Notes: generated from the letters alone by a model not told the origin. Counted from the first letter of the stretch, positions 1-64,000 are shown. The stretch is 64,000 nt of DNA from Candidatus Dormiibacterota bacterium (GCA_963713485.1 CAVQLW010000010.1:17376-81375), one strand, 5' to 3'. Numbers and translations: made by a program.

Positions 1-641
1 CGAAGGAATCCACGGCGAAGTCCTGGAGGATCAGCTCGAGTGCGAAGAAGACGCCCGCGATCGGCGCGTTGAAGGTCGCCGAAATCCCCGCCGCGGTGCC
101 GCAGGCGACGAGCAGGCGCAGCCGGGTCTCGGAGACGTGGAGCATCTGCCCGATCGACGATCCGAGTGCCGAGCCGATCTGCACGATCGGTCCCTCGCGA
201 CCGACCGAGCCGCCGGCGCCGATGCAGATGGCGGAGGCGAGCGATTTGACCACCGCGACCTGCGGCCGGATCCGGCCACCGCGCTCAGCGACCGCGAGCA
301 TCACCTCGGGGACGCCATGACCCCGAGCCTCGGGAGCGAAGCGCTGGATGAGCGGGCCGTAGATGAGTCCGCCGACCACCGGAGCAAGGACGACGAACCA
401 GATCCCAAGCCACGGCACGTAGCGGATTGATCGCGTGGCCGGCGGCACTGTAGTCGTTGTGTCCCGAGAAGAGCAGGGTGAACCAGCGAATCAGATCGCG
501 GAACACGATCGCGCCGAGCCCGCCGCCGGCGCCCACCACCAACGCGATCGCGATCGTCCCGGCGGGGGTTCCACGCAGCCGGTCCACCACCCGGCGGCGG
601 ATGCCGCGCGGGAGGTGCACCTTGAGCGCGCGCGACCTCAT
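1..641 (-). CDS. ClC family chloride channel/H+ antiporter, N-terminal part (runs off window; apparent frameshift ~422)
   Basis: After a 1-nt shift near 422 the frame reads YVPWLGIWFVVLAPVVGGLIYGP...ARGHGVPEV...GGSVGREGPIVQIG...FNAP, which are ClC signature motifs; ATG overlaps the TetR stop (ATGA at 638-641). Confidence 0.85.
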
Positions 642-1241
642 CCCTCGTCGTTGCTGAGCCCGGCGAAGATCGCCGCAAGCACCCGTGCGATGTTGTTCCA
701 GCGAAACCCCGACGGATCGAGCGAGCTGTGCAACGTCAGGCCGTCGCCGAGGGCGAGGAGCACCGAGGCGAAGGCATTGGCCGGCAGCGGCGCGAGCTCG
801 CCGCCCTGCACGGCGTCGTCGATCCATCCCCGCAACATCGCCCGGCGGCGCTCGACGGCCCCGACCATCCGCTCGCGAATCATGGGCTCGGTGATGATCG
901 CGGCCCAGAGATCGGACCGCACCTGAACGCGCGCCTGGTCGGTACCCCGTGCGCACATCTCGCGGGCGAAGCTGCGCAGGCGCTCGACGTTGGAGACGTT
1001 CCGGTCGGCGAGGGTCGCCAGCACGCCGTCGAGCTCCGCGGCGTCCTCCTCGAGAAGCGCCACGAGGAGATCCTGCTTCGAGTTCGAAATATCCGTAGAA
1101 GGCACCCTTGCTGACCTCGGCCTCGGCGCAGATGTCGTCCACGGTGAGGTCCCGGTACCCCATGCGGCCGGCGCAGCGCCAGGCTGCGTCGATGAGTTGC
1201 TGCCGGCGTTCCGAACGTGCCGCGGAGGAGATGCGAGGCAT
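638..1241 (-). CDS. TetR/AcrR family transcriptional regulator (apparent frameshift ~1080)
   Basis: N-terminal HTH LTVDDICAEAEVSKGAFYGYF continues in another frame as SKQDLLVALLEE...ALGDGL (TetR C-terminal domain). Confidence 0.85.
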
Positions 1242-1261
1242 GGGAATCATGCTACCATGGT

Positions 1262-1290
1262 GGAAACCGACCCGTTGGTTTCCTTACAAT
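1262..1290. promoter_or_regulatory. Probable TetR operator (inverted repeat) next to a -10-like TACAAT
   Basis: GGAAACCGAC-CC-GTTGGTTTCC (arms match 9/10) at 1262-1283 between divergent tetR and ABC genes; TACAAT at 1285-1290. Confidence 0.6.
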
Positions 1291-1425
1291 CGGGTTCTCC
1301 CTCCCATGGACGGGTGGCAACGAGCCACCCGCTCCCCCTCGCGGGAGATGACTGAGGACACAGCGTTGCGCACTGGCCCACAGGCCGACCATGCCGGCAG
1401 CCGCCGGTAGCTGCCACCAGCGCGT

Positions 1426-2349
1426 GTGGCTGGCGTGAGCGCCATCGTTTCCGTTGATGGGCTGACCAAGACCTTCGGACCGCATCGCGGGGTCGAGGAG
1501 CTCCGATTCGAGGTAGGCGAAGGCGAGATCTTCGGCTTCCTCGGTCCAAATGGAGCGGGCAAGTCCACGACGATCCGCATGCTGACCGGGCTGTCGCACC
1601 CGACCGCGGGCGCGGCGACCGTTTTCGGCCTCGACCCGATCGGCGATGCCGTTGCCTTGCATCGCCGCATCGGATACCTCCCGGGGGAGCTGGCACTCCA
1701 TCCCCGTCTCACCGGCCGGGAGCACGTGGACTTCGCGGCACGCGCTCGAGGGATGCACGATCGGATCCTCCTCGATCAGCTCGTCGAGCGGTTCCAGGTC
1801 GATCTCGAGCGCCCGGCGCGCACGCTCTCGAAGGGCAATCGGCAAAAGGTCGGCATCGTGCTGGCGCTGATGCACCGCCCCGAGTTGCTCATCCTCGACG
1901 AGCCGACCTCGGGACTCGACCCGCTCATGCAGGACGAATTCGAACGCCTGCTGCGGGAGACCGTTGCCGAGGGACGCACCGTGTTCCTCTCCTCCCACGA
2001 GCTCGACGAGGTCCAGCGGGTCGTCGACCGAGTCGCCATCATCAAGGAAGGCAGGCTCGTGGTCGTCGATACGGTGGATGGGCTGCGCAGCAACGCGCCG
2101 CGCACCATCGAATTTCGCTTCCCGACGAGAGTCGATCCGGAGCAGTTCGCGTCGCTCGCCGGCGTTCGGGTCGTGGCGGCAGATGGGACCGGCGTGACCC
2201 TCGCGTTCCATGGCGCCGTTGCACCGCTCCTACGTGTCGCCGCAGCACACGATCCCCTCGATGTCATCGCGCGTCCGGCTGATCTCGACGAGCTGTTTCT
2301 CTCGTATTACCGCGGCGACGGTGAACGCGAGGGGGTCGATGCGAACTGA
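1426..2349 (+). CDS. ABC-2 type exporter ATP-binding protein
   Basis: Walker A GPNGAGKST, signature LSKGNRQK, Walker B LILDEPT, H-loop SSH. Confidence 0.95.
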   Translation: MAGVSAIVSVDGLTKTFGPHRGVEELRFEVGEGEIFGFLGPNGAGKSTTIRMLTGLSHPTAGAATVFGLDPIGDAVALHRRIGYLPGELALHPRLTGREHVDFAARARGMHDRILLDQLVERFQVDLERPARTLSKGNRQKVGIVLALMHRPELLILDEPTSGLDPLMQDEFERLLRETVAEGRTVFLSSHELDEVQRVVDRVAIIKEGRLVVVDTVDGLRSNAPRTIEFRFPTRVDPEQFASLAGVRVVAADGTGVTLAFHGAVAPLLRVAAAHDPLDVIARPADLDELFLSYYRGDGEREGVDAN

Positions 2350-3127
2350 GGTTTCCCGTCTCGATCTTCGTCTGCGGCGACGGCTGCTGCTCAGCTACAC
2401 CGTCGGAATGGCGCTGTATGCGCTCGTCATCGTGGTGCTCTACCCGTCGTTCAAGGACTCGACCAGCCTGAACCAGTTGACGAAGAACGGCTCGGCGGTC
2501 GCGGCGCTCTTCGGGGCGACGGGCTCCTTGACGTCGCCCACCGGCTGGCTCGACGCCAACATCTTCGAGAATTTCCTTCCGCTCATCATGCTGCTGACCA
2601 CCATTGGGTACGGCGCATCGTGCATCGCCGGGCAGGACGAGGACGGGACACTCGCCCTGGCGGTGACCCTGCCGGTTTCTCGGCAATCCATGGTCCTGCA
2701 GAAGGTGACCACCTTGGCGGTGCAGGCGATCGTCATCGGCGCGGTGACGATGGTGTGCGTGATCGCCGGCCGCGGGTTCGACCTCGCGATCCCGCTCGGC
2801 AATCTTGCCGGGCTGACACTGGGTGTGGTGCTGCTCGGGATCGACCTTGGTCTGCTGGCGCTTGCGGTCGGCTGCGCAACCGGGAGCCGGGGAACGGCGC
2901 TTGGCATCGCCGCCGCCGTCGCCGCTGTCTCGTACCTGATTGGTTCCCTTGCCCCGGTGGTTGACTGGATTCGACCGGCGAGGTTCGTGTCACTCTTCTA
3001 TTGGTCGGTGGGTGACCGGCAACTCGCCGATGGCATCAGCGTCTGGTCGGTGGTGGTGCTTCTGGCGGTCGGCATGGCCCTCGTCGTTGCCTCGGTGACT
3101 GGCGTTCGCCGGCTGGATGTCCGGTGA
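2339..3127 (+). CDS. ABC-2 type exporter permease
   Basis: About 6 hydrophobic segments, IAGQDEDGTL...PVSR motif, overlaps the ATPase gene. Confidence 0.9.
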   Translation: MRTEVSRLDLRLRRRLLLSYTVGMALYALVIVVLYPSFKDSTSLNQLTKNGSAVAALFGATGSLTSPTGWLDANIFENFLPLIMLLTTIGYGASCIAGQDEDGTLALAVTLPVSRQSMVLQKVTTLAVQAIVIGAVTMVCVIAGRGFDLAIPLGNLAGLTLGVVLLGIDLGLLALAVGCATGSRGTALGIAAAVAAVSYLIGSLAPVVDWIRPARFVSLFYWSVGDRQLADGISVWSVVVLLAVGMALVVASVTGVRRLDVR

Positions 3128-3138
3128 CGGTGTGCCGC

Positions 3139-4380
3139 TCAGTCGCGGCCCCGCTGCACGCTCATCGTCATCCCTGCGTCCCGCAGTCGCTCGACGAGCC
3201 GCATTCCCATAGCGGTCGCAGGAGTCAGCACACCGGTGCGGCCGGGGAGGTGCGTCTCGTCTTCAGCCAGACAGAGGGCAGCCTCACCGAGCATCACCGA
3301 CGTCGCCGCATATCCGGGATCACCACTGGCAGCCACACGGCTGACATATCGCGTTCCGTTCGACGCTCGAGCGTGGATGTCGATCCGGAAGCGACCGGCC
3401 TGGCGGGCCTGCTCGCTCGGGCCCTCGCCCGGTGCGGGCAGCACCCTGTCAAGGAGTGCCCGGGATGGCCCGAACGTGAGGCCGGCCGCGAGGCCGCCGA
3501 TCGCGGCCGTCATCGCGGCTGCCTTCACCGGGGCGGTGGCACCGGCGCCGAACCCGAAGACCTCGCGATACCGGAAGTGCCGTCCGTACGCCCATCCCTG
3601 CAGCGCGTTGCTGCGACGCACCACGCGCGTGTTCGTGCCGGCCATGAGAAACGGGCCGATCCACATGTTCAAATCGTTGTCGCGGCGCACGGTCATCAGA
3701 TCGCGTTCGTCGCCGAGCTCCGGCTCCTCGGAGCGGTCGGGACTCAGCGCATACGGGTCAGCCACGATCCGCCGAATGCGGGGGTCGCCACGGACCTCCT
3801 GAAGCTGCACCCTCATCGAATCGATGGTGCCGCCGCTCAAGCTTCCTTTGAGGGTTCGCACGACGAGCGTGGTGTCCTCGAGGTCGCCGGCGCCATCCGC
3901 CTGCGCGGCCTCGTGGAGCAGCAGGACGCCAAGGTCGGACGGGATGGAGTCGAACCCGCATGCGTGCACGATGCGGACACCGTTCCGCGCCGCGCTGTCG
4001 TGGCATGTGTCGATGCTGTCGCGCATGAACGCCACCTCGCCGGTGAGGTCGGCATAGTGCGTTCGCGCCTCAGTGCACGCAACGACGAGCGGCATCCCGT
4101 CCCTGCGGTATGGGCCCACCGTCGTCGCCACCACCTGTGTGCGTGCGGCGAGGCGCGTGAGCGACGCCGAGTCACCCGCGTCGGCCACGATGATCGGCCA
4201 CGCCGCAGCCCTCGGACCGAGGCCGGCGCGCACCGTGGTGAGCCGCTCCTGCGACCGTCCCGCGAGCCCGACTCGCACTCCGTCGGGAGCGTGATGGGCG
4301 AGGTACTCGGCAACCAGCCGGCCCACGAACCCGGTGGCGCCGAACACGACGACGTCGAGCTCCCGCTGGCCGGTCGTCAT
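3139..4380 (-). CDS. Saccharopine dehydrogenase-like / trans-acting enoyl reductase family
   Basis: VVFGATGFVG Rossmann motif, TTVGPY, HYADLTGE, CGFDSIPSDLG, GDPGYAATS, GVLTPA. Confidence 0.9.
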   Translation of the reverse strand: MTTGQRELDVVVFGATGFVGRLVAEYLAHHAPDGVRVGLAGRSQERLTTVRAGLGPRAAAWPIIVADAGDSASLTRLAARTQVVATTVGPYRRDGMPLVVACTEARTHYADLTGEVAFMRDSIDTCHDSAARNGVRIVHACGFDSIPSDLGVLLLHEAAQADGAGDLEDTTLVVRTLKGSLSGGTIDSMRVQLQEVRGDPRIRRIVADPYALSPDRSEEPELGDERDLMTVRRDNDLNMWIGPFLMAGTNTRVVRRSNALQGWAYGRHFRYREVFGFGAGATAPVKAAAMTAAIGGLAAGLTFGPSRALLDRVLPAPGEGPSEQARQAGRFRIDIHARASNGTRYVSRVAASGDPGYAATSVMLGEAALCLAEDETHLPGRTGVLTPATAMGMRLVERLRDAGMTMSVQRGRD

Positions 4381-5117
4381 GGCCAGGCCGGGCTCAGCAG
4401 CAGGTTCGTGAGCCGCTCGACGCGTGTCCCATCGATGCCGATGCTCTGCAGCAACGATGCAGGCCCACCGTGCTCTGCATCGACGTGCTCCATCGTCTCC
4501 ACCATCGCCTCACGGCGCACGGTGAAGAGGCGCTCCACGCGCACCGCATCCATACCACGCTCGACGGCGGTGATGCGGTCTCGGGCGAGCATGTCGGCGA
4601 GCTGGATACCGCTGATCGCGTAGTCGTCGGCGATGGCGTCGATGCTCATTCCCGCGAGGCGCAACACCAGTGCGACGATCACGCCGGTGCGGTCCTTGCC
4701 GGCGTGGCAGTGCACGAGAATCGGAGCGGACGGGGCATCGGCGATCGCGGTCATCGCTCGCGCGATGCCTGCGGACCGTTCGTGGAGCCACCAGCAGTAC
4801 ACCTCGGCTGCGGTGCTGAGGTGATCGGGATAGTCCTCGTCATCCGTGAAGATCGGTGCGTGCAGATGGTGGACGCCCGCGTCCACCAGCGGGCTCGGCC
4901 GCCGCTCACGCTCGGAATCCGTCCGCAGGTCGACCACCGCGCCGATGCCGAGGTCGAGGAGGGCACGCAGCCCCGCGTCGGTCAGCGTATGGGGTGATTC
5001 ACTGCGGAGCAGCCGGCCGGGTTGCGTGGTGAGCCCGGATGCAGTCGAGAGGCCGCCGAGGTCGCGCAGATTCACAAGCCCGTCGATGACGAGCGGATCG
5101 AATCGTTGTGAGATCAC
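4377..5117 (-). CDS. Tyrosine/lipid phosphatase (PtpB-like)
   Basis: NLRDLGG, DLRT..ER, active site HCHAGKDRTG, DY motif. Confidence 0.92.
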   Translation of the reverse strand: MISQRFDPLVIDGLVNLRDLGGLSTASGLTTQPGRLLRSESPHTLTDAGLRALLDLGIGAVVDLRTDSERERRPSPLVDAGVHHLHAPIFTDDEDYPDHLSTAAEVYCWWLHERSAGIARAMTAIADAPSAPILVHCHAGKDRTGVIVALVLRLAGMSIDAIADDYAISGIQLADMLARDRITAVERGMDAVRVERLFTVRREAMVETMEHVDAEHGGPASLLQSIGIDGTRVERLTNLLLSPAWP

Positions 5118-5171
5118 CTCACAACCCTACCAAGGCCCGCGTCGAGCGCGGTCGCGGGCGGCGCCGCTCGC

Positions 5172-6335
5172 TCAGCGGTTGGCGCGGAGATACACGGCAA
5201 GTGTGGTCAGCGCTGCGAGGGCGCAGAGGCCACCAACCAATACGAAAGGAAGTGTGAACCCGACCACATCTGCAACGCGAGCAACGAGGAATGCGCCCGT
5301 GGCCCCGCCCGCCGCCCATGCGGCATTCATCGTCCCCACAGCCACCGCGTGGCCTGACTCACCCGCGGCTGCGCCGTCGGTCACCATCGCAGCGCTTGGC
5401 GTCCACAGCCCTGAGGCCATGGAGCTCGCAAGGATTGTCGCCAGGGCAAGCACTGAGAGCACGGCAACTTCGGGTAACAATGGCAGCACCACTGCCGCCA
5501 CGGCGAAGCCGGCGACTGCCGGGAGCTGCCGTCCGAATCGGTCGGCCAGACGTCCCAGGAGGACGTTCCAACCCGATGCGAGCACGTAGCTCGACGCAAG
5601 GATGATCGCGATCGTCGCAGGTGACCCGCCGCGACGAGTGACCAACAACGGCACGAGACTCGCGACGGTCCCATTCACCACGCCGATGGTCGCCAGCAGG
5701 CCGTTCCCCAGCGCAGCGGGTCCGTTCCGAAGCAGCGTCGCAACCGCATGCAACGAACCCCGAGTCCTGGTTGCTCGTGCGGGAGCCGCCGGAGCGCTCG
5801 CGGCCATGAGGGCGAGCAGCACCGCGATCCCAGTGAACACGGTACCGCGCCCGACCTGCGATGCGACCGCGCCGATCGCCGGACCGAGCACCATTCCGAT
5901 CAGCGCCGCGCCGACTGCGCCCCCGAGGACGGACGCGCGCCGGCCGGCAGGCGCTGTGCTGGTGAGCCACGAGAGCGCCGCGGCCCACGAAACGGCGCCG
6001 CCCACCCCCTGGATGAGGCGTGAGAGATCCAACAACACGGGTGCCGAGCTCCAGGCGAAGCCGACGGTTGCCACCATCAGCAGCCCGAGACCGATGACCG
6101 CCGTGGTGCGGACGCCACGAGCATTCACGAGCGCCATCGACGGCACCGCAGCAAGTAGGATCCCCGCCGGATACGCTGCAACAAGAATCCCGACCTCTGT
6201 CGTGGTCATGTGTGTCTCGCGCACGAGGAGCGGCACCAGCGGCGGGACCACCGCATAGAACGCGGACTCGCACAGCACGACCCCGCTGACGAACAGAGTC
6301 AGACGTCGTGAGGGACGGAACGTCGCGGTGATCAC
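5172..6335 (-). CDS. MFS transporter
   Basis: About 12 TM segments, motif-A-like GRLADRFGR. Confidence 0.88.
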   Translation of the reverse strand: MITATFRPSRRLTLFVSGVVLCESAFYAVVPPLVPLLVRETHMTTTEVGILVAAYPAGILLAAVPSMALVNARGVRTTAVIGLGLLMVATVGFAWSSAPVLLDLSRLIQGVGGAVSWAAALSWLTSTAPAGRRASVLGGAVGAALIGMVLGPAIGAVASQVGRGTVFTGIAVLLALMAASAPAAPARATRTRGSLHAVATLLRNGPAALGNGLLATIGVVNGTVASLVPLLVTRRGGSPATIAIILASSYVLASGWNVLLGRLADRFGRQLPAVAGFAVAAVVLPLLPEVAVLSVLALATILASSMASGLWTPSAAMVTDGAAAGESGHAVAVGTMNAAWAAGGATGAFLVARVADVVGFTLPFVLVGGLCALAALTTLAVYLRANR

Positions 6336-6427
6336 CGGACGCTCACCAGCATGAGGCAGCCCCTCGGCGACGTCTCCGTCTGCCGAGTCCTGTTGACCGG
6401 ACGGGCGAGGATCGTGATGTACCAGCC

Positions 6428-7225
6428 CTACGTATGCTCGACGGACGCATCGTGTCGAAGTCGCGTACCCTTTCGCTCCAGGCCGAGAATCTCACGACTC
6501 CGTGGCAAGGTCGGTGATGCGAACATCGTTGCCGTCGGCCCTTCCTCGATGATCCTGCGGTTGTCCATGACGATGACCCGGTCCGCGCAGGTTCGCGCGA
6601 AATCCAGCTCGTGCGTGACGACCACCATCGTCATCCCCTGCGTCGCGAGGTCGGCCATGATGTCGAGAACCTCGCCGACCATCTCCCAGTCGAGCGACGA
6701 GGTCGGCTCATCGAAGAGGATCACGTCAGGTGACATCGCCAGTGATCGAGCGATCGCGACGCGCTGCTGCTGACCGCCAGACAGCGTCCGAGGACGGGCG
6801 TTGGCGAAGTCCTTCAGCCCCACACGCTCGAGCAACGCCAGGGCACGCTGGTTCGCCTCCTCCTTCGGCAGGTGCAGCACCTTCCTCGGGCCGAGCGTGA
6901 CGTTCTGGCACGCGGTGAGGTGGGGAAACAGCTCGAATTGCTGGAAGACCATGGACACGTGGCTGCGGTACTTGGTCACGTCGATGCGCTTGTTGCCGGC
7001 GGACGGCCATTCGCCGACGAGGTCTCCGCGGAAGAAGAGCGCTCCGCGGGTCGGCTCGACGAGCAGATTCAGGCATCGAAGAAAGGTCGTCTTTCCGGAC
7101 CCACTCGGTCCGAGGATGCACACCGTCTCGCCCTTCCCGATGGAGAAGTTGACCTCCTCGAGCACCGAGCTGCGCCCGAAGCTCTTGGACAGGTCTCTGA
7201 CCGTGAGCACCTGATCTTCGGCCAT
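6428..7225 (-). CDS. Polar amino acid ABC transporter ATP-binding protein (GlnQ-like)
   Basis: GPSGSGKTT, MVFQQFELFPHLT, LSGGQQQRVAIAR, FDEPTS. Confidence 0.95.
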   Translation of the reverse strand: MAEDQVLTVRDLSKSFGRSSVLEEVNFSIGKGETVCILGPSGSGKTTFLRCLNLLVEPTRGALFFRGDLVGEWPSAGNKRIDVTKYRSHVSMVFQQFELFPHLTACQNVTLGPRKVLHLPKEEANQRALALLERVGLKDFANARPRTLSGGQQQRVAIARSLAMSPDVILFDEPTSSLDWEMVGEVLDIMADLATQGMTMVVVTHELDFARTCADRVIVMDNRRIIEEGPTATMFASPTLPRSREILGLERKGTRLRHDASVEHT

Positions 7226-7289
7226 CAGCCGTCCACTCGAGCGCCGTCGCGCGCCACCCGAACGCGCGGATTGCCAGGCCGATCCACCG

Positions 7290-8097
7290 CTACAACGCGA
7301 CCATGCGGTTCACCAGCCGTCCGAGTGTCCCGACCTCGACCACCACCTCATCGCCGGGCTTCAACCACGGCTGATCGGGGCGTCCATCCGCCACGCCCTC
7401 CGGTGTGCCGGTGAAGATGACGTCTCCCGGGTCCAACGCGAAGTGACGGCTGATGTAGCTCACGAGCTCGGGCACGCTGAACACCATGTCACCGATCCGC
7501 GACGACTGACGGAGCTCACCGTTGACCGTGCATTGGATCGGCATGCTCTCGAGGTCGCCGGCCTCGTCGCGGCTCACCAGCCACGGGCCGATCGGGGCGA
7601 ACCGATCGAGGGTCTTGCCGAGAAGCCACTGGCTGGTCGCGGACTGCAGATCGCGAGCGCTCACGTCGTTCCCGTTGGCGTAGCCCCACACATAGTCGAG
7701 CGCACGCGCTTCAGTGACGTTGCGCGCCGTTCGGCCGATCACCGCGACCAACTCAGCCTCGTAGTCGTACTGCGTCGCCACCGACGGCAGCGGAATCTCG
7801 TCACCCGACGCCGCGAGCGTGTTCGGAAACTTCGAGAAGATGATCGGCGTCTGGGGAACCGGCATCCCCGAACTCAGCGGCGTGGCGCCGGTAGTTCAGC
7901 CCGATGCAGATGATCTTCCCCGGCCGGAGGACGCTCGGGGCCATGCGAAGGCGTTCGACATCGAGCGCATCGCCCGTCGGCCTCGGGGTCTGGCCGGCGA
8001 AGACGTCCTCGAGCTCGAGCCCGGCGTCCCGAACCTGGCCGTCGCTCTCCACCGCAAGCCGGGGTCCACCGTCGGTCTGGTAGTGCAGCAGTCTCAA
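7290..8097 (-). CDS. Fumarylacetoacetate hydrolase family protein (apparent frameshift ~7871)
   Basis: KIICIGLNYRRHAAE joined across one extra base to PIIFSK, DYEAEL, NDVSARD, GKTLDRFAPIGP, TGTPEGV; TTG start with GGAGG RBS. Confidence 0.9.
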
Positions 8098-8135
8098 GGC
8101 ATTCCTCCGATCTTCAAGAAGCGTTTGGGCTCCGC

Positions 8136-9212
8136 CTAGCGGACGTGGGCGATGACGCCCTCGGCGAACTGGCGCATCTGGGTCACCAGGTGGTCGACGG
8201 TGTGATAGATGAACTTCAACTCGAACGCGCCGCAACCGCTGCTCATGTATCTGCGCACGTCGTCGCGGATGTCGCCAACCGTCCCGACCAATGAGGTCGC
8301 CCAGGCCTGTGCGAGGAGGCTGGACTCAGCCCCGTCACCGCCGATGGATTCCTGCAGCTCCGCATGCACGGGCACGCCTGCATAGTGCTCATAGAGCACC
8401 TGGACCGTCAGTGCTGCCTGACGCCTCGCCTCCGTGGTCGAGTCGGCGATGAGCACTTCGATCTCGTTCATCACGGTCATCTCGGCCGGCTGGCGACCCC
8501 GCTCGGCCAGTTTGTCGTTGAGCCGGTCGATGGCGGCCGGCAGCCGGTCCGGTGGAATCGCCGACGTGATCCATCCGGTTGCATAGTCCGCCACCAGGTC
8601 AAGCGACGTGTCGGTTGATCCGCCGATCCAGACCCGTGGATGCGGCTTCTGGAGTGGCTTTGGGTAGACGGTCGCGGCAGGGAAGTTGACGTAGGTTCCG
8701 TCGAAGGACGGCGCATCCTCGGTCCAGATCCTGCGCATTGCCTCGAAGGTCTCGCGCGTTCGTTGGATCTTCTCCCTTCGAGGGATGCCAAGCACCTCGA
8801 ACTCCTCGTTGAGGGTGCTCTTGGCCGACCCCTGACCGATACCGAGCTCCAGCCTCCCACCACTCAGCACATCGATGCAGGCCAACTGCTTGGCGGTCAG
8901 GACGGGGTGGCGGTACGGGAGCACCAGGATCGCAGTGCCGATGTGGATCCGCTGCGTTGCGCCCGCGAGGAACGCGAGGTTCGTCAACGACTCGAAGAAG
9001 ATCGGCGGGTAGTCTTCTCCGGCTGCGTCGACCGCCTCCCGCGAGCCGCACGAGAGGTGCACGCGATCCAATGTCTTGTTCCAGATGAGGTAGTCGTGCA
9101 CCCAGAGCGAGTCGTAGCCAAGCAGCTCGGCCTCACGCGCGACGCGAAGCATCGCCTCGGGACTCGCCAGGGGACCGGCACACGGCAGACGGACGCCGAA
9201 GAGCACGTTCAT
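8136..9212 (-). CDS. LLM class flavin/F420-dependent oxidoreductase
   Basis: AELLGYDSLWVHDY, GTAILVLPYRHP, DVLSGGRLELGIG, PKPLQKPHPRVWIGG. Confidence 0.9.
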   Translation of the reverse strand: MNVLFGVRLPCAGPLASPEAMLRVAREAELLGYDSLWVHDYLIWNKTLDRVHLSCGSREAVDAAGEDYPPIFFESLTNLAFLAGATQRIHIGTAILVLPYRHPVLTAKQLACIDVLSGGRLELGIGQGSAKSTLNEEFEVLGIPRREKIQRTRETFEAMRRIWTEDAPSFDGTYVNFPAATVYPKPLQKPHPRVWIGGSTDTSLDLVADYATGWITSAIPPDRLPAAIDRLNDKLAERGRQPAEMTVMNEIEVLIADSTTEARRQAALTVQVLYEHYAGVPVHAELQESIGGDGAESSLLAQAWATSLVGTVGDIRDDVRRYMSSGCGAFELKFIYHTVDHLVTQMRQFAEGVIAHVR

Positions 9213-9306
9213 GGGTTCGATATTGATCCACCTTTCAATGCGGGACGAGCGGGTCCGATAGGCGATTTGAGTGCTCGAGCGGGACGTTGCGAGGAGGGAC
9301 TCATCG

Positions 9307-9957
9307 TCACGCGCGGGTCCGCGCCCGAACCCGCTTCTCGAGGGCCTTCACGGCTCGAGTCATCGGGACGGTTGCAACGATGTACAGCACCATGATGGCT
9401 ACCGCTGCCGGCGCGACCTGCCCGGTCGTCTCCATGTAATTACGGCCGCCGTAGAGGATCTCGGGCGCCCCCACCGCCGATGCGAGCGTTGCGGACTTCA
9501 TCAGCCCGACGAATGAATTCAAGAGCGGCGGCACCAGAAAGGGGATGACCTGTGGGATGACGACATGCCGTGTTACCTGCAGTCGCGTGAGCCCGAGGCT
9601 CATGCCGGCGTCCCGCTGGGTCGACGCGATCGTGAGGAATCCGGCGCGGAAGTACTCGGCGCTGAAGACGGCGTCGGCAATGCCGAGGCCGAGAATCGCG
9701 GCCGTCAGCGAGTCGAGGTTGATGCCGGCAGCGCCGAGGCCGAAGAAGAGGATGTACAGGATGATCAACTGTGGTACTGCACGGATGATCTCAACCGAGA
9801 TGGCGACCGGGAAGGTGATCAGCGGCTTGCCGGTGTCACGAGCGACCGCGAGGATGAGGCCGAGGATCGCCGACACCAACCAGGCGCCGACGCTGATCTC
9901 GATGGTGACCAGCGCTCCCGGCAGGATGTACGGAAGGATGTTCTGAACTACATCCAC
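9307..9957 (-). CDS. Amino acid ABC transporter permease
   Basis: HisM/GlnP-like; AEYFRAG...QRDAGMSLGL EAA loop. Confidence 0.9.
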   Translation of the reverse strand: MDVVQNILPYILPGALVTIEISVGAWLVSAILGLILAVARDTGKPLITFPVAISVEIIRAVPQLIILYILFFGLGAAGINLDSLTAAILGLGIADAVFSAEYFRAGFLTIASTQRDAGMSLGLTRLQVTRHVVIPQVIPFLVPPLLNSFVGLMKSATLASAVGAPEILYGGRNYMETTGQVAPAAVAIMVLYIVATVPMTRAVKALEKRVRARTRA

Positions 9958-9976
9958 GGCAGCATCCGTGCAGGGG

Positions 9977-10699
9977 TCATCCCGAGCGCCCCTCAGCCTG
10001 AATCGTGAGCTGATGCAGCACCTCCTCCTGCCCAACGCGGTAGGTCAGCCCCAGCCGCCGGCTGACGATGATCTCGAGGCGCTTCGAGATGAAGGAGAGC
10101 GGGAGGATCAGCGCGATGTAGAGCAGCGCGACCATCGTGTACACCTGAATCGGCTTAAATGTCTCGGCGATGAGCTGATTCGCGACGAGTGTGATCTCGC
10201 TCACGGCGATCAGGGAGACGAGCGAACTGTCCTTGATGATCGCGATCGCCATGTTGAGCGTGATCGGCACGGCAGGCGGCAGGGCCTGCGGAAGGATGAC
10301 CTGCCGCACCGTGGACATCCAGCCGAGCCCGATGCTCGATGCCGCATCCCACTGCTGCTGCCGGATCGACTGCAGCGAGCCGCGATAGAGCTCCGCGAGA
10401 TACGCACCTTCAATGAGTGTGAGCACGCCGACGGCCGTCTCGAAGGGACTGATGCCGAGCGAGGTGAGCTGAGCGCCGAGACCGTAGTAGACGGAGATCG
10501 CAAGGGCGAGGATCGGGATGCTTCTGAAGACATCGACGTAGACCGTCGCAAAGATCCGAAGCACGCGCAGCGGCGAGATGCTCATCAGTGCAAGGACACC
10601 GGCGAGCAGGATCGAGAGGACCAGCGTCGCTGCGGCGAGCTCGATGGTCACCACCAGGCCACCAGCGAGGATGGCAAGCCACCCGGCTAGTTCATGCAC
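9977..10699 (-). CDS. Amino acid ABC transporter permease
   Basis: FRSIP, AYLAELYRG...QWDAASSIGL, IKDSSL. Confidence 0.92.
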   Translation of the reverse strand: MHELAGWLAILAGGLVVTIELAAATLVLSILLAGVLALMSISPLRVLRIFATVYVDVFRSIPILALAISVYYGLGAQLTSLGISPFETAVGVLTLIEGAYLAELYRGSLQSIRQQQWDAASSIGLGWMSTVRQVILPQALPPAVPITLNMAIAIIKDSSLVSLIAVSEITLVANQLIAETFKPIQVYTMVALLYIALILPLSFISKRLEIIVSRRLGLTYRVGQEEVLHQLTIQAEGRSG

Positions 10700-10761
10700 T
10701 GTCGCCTCCTGCCGGTAGTTCGACCTCCGCGATCAGCTTCCCAGGCCTGCGCGGACCATCG

Positions 10762-11634
10762 TCAGCAGGCTTCGGCCGGACTGTCGAGCGGTGGCGTGTT
10801 CTGCGGGGTGCCGGCTGGGGCTCCATCGTGGCTGAGAATTGAAGCCCACGAGGACTGCAGCTTGTCGCGCTCGAGATCCATCGCGTTCGCCAGCGCCTTC
10901 TCGCTGCAGTTCACGATCCAGTAGGACTCGTTTGCGATGGTGCCCGCCGGGATGCCGAAGTCGCCGCCGGAGACGCTGTGGAGCGCGATGTTCGGCGACA
11001 GGCTCATCGGAGGGTTGAAGTAGTTGATGTCGGCATCCATGTACGCGTCGAGCTGCCCGTTGACGAACGCGGTCTGCGCGTCGGTTGCGGACGTGTACAA
11101 CTGCAGGCTCGACCCGAAGAACTTCTGGAAGTACGGTGTCCAGACGTAGCCGGTGACGGTGCCCACCTTGTGTCCGAGCAGGCTGGAGGGACCTGTGTAG
11201 TTGAACGACTTCTTCGTGAAGACCACGAGACTTTCGATGTCGACCGGATACGTGTAGTAGTACGTCTTCGCACGATCGGAATTGAAGTAGACGGGCGCGC
11301 CGATGTCAGCCTTTCCCTGCTGCACTGCGAGCAGCGACGAGGCGAAGGTGGTCTGGAACAGATGCACGGTGAGTCCGAAGTCGGCCGCAAACGCGTTGAC
11401 CCATGCGCCCGAGACTCCACCGATCTGATTCTGGCCAGGACCCACCGTGATCAACGGGGGATCTGACCCATACGTCGCGATGGTGAGCACGCCAGGGGTG
11501 AGTGTCTTGACGGTGCCCAGCACTCCGGCGCTCGAGGATCCCGAGTTGGAGGATGAGGACGATGTGCTGCCGCATGCGGCAGTGACCAGCATGATGCCGG
11601 TGCACAACCCTATGGACACTCGTACTCGGTTCAT
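10762..11634 (-). CDS. ABC transporter substrate-binding lipoprotein (family 3-like)
   Basis: Lipobox TAAC followed by Ser-rich linker, PGVLTIAT, QGKADIG, KVGTVTG. Confidence 0.88.
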   Translation of the reverse strand: MNRVRVSIGLCTGIMLVTAACGSTSSSSSNSGSSSAGVLGTVKTLTPGVLTIATYGSDPPLITVGPGQNQIGGVSGAWVNAFAADFGLTVHLFQTTFASSLLAVQQGKADIGAPVYFNSDRAKTYYYTYPVDIESLVVFTKKSFNYTGPSSLLGHKVGTVTGYVWTPYFQKFFGSSLQLYTSATDAQTAFVNGQLDAYMDADINYFNPPMSLSPNIALHSVSGGDFGIPAGTIANESYWIVNCSEKALANAMDLERDKLQSSWASILSHDGAPAGTPQNTPPLDSPAEAC

Positions 11635-11667
11635 TTCGCGACCTCCGGCGAGTTGCAGTGCGCACCT

Positions 11668-11690
11668 GCTAATATCGATAATCGATTAGC
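11668..11690. promoter_or_regulatory. Probable GntR/FCD operator
   Basis: AT-rich dyad GCTAATATCGATAATCGATTAGC (ATCGAT-A-ATCGAT core) between the divergent SBP and gntR genes. Confidence 0.55.
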
Positions 11691-11718
11691 GAGGGACACT
11701 ACTGCGGAGGCTGACCCG

Positions 11719-12519
11719 ATGTCAAGCACCGAAGGAGCGGAGGTTCCGGGGGGCCGCCTGACCCCTGTGTCGCTGCGTCTGGTATCAGACGCGGCATACG
11801 AGCAACTGAAGAACAAGATCGTGACGGGCGAGCTCGTGCCGGGAACGCGACTCGTCGAAACCAAGTGCGCGGGCGACCTCGGTGTCAGCCAGAGCACGGT
11901 GCGAGAGGCGCTCGCGCGCCTGGCCCGAGACGGTCTCGTGCTGTCAATCCCGCGCCGCGGGTCATACGTCGCGTCACTCCCAGCCGACACGATCTACCAC
12001 CTGTACGAGATGCGCGAGCGGATCGAGCCCCTCGCCATGCGCCTGGCGATGAAGGCCCTCAGTCAGGCCGATCACGACTATTTGGAGCGCCAGCTCGACC
12101 GGCTCGCGGCGCGGACGATCAGCGAGCGCATCGACGCGGACATGGCGTTTCACGAGCGCCTGTACGAGCTGTCCGGCTTCCCGCCACTCCAGAGCCTCTG
12201 GCCCCAGATCGAGGCGCTCACGCGCAAGTTCTTCAGCACCTCGCGCCGCCTCACCGACGCGGAGCAGATCAAGCACACCCACCGGGCGATCATGCGGGCT
12301 CTCACTGACGAGGACGAGGAGGCGCTCGAGGAGGCCCTACAGCTTCACATGCGGCAGACGTCCCTCCTCATGAAGGGCCGCGCCGATCCCGACTCACCGC
12401 ATGCGACACGTGGCGGAGGATCGAGCGCAACCGGTCCGCCGGCACTGCAACTCATCCAACCTCGGGAAGCCCACTCCGAGGCAAGGCGCACAAGCCGCCA
12501 TCGCCCGAGGTCCACATGA
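11719..12519 (+). CDS. GntR family regulator (FCD domain)
   Basis: wHTH LVPGTRLVE...LGVSQSTVREALARL..DGLV, FCD motifs YEMRERIE and DMAFHERL; GGAGG RBS. Confidence 0.92.
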   Translation: MSSTEGAEVPGGRLTPVSLRLVSDAAYEQLKNKIVTGELVPGTRLVETKCAGDLGVSQSTVREALARLARDGLVLSIPRRGSYVASLPADTIYHLYEMRERIEPLAMRLAMKALSQADHDYLERQLDRLAARTISERIDADMAFHERLYELSGFPPLQSLWPQIEALTRKFFSTSRRLTDAEQIKHTHRAIMRALTDEDEEALEEALQLHMRQTSLLMKGRADPDSPHATRGGGSSATGPPALQLIQPREAHSEARRTSRHRPRST

Positions 12520-13373
12520 GCCAGGGCGACACCCACGTCCGTCGGATCGCTGTCGCGAACCATGCCCCCGCCGTGCGGGTCAGCCAGGAGGGACTCTTCG
12601 AGATCTCCGGGCTTGCCGCATACGACGAGTTTGGCGAAGAGGTTTTCCCCGACCACCTGCTCTTGCAGACGCAGTATGTCCTCGGCCTCATGCGTCAGAT
12701 CCTTGAAGGGGTTGGGCTTGGATTCGAGGATGTCGCCCGCTTGTCGGTGTTCACCACCCACATCGGCGAGTGGCCGTCAGTGTGGCGGGAGGTCCAGTCG
12801 ATGGTGACGCCGACGCCTGCCATGACGGTCGTCGAAATCACTCGTCTCGTCGGCCGGACTGGGACCGTCGAGCTCGAGATCACCGCATCGAAGCCGTATG
12901 CCCGCGAGGCAGGCGGCGATTCGCAGGAGGTTCCTATGGCATCGCCCGAGCGCGCAACAGCCGCATACGGAGCGGTCGCAGTTGTCCCGAAGTCCCTCTC
13001 GGATCGCGACTGGGAGTTGCACACCGCAGCCTTCCTGATGGGCAAAGGCGACCTGGTCTTCCTCTCGGGCCTGGGTCCGGTCGATGCACAGGGCAACCTC
13101 GTCGGGCGCGGCGACCCGGGTGCCCAGACGCGTCAGATCATCAGCACGATGAGCACCATCCTCGGAGAGGCGGGTGGATCTCTCGACGACATCGTCCGGC
13201 TGCGAGTGTTCACGCCTGATATGGCGAACCGGCCCGGGATCAATGCAGAGCGGATGAGATCCTTCAAGGAACCACGAGCAGTGAGCACCTTCGTTCAGGT
13301 CAGCGCGCTCGAGGACCCGGAATGGCTCGTCATGCTCGAGGCAACAGCGTTCATCCCAAAGCAGGCCGGGTAA
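12516..13373 (+). CDS. Tandem two-domain RidA/YjgF family protein
   Basis: Two YjgF-like units (ISG...QT...L...G.GFEDV...VELEITA; LSG...QTRQI...GGSLDDIV...MLEATA). Confidence 0.8.
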   Translation: MSQGDTHVRRIAVANHAPAVRVSQEGLFEISGLAAYDEFGEEVFPDHLLLQTQYVLGLMRQILEGVGLGFEDVARLSVFTTHIGEWPSVWREVQSMVTPTPAMTVVEITRLVGRTGTVELEITASKPYAREAGGDSQEVPMASPERATAAYGAVAVVPKSLSDRDWELHTAAFLMGKGDLVFLSGLGPVDAQGNLVGRGDPGAQTRQIISTMSTILGEAGGSLDDIVRLRVFTPDMANRPGINAERMRSFKEPRAVSTFVQVSALEDPEWLVMLEATAFIPKQAG

Positions 13374-13426
13374 GTTCCAGGGTTTGCCGCGTCGTCGTCG
13401 CAACAGTGCGGAGTTCTAGGGGAGCC

Positions 13427-14410
13427 ATGCGAGTTCTTGTCACCGACACGGATATGCCTTCGTTCGATATCGAGGAGGAGGTGCTCGCCCCACTTGGTGT
13501 CACGATTCACCTCGCCCCTTCGAGCGACGTCGCCACGCTCACGAATGAGGCGGCGAGTGCGGACGCGATCATGGCCGGTTATGTGCCGGTTCCCGAGAGC
13601 GTGATCGCTGCGGCGGCGAACGCCGGATGCAAAGCCATCGTCCGGTATGGAATCGGCTACGACAACGTCGACCTCGCGGCGGCGGAGCGCTACGGCATTC
13701 CGGTCGCGAATGTTCCGGACTACTGCACCGAAGAAGTCGCTGACCACACGATGATGTTGTTGCTCGCGTACGCCCGCCGGCTGCTCGAGTCCACCACTTC
13801 GGTGCGCGAAGGCGGCTGGGAGATTCCCAAGGGCCAGGTGCCACGCCTGGCCGGCCAGCACCTGGGCCTCGTCGGGGCCGGGCGGATCGGGCGGCGCGTT
13901 GCGACGCGCGCACTCGCCTTCGGTCTTGCCGTTCACGCGTACGATCCGGTTGCCGCGGTCGACATACCCGGTGTGATCCCCGCGCCGAGCTTGGATCAGC
14001 TGCTCGAGACGTGCGACTACGTGTCGCTCCATCTGCCACTCAACAGTGCGACCAGACACCTGATCGATCGGCAGGCGCTGCAGTCGGCCCGACGCCGGCC
14101 GCTCCTCATCAACACCGCGCGCGGGGGTCTCGTCGACCTGGATGCCGCGATGGAAGCGCTCGACCAGGGGCGGCTGGGAGGTCTCGCGCTGGATGTGTTC
14201 GAGGAGGAACCCCTGGCGGACACCCATCCCCTCCGGAACCACGCCTCTGCGTTGATCACCCCCCACATGTCGTACTACTCGAACGAGTCGGAGCCGGATC
14301 TCATCAGGCGCGTGGCGGAGGAGGTGGCACGAGCCCTGCGCGGCGAACCGTTGCTCAACCCGATCACCAACATCAAGGTGGCCTCGGGCGGCGCGGCGAA
14401 GCCCGCGTGA
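13427..14410 (+). CDS. D-isomer 2-hydroxyacid dehydrogenase (CtBP-like)
   Basis: RYGIGYDNVD, NVPDYC.EEVADH, GAGRIG, INTARG, LDVFEEEP, TPH. Confidence 0.92.
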   Translation: MRVLVTDTDMPSFDIEEEVLAPLGVTIHLAPSSDVATLTNEAASADAIMAGYVPVPESVIAAAANAGCKAIVRYGIGYDNVDLAAAERYGIPVANVPDYCTEEVADHTMMLLLAYARRLLESTTSVREGGWEIPKGQVPRLAGQHLGLVGAGRIGRRVATRALAFGLAVHAYDPVAAVDIPGVIPAPSLDQLLETCDYVSLHLPLNSATRHLIDRQALQSARRRPLLINTARGGLVDLDAAMEALDQGRLGGLALDVFEEEPLADTHPLRNHASALITPHMSYYSNESEPDLIRRVAEEVARALRGEPLLNPITNIKVASGGAAKPA

Positions 14411-14482
14411 GCGAGTTCTGCACGAGCAGTTGAGGCACCTCGCGCTGGTACTCGAAGCCGCCCGGTGGCATGGTACTGATCG

Positions 14483-15661
14483 ATGAAGTTCGACCTGCTG
14501 ATCAAGGGAGGCCGCGTGATCGACCCCTCGCAGGGAGTCGATGATCGCCTTGACATTGGCATCGCGCGCGGGCGAATCGAGGCAATCGGACCCAACCTGA
14601 ATGTGTCGGATGACGGTGGGCCGGGCGCGCGCATCGTCGACGCAAAGGATGGATTGGTTGTCCCCGGTTTGATCGACATTCACGCGCATGTGTACACGGG
14701 CGTCTGCACGCTCACCGTGCCCGCCGACGAGATGGCGTCTCGGACAGGCGTGACAACGATGGTCAGCGCGGGCGACGCGGGCGCAAACACAATCGAGGGG
14801 TTCCGCCGCCTCATCGTCGACGCTTCCCGAACCAGAGTGCTTGCCTTCCTCCACATATCGACGGTGGGTCTCGCGCCGTTCCCCGTCGGCGAGTCCATGG
14901 AGCTCAGCATGCTCGACATCGACGCGGCCGAGGCTGCCGTGGCGAGGTTCCCCGACATGATCGTCGGCATCAAGGTGCGGCAGGGCGGTCCGAGCATCAC
15001 CGGCGCCCACGGACTCGAGCCACTCCGCCGAGCGATCGCCGTTTCGAGAGCGGTGCGCCTGCCGGTGATGGTGCATATCACCGACTCCGACGCCCCCATT
15101 GCCGACCTCCTGGCGATCCTCGGAGCAGGCGATATCGTCACCCACTGCTTCACGGGATCGCCCCACGGTCTACGGCACGACGGCGGCATCGCCGATGCGG
15201 CACGAGCTGCGCGAGACCGCGGTGTGCTGTTCGATGTCGGGCATGGTGCCGGGAGCTTTGACTTCGATGTCGCAGAAGCCGCCGTGCGTTCCAGGTTCTG
15301 GCCGGACACCATCAGCACCGACCTCCACAGCATCAGTGCGGCGACGGTCAGAAACCTGCCCGACGTGATGTCCAAGATGCTCGCGGTCGGGATGCCGCTC
15401 GTCGACGTGATTTCAGCTACGACGAACCGAGCGGCAGGCGCGATCGGACGCGGTGCCACGCTCGGAACCTTGCAAGTGGGGCGCGTCGCCGACGTTGCGA
15501 TTCTCGACCTGCACCGCGGGGATCAGGAGTTCCTCGATTCGTCGGGGCGCGCGCGCATCGCCGAGTCGTGGCTCAGTGCGCGCCACACCGTCCGTGCGGG
15601 GCTCGTGTGGGGCTCGCCCGGGCACCCGGGCACCGGCGTCGCGGTGCTCGCGGAGCGATGA
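14483..15661 (+). CDS. Amidohydrolase/dihydroorotase-like metallohydrolase
   Basis: PGLIDIHAHV, GIKVR, MVHI, THCF, DVGHGAGSF, ISTDLH. Confidence 0.88.
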   Translation: MKFDLLIKGGRVIDPSQGVDDRLDIGIARGRIEAIGPNLNVSDDGGPGARIVDAKDGLVVPGLIDIHAHVYTGVCTLTVPADEMASRTGVTTMVSAGDAGANTIEGFRRLIVDASRTRVLAFLHISTVGLAPFPVGESMELSMLDIDAAEAAVARFPDMIVGIKVRQGGPSITGAHGLEPLRRAIAVSRAVRLPVMVHITDSDAPIADLLAILGAGDIVTHCFTGSPHGLRHDGGIADAARAARDRGVLFDVGHGAGSFDFDVAEAAVRSRFWPDTISTDLHSISAATVRNLPDVMSKMLAVGMPLVDVISATTNRAAGAIGRGATLGTLQVGRVADVAILDLHRGDQEFLDSSGRARIAESWLSARHTVRAGLVWGSPGHPGTGVAVLAER

Positions 15662-16974
15662 GCGGCACCGCGATGACGAGCGCACCCGATGCGATCGTGA
15701 TCGGCGCCGGAGTTATTGGTGCCTCGGTGGCGTACGAGCTGACAAGACGGGGCTGGCATGTGACGTCCGTCGAGAAGCTCACCGACGTCGGAGCGGGTTC
15801 GACGAGCGCTTCGTCCGCAGTGATTCGCTTCCATTACTCGACATACGAAGGGGTTGCGACGTCATGGGAAGCCAAGTTCGGCTGGGAGCAGTGGCGAGAC
15901 TACCTGGAGGCTCCGGCTGACGAGACGCTCGCGCGGTTTCACAAGACCGGGTGCCTGATTCTCGACGGGAGCACGGATCGCGAGCGGACATGCGCACTCT
16001 TCGACCGCGTCGGCATTCCCTGGGAGGCGTGGGACGCCGACACGATTCGCGAACGGATTCCGGGGCTCGATCCGGCGAAACATGGACCGCCGGTCGCAGT
16101 GAACGACCCGGCGTTCTGGGTGGACCCGACCTCGGATTTGACCGGGTACTTCACCCCGGACGGAGGCTTCGTCGACGATCCGCAGCTGGCAGCCCGCAAC
16201 CTCATCGCCGCGGCGCAGCGGCGCGGGTGTGAGGTCAGGCTGGGCGAGGAGGTCGTGGAGATCCTGCAGACGGAAGGACGGGTCAGTGGTGTGCGCCTGG
16301 CCGGAGGCGACGTCCTCAGGGCTCCCGTGGTGGTCAATGTGACCGGACCGTATTCCGCCACCATCAACGAGCTGGCGGGAGTCCTGTCGGACTTCGGTGT
16401 TCGAACGCGCCCGCTCCGGCAGGAGGTGCACTCGGTGACCGCCCCCGAGGGGTACGGTGCCGGCGAACTTGGTCCGGTGATCATGGACGGGGATCTGGGG
16501 ACGTACTTCCGCTCGCACTTTCAGCACCAGATCATCGTCGGCGGCACCGAACCGGCATGCGATCCGCTGGAGTTCGTCGACGATCCGAATACCTATAACG
16601 TGAATCCCACGCAGCGAGCGTGGGAGGCGCAGGTGTTCAGGCTGGCCCGGCGAATCCCGTCGTTGCCGGTGCCGCCTCGCCCGCGAGGCACCGGAGCTCT
16701 GTACGACGTCGCCGACGACTGGATCCCCATCTACGACAAGACGTCGCTCAGTGGCTTCTACGTTGCGATCGGAACGAGCGGCAACCAGTTCAAGAACGCT
16801 CCGGTCGTCGGTCACTTCATGGCCACGCTCATCAGCGCCTGCGAAGCGGGACACGATCACGACGCGGATCCGGTGGTGGCGGATGGCCGGTACACGGAGC
16901 ACTCCATCAACCTCGGCCACTACTCACGACTGCGGCAGATCCACGGGGAGAGCAGCTTCAACGTGATGGGCTAG
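15658..16974 (+). CDS. FAD-dependent oxidoreductase (sarcosine oxidase beta/D-amino acid oxidase-like)
   Basis: VIGAGVIG, GSTSASSA, YDVADDWIP, GTSGNQFKNAP. Confidence 0.88.
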   Translation: MSGTAMTSAPDAIVIGAGVIGASVAYELTRRGWHVTSVEKLTDVGAGSTSASSAVIRFHYSTYEGVATSWEAKFGWEQWRDYLEAPADETLARFHKTGCLILDGSTDRERTCALFDRVGIPWEAWDADTIRERIPGLDPAKHGPPVAVNDPAFWVDPTSDLTGYFTPDGGFVDDPQLAARNLIAAAQRRGCEVRLGEEVVEILQTEGRVSGVRLAGGDVLRAPVVVNVTGPYSATINELAGVLSDFGVRTRPLRQEVHSVTAPEGYGAGELGPVIMDGDLGTYFRSHFQHQIIVGGTEPACDPLEFVDDPNTYNVNPTQRAWEAQVFRLARRIPSLPVPPRPRGTGALYDVADDWIPIYDKTSLSGFYVAIGTSGNQFKNAPVVGHFMATLISACEAGHDHDADPVVADGRYTEHSINLGHYSRLRQIHGESSFNVMG

Positions 16975-17017
16975 GATGTGCCCGTCTGACGTTGCCCCGA
17001 GTTGACTGGAGCCATCC

Positions 17018-17443
17018 ATGAGCGGCGCCGAGCACCACTTCAGCACCCGTGCGGACGGGACACCGACTGCACCGGGGCGTTACGTCGACGTCGGGGCGAT
17101 CGAGGCTGTCGAATTCCTGCCCGGTCTCGCGTTTCGACCAGTCCTCGGTGAGCGCACGATGATCAACTTCGTGTCGTTCGAACCGAACACCGAAGCTCCG
17201 ATGCACGTCCATGAGGAGGAGCAGATCGTCCTCGTCATCGACGGTGAGTTCGAGTTCGAGATCGACGGTGACGTTCGCACGATGCGTGCCGGCGATGTCG
17301 CGGTCGTGCCCAGCTGGGTGCCGCACGGGGCGCGCACGCACGAGACGTCGTGCCGGGAGATCGACGTCTTCAACCCGCCGCGACGGTCCCTCATCGACCA
17401 CGCGCGGAGCCAGGCAGCGCCAGGACAACCGCGCAGCGGCTGA
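17018..17443 (+). CDS. Cupin domain protein
   Basis: HVHEEEQ...G...GDVAVVPSWVPHG metal-binding motif. Confidence 0.9.
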   Translation: MSGAEHHFSTRADGTPTAPGRYVDVGAIEAVEFLPGLAFRPVLGERTMINFVSFEPNTEAPMHVHEEEQIVLVIDGEFEFEIDGDVRTMRAGDVAVVPSWVPHGARTHETSCREIDVFNPPRRSLIDHARSQAAPGQPRSG

Positions 17444-17482
17444 GGATCGATCGACTGATCGCGGAGGCTGCTCGCTCCGCGA

Positions 17483-18028
17483 TCACTTGACGACCGCGGT
17501 GCCGGCCGCGCTCACCGCCTCCCACTTGGCGCCGAATGCGTCGATTCCTTCTCCGGTGGCCATGCCCGGTGCCGAGTCCGCGATGAAGTAGTAGAGCGGG
17601 TGTCCGTCATACGTGACCTGCGTGGTCCCGTCATCACGCCTGGTGGTTCCAAGCAGAGTGGCCGATACGCCACCGGTCGCCCGGGGCGCGCCGGTCGTGG
17701 TCAACGGTGGCCAGTTCTGCGCGCACTGCCCGTTGCACGTCGACGCGGACCCGGTATCGGCGAGGAAGTAATACAGCGTCTTGCCATCGGGACCGACCAG
17801 AATCTGTCCGAGGCCGCCAACGCTCTGCAACGCAACGGTCGCGCCTGCTGCCGGTGCGGGAGCAGGTTGCGACGGTGTTGGAGTCGCGGCCGCAGTGGGC
17901 ACCGATGTCGCCGCCTGTGGTGGCGCGCCGGTCACAGTCGGAGTGGTGGTGCCGGCCGCTGCGGAACCGCAGGCGGCAACAATCAACATACTCACGGATC
18001 CACCCAGGATCACCAGTGCTCGTCTCAT
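17483..18028 (-). CDS. Predicted lipoprotein with Yx(FWY)xxD repeats (COG4315-like)
   Basis: Lipobox VAAC, GKTLYYFLAD...CNGQCAQNWPP, QVTYDGHPLYYFIAD. Confidence 0.88.
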   Translation of the reverse strand: MRRALVILGGSVSMLIVAACGSAAAGTTTPTVTGAPPQAATSVPTAAATPTPSQPAPAPAAGATVALQSVGGLGQILVGPDGKTLYYFLADTGSASTCNGQCAQNWPPLTTTGAPRATGGVSATLLGTTRRDDGTTQVTYDGHPLYYFIADSAPGMATGEGIDAFGAKWEAVSAAGTAVVK

Positions 18029-18179
18029 GATTCAGTTCCCCGCGGCGACCGCCGCACATCGATTCGTCGCAGAGAGATACCGGGGTCTGTTACACGAGAT
18101 TGCGCGTGGATTTGTTCGCTGCGCACATGCTTTCGGTGTGCGTTTCCGCGTCACCGGGCGCCGTATATACGCGACTGGG

Positions 18180-19406
18180 TTACGCGAAAGGAGACCTGGG
18201 CAGTCTCACGTGATCGCGACTGAGGTCGGCGATGCTCCGCACCCCCAGAAGCTGCATCGTGCGGCGGATCTCACGGGAGAGGATCTCCGCGGCGCGAGCG
18301 ACGCCCGCCTCACCTCCCGCCATGAGGCCATACAGATACGCACGGCCGATGAGCGCCGTCTTCGCGCCGAGTGCGATGGCGGCGACGATGTCCGCGCCGG
18401 TCATGATGCCGGTGTCCATCCACACCTCGATCCGATCCCCGACAGTGTCGACGACCTCGGGGAGGAGGCGGAGCGGGACCGGTGCGCGATCCAGCTGACG
18501 GCCACCGTGGTTGGACAGCACGATCGCATCCACTCCGGCGTCCGCCATGCGGCGCGCGTCTGCCACCGTCTGGATCCCCTTGATGATCAACGGGCCGTCC
18601 CAATATGAGCGAACCCACTCGAGATCGGCGATCGTCATCGTCGGGTCGAAGAGCGCATCGATGAGCTCGGCGATCGTGCGGTCCCACGCGTCCAGCGAGG
18701 CGAAGGTCAGCGGCTTTGTGGTGAGCAGGTTCACCCACCACGCGGGATGCGACGCGATGTCAGCGACCGTCTTCACAGTGAGTGTCGGCGGGATCGAGAA
18801 TCCATTGCGCACATCGCGGAGACGCGCTCCCGCCACTGGGACATCAACGGTCAGCATGAGGGCTTCGAAACCCGCTGCCTTGGCACGCGTCATCAACTCC
18901 TCGCCGGCGGATCGGTCTCGCCAGACGTAGAGCTGAAACCACTTGCGCGCCGAGGGCGCTGCCGCGGTCACATCCTCGATCGAGGTCGTCCCCATGGTGG
19001 ACAGGGCGTAGGGAATCCCGATCCGCTCGGCCACGCGAGCCACAGCGCGCTCGCCCTCGTGATGCATCAAGCGCGTGAACCCGGTGGGTGCGAACGCGAA
19101 CGGCAGCGCCGATGATCGGCCCAGCGATGTGGTGGTTGTGTCCACGCTGGACACGTCATGCAGGGCCGACGGTTGGAGCTCGAGCGACTGGAAGAGCGCT
19201 CGCGCACGGCGGATGCTGATCTCCGCCTCGGCGGCGCCATCCGTGTAGTCGAACACCGCCCGTGGCACTCGACGGCGGGCGATCGTGCGGAGCTGGTTGA
19301 TGGTCAGCGCCTTCTGCAGCCGTCGACTCGTCGGATTGAGCTCGATGGGCCGGGCGCGCAGGAGCGGTCTGATCTCCGACCACCTGGGGAATTGACGCTC
19401 GGACAT
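18180..19406 (-). CDS. lldD: FMN-dependent alpha-hydroxy acid dehydrogenase (L-lactate dehydrogenase-like)
   Basis: FDYTDGAA, APTGF, WFQLY, LTVDVP, IIKG, SNHGGRQLD, DTGI, GRAYLYGL. Confidence 0.88.
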   Translation of the reverse strand: MSERQFPRWSEIRPLLRARPIELNPTSRRLQKALTINQLRTIARRRVPRAVFDYTDGAAEAEISIRRARALFQSLELQPSALHDVSSVDTTTTSLGRSSALPFAFAPTGFTRLMHHEGERAVARVAERIGIPYALSTMGTTSIEDVTAAAPSARKWFQLYVWRDRSAGEELMTRAKAAGFEALMLTVDVPVAGARLRDVRNGFSIPPTLTVKTVADIASHPAWWVNLLTTKPLTFASLDAWDRTIAELIDALFDPTMTIADLEWVRSYWDGPLIIKGIQTVADARRMADAGVDAIVLSNHGGRQLDRAPVPLRLLPEVVDTVGDRIEVWMDTGIMTGADIVAAIALGAKTALIGRAYLYGLMAGGEAGVARAAEILSREIRRTMQLLGVRSIADLSRDHVRLPRSPFA

Positions 19407-19573
19407 CTGACCGGACCCTCGTGGCTCACTTCACCCCGGCCGTGTCGCCGTACGCGGCCGGAGCACTGTCTACCAATCATTGTGCCGACCATGAGGATAT
19501 TCATGGGCTGGAACCGCGTGTGGTGCCCGCGATAGCAACTCCCTCGAGGGCGCTCGGCACCGCGGTCCTCGGG

Positions 19574-20158
19574 TCAGGTGGTCGTCGCGTAGAAGGTGAT
19601 GATCCGCGAGCCGTTGCGGGTCAGACACGTCTGGAACTGGGCAGCTGTTCCTGGCGGCGGCGTGTCGACCGGACCGTACGCGTAGGTGTACTGATGGCCC
19701 CTGATGGTGTAGCGATGAGCTGTTCCAGCAGCGTCATACCAGGTGATGACCTCGCCGTTGTACGCGTGGGTCAGGCTTGTGAACGGGCCACCAAAGCTGT
19801 GCCCGATGAAGTAGACGTCCCACTTCACACAGGTGTCGATCGCAGCGGTCCTCCTCGTGAGTTCCGTGCGACCGGTGCAATCGTTGTACGTCGAGACGCC
19901 GACATCGAGATGCGGTCCGATCAGCCGATTGCGAATGCGTGGTGTGCGCAATGCGGAGGCGATGCCACTCGCGGAAGCGCCCGGCGTGTTCGTATGCAGG
20001 GCGGTGCTGATCCCGCCCACCGCCGCGTATTGATGAGACCCAGTCGTCGGCGCGGCTGCGGTGTCTGCGCGAGCCAATGCTGGAGCGGCGAGCAGCGCGA
20101 GGATGGCCACCGCGAGCTGCAACGCGAAGACCTGAGGCGTTCTGCTGTGACGCTTCAT
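19574..20158 (-). CDS. Secreted sortase-fold protein A (putative Cys transpeptidase)
   Basis: Signal peptide (..APALARA-D); YFIGH..PFTSL..GEVITW..G..HRYTI..QFQTC...SRI has sortase-like His/Cys/Arg spacing; ATGA overlap with the C39 gene stop. Confidence 0.6.
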   Translation of the reverse strand: MKRHSRTPQVFALQLAVAILALLAAPALARADTAAAPTTGSHQYAAVGGISTALHTNTPGASASGIASALRTPRIRNRLIGPHLDVGVSTYNDCTGRTELTRRTAAIDTCVKWDVYFIGHSFGGPFTSLTHAYNGEVITWYDAAGTAHRYTIRGHQYTYAYGPVDTPPPGTAAQFQTCLTRNGSRIITFYATTT

Positions 20159-21000
20159 CGTGCACCTTCTATGGCGACTGCCATGCCCCCGAATGTCCTG
20201 ATGGCGGCGGCGAACGCAGCATCGGTGAGCGTCCGCCGTGCGCCCATCGCAACGTCGACAACCGTGACCGTGTGCACGCGCATGTTGACCCCGACCACCG
20301 TCACCGCGTGCTCGAGCGTGGTGTAAGGAATCAGCCGCCCGTCCCACGCAGTCCAGGTCCTTGTCGCGCTGTCGCCGAAGTCGAAATTGACCCAGATGAC
20401 CACGGGGTTCCCAGCACGGACCTCGTCTTCAATCTCAACCGCTGTCCAGCCCGTATGCCCGACTGCCGTGGCGCCGGCGAGCTGCGCCACCGCGGCGATC
20501 GGCGCTTCGTACACGCCGTAGCCGGTGAAGCCGGCCTCCGAGCCGTTGACGTTGCCGACAAACGCTGTGTTCGGATCGCCCCAGCGCACTGGCCGTCCTT
20601 CGGACAGCACCGCGGAGCGTTCCTCCTTGGGGAGGTGGTCGAACACCCAATCCTGTGAGACATCGAACCCCTTGGTTTCGAGGGCGACGGCGAGCGCCGC
20701 CAACTCACAGTCGAGGGACATGTCCTGACGAATGGTCGGCGCGTTCAGGTTCCTCACCAGCGGCAGTGGTGGAGCGGGGCACGGCAGCTGCAGTGGCTGG
20801 GTCCGGCTGGGGACTGTTTCTCGGCATGGTGGTGTGCCCCCGGGGGTCCACCCGGCGCGCGCGAGGAGCGGTCCACCGAGCACCGCGCTGACGGCGAGAC
20901 TCACGCCGACAAGCCCGACGACGACCCCACGCTGCGCTCTCTTCGCGACCTGGGCTTGTGCGATCGCGGTGTTTCGGACGGTCTGGGTTGGATGAGTCAC
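20155..21000 (-). CDS. C39-like (YvpB/Peptidase_C39_2) cysteine peptidase with N-terminal membrane anchor or signal
   Basis: RQDMSLDCELAALAVAL (Q..C), GDPNTAFVG, GYGVY, GNPVVIWV, EHAVTVVG; start site approximate. Confidence 0.8.
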   Translation of the reverse strand: MTHPTQTVRNTAIAQAQVAKRAQRGVVVGLVGVSLAVSAVLGGPLLARAGWTPGGTPPCRETVPSRTQPLQLPCPAPPLPLVRNLNAPTIRQDMSLDCELAALAVALETKGFDVSQDWVFDHLPKEERSAVLSEGRPVRWGDPNTAFVGNVNGSEAGFTGYGVYEAPIAAVAQLAGATAVGHTGWTAVEIEDEVRAGNPVVIWVNFDFGDSATRTWTAWDGRLIPYTTLEHAVTVVGVNMRVHTVTVVDVAMGARRTLTDAAFAAAIRTFGGMAVAIEGAR

Positions 21001-21335
21001 TTCCTGCGTCACTTCCTGATCCCCAACATGCGTCCCTGCCACAAAGCTGCCGGGCGCAGCGGCGCGCTGTACCGAGCCCGTCACATCGCTTGGGGGCGAT
21101 GTGCGCATCTCGTCACCGAACCCAGCACTACGGCCTGCCCCGTCGGGTCGTTCGGCCTGCGACAGTTCCGTTGATCGCCGGCACCGTCCGGGGCGGCAGA
21201 GCTGCGCGGAGCCCCGTCGTGACGAATCGTGCGATGGGCGCCCAGAGGATGTGACATACCCGACACGGGTCGGCGCTCCCTCGGATCTCACGCCGGCTTC
21301 CGCACGATGTTGGTCCCCGTGGGGCGACCAGTGAG

Positions 21336-22016
21336 ATGAACGAGCGACACGATCCCGTTCGCACAGGCAGCGCCTCGCGCGCGCGTACCTTGGTGCTGAA
21401 GGTCGTGGTCAGCGGGGTGGCCGGCGCCACCCTCCTCGCCGTCGCCGGCGGCACCACGCCGGATGTGCGCGCGGCGGCGATGACGGCTGGGACGACCCAG
21501 GCGACATCGCTCACCAGTCTCGCCGCGGGAGCCGTGAGCCAGTGGTCGAGCGGGACCTCGCCGCGTACAGCCGGCACACCCGCCGCTCGCCATGTGGCAG
21601 CAGCTGCGCCCGCGCGGCCGGCGGTGGTGTCAACACCGGCCGTGATCGCACCGCCGCGCAACCGGCTGATCGGGCCGGGCTTGGATGTCGGCGTCTCGAC
21701 ATACTCGGACTGCACCGGACGGACGCCGCTCCCGCGGCGCGCCGTGGCGATCGATGTCTGCGTGACCCGCGATACGTATTTCGTGGGCCACAGCTTCGGC
21801 GGTCCCTTCACGGGGCTGACCCACGCGTTCAACGGTGAGACCCTGACCTGGTTCGACGCAGACGGCGTCGCGCATCGCTACACCATCGAGGGCCATCAGT
21901 ACACGCGCGCGTACGGCCCGGCGGACATACCCCCACCCGGAACCGACGCTCAGTTTCAGACATGCCTCACCCGCGGCGGCTCGCGGATCGTCACCTACTT
22001 CGCGGTATCGCGGTGA
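21336..22016 (+). CDS. Secreted sortase-fold protein B (paralog of 19574-20158)
   Basis: Hydrophobic N-terminus, Ala/Thr/Pro linker, YFVGHSFGGPFTGL...QFQTCLTRGGSRI; about three quarters identical to paralog A over the domain (manual alignment). Confidence 0.6.
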   Translation: MNERHDPVRTGSASRARTLVLKVVVSGVAGATLLAVAGGTTPDVRAAAMTAGTTQATSLTSLAAGAVSQWSSGTSPRTAGTPAARHVAAAAPARPAVVSTPAVIAPPRNRLIGPGLDVGVSTYSDCTGRTPLPRRAVAIDVCVTRDTYFVGHSFGGPFTGLTHAFNGETLTWFDADGVAHRYTIEGHQYTRAYGPADIPPPGTDAQFQTCLTRGGSRIVTYFAVSR

Positions 22017-22216
22017 CCGGGGGTCCCGCGTGACCCCTCGCGACCGCTGAGAGCAGATCGCAACATCCGATCCGGGCTGGGTGGTTCGTAGGGGTACGTC
22101 ACAGCATTGTGGTCCCGCGGGCCGGCCGCGCCCACGCCGCTTAGCCTTCGTCACAGGGCTCGCTCGGTGGGGAGCAGCGGGACGATAGACACCAAGTATC
22201 GGGGGGTACCGGGGAC

Positions 22217-23977
22217 GTGACTGCCGCAGACGGCATCAGCTGGGACGATCGCAAACGCCGCGCAGTCGGCGCGATCGCCACCGCCGCATCCATGCTCCTC
22301 GCCGCTGGTGCGCTGAGCGCAGTGGTGCAGGCAGCCCCGCAGTTCGTCTCGGTCATCGTGCGGGCGCAACCCGGGATGAGCGCCGCGGCCGACCAGGCAG
22401 TCACCTCCGCGGGCGGCCATGTCGAGCAGACCATCGGGCTCATCAACGCGGTCGTTGCAGAGGTCCCGACAACCCACGTGCAGGATCTCAGCGCATCGAC
22501 GGGCGTCGCGCAGGTCACGCTCAACGCACCGGTCCAGCTGCTCGGCAGCTCGTACAGCGCGGCGGGTGCGTTCAACCCGGCCACCGACGTCAACTCCATG
22601 TACAACATCGAGCAGATGGACGGCGCGCACGCCTACTGGAACGCCGGCTACACCGGCCAGGGCGTCGGCGTGGCGCTCATCGACTCGGGCGTCACCCCGG
22701 TCGACGGGTTGACCACCCCCGGCAAGGTGGTCAACGGCCCCGACCTCTCCTTTGAATCACAGAACTCGTCGCTCGAGTATCTCGACACCTTCGGTCACGG
22801 CACGCACATGGCCGGCATCATCGCCGGCCGTGATACCGAAGCCACCTCGGTGAGCTCGAGCGACACCACACATTTCCTCGGCATGGCGCCGGACGCGCAG
22901 ATCGTGAGCCTGAAGGTCGCTGACGCGCAGGGCCGCACCGACGTCTCGCAGGTGCTCGCCGCAATCGACTGGGTCGTACAGCACCAGAACGACAACGGGA
23001 TGAACATCCGCGTGCTCAACCTGTCGTACGGCACCGACAGCTCGCAGAGCTACGTGCTCGATCCCCTCGCGTACGCCGCCGAGCAGGCGTGGGACCATGG
23101 CATCGTCGTCGTGGTGGCCGCGGGCAACGACGGCAACAACTCCGACGGTCTCGAGGACCCCGCGATCGACCCGTACGTGATCGCTGTCGGCGCATCCAAC
23201 ACCAACAACAGCATGTACGTGCGCTATCACATGCCCGCGAGCTTCACGAGCGAAGGTGACGGCACGCGCAACCCGGACCTCTCCGCCCCTGGCGTGCACA
23301 TCCCGTCGCTGCGCGTGCCCGGGTCCTTCATCGATCAGCAATTCGGCGCTGCCGCCACCGTCGCCAACCGTTTCTTCCTCGGCAGTGGCACCTCGCAGGC
23401 GGCGGCGGTCGTGTCGGGTGCGGCCGCCCTGCTGCTGAGCCAGCGGCCGGGGCTCACCCCTGACCAGGTGAAGGCGCTCCTCGACGGCAACACGCACTCG
23501 ATGTTCGGGCCCACCGTCCTCAAGGGCAGTGGCGAGCTGAGCCTCGGTGCGGTCCTCAATGCGCCGGCGCCGAACGCAGTGCAGACGTGGCAGCCGTCGA
23601 ACGGCGCCGGCAGCCTCGAGGCGTCGCGCGGCTCCCATCACGTTACCGACAACAACGGCGTCGCCCTCACCGGCGAGCAGGACATCTTCGGGAACGTTGT
23701 GAACACAAGCGCGCTCGCGTCAGCCGAGCAGAACGGGACGGCCTGGAGAGGCGGCGTCTTCAACGGCGCGTCCTGGTCGGGTGCATCGTGGTCCGGCGCG
23801 TCGTGGTCGGGCGCGTCGTGGTCGGGTGCATCGTGGTCGGGCGCATCGTGGTCCGGCGCGTCGTGGTCGGGCGCATCCTGGTCGGGGGCGTCGTGGTCAG
23901 GGGCGTCCTGGTCCGGCGCGTCGTGGTCGGGGGCCTCCTGGTCCGGCTCCAGCTGGTCTGACTCCGACTGGAGCTGA
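22217..23977 (+). CDS. Secreted S8 subtilase (AprX-like) with C-terminal GASWS repeat tail
   Basis: Signal peptide, propeptide, triad VALIDSG / HGTHMAG / GSGTSQAA, oxyanion AAGN. Confidence 0.93.
   Translation: MTAADGISWDDRKRRAVGAIATAASMLLAAGALSAVVQAAPQFVSVIVRAQPGMSAAADQAVTSAGGHVEQTIGLINAVVAEVPTTHVQDLSASTGVAQVTLNAPVQLLGSSYSAAGAFNPATDVNSMYNIEQMDGAHAYWNAGYTGQGVGVALIDSGVTPVDGLTTPGKVVNGPDLSFESQNSSLEYLDTFGHGTHMAGIIAGRDTEATSVSSSDTTHFLGMAPDAQIVSLKVADAQGRTDVSQVLAAIDWVVQHQNDNGMNIRVLNLSYGTDSSQSYVLDPLAYAAEQAWDHGIVVVVAAGNDGNNSDGLEDPAIDPYVIAVGASNTNNSMYVRYHMPASFTSEGDGTRNPDLSAPGVHIPSLRVPGSFIDQQFGAAATVANRFFLGSGTSQAAAVVSGAAALLLSQRPGLTPDQVKALLDGNTHSMFGPTVLKGSGELSLGAVLNAPAPNAVQTWQPSNGAGSLEASRGSHHVTDNNGVALTGEQDIFGNVVNTSALASAEQNGTAWRGGVFNGASWSGASWSGASWSGASWSGASWSGASWSGASWSGASWSGASWSGASWSGASWSGASWSGSSWSDSDWS
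23765..23974 (+). repeat. 15-bp coding tandem repeat: 12 x GASWS, then GSSWS and DSDWS
   Basis: Counted directly: 14 units of 15 nt ending at the stop codon, with synonymous variation between units. Confidence 0.97.
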
Positions 23978-24006
23978 CCCGCGGCCACGTCGCCGCTCCG
24001 CGGGGC
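23978..24006 (+). terminator. Possible GC-rich hairpin after the subtilase gene
   Basis: CCCGCGG...CCGCGGG inverted repeat; no U-tract. Confidence 0.3.
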
Positions 24007-24102
24007 CGTCATCTCGATGCCAACCCCGACGATAGCCCTGCTACCGGTTGGCAACAGGGCTGGCACGGCGAGCCCCTCTGAGTTCGAGGTCACGGAGCAT
24101 TC

Positions 24103-26721
24103 GTGCATGACCACCGAGGCGGCGGCTCCGGATCCGCGGGCGCGCCCGCGCCGGCCGCTCCCGTCCGGCGGGGACACCGCGTTCACCTGCTCACCGTCGT
24201 GCTGCTGGCGACCGCAGTCATCCTCCTCGTCAAGGTGGTCGGCCCGCTGCAGGGGGTGGCAGCGCCCGGCCAGATTCCGTGGTGGGTGCTGATGCCGCTC
24301 TTCTGCGCCGCGGAGGTGTTCGTCGTCCACATCCAGTTCCGTCGCGATGCGCAGTCCTTCTCGCTCAGCGAGCTCCCGCTCGTCGTCGGCCTCTTCTTCG
24401 CGCCGCCGGTCGTCGTGGTCCTCTGCAACATCGCCGGGACGGCCGTCGCACTGGCGTTCTATCGCCGCCAGTCGCCGCTGAAGGTGGCGTTCAACCTCGC
24501 GAACTTCGCGGTCGCCAACAGCGTGGCGGCGCTGCTGTTCGTGCATCTTGTCGACCATCAGAATCCGCTGGGCACGACCAGTTTCATCGGGGTGCTGATC
24601 GCAATCCTCGTGGCCGGCGTCCTCCAGTCGGCGGTGATCCTCACCGCGATCTCATTCTCCGAAGGTCATCTCGATCCTGCCGGCGTCGCATCGACGTTCG
24701 GCTTCGCGCTCGCCGCGACCGGCGTCAACACGTGTCTCGCCCTCATCGGCGTGCGGCTCATCTGGTACAACCCGACTGAGCTGTGGCTGCTCGCCGTTCC
24801 GACGCTCGGTGTCTTCGTCGCGTATCGCTTCTACGTCGCCGAGCGTGAGAAGCGCGGCCAGGTCGACTTCCTGTACGAGTCGACCAAGGACCTGCAACGC
24901 AACGAGGCGGTTGACGAGGCCGTCGCCGGACTCCTGAGGAAGGCGTGCGAGGTGTTCCGCGCGGAGCGTGCCGAGATCACGTTCCTTCCGACGCGCGAAC
25001 GCGATGCCGTGCTGCGCACGACGGTCGACAAGGAGACCACGACACAGTTCATGGCACCGATCACGCTCGACGAGGCCGAGCTGCAGTTCATCAGCCGGCT
25101 CCTGCTCGACTCACCGCTCCTGCTCGGAGTCCGCGGCGGCACCGACGGCGACCCCGGCGCGTTCCTCGAGCAGCGCGGGCTGCGCGACGCGATGGCGGTG
25201 GTGCTGCGCGGCGAGAACAACATGGTCGGCACGATGCTCATCGCCAATCGCCTCGGCGAGGTGACCGGCTTCGACCACGAGGACCTGCGCCTGCTCGAGA
25301 TGCTTGCCAACCAGACGGGCATGATCCTCGAGCGGGGACGGCTGCAGCACTCGCTGTCGCAGCTCACCGTGCTCCAGGAGCAGCTGCAGCACGAGGCGTC
25401 ACACGACCCGCTGACGGGCATGGCGAACCGGCTCCTCTTCAGCTCGCGTGTGGAGCAGGCGCTCGCGCAGGTGGGACAGCACGTCGGCGTGCTCTTCATC
25501 GACATCGACGATTTCAAGACGGTCAACGACAGCCTCGGCCACGCCGCCGGCGATGAGCTGCTTCGCTCGATCGCCGACCGAATCGGACAGTGTCTCCGTC
25601 CCGGTGACATCGCGGCACGGCTGGGCGGCGACGAGTTCGCCGTGCTGCTCATCGGCATCGACGACTCGAGCATGGCGGTGCGCATCTCGGAACGCGTCAT
25701 CGATGCGCTGCGCGCGCCGTTCTCCATCGCCGGCGAGGAGGTCCTGACGCATGCGAGCATCGGGGTGGCGACGGCGGTGAGCGCCGGGTGCGACGGGCAG
25801 GAGCTCCTGCAGAACGCCGACCTTGCGCTGTACACGGCGAAGAGCTCGGGCAAGTCGCGATGGGAGCTGTTCGAGCCGGAGATGTACGCGGCTGTGCAGC
25901 GCCGGCACCGCCTCAAGGCCGATCTGTACCACGCGGTGGAATCGGTCGAGTTCGAGCTCGTGTACCAGCCCATCGTGCGCGTCTCGTCGCGCCGGATCGT
26001 CGCGTCCGAGGCGCTGCTTCGCTGGCGCCACCCCACTCGCGGGACGGTGCTGCCGGACGACTTCATGAGCCTCGTGGAAGAGACCGGGCTGATCCTGCAG
26101 CTCGGCGACTGGGTGCTCCGCAGCGCGTGTGAGGAGGCCCGCGGCTGGCCGGCGGCAGACGGTGCCGACCCGGTCGCCGTGAGCGTGAATGTCGCAGCGC
26201 GGCAGCTGCACCAAGCGGATTTCGTCGAGAGCGTGCGCAGGATCCTTGATGAGACCGGCCTCGAGCCGCACCGCCTGATCCTGGAGGTGACCGAGGCGCA
26301 CATCATCAGCGACCCCGAATTGATCATCCGTCGCCTCAACGCGCTTCGCGAGCTCGGCGTGCGCATCGCGCTCGACGACTTCGGCACCGGCCATTCGTCG
26401 CTGAGCCGCCTCGGTGACTTCCCCATCGATGTGCTGAAGATCGACAAGTCGTTCACCGCCTCGCTGTGTGGCCCGTCGCAATCGATCGGTTTCGCTCACT
26501 CCGTGTTCAGCTTCGGCGTGGGTCTCGGCCTCAGCGTCATCGCCGAAGGCGTGGAGACCGACGAGCATCTCCGCGAGCTGCGTGATCTCGGTTGCGAGCT
26601 TGCGCAGGGATATCTCTTCGGACATCCGATGACGCCGCTGGCGATGCGACGGCTGCTCGAGCACGACATCGAGCTGCCCATCTTCGCGATGCCGGTCGCC
26701 GCGGGGTCGTCGGCGGGCTGA
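24103..26721 (+). CDS. Membrane sensor-GAF-GGDEF-EAL diguanylate cyclase/phosphodiesterase
   Basis: About 7 N-terminal TM helices, GAF-like region, HDPLTG.ANR, RPGD I-site plus GGDEF, EAL, DDFGTG, KIDKSF, EGVE all intact. Confidence 0.93.
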   Translation: MHDHRGGGSGSAGAPAPAAPVRRGHRVHLLTVVLLATAVILLVKVVGPLQGVAAPGQIPWWVLMPLFCAAEVFVVHIQFRRDAQSFSLSELPLVVGLFFAPPVVVVLCNIAGTAVALAFYRRQSPLKVAFNLANFAVANSVAALLFVHLVDHQNPLGTTSFIGVLIAILVAGVLQSAVILTAISFSEGHLDPAGVASTFGFALAATGVNTCLALIGVRLIWYNPTELWLLAVPTLGVFVAYRFYVAEREKRGQVDFLYESTKDLQRNEAVDEAVAGLLRKACEVFRAERAEITFLPTRERDAVLRTTVDKETTTQFMAPITLDEAELQFISRLLLDSPLLLGVRGGTDGDPGAFLEQRGLRDAMAVVLRGENNMVGTMLIANRLGEVTGFDHEDLRLLEMLANQTGMILERGRLQHSLSQLTVLQEQLQHEASHDPLTGMANRLLFSSRVEQALAQVGQHVGVLFIDIDDFKTVNDSLGHAAGDELLRSIADRIGQCLRPGDIAARLGGDEFAVLLIGIDDSSMAVRISERVIDALRAPFSIAGEEVLTHASIGVATAVSAGCDGQELLQNADLALYTAKSSGKSRWELFEPEMYAAVQRRHRLKADLYHAVESVEFELVYQPIVRVSSRRIVASEALLRWRHPTRGTVLPDDFMSLVEETGLILQLGDWVLRSACEEARGWPAADGADPVAVSVNVAARQLHQADFVESVRRILDETGLEPHRLILEVTEAHIISDPELIIRRLNALRELGVRIALDDFGTGHSSLSRLGDFPIDVLKIDKSFTASLCGPSQSIGFAHSVFSFGVGLGLSVIAEGVETDEHLRELRDLGCELAQGYLFGHPMTPLAMRRLLEHDIELPIFAMPVAAGSSAG

Positions 26722-26751
26722 GGTCGGCGCGGCCTCCCGCCGAGGCATGCG

Positions 26752-29700
26752 TCAGTGCGCGAGCGTCGCTCGCTCGGCAGCGATGCCCCCGCGTTGTTCG
26801 GCGGATCTCGTGCGCTGCACCCATGGGGTCGCGCGCAGCTGTTCGAACCTCGCTCGTGCCTGCGCCAGCTGATCCTGGGCTTCGGCATCGCGACCCTGCG
26901 CAATGAGACACTCGCCGAACTCGCACCGCGTCACCGCCAACCAGAAAGGGCGCTGCAACCGCGTGAAGGCGTCGATTGCGGCGATGAACTTCGGGACCGC
27001 GCGCTCATAGTCACCGAGCGCAGCCGTCAGGCGAGCCTCCCAGCGCAGGATGTGCGCGTCGACGGAGGGCTGGCGTCCGGGGCGGAAGTGCTCGCGCACC
27101 AGCTGCATCAGCTCGACCACCTTGGCGGCCTGGCCGAGTGCGAATGCGGCTTCAACAGCCTCGATGAGCGCGGCCCGCATGCCGACGGGGAACGTCTCGT
27201 CGACGCAGGCGCGCAGTGTGGCCTCCGCCATCGTGAGCGCGCCCACGTGGTCGCCTTCGGCATTCGCGACGGCCGCGCGAGCCGCTTCGTGCTGGACGCG
27301 CATCTCGATCTGCGCGTGCGCGACCAGCGGCGCACCCTCCTCCACCAGCCGTCGCCCGGCGGCGATGTCGCCGCGCAGCAGGTAAAGCCAGGCGGCGTTC
27401 ACCGCCTGAGCGCCCGGCCACACGAGCGAACCGAGCTCCGCCGCATCAGCCTCGAGGTACTCGTTGAAGATCGCCTCGGCCTCGTCCCACCGACCAAGCT
27501 CGATCAGCCCCTGCATCCGGTTGAGGCGAGTCCCGGCAGCCCTCGGGCGATCACCCAGCCGCCGAAGGATCTCCTCGGTCTGGCTGTAGATCTCGAGCGC
27601 GGACTCGAGCCGGTCGTCCTCTTCCAGGGTCGTCGCGAGGCTGATGGAAGACACCGACGCGCGCTGCGTCAGACCGTGCTCGAGCGCCACCGCGAGCCCG
27701 CCGCGGATGAGCACCTCCGCCTCGGCGCGGCGTCCGCGCGCAGCCAGAATGATGCCCTTGGTGTCGAGCGCCGGGCAGAGCACATCCCACAGGCCCTGGG
27801 TCTCGGCGACCTGGAGCGCGCGCTCCACATGGGGCAGCGCCGCATCGTAGTCGCTGTTGAAGTACATGAACCTCGCGAGCCGGCCGTCGATCGTCGCGAG
27901 AGTCGCCTGGTGCTCATCATCGGTTTCGTCGGGCGGGACGAGCGAGAGTGCTTCGCGCGTGTGCGTCAACGCGCTGGCCAGATTCCCGGCGTCGAAGTCG
28001 GCAGTGGCGAGCTCGCACAGCGCCATCGCCTCGCCCAGCGGCCGGCCTGTTTGCGCGTACAGCTCACGCGCGGACTCGAGGTGAGCTCGGCTCTGCGCGG
28101 CATGTCCCTGCAACCGAGCGGACTTGGCTGCCTTCTGATGCAGCTCCGCTCGCATCTCGTCGTCGGCGCTGAGCTCGAGGGCGTGCTCGTAATAGCGCTG
28201 CGCAGACGCGGCGCCTCCGAGCGAGCTGGCGTGTTCCGCGGCGCGAACCAGCGCGATTCGCGCGCGATCACGGATCTCCGGCGCGTCGGCCGCCGCCGGG
28301 TCCGCGTCATACGCTTCGACCAGATGCGCCGCGACGACCTCGGCGATCTCCTCTTCCTCGGACCACGTGCCGGCCAGATACATCGCTGCGGCAAGGTGGC
28401 GCGCCTTGCGCTCCTGGCGCGCGAGCGTTCCGTGCGCAACGCTGCGAATCAGGTCCTGCACGAACACGTACTGGCCGCGTTCGGGAGAGCGGGGATCGGA
28501 CTGAATCGCCAGCAGATCCTTGCTCACCAGCGACGTGAGCCCCGATTCGACCTCCGATTCGGGGATCTGCGTGATGGCACTGAGCGCCGTTCCGGTGAAG
28601 GATTTGCCGAGGACCGCGGCGTCCTGCAGCAGCGAGCGCTCGAGCGAGGTGAGACTGTCGAGCCGTGCGGCGATGAGCGCGTGCAGGCTCTCCGGGACTT
28701 CGAGCGCGTCCAGCGAGCCCTTTGCGCGATAGATGCCGCCCTCCTCGACCAGCAGCCCGCGATCGATGAGCATGCGCACGGTCTCGACCGCATACAGGGG
28801 CACGCCTGCGGCACGGTCGAGGATGAGCGCGTGCAGATCCTTCGGAAGGCCCGGCACCATGCCGTCGAGCAGCTGCGCCATCGAACCAGAGGGAAGCGGC
28901 TCGAGGAAGAGCGACGTGAGGCCGCGCTTGCCGGTGCCCCATCCCGGACGCCGCTCGGCGAACTCCGGTCGGGCCAGGGTGACGACGAGGATCGGCGACG
29001 TGCGAGACCACTCGAGCAGGTACTCGATGAAGTCGAGCAGTCCGCTGTCCGCCCACTGCAGGTCCTCGAAGATGAGCAGCGTCGTGTGCTGCGCCGACAT
29101 CCGCTCGAAGAAGACGCGCCACGCCGCGTAGAGATCCCGAGGATCGGCGACCGCGCGCTCCTCGAGGCCGAGCAGATGGGCCAATCGGGGCTCCACCCAC
29201 GCGCGTTCCTCGCTGTCGTGGATGAACGCCTCGACGCTACTGCGCAGCTTCTGCCGAGCGGTCTCGAGCGACTCGTTCTCGAGGATCCCGGTGCGCATGC
29301 GGACCATCTCGGTGAGCGCCGCGAACGCCACACCCTCGCCGTACGCAAGACACCGGCCGCGCTGGTACCAGATCGTCTCGGCGAGGCCGTCGATGTACTT
29401 GAAGAACTCCCACGCCAGCCTCGACTTGCCCACGCCGGCGAGGCCGACGATCGAGAGCAACCGCGCCCGGCCCTCGCCAGTCGTCGCGTGCATGAACTCC
29501 TTGAGCAGCCTGAGCTCGCGCTCACGTCCGACGAACGGCGGCTCGAGCCCGGTCGGCCGCAGGGCGCCCCCGGCGCCAGCGATGACTCGGGCGGCGCGCC
29601 AGAGCCGGACCGGCTCGGTCTTGCCCTTGAGCTGCCGCGTCCCCGCGTCCGCATATTCGATCGCGGCCTCGCTGGCACTGCGGGTGCTGTCGCCGACGAG

Positions 29701-30343
29701 GACGGTGCCGGGTTCCGCCTCCGACTGCACGCGGCTCGCAGTGTTCACGAGATCGCCGGCGACGAGCGCCTCATCGGTCGCGCCGAGGTTGACCGCAGCC
29801 TCGCCGGTGAGCACGCCGGCGCGCGCCTGGAGTCCGGGGATCCCTGCCTGCTCACCGAAGGCGGCGACCGCATCGACGAGCTCGAGCGCGGCCCGCACCG
29901 CCAGCTCCGCGTCGATCTCCTGAATCTCACGGACCCCCCACGCTGCCATCACGGCGTCGCCGATGAACTTCTCGACGGTGCCCCCGTAGCGTCTGATCAC
30001 CGTGCGAGCGGTGTCGAAGTACCGGGTCAGCAGCTCGCGCACGTCCTCCGCATCGCGCTGCTGTGAGAGTGAGGTGAACCCGACGAGGTCGGCGAAGAGC
30101 ACTGACACGTGCCGCCGCTCGGTCGGCCGGGCCCGTTCCGGGGTGACGAGGACGATCGGGGCGGGCGGTGGGGGAGGAGCGGGACCTCCGGCGGTGAGGG
30201 TCGCCGCCGCACTCCCCGCAGAACGCGTCGCCCTCCTCGTAGGCGGCGCCGCACGACGGGCACGACAGCGCGAGCGCGGCGCCGCACTTCGGGCAGAAGC
30301 GGCGTCCGGCGCGGGTCTCTGCTCCGCACGCAGGGCAGTTCAT
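26752..30343 (-). CDS. Double zinc ribbon-class III nucleotide cyclase-STAND ATPase-TPR-like protein 1 (apparent frameshift ~30205)
   Basis: CPAC..CPKC..CPSC..CGEC; LFADLVGF, EKFIGD, GDLVNTASR; Walker A GLAGVGKS; Walker B IFEDLQWAD; helical repeat C-terminus. Confidence 0.9.
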
Positions 30344-30449
30344 CGCCAACGGAGCTTACCGGTTCACGAGATCAGATCGGGAACCTGGCGACGAGTGCCG
30401 CCGGAGGGTGGTGATGGAGCGGCCCCGCGCGCACGACCCACCGCCGCCG

Positions 30450-33400
30450 TCACGGTCCCGTTGAGACGCGCTCCGTCACCGGTGGGTACGGACGAAGGGC
30501 GAGCTCAGCGCGATGCAGCCATGGCTCGGCCCCCAGCTCCGTGAACGCGCTCAGTGCCTGCTCGAGCTGGACGCGCGCCTCGTCGTCGCGGCCGCGTTCC
30601 GTCAGCCATTCCCAGAGCTCCACTCGAGCCATCGCGAGCCAGAACGGCCGGCCGAGACCCTCGAAGGCATCGATCGCCTTGCGAAGCAGCTGCAGGGGCT
30701 CCTCGTCTCCGCGCCGATCGTGCATCCGAGCTCTCCATCGAAGGATGTGGGCGTCGACGGTCGGCTGGCTGCCCGCTGAGAAGTGCCCGCTTGCCTTCTC
30801 GATCAGGGCCGCGACATCGGCCTCCCGCCCGAGCGCGAAGAGGGCGTCCACCGCCTCGCAGAGCGCGCGGCGGGCCATGGTCGGGTACGAGGGCATGGAG
30901 ATCGCGAGCGATCTCTCGGCCGCTTCGAGGGCATCGCCGGGCCTGCGCTCAGCATTTGCGAGACCTGCGCGCGCCGCCTCGAGCAGCGCGCGGAGATCGG
31001 CAGGCACCGTGCCGGCCGGGCCGGAACCTTCGAACAGCGCGTCGGCGTCCGCGACAAGCCTGCGTGCGAGGTCCAGCTGACCCCGCCAGAGGAACAACCA
31101 GGTGGCACTGACCGCGTAACCGACCGTCGGGACATGGCCCGCAAGATCCGCCGCGTCGTGGTCGAAGTAGTACGTGACGATCTCCTCGCAGCGATCCCAG
31201 CGCCCGAGATCGAGGAGGGACGGCGTCCCTGCCAGGTCCGCGAACGCGGCGCTGACGCGGTCACCGACCCTGCGCGCCGAAATCGCCGCCTGCTCGAAAT
31301 GCTGCACCGCAGGCTCGAGGCGGTCAGCCTCCTGGAGCGTGTCGGCCAGGTTGCTCTCGATGGTGCCGACGCGGCTCAACCCGATGGCACGAGCCAGCTT
31401 CAGGGCGCCCTCGTCGAGGACCAGCCCCTCCTCACGCCTGCCGCGAGCAGCGAGGATCCACGACTTCGTGTCGAGGCCGGTGGTGACGATGTCGAGGAGC
31501 TTCGATGTCTCAGCGATCTGGAGCGCGAGCTCGACGTGCTCGAGCGCGTGATCCATGTCCTCATGGAAGTACTCGGCTGCGGCGAGCCGAACAGCGGTCT
31601 CCGCCAGGGCAGCGTTCCGCTCGGGGTCCGCGTCGTCCGCGGCCTTGAGCATCATGAGGGCGGCTTCACCGCGCTCGATGGCGACTTCCGTCTTTCCCGC
31701 GGACATCTCGACGACCGAGATTCCGCTGAGCGCTCTCGCGGCGGCCGCGGTGTCCCCCAGGGACGTGTGGAGCGCGTGTGCGGTGGTGTAGTGCGCCTTT
31801 GCCTGCTGATCGCGGCCCTGCATCCTCGCCACCTGTCCTGCCTTCGCGGAAAGCTCGGCGCGAGTCCGGTCATGCTCGGCAAGCTCCAACGAGCGCTCGT
31901 AATAACGCTGCGCGGAGTCGAGCGCTCCCAGCGAGCTCGCGTGATCGCCGGCGCGGACGAGCGCACGCAGCGCGCGTTCGCGAATCGCGGGGGCGTCCGT
32001 TGCGGTCGGCTCGGCCTCGTGCGCCGCGACAAGATGGACCGCGATCACCTCAGCGACGCCTTCCTCGCCGCCCCACGACGACTCGAGGTAGTCCGCCGCG
32101 GCGAGGTGCCGCGACCGCCGATCCTTCCGCGCGAGCGTGCCGTGAGCAACGCCGCGCACCAGGTCCTGCACGAAGACGTACTGGCCGCGCTCCGGCGAGC
32201 GCGGGTCCGACTGTATCGACAGCAGGTCCTTCTCGACCAGGGTCGAAAGCGCCGACTGCACAACGCTGAGTGGCTGTCCGGATACCGACGCGAGCGCCTC
32301 GCGCGTGAACGACTTGCCGAGGACGGCCGCGTCCTGGAGCAGGTGCCGCTCGGTGGGCTGGAGGCCGTCGAGCCGTGCGGCGATCATTGCGTGCAGGCTC
32401 TCGGGCACTTCGAGCGAGTCGAGCGATCCGATGGCGCGGTAGGCGCCGCCCTCCTCAACGACCAGTCCGCGGTCGAGGAGCATCCGCACCGTCTCCACCG
32501 CATAGAGGGGGATCCCAGCGGCGCGCTCGAGGATGCGCGCCCGAAGCTCCTCGGAGAGGCCGGGCACCATGCCGTTGAGGAGTGATGCCATCGCGTCGCT
32601 CGTGAGCGGTTCGAGGTAGAGCGACGTGAGTCCGCGTTTGCCGATACCCCAGCCCGGCCGGCGCTCGGCGACCTCGGGCCTCGCGAGCGTCAGCACGAGG
32701 ATCGGGCTGTTGCGCGACCACTCGAGGAGGTACTCGATGAAGTCGAGCAGGCCGCTGTCGGCCCACTGCAGGTCCTCGAAGACCAGCACGGTGAGCTGGT
32801 CCGCCGCCAGCTTCTCGAAGAACATCCGCCACGCTGCGAAGAGGTCACGCGGCTCGCTGGACAGCTCCCGGTCGAGGCCGAGCAGCTGTGCGAGACGAGG
32901 CTCCACCCAGCGGCGTTCCTCATCGTCAGAGATGAACTGCTGGACGGTTCGGCGAAGCTTCTCGCGTGCAGCCTCCTGCGGCTCGCTCTCGACCATCCCC
33001 GCGCGGGTGCGGACCATCTCCGCCAGGGCCCAATACGCGATGCCCTCGCCGTAGGCGAGGCACCGGCCTCGATGCCAGTACACCGGCTGCGTGAGGCCGT
33101 CGATGTATTTCTCGAACTCCCACGAGAGCCGTGACTTGCCGACACCCGCCACGCCGACCACCGACAGCAGGCGCGACTTCCCATCCTCAGCGGTGGCGTG
33201 GAGCATCTCCTTGAGGAGGCGAAGCTCGCGGTCACGTCCCACGAAGGGGGGTTCGATGCCGGTGGGCCGCATCGACCCGCCGCGGCCCGCGACCACGCGG
33301 TTCGCGCGCCACAGGCGGAGCGGCTCCCCCTTGCCCTTCAGCTCGTGCGTCCCGGTGTCGTCGTAGACGATCGCCGCCTCGGTGGCCTGGCGCGTCGTCT

Positions 33401-34062
33401 CGCCGACCAGCACGGTGCCGGGTGACGCAGCGGATTGAACACGCGAAGCCGTGTTGACAAGGTCGCCCGCGACCATCGCCTGACCGGAGGCATCGAGATT
33501 CACAGCGGCTTCGCCGGTGAGCACGCCGACGCGTGCTTGCAGCCCCGGTGCGCCGACCGCGTCGCCGAACGCGGTCACCGCATCGATGAGGTCGAGGCCC
33601 GGCCCGGACCGCGCGCTCGGCGTCGTCCTCCTGGATCGTCGGGATCCCCCACACCGCCATCACGGCGTCGCCGATGAACTTTTCGACGGTCCCGCCGTAC
33701 CTCGTGATGATCGTGCTCGCCGAGTCGAAGTACCGGGTGAGCAGTTCCCGGACGTCTTCGGCATCGCGCTGTTGCGAGAGGTTTGTGAACCCGACGAGGT
33801 CCGAGAAGAGCACGGTGACGTGCCGGCGCTCGGCGGCCGGCGCCCGTACGGCGAGCGCCTCCGGCGCGGCCACGGAGGTTTCAACGCCACGCGGTGCTGT
33901 ACCCGCGGCGGCGTCAAGGGGTGATCCGCAGCCCCCGCAGAAATGCTCGTCGGCGTCGTTCGGCGTGCCGCACTGTGCGCAGAGGCGCTCGAGGGAAGCC
34001 CCGCAACGCCCGCAGAACCGCCGGCCGGCTCTGTTCTCGGCCCCGCACGCTGCGCATCTCAC
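30450..34062 (-). CDS. Double zinc ribbon-class III cyclase-STAND ATPase-TPR-like protein 2 (apparent frameshift ~33600)
   Basis: CAAC..CGRC..CAQC..CGGC; LFSDLVGF, EKFIGD, GDLVNTASR; GVAGVGKS; VFEDLQWAD; GTG start overlaps the MBL stop. Confidence 0.9.
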
Positions 34063-34946
34063 GTGCGGAGGGTACTTTGCTGCGGCTCGAGCCGTGATCC
34101 GCCTGCGCTGCCCACGTCGAGCACCTCCCACTCGATCGCGGCGGTGACGGGGACCGGCGCGTCGGCCCAGCGCGCGACGATGCCGTCGAGCTGCTCGTCC
34201 GATCGCCACGGATCGTGGTGGAAGAGCACGAGCCCCCTCGCTCCGGCGTGCGCGGCGAGGCCGACGGCGTAGTCGATGCTCGAATGCCCGAAGTGCGCCC
34301 TCGCGGGGAATTCCTCGCTCGTGTACTGCGAATCGTGGAGGAGCAGGTCGACACCCTGCGTCAGCCGCACCGCCGTGTCATGGTATGGACCGAAGCCGTC
34401 CGGCCCGGGACCGAGCGCGATCGGCGCGTGGTCCGGCATGTACGCGATCGCGGAGTGTCCGTCCGAAACCCGGTATCCGAACGTGCGCCCACCCTTGTGC
34501 GGGATCTCGAGCGCCAGGACGTCGCAGCCCTCGATGTGGTGCTCACCGGCGCTGAGATGCTCGAACTGCCATGAGCCGCGCATCTCGCGCGGGCGGATCG
34601 GAAAGTGCGGTGGCGACATCGCACGGGCGAGGATCTCCTCGGCGTCGCCGCCCGGCTGCTCCGGGATGTAGAGCGTCGTCTGCGCCTCAGGATTGTCGAC
34701 GGACGAGCAGAACGGCAGGCCGTGCGTGTGGTCCCAGTGGAGGTGGGTGAGGAGGATGCTGCCGGTGAACGGCCGGCCCTCCAACGCCGCGGGAAGCCTG
34801 CGCAGGCCAGTGCCCGCGTCGAGGACGAGGCGGCACTCGCCGTCGTCCGCGAGGACCGCCACGCACGATGTCTGACCGCCATAGCGGGCGTAATCCACGC
34901 CCGGCGCGGGCGTGGACCCCCTCGTCCCGCAGAGCCGCAGCCGCAT
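34059..34946 (-). CDS. MBL-fold metallohydrolase (RNase Z/PhnP-like, putative cyclic-nucleotide phosphodiesterase)
   Basis: GTRGSTP, LDAGTG, THLHWDH, PH..RTFGYRV, PDH, HDSQY, GHS, LFHHDP. Confidence 0.88.
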   Translation of the reverse strand: MRLRLCGTRGSTPAPGVDYARYGGQTSCVAVLADDGECRLVLDAGTGLRRLPAALEGRPFTGSILLTHLHWDHTHGLPFCSSVDNPEAQTTLYIPEQPGGDAEEILARAMSPPHFPIRPREMRGSWQFEHLSAGEHHIEGCDVLALEIPHKGGRTFGYRVSDGHSAIAYMPDHAPIALGPGPDGFGPYHDTAVRLTQGVDLLLHDSQYTSEEFPARAHFGHSSIDYAVGLAAHAGARGLVLFHHDPWRSDEQLDGIVARWADAPVPVTAAIEWEVLDVGSAGGSRLEPQQSTLRT

Positions 34947-35027
34947 GCCCCATAGGGTATCGGCGCCGAGTACGCTTCCGCGCGTGAATCGCCGCCCCTG
35001 GGTTTCCCGCGCACGCCGCGTCGTCAC

Positions 35028-36803
35028 ATGAGCCCGGAGGTCGCCGAACAGCCGAAGCCCCCGGTCAGGCGCCGGCTCATCGCGCGCCTGACGGGCCGGA
35101 GCCCCGACGACACGACGCCGCGGGTCGGTTACCGCACGCTGTTCCGCAACCGTGACTACCGCCTGCTGTTCAGCGGGCTCACCATCTCCATGAGCGGTTC
35201 CTGGGCGTACAACGTCGCGCTCGTCGTCTTCGTCTTCAACGCAACGCACTCCCCGGCGTGGGTCGCCGCGGCGTCGATGACGCGCTTTCTCACCGCGCTC
35301 GTGACCAGTCCCATCGGTGGCCTGGTCGCCGACCGGTTGGAGCGGGTGCGACTGATGGTGACGCTCGATTCGCTGGCGCTCGTGTTCCAGACGGGCCTTG
35401 CAATCGTCGCGGCGCTGAACGGTCCGGTGGTGCTCGGCATCGTGCTCGCTGCGATGACGTCAGTCACGACGTCGTCATACGATCCCGCGGCGCGCGCAAC
35501 GACGCCGATCATCGTGGGCGAGGAGCACCTCGCAGCGGCCAACAGCGCACAGTCGGTCGTCGAGAATCTGTCGATCATCGTCGGTCCGGCGATCGCAGGT
35601 CTGCTGCTGCTGTTCAGCCCGCCGGCGGTGGTGTTCGGCGTCAATGCGGCGACGTTCGGATTCTCTGCGCTGGTGGTGAGCCGGATGCGCACCCGCAGCC
35701 ATCCGACGGACATCTCCGAGGGCGGCTCCGCGGGACCGCTCAAGCAGATGGGGGCGGGCATCCGCGCATTCGTGTCGTCGCCGAGCGTCACGCTGCTTGC
35801 AGGTTTCAGCATCCTCGCGAGCTTCGTGTACGGGACTGACACGGTGCTCTTCGTGGTGATCAGCAAGAACCAGCTGGGCACCGGGAGCAGCGGATACGGC
35901 TACCTGCTCGCCGCGCTCGGCGTCGGCGGGATCCTGATCGCAGGATTCATGAATCGCGTCGCCGCCGCCGGCCGCCTCGGTCGGATCATCGTCATCGGGA
36001 TGGCGGTGTACTGCCTGCCGACGTCCCTGCTGACGATCGTGCATTCGCCGTGGATCGCGTTCCTGCTCGAGGTGGTCCGTGGCGCCGGGACCATCGTCGT
36101 CGACGTGCTCGCCATCACCGCGTTGCAGCGCCTCGTGAAACCCGATGTCGTGGCGCGAGTCTTCGGCGTCTTCTTCGCGCTCGTGCTCGCGGCGATCTCG
36201 CTCGGCGCGCTGCTCATGCCCATCCTGCTCGGGAGTGTCGGGCTCAACACCACACTCCTCATCATGGGATTCGCCATCCCCGCGCTCGCCGTCGCGGCGT
36301 ACCCGTGGATTCGCGTGCTCGACACGAGGGCGTTGCGCGAGCTGTCCGCGATCGAGCCACGCATCACCGTGCTGCAGAGCCTCGACATCTTCGCGGGCTC
36401 AACCCGAGCGGCGTTGGAGCGCATTGCGCGCGCGGCGGTCGAGGAGAAGGTTGACGCCGGCATCGTGCTCATTCGCGAGGGCGCCGACGCGGACGACTTC
36501 TTCGTCCTCACCGACGGCCAGGTCGAGATCCTGGCGGCCGGCGAAGCGGGCGTCGAGAAGTCGCTCGGCGTGCTCGGCCCGCCCAACTACTTCGGCGAGA
36601 TCGGCTTGCTCGAGCATCGCGCGCGCACCGCGACGGTCAAGACCGTCGCGCCCTGCGCGATCTATCGCATCAACGGAGAAGACTTCGTCAACGCGATGAC
36701 GGTCGCCAACCTGTCGCCGACCGCGCTCGGGAGAACGCAGGCTCGGCTTGCGCGCACACATCCCTCGGCATCGCTCACCTTCGGACAGCCGAGCGGGGAC
36801 TGA
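35028..36803 (+). CDS. MFS transporter fused to a C-terminal cyclic nucleotide-binding domain
   Basis: 12-TM DHA3-like MFS (FRNRDYRLL, GLVADRLER), then IREGADADDFFVLTDGQVEI...FGEIGLL...RTATV phosphate-binding cassette. Confidence 0.9.
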   Translation: MSPEVAEQPKPPVRRRLIARLTGRSPDDTTPRVGYRTLFRNRDYRLLFSGLTISMSGSWAYNVALVVFVFNATHSPAWVAAASMTRFLTALVTSPIGGLVADRLERVRLMVTLDSLALVFQTGLAIVAALNGPVVLGIVLAAMTSVTTSSYDPAARATTPIIVGEEHLAAANSAQSVVENLSIIVGPAIAGLLLLFSPPAVVFGVNAATFGFSALVVSRMRTRSHPTDISEGGSAGPLKQMGAGIRAFVSSPSVTLLAGFSILASFVYGTDTVLFVVISKNQLGTGSSGYGYLLAALGVGGILIAGFMNRVAAAGRLGRIIVIGMAVYCLPTSLLTIVHSPWIAFLLEVVRGAGTIVVDVLAITALQRLVKPDVVARVFGVFFALVLAAISLGALLMPILLGSVGLNTTLLIMGFAIPALAVAAYPWIRVLDTRALRELSAIEPRITVLQSLDIFAGSTRAALERIARAAVEEKVDAGIVLIREGADADDFFVLTDGQVEILAAGEAGVEKSLGVLGPPNYFGEIGLLEHRARTATVKTVAPCAIYRINGEDFVNAMTVANLSPTALGRTQARLARTHPSASLTFGQPSGD

Positions 36804-39800
36804 TCAGGAAGCGGTCACCAATCCCGGTGCCGCCTGCTCCACCCGGTCCAGCCACGGGCTCGCCTTGAGGCGTTCGAAGACCAGCGCCGCCTCGGTGAGC
36901 ATCGGTTGCGCAGCGGCCTGCCTTCCCTTTCCGATCAGCCACTCCGCGTGCTCGACCTGCGTCACGGCGTGCCAGAAGGGCATGCCGATCTGAGCGAAGG
37001 TGTCCTCAGCCTCGATGAAGGATAGCTCGACGGCGGCGGTATCGCCTCTGATCTCGGCGAGCCGGGCACGGAATCGCTGCTGCTGGGCGTGGAGATACCG
37101 TGGCCGCTCGCCCGCTCCGAGGCGGTCGACGAACGCACACAGCTCTTCGACCTTCGCAAGGTTGTTCAGTGCGAATGCGGATTCGCACGCCAACCGAAAG
37201 CCGGCCTTGACGTTCTGATGGCTCGCACCGCCGAGCGGTGCGGCGAGGGCGATCGTCGCCTCGGCATCTGCCAGCGCCTCACCAAACCTGCCCTGAGCGT
37301 GGCGCAGGCACGCGCAACTCGCGAGGAAGCATGAACTCGCCTGCCAGTCATCCGACGAAGCGAGTGGCGCCGTCCATGCCACCAGCCGCTCGAGTTCCTC
37401 GACATGACCGCGCTCGACCGCCATCTCACCGGCGGCGAGGAGCGACAGGACATCACCAGGCGCGCTGCGCACCTCCTCCTCGCCGATCATCGCTGCGAAC
37501 TCCGCGGCCTCATCCCATTCGCCAACTCTCGAGAGGTTGAACGCAAGCTCACCGATGGTGCTCCGCTCGTACGAACGGTCCCCGATCTTCCTGGTGAGTG
37601 CGAGCGCGCTGCGATAGTGATCGAGCGCCTCGAAGTAGCGGTCGCGGTGACACAGGAGATCCGCGAGGTTGAAATGGGCGCGGACCGTGGCTGTCGGGAG
37701 GTCGTTGTCAACGCCAAGTTCCAACGCGTGCGCATAGAGGGCCATCGCCTCCTCGGTGTGCCGGCGTTGCATCGCGAGCATGGCCTTGACGTTCAGTGCC
37801 TGTGAGACGATCTCCGGCAAGCCAAGTCTCTCGGCGATATCCAGTCCGACCTCGAGGCGCTTCCCGGCGGTTTCGGTCTCGCCTTTGAAATGCAGCAATG
37901 ACCCGAGGCGCACGGCGAGCACGGCGAGATCCTCGTCCGGGGTATCGTTGGCGAGCACCGTGAACGCACCCTCCATTCGCTGGATGGAGCGGTCGAGGTG
38001 ACCGCTCACTGACTCGACCATTCCGAGTCGGGACAGGGCGCGTGCGGCAGGATGCGGCAGGTGCTCGCTCTCGTACAGGGTGATCGCCCGCTCGAGGTGC
38101 GCCGTCGCGGCGGCGTTGCGGCCGGTCCGCACCGCCATCTGCCCGGCGCGCTCGTGCATCTCGGCCTGCCGCGCCGAGTCGGGTACCAGCCGTGACGCCT
38201 GCTCGAAGTAGCGTTCCGCTTCCAGGTTGGCAGCGAGTGACGCCGCGTGCTCGCCGGCCTGGAAAAGCACCTCCGCCGCTCGATCCTTGACCTGATCCGC
38301 ATCCGGATCCTGTGGCGCGAGGTTGTACGCCTCCAGGTAGTGCGCTGCGATCACCTCGACGACGTCGCCCTCTTCGCCGCCCCACGATTCCTCGTACCAC
38401 GCTGCCACGGCAAGGTGCTTCTCCTTGCGATCCCGCTTCGACAGCGTCTCGTAGGCAACTCGCTTCACGAGGTCCTGCAGAAACCCGTACTGGCCTCGCT
38501 CGGGTGAGCGGGGATCAGCCTGTACCGAGAGCAGCTCCTTGCGCACCAGCTCCGCGAGCATCGGCTGCAGTTCCGACGCCTGGACACCGCTCACCGCCGC
38601 CAGTGAGGCAACCGTGAACGTCTTGCCGAGGACGGCCGCGTCCTGGAGCACATGGCGTGCCTCGGGCCGCAACCCGTCGAGCCGCGCCGCGATCAGCCCG
38701 TGCAGGCTCTGCGGGACCTCGAGGTCCTCGACAGCGCCGGTGAGCCGGTACACACTCCCAGCACGCTCGAGCAGTGAGCGATCGAGCAGCATCCGCACGG
38801 TCTCCACGGCGTAGAGCGGTACGCCCTCGGAGCGCTGCAGGATCTGCTCCCGAAGCTCGTCGGGGAGCCCTGGAACCAGCCCGTCGAGCAGCTGCTCCAT
38901 GGCGGTCGCCGCGAGTGGCTCGAGAAAGGCGGAGGTGAAGTTGCGCTTGCCCGCGCCCCACGTTGGATGGCGATCGACCAGCTCAGGCCTCGCCGCCGTG
39001 ACCACGTACAGCGCGTGGTTGCGTGACCACTCGAGGAGGTACTCGACGAACTCCAGCAGCGATGTGTCGGCCCACTGCATGTCCTCGAACACGAGCACGG
39101 TCGGATGCCGGTCGGCGAGCCGCTCGAAGAACAGGCGCCAGGCGCTGAAGAGGTCCTCGCGTTCCTGGGTTGCGCGCTCCTCGAGCGCGAGGAGTTGGGC
39201 GAGGCGGGGTTCCACCCAGCGGCGCTCGTCGGCGTCCGGGACGAACTCGCTCAGGCAGGCCTGCAGCTTGACGAGCGCCGAAGCGGAGTCCTCGGCCTCG
39301 GTGATCCCGGCGCGCATCCGGACCATCTCGGCGAGAGCCCAGTACGTCACGCCTTCGCCGTAGGCGAGGCACCTGCCGCGGTGCGTGTACACGAGCTCGG
39401 CAATCCCGTCGATGTACTTGTGGAACTCCCAGCAGAGCCGCGACTTGCCGATCCCGGCGATGCCCACGACCGACACGAGGTGCGCCTTCCGCTCTTGGGC
39501 GCTGGCATGGAAGAGATCCTTGATGAGGCGCAGCTCCCGGTCCCGACCGACGAATGGAGCCTCGAGCCCTTCCGACTTCTGCCCGCCACCGACCATGGCG
39601 ACCACGCGCAGCGCTCGCCAGAGCCGTACGGGCTCCGCCTTACCTTTGAGTGCATGCTCGCCCACGTCCGCATAGACGACCGCCGCATCGGTGGCGCTCC
39701 GGGTGGCCTCGCCCACGAGCACTGCGCCGGGCGGCGCCTCGGCCTGGATCCGCGAGGCGGTGTTGACGAGGTCACCTGCCACCATCCCTTGCGCGTCGGC

Positions 39801-40358
39801 GCCGAAGGTGACCGCGGCGGCCCCGCTGAGCACGCCGGCACGGGCCTGCAGCACCGGTTCGCCGATCTCCGCGCCCAGGAGGGAGACCGCCTCGATCAGC
39901 TCCAGGGCCGCGCGCACCGCCCTTTCGGCGTCGTCCTCATGGGCTGAGGGCGCGCCCCAAACAGCCATCACCGCGTCTCCGATGAACTTCTCCACCACAC
40001 CGCCATACCGGCTCACCACCGCACGGCAGGTGTCGAAGTACCTCGTCAGGAGCTCGCGCACCTCCTCGGCATCGCGCTTCTCGGAGAGCGTGGTGAAGCC
40101 GACGAGGTCCGCGAACAGGACGGACACGAGCCGCCGCTCAGCCGTGGTGGCGCTGTCAGGTACCGGTGCGGGCACGGCCGGTCGCTGCGTCGCGGGCGCC
40201 GAGCCGCCGGACAATGGCGCACCGCACTCGTCGCAGAACTTCGCCTCCGGGCGGACCGGGGTCGAGCACGAGGGGCACGTGCGCGCGAGCCCCGTCCCGC
40301 ATTCCGAGCAGAATTTGCTGCCAGGACGGTTCTCCGCGCCACAGTTGGAACAGCGCAT
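36804..40358 (-). CDS. Double zinc ribbon-class III cyclase-STAND ATPase-TPR-like protein 3 (intact)
   Basis: MRCSNC..CSEC..CPSC..CDEC; LFADLVGF, EKFIGD, GDLVNTASR; GIAGIGKS; VFEDMQWAD; TPR-like C-terminus. Confidence 0.93.
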   Translation of the reverse strand: MRCSNCGAENRPGSKFCSECGTGLARTCPSCSTPVRPEAKFCDECGAPLSGGSAPATQRPAVPAPVPDSATTAERRLVSVLFADLVGFTTLSEKRDAEEVRELLTRYFDTCRAVVSRYGGVVEKFIGDAVMAVWGAPSAHEDDAERAVRAALELIEAVSLLGAEIGEPVLQARAGVLSGAAAVTFGADAQGMVAGDLVNTASRIQAEAPPGAVLVGEATRSATDAAVVYADVGEHALKGKAEPVRLWRALRVVAMVGGGQKSEGLEAPFVGRDRELRLIKDLFHASAQERKAHLVSVVGIAGIGKSRLCWEFHKYIDGIAELVYTHRGRCLAYGEGVTYWALAEMVRMRAGITEAEDSASALVKLQACLSEFVPDADERRWVEPRLAQLLALEERATQEREDLFSAWRLFFERLADRHPTVLVFEDMQWADTSLLEFVEYLLEWSRNHALYVVTAARPELVDRHPTWGAGKRNFTSAFLEPLAATAMEQLLDGLVPGLPDELREQILQRSEGVPLYAVETVRMLLDRSLLERAGSVYRLTGAVEDLEVPQSLHGLIAARLDGLRPEARHVLQDAAVLGKTFTVASLAAVSGVQASELQPMLAELVRKELLSVQADPRSPERGQYGFLQDLVKRVAYETLSKRDRKEKHLAVAAWYEESWGGEEGDVVEVIAAHYLEAYNLAPQDPDADQVKDRAAEVLFQAGEHAASLAANLEAERYFEQASRLVPDSARQAEMHERAGQMAVRTGRNAAATAHLERAITLYESEHLPHPAARALSRLGMVESVSGHLDRSIQRMEGAFTVLANDTPDEDLAVLAVRLGSLLHFKGETETAGKRLEVGLDIAERLGLPEIVSQALNVKAMLAMQRRHTEEAMALYAHALELGVDNDLPTATVRAHFNLADLLCHRDRYFEALDHYRSALALTRKIGDRSYERSTIGELAFNLSRVGEWDEAAEFAAMIGEEEVRSAPGDVLSLLAAGEMAVERGHVEELERLVAWTAPLASSDDWQASSCFLASCACLRHAQGRFGEALADAEATIALAAPLGGASHQNVKAGFRLACESAFALNNLAKVEELCAFVDRLGAGERPRYLHAQQQRFRARLAEIRGDTAAVELSFIEAEDTFAQIGMPFWHAVTQVEHAEWLIGKGRQAAAQPMLTEAALVFERLKASPWLDRVEQAAPGLVTAS

Positions 40359-40492
40359 GCAGGCTCCCAGATTGTTACTCGGTCGCCCAGGGTACCGGGC
40401 GAGGAGCGGCTGCGCCAACCCGCCGGCCTCACCGGGCGACGCTCCATCGGCCTCGATCGGACGGTGGCCGCGATGCCGCTCGGCGATGCTTC

Positions 40493-41499
40493 CTACTGAG
40501 GCGTGATGGTCGCGGTGCCGTCCTCGGCGATGTTCACGAGGACCGCGTCCGCCGCAGCGCTCGGGCCGCTGGGATCGACCGTGATCATCACCGTGACCGT
40601 GGACGGGTACTTCGCCTCCATGGTGAGGTAGTTCGAATGCGACTGCCTCGCCGGAACCGCTGATTGCAGTTGGTACCACTGGTCGCTGTTGCCGCTCGCC
40701 GAACTCGCCGTGCACCTGCATCCCGGCGGGAAGCTCGTGGTCGGAGGTGTTCTCGAGCAGGTAGTGCACTCGGAACAGGCCGCTGCCCAAGTGCTCGACC
40801 TGCTCGATCTTCACGGTCAGTGTGTACGTCTGCGTGTCGTCGAACGACAGCGCCGTCCCCTGATGCCCGGCAATCTGTGTCGTGGCTGCCGGCGACGTGC
40901 GCCACCACCGCGCCGTCCCGATCCCGGACAACGACGGTCACCTCCCACGTCCCGGGATCGAGCTGTATCGGCATGGTCCCGTACTGCGTCTCGCCGGGGG
41001 CGAATGCTCCGGCGGGGCTCGCCACGGAAGTGCGCGTTGCTCTGACCGCTGTCCGTCGAGACGGCCTGGACGGCCGGAGTCAGCATCCCGTCCTCGACCG
41101 CAGCGGCGCCCGTGTTGGTGATCGTGTAGCGCACGTTGAGCCCGGTCGTCCCGTCGGCGAGTGTCGCGTGATCGAGCGTCGGTTCCGAGACCGTGATGCT
41201 GAGCGCCGCACCGTGTGCTGTCGCAGCGGCTTCGGTACGCAGCGGCCCCGCTCGCCGAGCTGCCGGCGGCTTGCTGCGGCCGCGCCCTGCACCGGTTGCC
41301 ATTGCGCGCCATCCCATTGCCACTGGCCGTCTTCCGAGAGCGCCCCCACTCCCGATGATGTGGTGGTGCCTGCGGGGGCGGTCTCGGTTGCTGCGGCCGC
41401 GCCACCGGCGGTCGCACCGCTCACCGGCTGCCATTGCGCGCCGTCCCACCACCATTGACCGTCCTCCGAACGGGGCGCGTCCTGCGGGATGACCGACAT
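40493..41499 (-). CDS. Protein with two SEDGQWxWDGAQWQP repeats and probable Ig-like beta domains (several apparent frameshifts)
   Basis: RBS GGAGG plus MSVIPQDAPRSEDGQWWWDGAQWQPV...SEDGQWQWDGAQWQPV; beta-rich segments (VRYTITNTG, FRVHYLLENTS) pieced across frames, ending DGTATITPQ-stop. Confidence 0.55.
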
Positions 41500-41602
41500 C
41501 GATCGACCCTCCGTGATCAGTGGCCAGCCGGGTGTCCGAGCGGTCCCATGATATGCCCGTATTGCCGCCGATTGACATCGGACGACACGAGGAGTGCACA
41601 GC

Positions 41603-41899
41603 ATGATTGCCTGGTTCAGCATCGCCCCGGACGACGGTTCCGGCTCGTATTCCAAGCATGTGGCGTCCGCGCTCCGGATCCTCGAGGAGAGCGGCCTTGC
41701 GTTCCGTCTCGGAGCGATGGGGACGGAGGTCGAGGGGCCGCGCGACCAGGTCCTCGCCGTGCTCACGCGCTGCCACGAGACGCTGGCCACCGCTCCCGGC
41801 GTACGACGCACGAGCACAGTGATCAAGATCGACGATCGTGCCGGGATCGACAGCGGCGAGATGCGCCGGAAGGTGGGCGCGGTCGAGCGCCTGCTCTGA
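41603..41899 (+). CDS. MTH1187/YkoF family thiamine-binding protein
   Basis: MIAWFSIAP...SKHVA...SGL.FRLGAMGTEVEG...IKIDDR. Confidence 0.88.
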   Translation: MIAWFSIAPDDGSGSYSKHVASALRILEESGLAFRLGAMGTEVEGPRDQVLAVLTRCHETLATAPGVRRTSTVIKIDDRAGIDSGEMRRKVGAVERLL

Positions 41900-41907
41900 C
41901 GGCGGCG

Positions 41908-43014
41908 CTAGTCGAGGAAGTCGGTGAGTCGCTTGCTGCGAGACGGGTGACGCAGCTTGCGCAGCGCCTTCGCCTCGATCTGGCGGATGCGCTCGCGGGT
42001 GACCCCGAATCGCTTGCCGACCTCCTCCAGCGTCAGCTGGCGGGCATCGACAAGGCCGTACCGCAACTGCACCACGCGACGCTCGCGCGGCGTCAGGGAA
42101 TCCAACGCGTCCTCGACCTCCGAGCGGAGCATCGTCAGTGAGGCAGCCTGCGGTGGCGTCGTCGCCTCCTTGTCCTCGATGAAGTCGCCGAACTCGGCAT
42201 CGCCGTCCTCGCCGACCGGGCTCGACAGTGACAGCGGCTCACGGGACATCTTCAGGACCTCGCGCACTCGGTCCGGCGTGAGGCCCATCTCCTCGGCGAT
42301 CTCCTCGTCGTCCGGCTCGCGTCCGAGCTCCTGAAACAACCGCCTCGACACACGCGTGAGCTTGTTGATGACCTCGGTCATGTGCACCGGGATGCGGATG
42401 GTGCGTGACTGGTCGGCGAGCGCTCGCGTCACCGCCTGACGGATCCACCACGTCGCATACGTCGAGAACTTGTAGCCGCGCCGGTAGTCGAACTTCGCGA
42501 CGGCGCGCATCAAACCGGTGTTGCCTTCCTGGATCAGGTCGAGGAACGGCATGCCGCGGCCGAGATATTTCTTGGCGATGGAAACAACGAGGCGGAGGTT
42601 TGCCTCGGTGAGCTTGTCGCGCGCGTCCTCATCGCCGAGCTCGATGCGCATGGCGTACTCGACCTCCTGCTCCTTGCGCAGGAGTGCGACTCGACCGATC
42701 TCCTTGAGGTACATCCTCACCGGATCGTCGAACGCGTAGGTGTCGGCCGCCTCCGTTTCGACGGCCTCGTCCTGCTCGTGATCTTCGACGACATCGCCGT
42801 CGCCGTCGCTCACCTCGATCCCCAGCTCTCGGAACGCACCGAAGACGCGTTCGAGTTGATCGGGGTCAGCCTCGAAGGGAGGGAGCCCCTGCAGGATGTC
42901 GTCTGGTGTCAGGTGTCCGTGCTCTTTGCCACGGAGAATGAGGATCTCAGCCGCGCTGATGAGCTCATCGTCCGCTCTCCAAGGAGCCGCCGTCACACGC
43001 GCGTTCGCTGTCAT
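41908..43014 (-). CDS. rpoD: RNA polymerase sigma-70 factor, group 1 (RpoD/SigA-like), probably an extra paralog
   Basis: Region 1.1-like N-terminus, [59 protein letters not shown]. Confidence 0.9.
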
Positions 43015-43204
43015 GACGACCCCAGGGTGAGTGCGTGATCGGATCACCCCGCTGGGGGTCTGCACCACCGTACGGTACCTGACAGTCGGGTATCCCAAAC
43101 ATGGCCGAGCCGAAGATGCCGTGCCGGCAACGGAGATCGGCAGTGGCACTGGCGCAAGTGCAAATACGCAACCGGGCGTAGGATGAGCCCACCGTGGACC
43201 GCCG

Positions 43205-43891
43205 ATGAGCAGTCTCTTTCGTCGCCGCCACCAGGAAGAGGTCGCACCCGAGCCGGTATCCACCGGGATCGCCTGCAGCATGCCCGGGTGTTTGCACGAC
43301 AACGCGCTGCCGTGCGCATACCGCGACCGTCGTGGACGCGGCTGTGAAGCGACGTACTGCCCGGATCACCGTGTGACGTTCGCGGGTGTCCCATATTGCC
43401 GCCGGCATGGGGGCACCATTCAGGCGATCGGGGAGGCGGCGTTCGATCCCAACGGACTCCCCGACATCGACGATCGCACACCGTCGCTGGTCAACTGGGT
43501 CTCGCGCGACCTCGATGCGAAGATTCGCGCCATGCTCGCGGGAGCGGTGCGGCCCGGTGAAGGCGTCGTCGTCGACGACGCGGTCCGTCTCGCCCGCGAC
43601 CGGTCCCGCGCGTCGCGCTGGGAACGCAGCTGGCGGATCGTTGAAAGCACGGGGATCGTGCTCAAGGTGACGGTCCACATCTCCGACGAGGACGACGCGA
43701 TGGTGCACGTCACCGTCGGCAACGACGTGGTGGCAGACGAGATCCCGCCGTGGATCGCGCGCCGCCGGGAGGGGCTGCCGTTCGACGCGGCGATCGACCT
43801 CGAGGAACGCCGGCTCTTCTATCAGTCGCTCGAGGAGCGAATCGCGGACGCGGTGACCCGTTTTGCCGCCACGCCGACTCGCTGGCGATAA
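43205..43891 (+). CDS. Hypothetical protein with N-terminal Cys/His zinc-finger-like region
   Basis: CSMPGC...CAYRD...CEATYCPDH...YCRRH; plausible start, coding-like composition. Confidence 0.7.
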
Positions 43892-43897
43892 CCGCTG

Positions 43898-44947
43898 GTG
43901 TCGTCGCTTCCGGTCCTGCTGATCATCGTCCTGTTCCTCGTCGCGTCCGCGGCCACGTGGGCCGCGGGGATCGAGCTGTCCCGATCGACCGACGAGCTCG
44001 ACCGGCGGCTCGGGATCGGTGACGCGCTCGGGGGCATGGTGCTCCTCGCGATCGCGGGCAGCCTGCCGGAGCTCGCGATCACGATTTCCGCGGCGGCAAC
44101 CGGTCACCTCGACCTGGCGGCAGGGAACCTCATCGGCGGGATTGCCACCGCGACGATGGTGCTCGTCATCTGCGACCTCTGTGCGCCGCGACCGCTCACG
44201 TACCTTGTCGGCTCGCTCGTGCCGGTGCTCGAAGGGATGCTCGTGGTGCTCACGGTTGCGGTCGTGCTCATGGGAGCACTGCTCCCCAGGACGGTGACGT
44301 TCGGTGGCCGCGTCAGCCCGGCGTCGGTGGCGATCGTGGTGGTGTGGATCTTCGGCGTCTGGGTGCTCAATCGCGTGCGCTCGCATCCGAAGTGGAAGCT
44401 GGTGATGGAGGGCTCGCAGCCGGGGCGCCCGCATCGCCGCGTGCGTCACCCCGTCGCCGACGCGGTGCGCGCGACACACTCGACGGCTCGGGTGGTCACG
44501 GTATTCGTAGTGGCATCGGTCGTGACCCTGGTTGCGGGGGTCGTGCTCGAGGTCACGGGGAGCGAGCTGGCGAGTCGCGCGGGGATCGACGGCGTCGTGT
44601 TCGGTGCGACGGTGCTCGCGCTCGCGACGGCGCTTCCGGAGATCAGCTCCGGCATCGAGGCGGTCCGTCTCGGTGACCATCAACTCGCGATCGGCGACGT
44701 CTTCGGCGGCAACGCCTTTCAGCTCTGCCTCTTCGTGGTCGCGGATCTCATCGCCGCGAAGCCGACGCTGCCGAGCACCGGCATCGCGAACGCGTGGCTG
44801 GCGGCATTGAGCCTGGCGCTCACATCCCTGTACGTCGGCGGTGTCATCGTGAGGCCCTCGCGGCCCAATCGGCTGGGGCCGGATTCGATCCTGGCGATCG
44901 CCTTCTACGCGGTGGGGATCGTCGGGCTGCTCCGGCTCACGCAATGA
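43898..44947 (+). CDS. Cation:Ca2+ (CaCA) antiporter
   Basis: Two alpha repeats GSLPELA / TALPEIS, GNLIGG / GDVFGGN, about 10 TM. Confidence 0.88.
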   Translation: MSSLPVLLIIVLFLVASAATWAAGIELSRSTDELDRRLGIGDALGGMVLLAIAGSLPELAITISAAATGHLDLAAGNLIGGIATATMVLVICDLCAPRPLTYLVGSLVPVLEGMLVVLTVAVVLMGALLPRTVTFGGRVSPASVAIVVVWIFGVWVLNRVRSHPKWKLVMEGSQPGRPHRRVRHPVADAVRATHSTARVVTVFVVASVVTLVAGVVLEVTGSELASRAGIDGVVFGATVLALATALPEISSGIEAVRLGDHQLAIGDVFGGNAFQLCLFVVADLIAAKPTLPSTGIANAWLAALSLALTSLYVGGVIVRPSRPNRLGPDSILAIAFYAVGIVGLLRLTQ

Positions 44948-44974
44948 CGGGGCACACGAGCGGTGCCCGTCACC

Positions 44975-46115
44975 TCACCGCAACGCGCTGAGAAAGGCGG
45001 CCAGTCGCTCGTAATCCTCGAGGCGGTTGTATGCATGAGCCGACAGGCGCAGCACGGCCCCGCCACGCGCCATGGTCGTCATGATCTCGGCGCCGATCTC
45101 ATCTGCGACACGCTGACGCAGCGCCCGGGCGCTCTCGATGTCCCAGGCCATCCGGGGCGGCAGGTGCAGCGTGATCATGGCGATCGACGCCGGTGCGGGT
45201 GGCGCCTGTCCGAGCGCAGCAGCGACGAGCGCCGCACCCTGGTTGACCAGCGCGGTGTTGCGTTGCAGCAGCGTGTCGATTCCGGCCTCCGCGAGCGTGT
45301 CGAGGGCGCACGGCGTCGCGAGCAGTGCCGAGTAGTCGGCGGTCCCCCACCACTCGAGACCGCTGGGGAATCCTCGATGCGCCTCCGATCCAGGCACCGC
45401 CGCCCGCATCGCGTCCCGCCACCGCGAGGCCACCGCGAGGAATGCCGAGCCCCACGGAGCGCAGCACCATTTGTGGAAGTTGCCCGTGTAGAAGTCAGCG
45501 CCGATCGCGCGAACGTCGAGGCTGAGCATCCCCGGTGCGTGTGCTCCGTCGATGAGCACCGCGGTGCCGTTGGCATGGCATCGCTCGACAATGGCCGTCG
45601 GGTCGACCGGGATCGCGGTTGGAGACGTGATGTGATCGACGATGGCGAGGCGCGTGCGCGGCGAGAGCCGGTCCTCCACTGCGGTGACGATGCCGTCGCC
45701 GTCACGCTCATCCAACGCGGGGAGATCGGCCTGCACCAGCACCGCGCCGGTTCTCGCGCACGTGTCGCCGGCAGCAGCGCGAACGGCGGCGTAGGTGTCG
45801 TCCGTGATGAGCACCTCGTCGCCCGTCTTCAGCGGGAACGAAGCCAGCACCGTCGACGCCGCCCACGTCACGTTGGGCTGCAGCAGCACCGCCGATGGAT
45901 CTGCCTGCACGAAATCCGCGACCTTGATGCGCACCGCGTCCAGGCTGTCGGCGAGCACGCGTGTGAAGAACCCGTTCGGATTCGCTTGCGCGATGAGGCG
46001 GCAGCGATCCTGCTCGCGACGAACCACCTTGGTGACAGCCCCGAACGAGCCGTGGTTGAGGTGGAGAGTTCGCGGGGTCCAGCATCCAGGCGTCCCGGTC
46101 GAAGAGGTCGTTCAT
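44975..46115 (-). CDS. Class V PLP-dependent aminotransferase (isopenicillin N epimerase/EgtE-like; apparent frameshift ~46070)
   Basis: HLNHGSFGA, DHITSPTA, LIDGAHAPG, GNFHKW (PLP Lys), RLSAHAYN. Confidence 0.85.
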
Positions 46116-46134
46116 CGGCACCGGACTGCATACC

Positions 46135-46947
46135 ATGGGACGCATGGTGGGTGACGACCGGCTGGCAACGTCGTTCGGAACGATCGCCGAAGACTACGAT
46201 CGGCTCCGCGCGGCGCCACCGCCACCGGCGGTGCGCTGGTTGCTGCCGCGAGACTGCGACAGCGCGGTCGATCTCGGAGCCGGTACCGGACTGCTCACGA
46301 GGGCGCTGGCCGGCACGGTGGCGCACGTCATCGCCGTCGAACCTGATGCCCGGATGCGATCAGTGCTGATCGCGCGCACACCGGGCGTCCGCGTGCTCGA
46401 CGGGCGTGGAGAGGCGATCCCGCTGCCCGATGCCGGCCAGGACGCGGTGCTCGTGTCGTCGGCATGGCACTGGATGGACCCCGATCGAGCGGTTCCCGAG
46501 GTGGCGCGGGTGCTCCGGGATCACGGGCGCTTCGGCATCGTCTGGACGAGCCGTGATCGACATGTGGACTGGATACGGGAGCTGGACCGGCTGCGAATCG
46601 CCGCCCCGGAGCAGCCACCGGAGGATGCGGGCGTCGAGGGACGGCGTCGAGGTATCACGAGGGTTGTCCTGGCCGACGACGCGCCCTTCAGCCACATCGA
46701 GACGGCGTCGTTCGCCTTCACCACGACGATGACGATCGACGACCTCGTCGACGCGCTCGCCACCCACAGCCGTGTGATCCTTGCCGACCCCGCAGTGCGC
46801 GCGGCGGGCTTGGAGCGGGCGCGACATGCGCTGCGCACGTGGTTTCCGAATCGAGACTCGATCGCCGTGCCGATGCGCGCCGAATGCTGGCGCGCCGACC
46901 GCATCACCCGGCAGGGCACCCTCAGTCTCGCGACGATTCGGGGTTAG
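46135..46947 (+). CDS. Class I SAM-dependent methyltransferase
   Basis: VDLGAGTG, AVEPD, GEAIPLPD, AWHW, RVLR. Confidence 0.9.
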   Translation: MGRMVGDDRLATSFGTIAEDYDRLRAAPPPPAVRWLLPRDCDSAVDLGAGTGLLTRALAGTVAHVIAVEPDARMRSVLIARTPGVRVLDGRGEAIPLPDAGQDAVLVSSAWHWMDPDRAVPEVARVLRDHGRFGIVWTSRDRHVDWIRELDRLRIAAPEQPPEDAGVEGRRRGITRVVLADDAPFSHIETASFAFTTTMTIDDLVDALATHSRVILADPAVRAAGLERARHALRTWFPNRDSIAVPMRAECWRADRITRQGTLSLATIRG

Positions 46948-47177
46948 CGCGCCTCGTCGATGAAGGCCAGTGGACAGCGGCCCGGGACCATCTTGGTCAC
47001 GGTCACGGACACCCGGTACTCCGGCGTGCCCTGCGCACCGACGAGGTGCAGCCCCTGACAGACGTACGGCGGCGTGTCGGTCCGGGGACAGCGTCCGTCC
47101 TCGGTGGGGCCTTCGCACATCGAGACGATCTGATCCGTGGCCGGGTCGAGCATCACGAACAGCCGATCAGGTTCCAT
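46944..47177 (-). CDS. Small Cys-containing hypothetical protein (77 aa)
   Basis: MEPDRLFVMLDP...CEGP...CPR...CQG...CPL; fills the gap downstream of amt. Confidence 0.5.
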   Translation of the reverse strand: MEPDRLFVMLDPATDQIVSMCEGPTEDGRCPRTDTPPYVCQGLHLVGAQGTPEYRVSVTVTKMVPGRCPLAFIDEAR

Positions 47178-47269
47178 GACGGCAGCGTGTGCTCTGGGCA
47201 CGATGGCGGCCAGTGCCAAATGTCGCCGAACGTCAGGGACCTTTGGCGCAAAGCTGACGAGGTCAGCCG

Positions 47270-48535
<1,266 letters not shown>

Positions 48536-48649
48536 GAGGCATCCCTCAACGGACGGCGGTGGCGAGTGGAGCAGTGTCTCCTCGCGCGAATGGCACGGAT
48601 TGTATCTGCCACTATCGGCGAAAAACCGTCAACCTCTCGTTCGACCCAG

Positions 48650-49708
48650 TCAGGCTGAGCCGGGGAGGCCCTCGGCGACGGTGAGTTGGCGAGCAACCGC
48701 CGTTGCGTCGTCGAAGAGCGCCTGGGCGCCGACGATGTTGGACTCGGCGCCCGAGTGTGCGTTCACGCGCCCCTCGTCGACACCGTCGTGCACCCGTCCG
48801 GTCGCCCGGTCGTAGATGGGCGTGCCGGCAGGGTTGCGCCCGTCAAACCACGCGCATGCGTCGGCGGCGAGCACCCTGTAGTCTGGCGAGCCGGTCACCT
48901 CCGCAAGCCTGCCGAGCGCGTAGACCGACGACGCGACGTCGTACGGCTGGACGTGCGGCTCGCCGAAACCACCGGCGACCACGGGTGTGAAGACCAGCTC
49001 AGCGCTGCGCCGCGCGGCCATCAGCACGTCATCCCGTCCGAGGCGCACGGCAACGTCGGCGAGCACGCCCTCCTGGATGTGACCCCACAGGTGAGGGTGG
49101 CCTCGCTCGTCCGGTGAGTTCATGAGCACGTCGCCGGACGAGCAGCTCAGCAACTCGTCAACCCACCCTGGCAGAAGCTCGAGGAGGCCATGATCGTCGG
49201 AACCGTCGGGAATCGCGAGAGCCGTTCGGATGTGAAGGGCACGGACATCGGCCGGCACCTCGGTCGCGGCGATGATGTGCGGGACCGCACGTCGTATGGC
49301 GGTGTCGATCCGCGGGTTGTCGAGGATCGCTGCCGCCCGAGCAAGCGCGATCAACGCGCGTGCCTGCCAGAATCCGCCCCCGGCGACCGAGGTGCGGCCG
49401 CCACGGTTCGGCGTTCCCTCCCAGTCGCGGATGAAGTTCAGCCAGCGTCCATCCGGCTCCTGCATGGCGAGCACGAAGTCAAGCAGGCCCTCGCACCAGC
49501 GCATCACCCACGGCAGCTGTGTCGCGCTCCAGAGGTCGCAGTACAGCTCGAGGGCGCGCGCCGCATCGTCGACGCATGCGACACCCTCATAGCCGGCCTC
49601 CTGGGCTCGAATCAGCTCGTCGCGCTCGTCGGCGTACACGGCGATGGCGAGGGCCCGAGGCCCGGCAAACGGGGTTGAGCGACCAAGCCGTGCGATCTGC
49701 CTCAGCAC
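48650..49708 (-). CDS. Alpha/alpha-toroid protein of the type associated with GT4 glycosyltransferases
   Basis: ACVDDAARA, DGRWLNF, WFDGRNP..PIYD..TG..DG...N.HSGAES. Confidence 0.75.
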   Translation of the reverse strand: MLRQIARLGRSTPFAGPRALAIAVYADERDELIRAQEAGYEGVACVDDAARALELYCDLWSATQLPWVMRWCEGLLDFVLAMQEPDGRWLNFIRDWEGTPNRGGRTSVAGGGFWQARALIALARAAAILDNPRIDTAIRRAVPHIIAATEVPADVRALHIRTALAIPDGSDDHGLLELLPGWVDELLSCSSGDVLMNSPDERGHPHLWGHIQEGVLADVAVRLGRDDVLMAARRSAELVFTPVVAGGFGEPHVQPYDVASSVYALGRLAEVTGSPDYRVLAADACAWFDGRNPAGTPIYDRATGRVHDGVDEGRVNAHSGAESNIVGAQALFDDATAVARQLTVAEGLPGSA

Positions 49709-52104
49709 GGAACCATCTGGTCAAGAATGTCTTGAACAGTGAAGTCCGCCACGGCGAGGCAGCTGTCAGCGGCGCCGTAGTAGACACGGATGTCCTTCCC
49801 CTCGCCGTCGAGCGGGATGAGCCCGCAGGTGAACACGACGTCGTTGTAGAGGCCGTTGCGCTCGTACGGTGCCGTCGGCACGAGGATGGGCTCCGCCGAG
49901 CGGGCGATGACCCGGCTCGGATCGTCAGCGTCGAGCAGCAGACCACCAAGCGCGTAGCGCGTGTTGCGATCGACCCCGTGATAGATCTCGAGCCAGCCGT
50001 CGTCGACCCTGAATGGCACCGCACTCGCCCCGGTCCGCAGCTCATCCCACATGCCGGCGCGGGGCAGGGCGAGCGGGGCATGCTCACCCCAGTGGACCAG
50101 ATCGTCTGAGAACGCGATCCAGATGCCGAGCACACGGCCGAACGACTGGGGCATCGGACGCGTCAGTGCGGCATACCGACCCTTGAACCGGCCCGGCAGG
50201 AGCACGACGTCCTTGTGATCGGGCAGGAACATGACCCCCTGGCGTTCGAATGAGCGGAAGTCGGTCGTGGTGAGGCGGCTCGTGCTGATCCCGATGCGGC
50301 TCACGGAGACATAGGTGATGTGCCAGACGCCGTCGATGAGCGTCGCCCTCGGATCCTCGCAGCCGTACTCCTCGAAACGATTCGCCGGCACCAGCGAGGG
50401 CCGGTCGTCGACATCGAAGTGGATGCCGTCGCGGCTGCGCGCGACGCGCAGATGCGACATCTGCGTGAGGAAGTCGCTGATGTCATCAGCCGCGGCGGTG
50501 AAACCGCCGGTGAGGTTGCGATAGCGAATCGCCCGCGGGTCGCTGAGGTCGAGACCGGGGAGGTCCCTCGGGATGAACACCTCCACGACTCGCGCCGGCT
50601 CGTGCTTGGTATCCAGAAAGGCGATGCCGATGACGTCGTCCGGCCCGAAGCCGGGACCGAGCGGCTTGATCTCGGGTTCCGGGCGCGTGAGATCGAGCGT
50701 CAGGGCGTCGGCCGGCGGGACCGCACCGACCAACGGCCGCTCGCCGACGCGGATGAGCAGCACCACCTCCTCGTCCACTCGCGCCGCTGCGGCATTGAAC
50801 ACCGAGATGACCTCGAGGCCGGGCAGTGACGGGCGAACGTCGGCCGCCGTGAGGATCGGGTTTTCGCTCGCGCGCCGGCCCAGGTCGTGCTGCACGGCTG
50901 CCGCCGCCACGCGACGAGGCTTCCGCTCTGTTGCACCGGCAGCCTCCGTCATCACCCCGAGGAACGCCCTGGCTGATCGCGGCCATGTCGCGTCGTGCGC
51001 GTACGCGAATGCGGCATCCTCCAACGCCTTCTTCGCAAGCGGGTCGCTGAGGATGGCCGTCACCGCATGCGCAAGCTGCCCCGCATCACGGAAATCGACG
51101 AGCACGCCGCGTCCACCGCTGAGCGCCTCGGCCGCGTGGAGGTACCGCGTCGACACCACCGCCTTGCCGGCGCCCAATGCATATGAGAGCGTGCCGCTCG
51201 TGATCTGGTTGGGGTCGAGGTACGGAGTCACGTAGACATCGGTCGCGAGCAGCAGCTCGATGATGTCGCGCTGCGTCATGTACGTGTCGATGAACGCGAC
51301 ATGATCGTCGAGTCGCAGCGACCGTATCTGCGCGACGAGCGAGTTTCGGTACTCCTCTCCCTGTGCGCGGAGGAGATCCGGATGTGTCTGCCCGGCGATC
51401 AGGTACAGCGCGTCCGGGTGCTGAACGATCACCCGGGACATCGCCTCGATCATGTACTGGAGCCCCTTCCGCGGGTCGACCAGACCGAACGTGGAGATGA
51501 TCGTGCGTCCCTTGACACCGAGCTTGTCCTTGAAGCGAAGCCGCCCGTGCGGCTCGATCACGGGCATCCCGTGCGGGATGACTCGAGGTGGTTTCGCGAG
51601 CCCGTAGTCGTTCGCGAGGAGATCGACCGCGGTCGATGCCATCACGATCAGCTCGTCGCTCTGATCGGCGATGGCGCGAACCGTTGCTCGAATTGACGGC
51701 GTCGGTTGTGGCAGCACCGTGTGCATGGTCACGACAACGGGTTTGCGCAACTCCTCGAGGAAGGGCACGAGGCAGTCGTCATAGGTGCTCTCGGTCCATC
51801 GTCCCGCGACGAACTTCGGCTGCGTCCATGTGCCGTACAGGCCGAACTCGTGCTGCACGTTGACCACGTCAGCATTCGACGTGTTGATCGCTCGCGCCGC
51901 CGCACGATAGCTCGCGGGATCGCCCTGCCGGATGCGCCATCGCACGTCGGATGCGTACGGTCGCAGCACGGTCGGTTCCTCGATCGCGGCGATGCGGCTG
52001 GTGATCGTGTGATCGCTCGCGTGAACGGCCGCGATGAGGTCGGCGGAGAACGTCGCGATACCGCAGCGGCGGGGCACGGCCGACGAGACGAAGGCGATGC
52101 GCAA
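49702..52104 (-). CDS. GT4 glycosyltransferase fused to a GH130 mannoside phosphorylase-like domain
   Basis: N: PRRCGIATF, QHEFGLYG, IPHG, TFGL...KG, QITSGTLSYALGAG; C: ENPIL, VFNAAA, GCEDPR, HKDVVL, IYHG, VVFTCG, YYGAAD; single open frame. Confidence 0.88.
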   Translation of the reverse strand: MRIAFVSSAVPRRCGIATFSADLIAAVHASDHTITSRIAAIEEPTVLRPYASDVRWRIRQGDPASYRAAARAINTSNADVVNVQHEFGLYGTWTQPKFVAGRWTESTYDDCLVPFLEELRKPVVVTMHTVLPQPTPSIRATVRAIADQSDELIVMASTAVDLLANDYGLAKPPRVIPHGMPVIEPHGRLRFKDKLGVKGRTIISTFGLVDPRKGLQYMIEAMSRVIVQHPDALYLIAGQTHPDLLRAQGEEYRNSLVAQIRSLRLDDHVAFIDTYMTQRDIIELLLATDVYVTPYLDPNQITSGTLSYALGAGKAVVSTRYLHAAEALSGGRGVLVDFRDAGQLAHAVTAILSDPLAKKALEDAAFAYAHDATWPRSARAFLGVMTEAAGATERKPRRVAAAAVQHDLGRRASENPILTAADVRPSLPGLEVISVFNAAAARVDEEVVLLIRVGERPLVGAVPPADALTLDLTRPEPEIKPLGPGFGPDDVIGIAFLDTKHEPARVVEVFIPRDLPGLDLSDPRAIRYRNLTGGFTAAADDISDFLTQMSHLRVARSRDGIHFDVDDRPSLVPANRFEEYGCEDPRATLIDGVWHITYVSVSRIGISTSRLTTTDFRSFERQGVMFLPDHKDVVLLPGRFKGRYAALTRPMPQSFGRVLGIWIAFSDDLVHWGEHAPLALPRAGMWDELRTGASAVPFRVDDGWLEIYHGVDRNTRYALGGLLLDADDPSRVIARSAEPILVPTAPYERNGLYNDVVFTCGLIPLDGEGKDIRVYYGAADSCLAVADFTVQDILDQMVPC

Positions 52105-52329
52105 CGTATTACCGAGCGCCTGCGGAACGTGCCACTACCGTGGCCGTGTCCCGCGTGAGCGTGAGATTGCTAACGCCGGATCACCGCGCCGGTGTTCTCC
52201 GCGCGTCCGCAGACCATCGCTGTTGCCATGGGACGATCCTACTCTGTGTCAGCGACACCGCAGACGTCCCACTGTGAGCTCCTCGGAAGGCCTGACGGGC
52301 GACGGCGGCTGGAAATCGAGATGACGCGC

Positions 52330-53198
52330 GTTCAATCGGGTTGGTATGCCGTGACGATGCGCGTCGAACCACCATGGCCGTCCTCGGCCTGTCCTGCTCG
52401 ATCCGCATGGTCAGGGATCGCTCATCGGCCCGGAACGCCGCCAGGACGAGGAGCAGACCTCGCCAGCTGCCCTCGCCCGGGACCTGCCAGCTGCTCCAGC
52501 CCACGACGTCATCGGCGTCTCCGGCCACACGCTGCCATCCGGCAGCGGCGAGCTGCTGCGCGAAATGGGCCTCCAGGTCGGCAACCGTCCGATCGGTGAA
52601 CACCCTTGCGTCCGAGGTCCATCGCCCGGTGGAACCACCGGCGCCGAGGGCTTCGAAACGGACGTTTGACGGCGCTCGCAACAGTGGCATCCGCTCAGCC
52701 CCCGAAGACGCGCCGAAGTCACGGCCCGACGACATCTGGCGAGGCATGTCCCAGTCGAGCCGCATGCGCACATCCGTTGATGGTCGCCGTCGCGCGCGGT
52801 GGCCGCGATCATGAGAATGGGCCCCTGCGTCCCCGGCGCGGAGTATCCGCCCCTCGGCCAGTCTCGAGGCGGCAAACCCGCCGTGCACAGGGCCCGGGGT
52901 CTGGTAGATGCGCCACCCTCGCTCAGCCAGATCGGTCTCGCAGGCGGCGAGAATCGAGGCCGGGTTCCTGTCAGAGTCCAGCACCGCCTCGATGAGGGTC
53001 GGACGCCCGGATCGCATGCGCAGCACGCTCCCGAGCAGCGTCGAACCGGCCGGCAGCGGAATATCCCCCCAGAGCGTCGTCGGGCAACCGCCTCAGGAAC
53101 ACCTCGACCGATGTCGGGCCTTCAGGGTGTGGGTGGAGGAGCAGCCGCTCCGCCAACTGCTTCATGGCGAGCGCATCGGAGGCCGGATCAGGTGCCAT
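52330..53198 (-). CDS. Hypothetical protein, several apparent frameshifts
   Basis: Protein-like segments across frames (LAERLL..., IPLPAGSTLLGS, LEAHFAQQLAAAGWQR); boundaries approximate. Confidence 0.45.
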
Positions 53199-53362
53199 CG
53201 CAACTCCCTTCGCGACAGGGTCGAACGCCCTTGCGGATGAAGCCTACCGCGTCCCGAGGTCGCGCTCGGAGTGCGGGCAGCCGGATCGACGATCCACATG
53301 GAGGCGGGGCGACCGTCACCAGATTGCCATCCGCGCGGCCGGTCAAGGGTGAGAATGCTCGC

Positions 53363-56299
53363 GTGCGCCGATTCCTGATCATCCTGGCGGCTCTGGCGCC
53401 GGTGCTCAGCTTCAGCCAGGCGTCGGCCGACTGGACGACCTACCACGGCAACAACACCCGCCAGGGCGACGACACCACGGATCAGGCGCTGGCCGGCACG
53501 GCGCCGTGGACCTCGCAGGCGTTGGATGGCGACCTGTACGGCCAGCCCCTGATCGTGGGGAACCAGGTCATCGTTGCCACCGAGAACGACACCGTCTATT
53601 CCCTCAATGCGACGACCGGTGCGAAGCAATGGAGTACAAGCATCGGTACGCCGCGCACCGACAACTTCCCGTGCGGCGACATCATGCCGCTCGGCATCAC
53701 CGGAACCCCGGCGATTGACGCGGGCAACATCTACGTCGTCGCCGAGATCGAGGACAGCCCGACCCACTTCGAATTCGACCTTGTCACGCTGACGCTGGCC
53801 GGCGCGATCACGCGGCAGATCAACATCGACCCCGGCAACCGTAGCGGCATCAACTTCGACGCGAACTACCAGCAGCAGCGTGGCGCACTGACCGTGGCGG
53901 GCGGCCAGGTGTACGCGACGCTCGGGGGCCTCGCCGGCGACTGCACCAATCCGGACAACGCCACCGACGGGTATCGCGGGTATGTCATGTCGTACCCCGA
54001 GACGGGAAGCGGAACGGTGCAGTGGTGGGCGTCCGCGGCTGACAACTCGACGGACATGGAGGCCGGCGCGTGGGCAGCCGGCGGCGCCTCGATCGACGCG
54101 AGCGGGGACGTGTACGTCGCCACCGGGAACAGCAATCACACCAACAGCACCGATGCCTACGACGACAGCGATGCGGTCGTGAAGCTCGCACCCACCACGC
54201 TGGGTCTCGTCGACTACTTCGCTCCGAGCGGCGTCACGGACGCGAACCATGACGGCGGTCCCACCTGGTGGGAGGACAACGCGAGCGACGCTGATCTTGG
54301 ATCAACCACTCCACTGCAGCTGCCATCCAACCGCGTCTTCGAGGTGGGCAAGAGCGGCATGGGCTACCTGCTCGACAGCACCGGCCTCGGACACATCAGC
54401 GGCGGGATCGCGTCGCACCAGGTGTGCTCGGCGACCAGCGACGCTGCGTTCGGCAGCCTGGCCTACGCGCTGGTTGCCGGAGTTGAGACCGTGTTCGTGG
54501 GATGCAGCGACGGGCTTCAGGCAGTGCAGATCGCGGCTTCGAACAACAACTTCACTCTCGGCTGGCACAACACGAGCCAGGCGTCGGATAAACCACCGAT
54601 CGTGGTGGGTGGCGGTGTCTGGGCGGTGAGCGCTGGGGGCAGTACGCTGTACCAGTACGACGCCGGCACCGGGAATGCGCTCGCCGGCTACCCCATCAGC
54701 GGCAGCAACCACTTCACATCGCCGTCCGCATCCAACGGCATGATCTTCGTGGAAGGTGGCGACACGGTGAGCGCGGTACCCGCCGGCCCGAACATCACGG
54801 CCGTCACACCTGCTGCGGGTCCGACTGCAGGCGGCCAGACGGTGACCGTCTCCGGTGTCGGGTTCAAGGCAGGGATGACAGCAACGATAGGAGGCGTCTC
54901 GGTGTCGCCAGCCTCGATCACGGCCACGTCGTTCACCTTCGCGACGCCGCCGGACTCCGCGGGGTATGTGAGCGTGCAGGTCTCGGATTCACTGGGCACG
55001 AGCCCGCTCAGCGCGGGGGCCGGGTACATCTTCACGAGCCTTGCCAACTACATCCCGGTCACGCCCTTCCGCATCCTTGACACCAGGCCGGGCTCGTGCG
55101 TCCAGTGTGGCGCAGGGAGCCTGGGTCCAGGAGCCACGCGGACCGTGCAGATCAGCGGCGTCACGGGCTTACCGGGCGGCACGGATCCCGTCCCCACCAC
55201 CGCGACCGCCGTCGTGATCAATACCGTAGCCGTGGATGACAACTCCCCAAGCCTGCTCACCCTGTTTCCCAACGGCACGGGACGTCCGCAGGCTTCGAAT
55301 CTCAACTTCACAGCACACAGCACGACAGCGAACCTCGTTACCGTCACGCTCGGGCAGAACGACGCGTCGGACACCCAGCGCGAGGTGAGCATCTTCAACG
55401 CGCTCGGGACGGTGAACGTGGTCGCGGACGTCGAGGGATATTTCGAACCTGAACCGTCGAGCGACCCGGCCGGCGAGTTTCATCCGATGACCCCGGTCCG
55501 AGTGTGTGACACGCGTGGTGCCTGCGGTTCCCTCGCCGCCCTGCGCGCCGGCACCGCTGTCAGGGTCGGGGTCACCGGAGCGAGCGGGGTCCCGGGCGAT
55601 GGCAGCGCCGAGGCCGCCGTACTCAATCTGACCGGTGTGGCACCGACAGCATCGACGCTCCTGAGCGTCTTTCCTACCAACGGGAGCGGCGGATGCACGT
55701 ACGGCGGGGCGCACGCGCCGCCGTTCTCGACGCTCAACCTGCCGGCCGGAGCGGTCGAGGCGAATCGCGTCATGGTTGGGCTGGGACCGTCGAGCCCGGG
55801 TGGGCACGCAACATCCGTCTGCATCTACAACGCCGTGGGCACGATCAACGTGGTCCTCGATGTCAACGGCTGGTTCGGGGGAGGATCCGCAGCGGCAGGG
55901 GCTCAGTACCAGGCGATCGGGCCAAGTCGCGTTTGCGACACCCGGCCGGCATCGCACCTGCCGTGTGCAGGGCAGACGCTGGGCAAGGGCACGGTGCGGA
56001 CGGTGGTCGTTGCCGGCGTAGGCGGCGTGCCGCCGCCGACCACCGCCAGCCCTGCGCTTGCGGTGATCGCCAACCTGACCGCGGTCCTGCCGAGCCAGCC
56101 AACGTATCTCATCATCTATCCCGCAAACCTGCGCACACCGCACGTGTCGGACGTCAACGTGAGCGTCGGCCAAGCCCTGCCGAATCTCGCGGTGGTGCAA
56201 CTCGACACCACCGGCGACTCGCATGACGGCGATGTCAATCTCTACAACAGCGTCGGGAGCGTCAACGCGGTGGTCGACATCGAGGGTTGGTTTCAGTAA
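53363..56299 (+). CDS. Secreted PQQ-like beta-propeller / IPT-TIG / triple C-terminal repeat surface protein
   Basis: Signal peptide ..QASA-DWTTYHGNNTRQG, propeller repeats, PNITAVTPAAGPTAGGQTVTVSG (IPT), three PxRxxDTR repeats. Confidence 0.82.
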   Translation: MRRFLIILAALAPVLSFSQASADWTTYHGNNTRQGDDTTDQALAGTAPWTSQALDGDLYGQPLIVGNQVIVATENDTVYSLNATTGAKQWSTSIGTPRTDNFPCGDIMPLGITGTPAIDAGNIYVVAEIEDSPTHFEFDLVTLTLAGAITRQINIDPGNRSGINFDANYQQQRGALTVAGGQVYATLGGLAGDCTNPDNATDGYRGYVMSYPETGSGTVQWWASAADNSTDMEAGAWAAGGASIDASGDVYVATGNSNHTNSTDAYDDSDAVVKLAPTTLGLVDYFAPSGVTDANHDGGPTWWEDNASDADLGSTTPLQLPSNRVFEVGKSGMGYLLDSTGLGHISGGIASHQVCSATSDAAFGSLAYALVAGVETVFVGCSDGLQAVQIAASNNNFTLGWHNTSQASDKPPIVVGGGVWAVSAGGSTLYQYDAGTGNALAGYPISGSNHFTSPSASNGMIFVEGGDTVSAVPAGPNITAVTPAAGPTAGGQTVTVSGVGFKAGMTATIGGVSVSPASITATSFTFATPPDSAGYVSVQVSDSLGTSPLSAGAGYIFTSLANYIPVTPFRILDTRPGSCVQCGAGSLGPGATRTVQISGVTGLPGGTDPVPTTATAVVINTVAVDDNSPSLLTLFPNGTGRPQASNLNFTAHSTTANLVTVTLGQNDASDTQREVSIFNALGTVNVVADVEGYFEPEPSSDPAGEFHPMTPVRVCDTRGACGSLAALRAGTAVRVGVTGASGVPGDGSAEAAVLNLTGVAPTASTLLSVFPTNGSGGCTYGGAHAPPFSTLNLPAGAVEANRVMVGLGPSSPGGHATSVCIYNAVGTINVVLDVNGWFGGGSAAAGAQYQAIGPSRVCDTRPASHLPCAGQTLGKGTVRTVVVAGVGGVPPPTTASPALAVIANLTAVLPSQPTYLIIYPANLRTPHVSDVNVSVGQALPNLAVVQLDTTGDSHDGDVNLYNSVGSVNAVVDIEGWFQ
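55049..56296 (+). repeat. Three ~140-aa protein repeats (PxRxxDTR ... VNVVxDVxGxF)
   Basis: YIPVTPFRILDTR/FHPMTPVRVCDTR/YQAIGPSRVCDTR, each ending VNVVADVEGYF/INVVLDVNGWF/VNAVVDIEGWF. Confidence 0.8.
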
Positions 56300-56307
56300 G
56301 GAGACGG

Positions 56308-57123
56308 CTAGCGCCTGCGGCCGATGACCCACGCGGTCATGGCGCAGCCCGCAGCCGTCCAGGCCGCCAGCACGATGAACGACGTCGCGACCTGGGTCTC
56401 GATGCCGCTCGTCAGGCCGGCCCGCATCACGACAGCCATGTTGTAGAAGGGCAGCACCCGGTGCACGTCCAGCAGCCACACGGGCAGCTGGGAGGCGGGA
56501 TACACGATGGGCGAGAAGAGGAGCACCACGAAGATCAGGGCGTTGCAGACCAGGTTCGTCACCATCGGGCTCTTGATCGCCAGCGCCATGCCGTAGCCCA
56601 CCGTGATCGAGACGAGCGCACATGCCAGGGCGGCGGGAATCAGGAGCGGAGAGATCGACAGCGGCACGTCGTACCGCCAGACCGCCACCAGCAGTGCCAG
56701 CGCGGTGCCGGGCAGTGCGAGCAGCGTGTAGAGCAGGAACGTCGATGCCGCCTGAGCGCTGCGCGGCGCCGGCATCGACCAGATGTACTCGAAGGTCCCT
56801 TCGAGCTTCTGCTGCACGATCCCTCCTGGCAGCATCACGAAGCCGAGCGGGATGAGTGCGAGGGTCGGGGCGCCCGTCGCGATGAACAGCGCGCGGCTCG
56901 CGGTGACCTGGGGATAGAAGAACCCGTACATGATCACCATGCCCGCGCCCATCGACATCTGGATCAGCACCATCATCGCGGCCCACTCGCGCATGCGCCC
57001 GAAGTCGAAGCGCAGCATCGTGACCAGGCTCGCGAGCCAGTAGCTCACACCGGAGCGCAGCTCGCTGCGGTGCTGCATCTCGGTCGGGCGAAATGGGTCG
57101 GCGAGGGTCGAGAGCGCGGTCAC
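56308..57123 (-). CDS. ABC-2 type permease
   Basis: About 6 TM, QKLEGTFEYIWSMP, FSPIVYPASQLP. Confidence 0.88.
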   Translation of the reverse strand: MTALSTLADPFRPTEMQHRSELRSGVSYWLASLVTMLRFDFGRMREWAAMMVLIQMSMGAGMVIMYGFFYPQVTASRALFIATGAPTLALIPLGFVMLPGGIVQQKLEGTFEYIWSMPAPRSAQAASTFLLYTLLALPGTALALLVAVWRYDVPLSISPLLIPAALACALVSITVGYGMALAIKSPMVTNLVCNALIFVVLLFSPIVYPASQLPVWLLDVHRVLPFYNMAVVMRAGLTSGIETQVATSFIVLAAWTAAGCAMTAWVIGRRR

Positions 57124-57932
57124 TGCCGTCGCCCCAACACCCAGCCGGCGGCGGCGGCGGAGGCGACCACCCACACGCCGAGCACGAGGTATGCCTGCGT
57201 CACCGTGCTGTCCGGCACCGAGGTGAGCGCGGCGCGAATGATCACCGCCATATGCCGGAACGGGAACCACCAGTTGAGATCGGCGAGCCAGCCCGGCATC
57301 TGCGTGATCGGAAAGAGGATGGGCGCGAACCCGAAGATCACGAACACGCACAGCTGCGTGATCAGCCGCGTTGCCATGGGGCTGCCGATGGCATGGGCGA
57401 GGGCGTAGCCGAGCATCGTGCCGGCGAGCGCGGTGGCCAGCACCGCGGGGACGATCATCGGTGAGATGTGCAGCGGCAGGTCGTACCGAAGCTGCGCGAC
57501 CACGAGCGACACGATCATCGCCGGGATCCCGCCGATGAGGCACACGGTGTACCACGCGGCGGCGCTCACAGACCGGCTCACCGGCATCGAGCGGAGGTAC
57601 TCGTAGCTGCCGCTCGACTTCTGATCCGCGACGAGTTGGGGCCCGAGGATGAGGCCGACCATCAGGAGGTTGATGACCGGAACGCCGGTCGACACGAACA
57701 GTGCAGCGGTGACGGGGATGTGGGCGAAGAACAGCGAGATACCGAGCACGAAGCCGACCCCCGACAGCACCTGCACCACGGTGAGCACCATCAGCCACAG
57801 ACGCAGGCTGACCAGATGCCAGCGGAGCATCGACGCGTAGTCGCGAGTCCAGCGATCGACCCCGCGAGTGACGGTGCTCTGTGGAGCGATGAACGCGGTC
57901 GCCGCCGCGTCAATCATCCTCGCGGTCTCCAT
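57120..57932 (-). CDS. ABC-2 type permease
   Basis: About 6 TM, QKSSGSYEYLRSMP, FAPILFPITQMP; paralogous to the next gene. Confidence 0.88.
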   Translation of the reverse strand: METARMIDAAATAFIAPQSTVTRGVDRWTRDYASMLRWHLVSLRLWLMVLTVVQVLSGVGFVLGISLFFAHIPVTAALFVSTGVPVINLLMVGLILGPQLVADQKSSGSYEYLRSMPVSRSVSAAAWYTVCLIGGIPAMIVSLVVAQLRYDLPLHISPMIVPAVLATALAGTMLGYALAHAIGSPMATRLITQLCVFVIFGFAPILFPITQMPGWLADLNWWFPFRHMAVIIRAALTSVPDSTVTQAYLVLGVWVVASAAAAGWVLGRRQ

Positions 57933-58920
57933 CAGTCGACATGTGCGAGGTCAATCTGATGTAGGCGTCCTCGAGGGTGGTGGCGCCCAGCGCGTACTCC
58001 TCCGCGACGCCCGCGTCGATCAGCGACGCGGCCCAGGCGATGCCTGCCGACGCGTCGCGCTCGGCGATCGTGGTCACCAGGTTGTGTCCGACGCGGACCG
58101 GAGACGCCGACCACTCGGGCATCGGCGGCGTCTCGCTTCCAGGCGCGAGCATCACCTGGAGCCGCAGCTGCGACCGATCAGCTTCCTTCAGCGACGACGG
58201 CGTTCCCTCGGCGACCAGCTTGCCGCCGGCGATCACCGCCAGCCGGTCGACCGACTTCTCCGCCTCGAGCACGTTGTGGGTGACGAGCAGCACGGCACAG
58301 CCATGCGCGCCAAGCGTCCGGATCTGCTCCCACAACATGCGACGCCGCAGGGGATCGACATCGTTGGTGGGCTCGTCGAGGATCACCACGCGCCCCGGAC
58401 ACACCGTGGCCATGCAGAACCCCACGAGGCGCTTGACCCCGCCGGAGAGACTGGCGCCCATCGTCCTCTGCCACTCGCCGAGATCGAGCGCGTCGATGAG
58501 CGCGGCGGTCCGCTCCCGGACCGCAGCTCCATGGCCGCCGCGGATGCGGCCGGCCAGCTCGATCGCTTCTCTCACGCGAAACGCCTCGATCGGCATCTGT
58601 GCCTGCGGCAGGTATGAGCAGAGCTGGCGTGCGGCATCCGGATCGGCGACGAGGTCGTAGCGGCCGAGGAAGATCGTTCCCGACGTCGGCTTGAGCAGTC
58701 CGATCGTCTGACGGACCAGCGTCGACTTCCCCGCGCCGTTGGGGCCGAGCAGGCCATACACCTCGCCGGGTTCGACGCGGAGCGTGACGTCATCGTTGGC
58801 GGCGAGCGTGCCGAATCGCTTGGTCAGGTGGTCGACCCTGAAGGACCAGTCGTCGGTGCGCGGTGCTGCCGCTGATGCGTCGTGACGCGCGACCCTCGCG
58901 GGTCGCTCCGCTACCGCCAT
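57910..58920 (-). CDS. ABC exporter ATP-binding protein
   Basis: GPNGAGKST, LSGGVKR, ILDEPTND, VTH. Confidence 0.93.
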   Translation of the reverse strand: MAVAERPARVARHDASAAAPRTDDWSFRVDHLTKRFGTLAANDDVTLRVEPGEVYGLLGPNGAGKSTLVRQTIGLLKPTSGTIFLGRYDLVADPDAARQLCSYLPQAQMPIEAFRVREAIELAGRIRGGHGAAVRERTAALIDALDLGEWQRTMGASLSGGVKRLVGFCMATVCPGRVVILDEPTNDVDPLRRRMLWEQIRTLGAHGCAVLLVTHNVLEAEKSVDRLAVIAGGKLVAEGTPSSLKEADRSQLRLQVMLAPGSETPPMPEWSASPVRVGHNLVTTIAERDASAGIAWAASLIDAGVAEEYALGATTLEDAYIRLTSHMSTDGDREDD

Positions 58921-59438
58921 GACCCGGCACCCGCGGAGGGCACAGGAGTCTTCGTCGCGAGCTTCAGCCATGTGGCGATCGCCATCGCCCAGGCGTCGAT
59001 GTCCTCCCATTTCCGGTAATCGCCGTAGGGCGCCTTCACCGCTCTGATCATCATTCGCTCGGACAGGGACAGCTGCTTCTTGTCGAGGGCGCCGGCAAAC
59101 GTGCGGTGGTCCTTCACGTCGAACTGCTTGCGGTATATGGCGACCTCCGCGGCTTCGGGCAGCACCCTGGGACCCACCGGGCCGCTGTCGAACAACCACA
59201 GCGGCCGGAGCTCGAGCTGGGGCTGCAGCCGGTGGACGAAGTCCGTCGCATCCTTCATCCAGTGGCCCATATACACGGCGCTGCCGAGGAGCACCGCCTC
59301 CCAGCCGTTGATGTCTCGCACGGCTGAGGCCCGCAGCGCCCGTGCCTCGTGGCCGGCGCCGCGCAGCGTCGCTGCGATGCGTTCAGCGATCTCCGCCGTG
59401 GAACCGTGTTTGCTCGCATAGGCGACGAGTGTGCTCAT
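58911..59438 (-). CDS. Flavodoxin-domain protein (HemG-like)
   Basis: LVAYASKHGSTAEIA, GSAVYMGHW, WLFDSGP, FAGAL, GDYRKW. Confidence 0.88.
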   Translation of the reverse strand: MSTLVAYASKHGSTAEIAERIAATLRGAGHEARALRASAVRDINGWEAVLLGSAVYMGHWMKDATDFVHRLQPQLELRPLWLFDSGPVGPRVLPEAAEVAIYRKQFDVKDHRTFAGALDKKQLSLSERMMIRAVKAPYGDYRKWEDIDAWAMAIATWLKLATKTPVPSAGAGSWR

Positions 59439-59715
59439 GCCGCGCTCCTTCTCCCCGAGGCGGGTCGTGGACGGCGGTCGCCCCGCCAATCCACGGCTCC
59501 CTCCGGTGCGGGTCGACGAAGTGCGGACGCCCGGCCACAACAAATTCGCCGACGTTCGGTCTCACGCCTTCATGCTGCGATCGCGCTCGGAGGGCCCAAT
59601 AGGGCCATCCGTCACGAGATTCCGTCGCCCGCCGCTCCCTCCGATCCGAGCCGTAGCAGCATCTCGACACGCCCGGGCATTCGAGGTTCGCAGGGCGGGC
59701 AGAGAATCGAGGCAC

Positions 59716-60544
59716 ATGGCGATGACATCACCCCCCGCGCGCCCGGCCCGGTCTCGCGCGATCCCGCTCGTGGCGATCGCCGGGCTGCTCATCGCCGGCT
59801 TCGGCGTCTTCCAGCTCGGCCTCTTCGGCAACCCGGGGTGCGCGCTTCCGGGTGTCACCTGCACGCGCGTGCTCTTCATCGGGGACAGCTACACGTACGT
59901 GAACGATCTCCCGACGACCTTTGCCGACCTCGCCTGGGCCGGGGGTCACCGTGTCGAGACCGGGACCCTCGCCACCGGGGGGGCGACGTTTGCGGACCAC
60001 GTGGCGGATCCGGCAACCGCGCCGATGATCACGTCCAGGGCCTGGAACACGGTTGTCCTGCAGGACCAGAGTGAGGACCCGGCGTTTGCGTCGTACCGGC
60101 AGTCGGAGATGTACCCGGCGCTGGGGCAGCTCACCTCAATGATCCGAGCGGCCGGCGCGCAACCGCTGCTGTTCCTGACGTGGGGTCACGAGTTCGGGGT
60201 GGCCGGAGGCGGGACTGCCCACGTACGCGAGCATGCAGGCGGCGGTCGATGAGGGGTACCTCGGCGCCGCAGCACAGCAGGCCGTGTCCATCGCGCCGGT
60301 GGGAGACGCGTGGCAGCGTGTCGTGGCGCAGCAGGCCAACCCGGAGTTGTGGCAGGGCGACGGCGTGCACCCCACGACGGCGGGAACGTACCTCGCCGCA
60401 TGCGTGTTCTACGCAGCGCTCTTCGACGAGAGCCCGGTGGGGTTGACGTACCGCGACGGCCTTGCCGGGTCGCGTGCCGCGACGTTGCAGCGCGCCGCGG
60501 CCGCCGCGGTCTTCAGCGACCCGACGAAGTGGGGGCTGCGATAA
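59716..60544 (+). CDS. SGNH/GDSL hydrolase-like protein (apparent frameshift ~60195)
   Basis: VLFIGDSYT, VVLQDQS, then in another frame APVGDAW, DGVHP...GTYLAA. Confidence 0.82.
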
Positions 60545-60584
60545 CCCTGGATCCACCCGCTGTCGATAGGCCATCATTGAGGTC

Positions 60585-60977
60585 ATGCTCGTGATCGATG
60601 CCGCTCGCCGGTGGAAGAACACATGGGAGCAGGGCTGGGCCCGAGGGGATGTCGATGCCGTCGCAGCCCTCTACGCACCGTCGGCGACGTATCGGGCCGT
60701 TGCGTTCCGGAAACCCAATCAGGGCATTGCGGGCGTCCGCGAGTATCTGCGTGAGAACTTCGACGCCGAGTCCGAGGTCAGGTGCACATTCGCGGAACCG
60801 ATCGCCGACGCGAACAGTGCCGCGGTGCAGTGGTGGGCGTCATGGATCGAGGATGGCGAAGCGCAGTCCATGGCCGGCGTGACCGTGCTCCGGTTCGACG
60901 ACGAGGGTCTCGTCATCGACCACCGCGATTACTGGAACCAGGATCAGGGTCGCATCGAGCCGTACGAGACCTGGTGA
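60585..60977 (+). CDS. SnoaL/NTF2-like protein
   Basis: W..GDVDAVAALYA, G..GVREY, LRFDDEGLVIDHRDYW. Confidence 0.87.
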   Translation: MLVIDAARRWKNTWEQGWARGDVDAVAALYAPSATYRAVAFRKPNQGIAGVREYLRENFDAESEVRCTFAEPIADANSAAVQWWASWIEDGEAQSMAGVTVLRFDDEGLVIDHRDYWNQDQGRIEPYETW

Positions 60978-60993
60978 CCCGCGGTCGGGGCGG

Positions 60994-62259
60994 TCAGACG
61001 GGTACCGGGGACCGCGATCCGCTGACCGCAAGCGGTGGATCGACAGCGTCGCGAGTGCGCATGTCCCGTGCGGTGATCGCCACGCCGGCCCAGAGTGCGC
61101 ACATCCCGATGAGATTGCACGACGCCGCCGCGACGAAGACCGTGAAGGTGAACGCGTTGTAGGGTGCCGCGACGCCGTGGGCAGCCAGCCAGTTCTCGAG
61201 GACGTGCTGGTTCGCAGTCGCGACAAGCGTCCCGCCGACGGCGAGCACCCACCCCGCCGACCACGTGCGGGTGAACGGCACCACCAGGATCAGCACCAGG
61301 ATCTCCGCGATCAGATGGTGATCCCATGTGACGCCCTGCACGATCGGGATGACCGCCAGCAACCCGGCGATCATCAGAGCGCGGCCGCTCGCGCCGCCAA
61401 CGCCCCGGCAGAGCACCCATGTCGCAACCAGAGCGGCGACCTCGAGTACCAGGAAGACGATGTCGAGCGACGCTCCAGGATGGACGCCGCCCGCCACGAG
61501 CGCACGAAGGATCACGCCCGGCAGTGAGAGATTGTTCAGCGTGACGACTCCGCCCGAGAAGCTCGGCAGCACATGAAAGACGTAGTACGTGGCCTGATCG
61601 GTGAGTGCGAGGCTCAGCAGGCCCGCAGCCGCGAGTCCACCGACGAGTCCGCCGAGTGCCCGATACGCGCTGGGCCGAGGAAGCAGCAAGATGGCCGGCG
61701 CGATCAGCAGCGGTGACACCTTGAACGCAGCCGCCAGCGCCAGGCAGAGCCCGCCGATGAACACGAACCTGTCGCGGATGACGCTGAGCGCGAAGATCGC
61801 CTCGAGCGCAACGACGAGTGGCGTGGCCTGCATCTCGTAGAGGGCAAACGCGACCGATCCCGCGACGAGGAACACGAGCACCAACCAGGCGATGGTCTCG
61901 CGTTTCAGCGGTCGCGGTGCGGCGCGCACCCCTGCAAGCAGCACGACGACGAGCGATGCGTAGCAGACGACCAGCCACACGCGGCCGGCATCGTCGACCG
62001 GCAGCCATGTCAGCGGCACCAGCAGCGCGGCGAAGACCGGCGGGTAGGTGTAGCCGGCCATCGCGGCGACGTTGAAGCAGCATGCAGGCGGCGTGCCGTA
62101 CAGCCGTCCGCCGTGCGTCATCGCGACGGCGGCGCGGTAGTAGACGCCGAAGTCGTGGACGCCGCCCTCGGGGGCGCGCATCTGCTTCACCGCCGCCACC
62201 ACGAAGTACGTGGCGCCCGCAGCCAGCAGCACCGTCAGGATGGCTCTCCGCCACGTCAT
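60994..62259 (-). CDS. GT87 family (DUF2029) membrane glycosyltransferase
   Basis: DFGVYYRAA, YTYPPVFA, LAAAFKVSP, NLSL, WDHH; multi-TM. Confidence 0.85.
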   Translation of the reverse strand: MTWRRAILTVLLAAGATYFVVAAVKQMRAPEGGVHDFGVYYRAAVAMTHGGRLYGTPPACCFNVAAMAGYTYPPVFAALLVPLTWLPVDDAGRVWLVVCYASLVVVLLAGVRAAPRPLKRETIAWLVLVFLVAGSVAFALYEMQATPLVVALEAIFALSVIRDRFVFIGGLCLALAAAFKVSPLLIAPAILLLPRPSAYRALGGLVGGLAAAGLLSLALTDQATYYVFHVLPSFSGGVVTLNNLSLPGVILRALVAGGVHPGASLDIVFLVLEVAALVATWVLCRGVGGASGRALMIAGLLAVIPIVQGVTWDHHLIAEILVLILVVPFTRTWSAGWVLAVGGTLVATANQHVLENWLAAHGVAAPYNAFTFTVFVAAASCNLIGMCALWAGVAITARDMRTRDAVDPPLAVSGSRSPVPV

Positions 62260-62321
62260 CACGCGTGCAGGATGGCACGATGCCTTCCCACGCCGATCAC
62301 CGCCGCAGCCTGGCCCTCCGA

Positions 62322-63086
62322 TCACGACTCCGTGAGCACGAGTGTGCGAACCAGCGCCTTCTGGACGACTCCGTCCGCCTCACGCTTGATCAGCGCATAG
62401 CACTCACACGCCGCCATCCGGAGACCGGCGGGATCGAGAATGGTGATGCGTCCGCGGCGATGGCGGATGAGCCCCGCCTTCTGGAGCGTTTGCACGCTTC
62501 GCCTGACCGAGGTCTCGCTGCAGCCGAGCAGCTGTCCGAGGAATTCCAGCGTCGTCACGAAGCTCATCCCACCGGTCTGATCGTGGCTGGTGAGCAGCCA
62601 CCGCGCCAACCGTTCCTCCGTCGAGTGCAGGCGATTGCAGGCGACGGCCGCCGAGAGCCGGTTGATGATGGCTTGCTCGTAGTCGTCGACCAGCTCACGA
62701 AGATGGATGTCGCCTTCGATCTCGTGGCGGAACGCCACGGCGTCCATTCGATCGACGACGCCTGGGACCGAGCAGACGGCACGGACCGCGAGGGAGCCGC
62801 CCGGTACCAGCGGGATTCCGACAATGCCGTCATTGCCCACGGCGGCCACCTCGACGGTGCGGCCGTCTGCAAGCGGCGTCACGAGCGATTCGACGCAGTC
62901 CCGGGGGAAGTCGACCGAGTCGATGACCTGACCCGGCTCGAAGACCACGGTCCTGAGACTGAGCGCGACCGGTCGCAGCAACGCCGCAAGGTGCTCGCGA
63001 CGAGCATCGGGCAGGGCGCCGAGCAGCCGGTTCGGGACGGTTCCCGTCCCACCGAACTCATCGCTGGTCGCTCCAGATGCCGCCAT
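62322..63086 (-). CDS. Crp/Fnr family transcriptional regulator
   Basis: NRLLGALP, VEVAAVGNDGIVG, ACNRLHSTEERLARWLL, HTH TLEFLGQLLG. Confidence 0.9.
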   Translation of the reverse strand: MAASGATSDEFGGTGTVPNRLLGALPDARREHLAALLRPVALSLRTVVFEPGQVIDSVDFPRDCVESLVTPLADGRTVEVAAVGNDGIVGIPLVPGGSLAVRAVCSVPGVVDRMDAVAFRHEIEGDIHLRELVDDYEQAIINRLSAAVACNRLHSTEERLARWLLTSHDQTGGMSFVTTLEFLGQLLGCSETSVRRSVQTLQKAGLIRHRRGRITILDPAGLRMAACECYALIKREADGVVQKALVRTLVLTES

Positions 63087-63262
63087 GACGATCGCGTCGA
63101 ACGACGTCCTCCAGTGCGCTCCGTCTCGCTTCCGGGTTGGACGGCGCGTGGTCTCTTCGCGCACCCATAGTTAGCGTACCCAGGCTCGCATCCCGCCAAA
63201 TACCGTCGATGGCCCGGCGCTGGGCGACGGCTCAGTGGCGCAACCCCGGTACCCTCGACTGG

Positions 63263-63943
63263 ATGGACGTCACCTTCCCGTCGCGATCGACCTCGCTGCA
63301 CGGCTACCTGGCGCTGCCCGACGCTGCCGGCCCGCATCCGGGCGTGGTCGTGATCCACGAGGCGTACGGCCTCAACGACAACATCCGCGACATCGCCGGC
63401 CGTTTCGCGACCGAGGGATACGCGGCGCTCGCAGTCGACCTCTTCGCAGGCCGCAGCCGCGCGATCTGCATGGCTCGGATGTTCGGATCGATGATGACCG
63501 GCCGCGACCCGTTCACCCTCCCCGATCTCGCCGCCGCCGTGGACTATCTGACAGCGCAGCCGCAGGTCGACGCCGACCGGGTGGGCGCGATCGGGTTCTG
63601 CATGGGCGGGGGCCTCGCGATCGCGTGGGCGCCGCGCGAGCCGCGCCTGCGTGCGATCGCGCCGTTCTACGGCACCAATCCACGTCCGCTGGAGGCCGTT
63701 CGGCGGATGTGCCCCGTGGTTGGGAGCTATCCGGGCAAGGACTTCACCGCGCGCTCGGGCCGGAAGCTCGACACGCACCTGACGCACATCGGCGTCGAGC
63801 ACGACATCAAGGTCTATCCCGGCGCGCGGCACTCCTTCTTCAATGACCAGGGTCGCGCGTTCGACGCGTCCGCTTCGGCAGACGCGTGGCAGCGCACATT
63901 GGACTTCTTCGCCGAGCACGTCAGGCCGCAACAGCCGGCATGA
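63263..63943 (+). CDS. Dienelactone hydrolase family protein
   Basis: VVIHEAYGL, GFCMGG nucleophile, YPGARHSF. Confidence 0.93.
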   Translation: MDVTFPSRSTSLHGYLALPDAAGPHPGVVVIHEAYGLNDNIRDIAGRFATEGYAALAVDLFAGRSRAICMARMFGSMMTGRDPFTLPDLAAAVDYLTAQPQVDADRVGAIGFCMGGGLAIAWAPREPRLRAIAPFYGTNPRPLEAVRRMCPVVGSYPGKDFTARSGRKLDTHLTHIGVEHDIKVYPGARHSFFNDQGRAFDASASADAWQRTLDFFAEHVRPQQPA

Positions 63944-64000
63944 GCGAACCGATCGACGTCCGGGAACGCCGCGAGCTCTGCGATCTCCTGCTCGAGGTGG
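63940..64000 (+). CDS. Start of a probable TIGR03085/maleylpyruvate-isomerase-like protein (partial)
   Basis: ATGA overlap; MSEPIDVRERRELCDLLLEV resembles the ERxxLCDLL N-terminus of that family. Confidence 0.45.
   Translation, partial: MSEPIDVRERRELCDLLLEV

Follow-up and report, generated by a model that had tools for sequence, protein, structure and literature searches.

The question raised by this locus is whether three cyclase-STAND genes, an MBL-fold hydrolase gene and a gene for an MFS transporter with a cNMP-binding domain (MFS-CNBD) make up an immune-like circuit, or whether they serve everyday signalling. The window is a stretch of 64,000 nucleotides from a Candidatus Dormibacterota MAG whose habitat is soil or peat. 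The features are as follows:

26752..30343, minus strand: cyclase 1, with double zinc ribbon, class III cyclase, AAA_16 STAND ATPase and TPR/MalT-like repeats (open reading frames and Pfam)
30450..34062, minus strand: cyclase 2, with the architecture of cyclase 1 and a GTG start that overlaps the MBL stop (open reading frames and Pfam)
34059..34946, minus strand: 295-aa MBL-fold hydrolase (Lactamase_B_2) that may act as a cyclic-nucleotide phosphodiesterase (Pfam, 72 bits)
34947..35027, no strand: divergent intergenic region of 81 bp between the MBL and MFS-CNBD starts, presumed to hold the promoters (from sequence)
35028..36803, plus strand: MFS-CNBD, a 591-aa MFS_3 (DHA3/EntS-like) transporter carrying a cNMP-binding domain at its C-terminus (Pfam)
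36804..40358, minus strand: cyclase 3, intact, 1184 aa, with zinc ribbon, class III cyclase, AAA_16 and TPR, convergent with MFS-CNBD

All five genes lie where the original prediction had placed them and carry the domains it had named, according to Pfam. The two junctions it described are also present in the sequence, i.e. GTGA at 34062-34059, where the MBL stop overlaps the start of cyclase 2, and TGATCA at 36801-36806, formed by the abutting stops of MFS-CNBD and cyclase 3. The claim of three genes with zinc ribbon, cyclase, STAND and TPR parts holds for the domains, but only cyclase 3 is a single open frame. A search of positions 20000-46000 against Rfam gave zero families.

The cyclases match DZR/Zn_Ribbon_1, Guanylate_cyc, AAA_16 and TPR_12/TPR_MalT in Pfam. 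For cyclase 1 the scores are 75 bits for Guanylate_cyc, 78 for AAA_16, 73 for TPR_12 and 46 for TPR_MalT, with DZR (46) on an upstream frame. Cyclase 2 is read in two pieces, the N-terminal one matching DZR and positions 5-78 of Guanylate_cyc, and the C-terminal one matching positions 99-176 of the same family followed by AAA_16 and TPR_12. The PF00211 cut-off of 21.9 is exceeded throughout (75.3 and 68.3 bits, and 40.8 and 29.5 bits for the two pieces). Both Walker A and Walker B are found in the AAA_16 P-loop domains (78-80 bits), as in MalT/LAL-type STAND NTPases. TPR_12 scores 55-73 bits on all three cyclases, and TPR_MalT reaches 46.2 bits on cyclase 1, where the cut-off is 45. None of the PADLOC Avs or NACHT models matches these cyclases, and this, together with the TPR_MalT and AAA_16 matches, supports a STAND part that is predicted to be MalT-like. 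A LuxR-type HTH was looked for as well, and Pfam gave no HTH family in any of the three cyclases; without such a C-terminal domain the nucleotide is therefore the sole evident output.

The conserved residues support cyclases that would be catalytically competent. Both metal-binding Asp, the substrate Lys, the transition-state Asn and Arg, and the GKS of Walker A are present in all 57 full-length homologues, while Walker B retains its Glu in 54 and its Asp in 56 of the 57; the roles of the cyclase residues at these positions are those given in the literature. Of the solved structures, CyaB (3r5g, E 1.4e-23) is closest to the cyclase domain. When aligned to this structure, the 57 homologues have Met (44), Leu (7), Ser (4) or Ile (2) at the second substrate-specifying position. 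In adenylyl cyclases this position is Asp or Thr, and therefore the product is not safely cAMP. The same architecture is found in at least 8000 database proteins. Among the three paralogues, identity is 62-73% in the cyclase domain, 60-72% in the NTPase and 33-46% in the TPR part.

Two known kinds of protein are close in build. E. coli MalT likewise joins an AAA_16-type STAND NTPase to a TPR_MalT-like sensor arm, its output being a C-terminal DNA-binding domain, whereas the output here is an N-terminal cyclase. In MalT, ligand binding is established to lead to ATP-dependent oligomerisation and activation of the effector, and we infer the same logic for these cyclases. The other kind is represented by Rv0386, Rv1358 and Rv2488c of Mycobacterium tuberculosis, which are alike by architecture (an N-terminal class III cyclase, then a P-loop MalT/AAA_16-type ATPase and TPR-like repeats) and also have a non-canonical second substrate-specifying residue; Castro et al. 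2005 reportedly studied Rv0386 and is among the bases for that likeness. These proteins of the LAL family combine a class IIIc cyclase, a MalT-type ATPase, TPR and a LuxR HTH (10.1101/2024.03.06.583649, PMC2447327). In contrast, the cyclases of this locus have an N-terminal double zinc ribbon, lack the C-terminal LuxR HTH and are genetically paired with an MFS-CNBD transporter.

The transporter matches MFS_3/MFS_1 and cNMP_binding in Pfam. The PF05977 (MFS_3) score is 95.7 bits (cut-off 27), whereas the narrower TIGR00900 (160.7 bits) stays under its cut-off of 319.6, and membership of MFS_3/DHA3 is therefore at the level of the family and not of the subfamily. EntS/Mef/Tet(V) matches were also found. 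An AF2 model (pLDDT 82) gives a complete 12-helix transporter, for which the nearest folds, covering the MFS part only, are LmrP, VMAT, MdfA and NorA. Taken together, the family matches and fold neighbours support a putative DHA3/EntS-type exporter. In the same model a helix of residues 425-451 follows the last membrane helix and leads into the CNBD, at about residues 452-577 (coordinates about 36381-36758). This domain scores 63.2 bits with PF00027 (cut-off 27.5), and 51 MFS-CNBD sequences all share G523, E524, R533 and A535 in its phosphate-binding cassette, FGEIGLL...RTATV.

An efflux-type MFS membrane domain fused to a cytoplasmic CNBD likens the transporter, by description, to Rv3239c and Rv3728 of M. 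tuberculosis, both of which carry a CNBD. These are about 1050 aa long with an extra patatin/esterase-like domain, unlike the transporter here, which stops after the CNBD at residue 591. Both are tabulated as MFS efflux pumps (PMC6300501), and Rv3728 is given as a membrane efflux protein (PMC10865251); within the portions of this literature that treat them, neither a function nor a pairing with a cyclase is described for the two.

The pairing of cyclase and transporter was followed across related genomes. The MFS-CNBD gene is present in 19/24 genomes of the genus and 14/16 of the sister family, and a cyclase-STAND gene is its neighbour in 11/12 genus loci and 3/8 sister-family loci (14/20 together). 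Fifty loci of a wider set of 80 related loci have the two adjacent, and 12 more have them at most 10 kb apart. The linkage includes Thermoleophilia, where the pair is divergent in Solirubrobacterales and Thermoleophilaceae MAGs. Co-directional, divergent and convergent layouts all keep the pairing, in two phyla and down to about 50% protein identity. Adjacency that is maintained through such rearrangements and across two phyla is difficult to account for unless the pairing is selected. In eight MFS-CNBD loci no cyclase is within reach although each flank spans 4 kb or more, and five of the eight sister-family loci are without one. The 'writer and reader' part of the original prediction is borne out by gene linkage as well as by the conserved catalytic and cNMP-binding residues. 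Identity to five genus genomes is 83-85% for MFS-CNBD, 83-88% for the MBL, 79% for the cyclase orthologues and 80-83% for an FMN dehydrogenase. By these identities the module evolves at an ordinary rate, and its presence in most genus genomes makes it near-core there.

The 'eraser' fared differently. Linkage to the cyclases was confirmed for MFS-CNBD but not for the MBL gene, which lies inside the locus in 13/80 loci and is absent from 67/80. Furthermore, of nine genus genomes with an orthologue, four have it unlinked, and the orthologues in genomes G018 and G003 are found in unrelated gene contexts. The protein itself has a conserved HxHxDH metal site (H68, H70, D72, H73, H150, D172, H221 and H243/H244 in 37 relatives), and its AF2 model (pLDDT 93) has the MBL fold, with ELAC1, RNase Z, YhfI and the PhnP family as fold neighbours. 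Apyc1 (7u2s) comes at fold rank 43, with a TM of 0.56 on the query and a profile E of 0.0072. PF23023 (Anti-Pycsar_Apyc1) gave no match even at E up to 10, and NF041851 matched weakly from end to end at 36.6 bits, the cut-off being 400. The likeness to Apyc1 and other MBL-fold phosphodiesterases (NF041851; class II PDEs) thus lies in the fold, the HxHxDH site and the phosphodiesterase branch; unlike Apyc1, the protein here fails both family models and is chromosomal and not phage-borne. A phosphodiesterase role is plausible from sequence, because some relatives carry an added CNBD or GAF domain, namely 12 of the 29 longer relatives scanned (CNBD in 6, GAF in 7, and REC in 8 of the 29), a likeness to the cNMP-regulated MBL phosphodiesterases of Dictyostelium, which have such fusions. 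Further points for this role are the conserved metal ligands, the RNase Z/PhnP/YhfI/Apyc1 branch and the GTGA coupling to cyclase 2. The enzymatic half of the 'eraser' claim is plausible, but the MBL is not a conserved part of the module.

We give a probability of roughly 0.6 to the reading that the locus is a physiological cyclic-mononucleotide signalling module in which MalT-like, ligand-triggered cyclases gate a DHA3-type exporter through its CNBD, the conserved core being one to three MalT-like STAND cyclases adjoining an MFS_3 (DHA3/EntS-type) exporter with a cytoplasmic CNBD. The steps proposed here draw on family knowledge, and the observed part consists of the domains, conserved residues and gene linkage. 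Each cyclase paralogue would bind a ligand of its own through the divergent C-terminal TPR/MalT-like domain, followed by ATP-dependent oligomerisation of the AAA_16 module. Through oligomerisation the class III cyclase domains at the N-termini would form active dimers that make a cNMP, most likely cAMP. The cNMP would then bind the CNBD, which in the model is joined by a helix directly after the last MFS membrane helix, and this binding would alter transporter activity without transcription. In one subclade, including this genome, the MBL-fold phosphodiesterase, translationally coupled to cyclase 2, may reset the signal. The locus accordingly looks like ordinary signalling that controls a pump and not like an immune system.

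The circuit had also been predicted to be self-contained, which we do not find. Class III cyclase genes number 7 in the genome and CNBD matches 11, and of these four cyclase genes and ten CNBD matches, including a Crp-type regulator, are outside the locus. On contig 6, two more cyclase-STAND genes share a second locus with genes for a Crp-type regulator, CNBD proteins and a GAF protein. A cNMP that can diffuse is not bound to act near its source alone. These numbers also fit the view that there is no dedicated circuit at all, with the cyclases feeding a cell-wide cAMP pool that has Crp-type regulators and further CNBD proteins as its main readers; MFS-CNBD would then be one reader of many, its adjacency a result of local duplication and co-regulation, and the MBL unrelated, e.g. 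RNase Z/PhnP-like. The MBL suits this view, since RNase Z, ELAC1 and PhnP-family enzymes are its closest neighbours in both fold and sequence and its orthologues in G018 and G003 are placed as described above. We consider this view rather unlikely, as the adjacency of cyclase and MFS-CNBD survives rearrangements, two phyla and a drop to about 50% protein identity.

A Pycsar-like or NLR-like antiphage system would have the TPR arrays sense phage proteins and the STAND cyclases make cNMP, which seems improbable to us, and it is just as doubtful that MFS-CNBD is a membrane-disrupting abortive-infection effector with the MBL guarding against self-activation. An effector at the N-terminus, then a STAND NTPase and a repeat sensor at the C-terminus make up an Avs/NLR-like layout, the paralogues diverge most in the sensor repeats, and cyclase copies are gained, lost and truncated from species to species. 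As in Pycsar and Pucsar, a class III-type cyclase gene stands beside a membrane or CNBD-bearing protein, with several cyclases in some loci. A 2026 preprint, in the part bearing on this, notes several cyclases in some Pycsar loci and predicts that fusions of cNMP cyclases to STAND NTPases form an immune clade (10.64898/2026.08.12.744502). The fusions of that clade contain NACHT or AP-ATPase, whereas the NTPase here is AAA_16/MalT-type. The same text uses long branches as an immune criterion, and the module evolves no faster than a metabolic enzyme.

PADLOC gave no complete system at or near the locus, and its matches are at the level of domains. The best PycC match (70.6 bits) covers profile positions 182-322 of 374, which is the cyclase domain only, and the CNBD matches the corresponding domain in the PycTIR and effector models; the STAND and MBL parts match nothing. 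Effectors of the Pycsar type combine a CNBD with TIR or a small module of 2-4 TM helices (PycC with CNBD-TIR or CNBD-TM), whereas here the CNBD is on a complete 12-helix MFS_3 transporter and the cyclase is fused to a MalT-type STAND. Pycsar is further associated with defence islands and a patchy distribution, in contrast to a near-core module (19/24 and 14/16 genomes) with housekeeping neighbours, i.e. a sigma-70 protein (regions 1.1 to 4), an ammonium transporter and a Na/Ca exchanger. Neither mobile elements nor defence systems were found among 17 flanking proteins scanned (about 14.5-56.3 kb). For these reasons we see no support for the label 'immune-like'.

Finally, the single assembly of this genome interrupts the frames of cyclases 1 and 2, each by 1 nt. 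In cyclase 1 the frame changes at about 30199-30201, between the zinc ribbon (ATG at 30343) and the cyclase domain, and in cyclase 2 at about 33601, within the cyclase domain. Among Logan contigs of public runs, the base at 30199/30201 is absent in one X2 and one X1 contig (depth 2.6 and 2.4, with 5 further differences each), and at 33601 in one X1 Logan contig of 582 nt (depth 3.3, 2 further differences). Dropping one base restores the frame at each break, and orthologues in other genomes are open through both sites. The breaks are probably assembly indels, because public contigs lack the base, the frames are restored and the orthologues read through; errors of a long-read assembly are the most likely source, on thin support consisting of three low-depth short-read contigs, with X1 possibly being the source sample. 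It is highly improbable that the frameshifts are genuine, with cyclases 1 and 2 decaying as pseudogenes and cyclase 3 alone functional in this organism. Such decay would agree with the splitting of 4/5 cyclase-STAND genes of this genome and of another cyclase on contig 16, with a truncated paralogue carrying a large internal deletion in G018 (locus L015), and with the other X2 and X4 contigs counted at 33601, which do not show the deletion. Against it, the 4.5 kb compared with public contigs have indels only at the two frameshift sites, each frame-restoring and each in a short C/G run, and past the breaks the frames stay open with no more stops and with intact catalytic residues. Additionally, the conserved MFS-CNBD gene is itself frameshifted in G004 and G005, other few-contig MAGs of the genus, which points to an artefact of the technology.

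The locus lies in a metagenome-assembled genome (MAG) of 3.06 Mb in 16 contigs, estimated to be 87% complete, with the window (68% G+C) falling within contig 10. The runs containing the window sequence are soil and peat metagenomes. The five genes considered here are as follows.

26752-30343, minus strand: cyclase 1 (open reading frames)
30450-34062, minus strand: cyclase 2 (open reading frames)
34059-34946, minus strand: MBL-fold hydrolase (open reading frame, Pfam Lactamase_B_2)
35028-36803, plus strand: MFS transporter with a C-terminal cNMP-binding domain, MFS-CNBD (Pfam MFS_3/MFS_1 and cNMP_binding)
36804-40358, minus strand: cyclase 3 (open reading frame)

Pfam confirmed the domains that the original prediction had assigned to all five genes, the cyclases matching the double zinc ribbon, Guanylate_cyc, AAA_16 (the STAND ATPase) and TPR_12/TPR_MalT families. 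Both described gene junctions were also found, i.e. the overlap of the MBL stop with the cyclase 2 start (GTGA) and the MFS-CNBD stop abutting that of cyclase 3 (TGATCA). Three full cyclase genes had been reported; the genes are present, but only cyclase 3 is a single open frame, which had been missed. Apart from two probable assembly frameshifts, the observation is thus real. No Rfam family was found in the window between 20000 and 46000.

The MFS-CNBD gene is near-core, being found (E <= 1e-40) in 19 of 24 genus genomes and 14 of 16 sister-family genomes; these tallies include the unpublished genomes G027, G032 and G036, all of which matched, and without them the sister family gives 11 of 13. 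Twenty loci were mapped by tblastn, and a cyclase-STAND gene adjoins the transporter gene in 11 of the 12 from the genus (the exception is genome G001) and in three of the eight from the sister family. The commonest layout is cyclase, cyclase, transporter, all co-directional, at times with one more cyclase. A wider scan, limited to one genome for each species, found 202 relatives; the best 80 loci were retained, a set that overlaps the genus and sister-family set and is therefore not independent of it. Among these best 80 of 202, a cyclase-STAND gene is adjacent in 50 and within 10 kb in 12 more, eight have none although each side has at least 4 kb of flank, and 10 have none but lie on short contigs. 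The adjacent pairs include Solirubrobacterales, Thermoleophilaceae and other Actinomycetota MAGs, in which transporter identity is about 50% and the two genes are divergent. Since the linkage survives inversion and spans two phyla, it argues for a functional pairing, and the proposed link between a cyclase as writer and the MFS-CNBD protein as reader is well supported by conservation in other genomes.

The phosphate-binding cassette of the CNBD is canonical (FGEIGLL...RTATV), with G523, E524, R533 and A535 invariant in 51 sequences. The transporter as modelled by AlphaFold (pLDDT 82) has the MFS helix bundle, followed straight after the last membrane helix by a helix (425-451) that runs to the CNBD. 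The nearest solved folds are LmrP, VMAT, MdfA and NorA, which are MFS proteins of the drug/H+ antiporter type and align to the membrane part only; none among the 50 entries listed covers both the MFS part and the CNBD. Sequence comparisons point to the DHA3/EntS/Mef exporter group. At loci L062-L069, from MAGs labelled Chloroflexia or uncultured, about 1.8 kb lie between a divergent cyclase-STAND gene and the MFS-CNBD match (e.g. 8100-10000 in L064), which either hold an open reading frame lacking Pfam matches or extend the transporter at its N terminus (an 820-aa open frame).

The cyclases look like active enzymes, because their catalytic and Walker residues are conserved. Residues were counted in 57 uninterrupted homologues from loci around MFS-CNBD genes, with the row of cyclase 3 itself left out (57 of 58 rows). 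All 57 have both metal-binding Asp residues, the substrate Lys, the Asn and Arg of the transition state and the GKS of Walker A; in Walker B, Glu is present in 54 and Asp in 56. Adenylyl cyclases have Asp or Thr at the second base-specifying position; in the homologues counted it is occupied by Met (44), Leu (7), Ser (4) or Ile (2). For cyclase 3, the closest solved relative of the cyclase domain is CyaB, an adenylyl cyclase of class IIIb (3r5g, E 1.4e-23), and at least 8000 database proteins have the same cyclase architecture. The paralogues of the window share 62-73% identity over the cyclase domain and 60-72% over the NTPase, but only 33-46% over the TPR arm. A midpoint-rooted FastTree phylogeny of 57 intact cyclases suggests several old paralogue lineages with shifting positions around the transporter gene. 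Only uninterrupted open reading frames that carry the cyclase and GKS motifs and span at least 850 aa went into it, so that frameshifted and truncated copies are absent. One further row, that of cyclase 3, was translated in the wrong frame and its position has no meaning; orthology of cyclase 3 was taken from tblastn identities and not from its placement in the tree.

MalT is an established STAND precedent for the mechanism proposed here, and class III cyclases require dimeric active sites. By analogy with MalT, a ligand would bind the TPR/MalT-like arm and cause ATP-dependent oligomerisation, whereupon the N-terminal cyclase domains, like other class III enzymes, would form active dimers. The resulting cNMP, most likely cAMP, would bind the CNBD and change export activity via the connecting helix, and the MBL enzyme, where present, would hydrolyse the messenger.

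Each part comes from a known family, and it is the conserved pairing of a MalT-type STAND cyclase with a receptor-bearing MFS transporter that is unusual. Rv3239c and Rv3728 of M. tuberculosis carry a CNBD, and to our knowledge the MFS-CNBD fusions of this species are uncharacterised. Both are listed as MFS pumps in PMC6300501. The closest described cyclases are M. tuberculosis Rv0386, Rv1358 and Rv2488c, which according to 10.1101/2024.03.06.583649 combine a cyclase, a MalT-type ATPase, TPR and a LuxR HTH; compared with these, the proteins here have an added zinc ribbon and no HTH. Neither a published cyclase-STAND/MFS-CNBD pairing nor Dormibacterota cAMP signalling was found in open-access papers and bioRxiv.

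If the CNBD does gate the transporter, ligand sensing in two little-studied soil phyla would lead to efflux by a direct, post-translational route, and the pairing would offer a tractable model for CNBD control of secondary transporters. STAND-fused cyclases, a large family on which almost no biochemistry has been done, would also gain a natural output assay. If instead the transporter is one more cAMP reader beside one more cyclase, the system is ordinary. The module would gain in importance with a messenger different from cAMP, or with a demonstration that an MFS exporter is gated directly.

A bolder reading is that the cyclases form an NLR-like array, each TPR arm having its own ligand (such as an intracellular xenobiotic, metabolite or invader protein), and that a cNMP other than cAMP, insulated from the Crp-type network, directly gates the MFS exporter. 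A non-cAMP messenger is hinted at by the family-wide Met at the base-specifying position together with the RTATV cassette of the receptor, which we take to be PKG-like. We consider this reading unlikely; were it true, this would be the first second-messenger-gated major-facilitator transporter and a case of transcription-independent inducible efflux.

The original prediction also held that the MBL enzyme is the eraser of the circuit. Sequence and fold (model pLDDT 93) place it in the RNase Z/ELAC/PhnP/YhfI branch of the MBL phosphodiesterases, and its metal ligands are conserved. Apyc1 is a distant relative (fold rank 43; profile E 0.0072). The protein fails against the Pfam Apyc1 family and reaches 36.6 bits with the NCBIfam cyclic-nucleotide phosphodiesterase model, whose cut-off is 400. 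The best evidence for a cNMP role, which makes an eraser plausible, is fusion of MBL relatives to CNBD or GAF domains: 29 longer-than-core proteins, from the top 150 of 7409 relatives, include 6 with a CNBD, 7 with GAF (one has both) and 8 with a receiver domain.

Linkage of the MBL gene to the cyclases did not hold up as a general feature. It is part of the locus in 13 of the best 80 loci, namely in the clade nearest the window and in locus L060, there on the opposite side of the transporter. Nine of 24 genus genomes have an orthologue, five of them beside the transporter gene, and the window MBL as query found none in 16 sister-family genomes. The orthologue is unlinked in four of the nine (G003, G013, G018 and G021), with neither a cyclase nor a transporter gene within about 8 kb, and its contexts in G018 and G003 are unrelated to one another. 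The putative eraser is thus a lineage-specific, facultative addition outside the conserved core.

Locus L034 (JBAQGL010000097.1, 3865-6679) has the MBL and MFS-CNBD genes as a divergent pair with no cyclase-STAND gene in the 3.8 kb upstream or 5.3 kb downstream, so MBL-transporter pairing is possible without an adjacent cyclase. In G003, contig 1 (L114, 9548-11797), the unlinked orthologue lies inside a 750-aa open frame with an N-terminal DUF222 domain, which may reflect a fusion or an overlooked stop or frameshift. The MBL frame of G007 is open over 1389 aa.

The circuit had been called self-contained, which it is not, since elsewhere the genome has another four genes for class III cyclases and a further ten CNBD matches. 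Some of these lie in a second cNMP hub on contig 6 of the window's own genome (L117, G000:C6:187000-206900), which holds two more zinc-ribbon/cyclase/AAA_16/TPR genes, both split by apparent frameshifts, with two CNBD proteins (one of them small), a cyclase-NHL protein, a Crp-type CNBD-HTH regulator, a GAF protein and a subtilase. A subtilase (Peptidase_S8) lies near cyclase-STAND genes in both loci (22217-23974 in the window, 10164-10976 in L117), maybe by coincidence.

An immune (antiphage) role, also proposed, is unsupported: PADLOC PycC models match the cyclase domain (best 70.6 bits) and PycTIR models the CNBD, but these matches are at domain level only, the STAND and MBL parts have none, and the neighbours are of housekeeping type (sigma-70 with regions 1.1 to 4, a thiamine-binding protein, a Na/Ca exchanger, an aminotransferase, an ammonium transporter, a subtilase and a GAF-GGDEF-EAL protein). 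Neither a mobile-element gene nor a complete defence system was found among the 17 flanking proteins scanned (about 14.5-56.3 kb). A defence island based on PADLOC hits to neighbours was rejected, these being generic (subtilase, the sigma-70 part of MzaA, cysteine-desulfurase-like and methyltransferase). The preprint 10.64898/2026.08.12.744502 predicts an immune clade of cNMP cyclases fused to NACHT/AP-ATPase STAND, recognised by long branches and conflict-type neighbours; the cyclases here carry a MalT-type AAA_16 and display neither feature.

As yardstick of evolutionary rate we used the FMN-dependent dehydrogenase of the window, because the GT/GH130 protein (49705-52104) has no orthologue in the five genomes searched. 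The dehydrogenase is 80-83% identical in these five genus genomes and shares the transporter's contig in two. In the same genomes identity is 83-85% for the transporter, 83-88% for MBL and 79% for the cyclase orthologues; the region thus has an ordinary evolutionary rate and vertical inheritance.

Between its zinc ribbon and its cyclase domain, cyclase 1 changes frame in a C run (about 30199-30201); in cyclase 2 the change is at about 33601, within the cyclase domain. Logan contigs from four public runs were aligned over 29800-34300, and the indels listed are at these two sites only. One base is absent at 30199 in one contig of run X2 (depth 2.6) and at 30201 in one of run X1 (depth 2.4); with 5 other differences in each, they may stem from close strains. 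At 33601 one base is absent from a single X1 contig of 582 nt (2 other differences, depth 3.3). Other X2 and X4 contigs counted there do not have the deletion; because the motif is conserved, depth is piled up and loose ends are many, they may be paralogues or come from other organisms.

Removal of one base restores each frame, and orthologues at the tblastn-mapped loci are continuous across both sites. The conserved transporter gene is also frameshifted in the few-contig genus MAGs G004 and G005, and four of the five cyclase-STAND genes of the window's genome, as well as one further cyclase, are split. For these reasons, with about nine chances in ten, we read the breaks as long-read indel errors, on thin support: three low-depth contigs lack the base, and X1 is possibly the source sample. 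Real paralogue decay also occurs, as a cyclase paralogue adjoining MFS-CNBD in G018, contig 1 (L015, 8961-9886) has a large internal deletion that leaves only about the first 208 and last 90 residues. Same-strand, high-GC3 open reading frames overlap in different frames at 9307-10044/9977-10732, 59422-60252/60179-60544 and 60994-62379/62322-63170, and a cyclase on contig 16 (G000:C16:81516-82032) is matched in two pieces; these may be further assembly indel errors.

The membrane GAF-GGDEF-EAL protein (c-di-GMP turnover; 24103-26721) is convergent with cyclase 1, with 30 bp between the ends. A GGDEF-EAL relative is also found less than 10 kb from the unlinked MBL orthologue of G018, and again close to the MFS-CNBD gene of G001 (L018). 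The roughly 1.2 kb upstream of cyclase 3 (40359-41575) is without a convincing gene: the cyclase 3 frame runs on without a stop as far as a TTG at 40931, which would add 190 residues, and an open reading frame lies on the opposite strand (40664-41458), both without Pfam or PADLOC matches. The orthologues of cyclase 3 begin at the MRCSNCG zinc ribbon.
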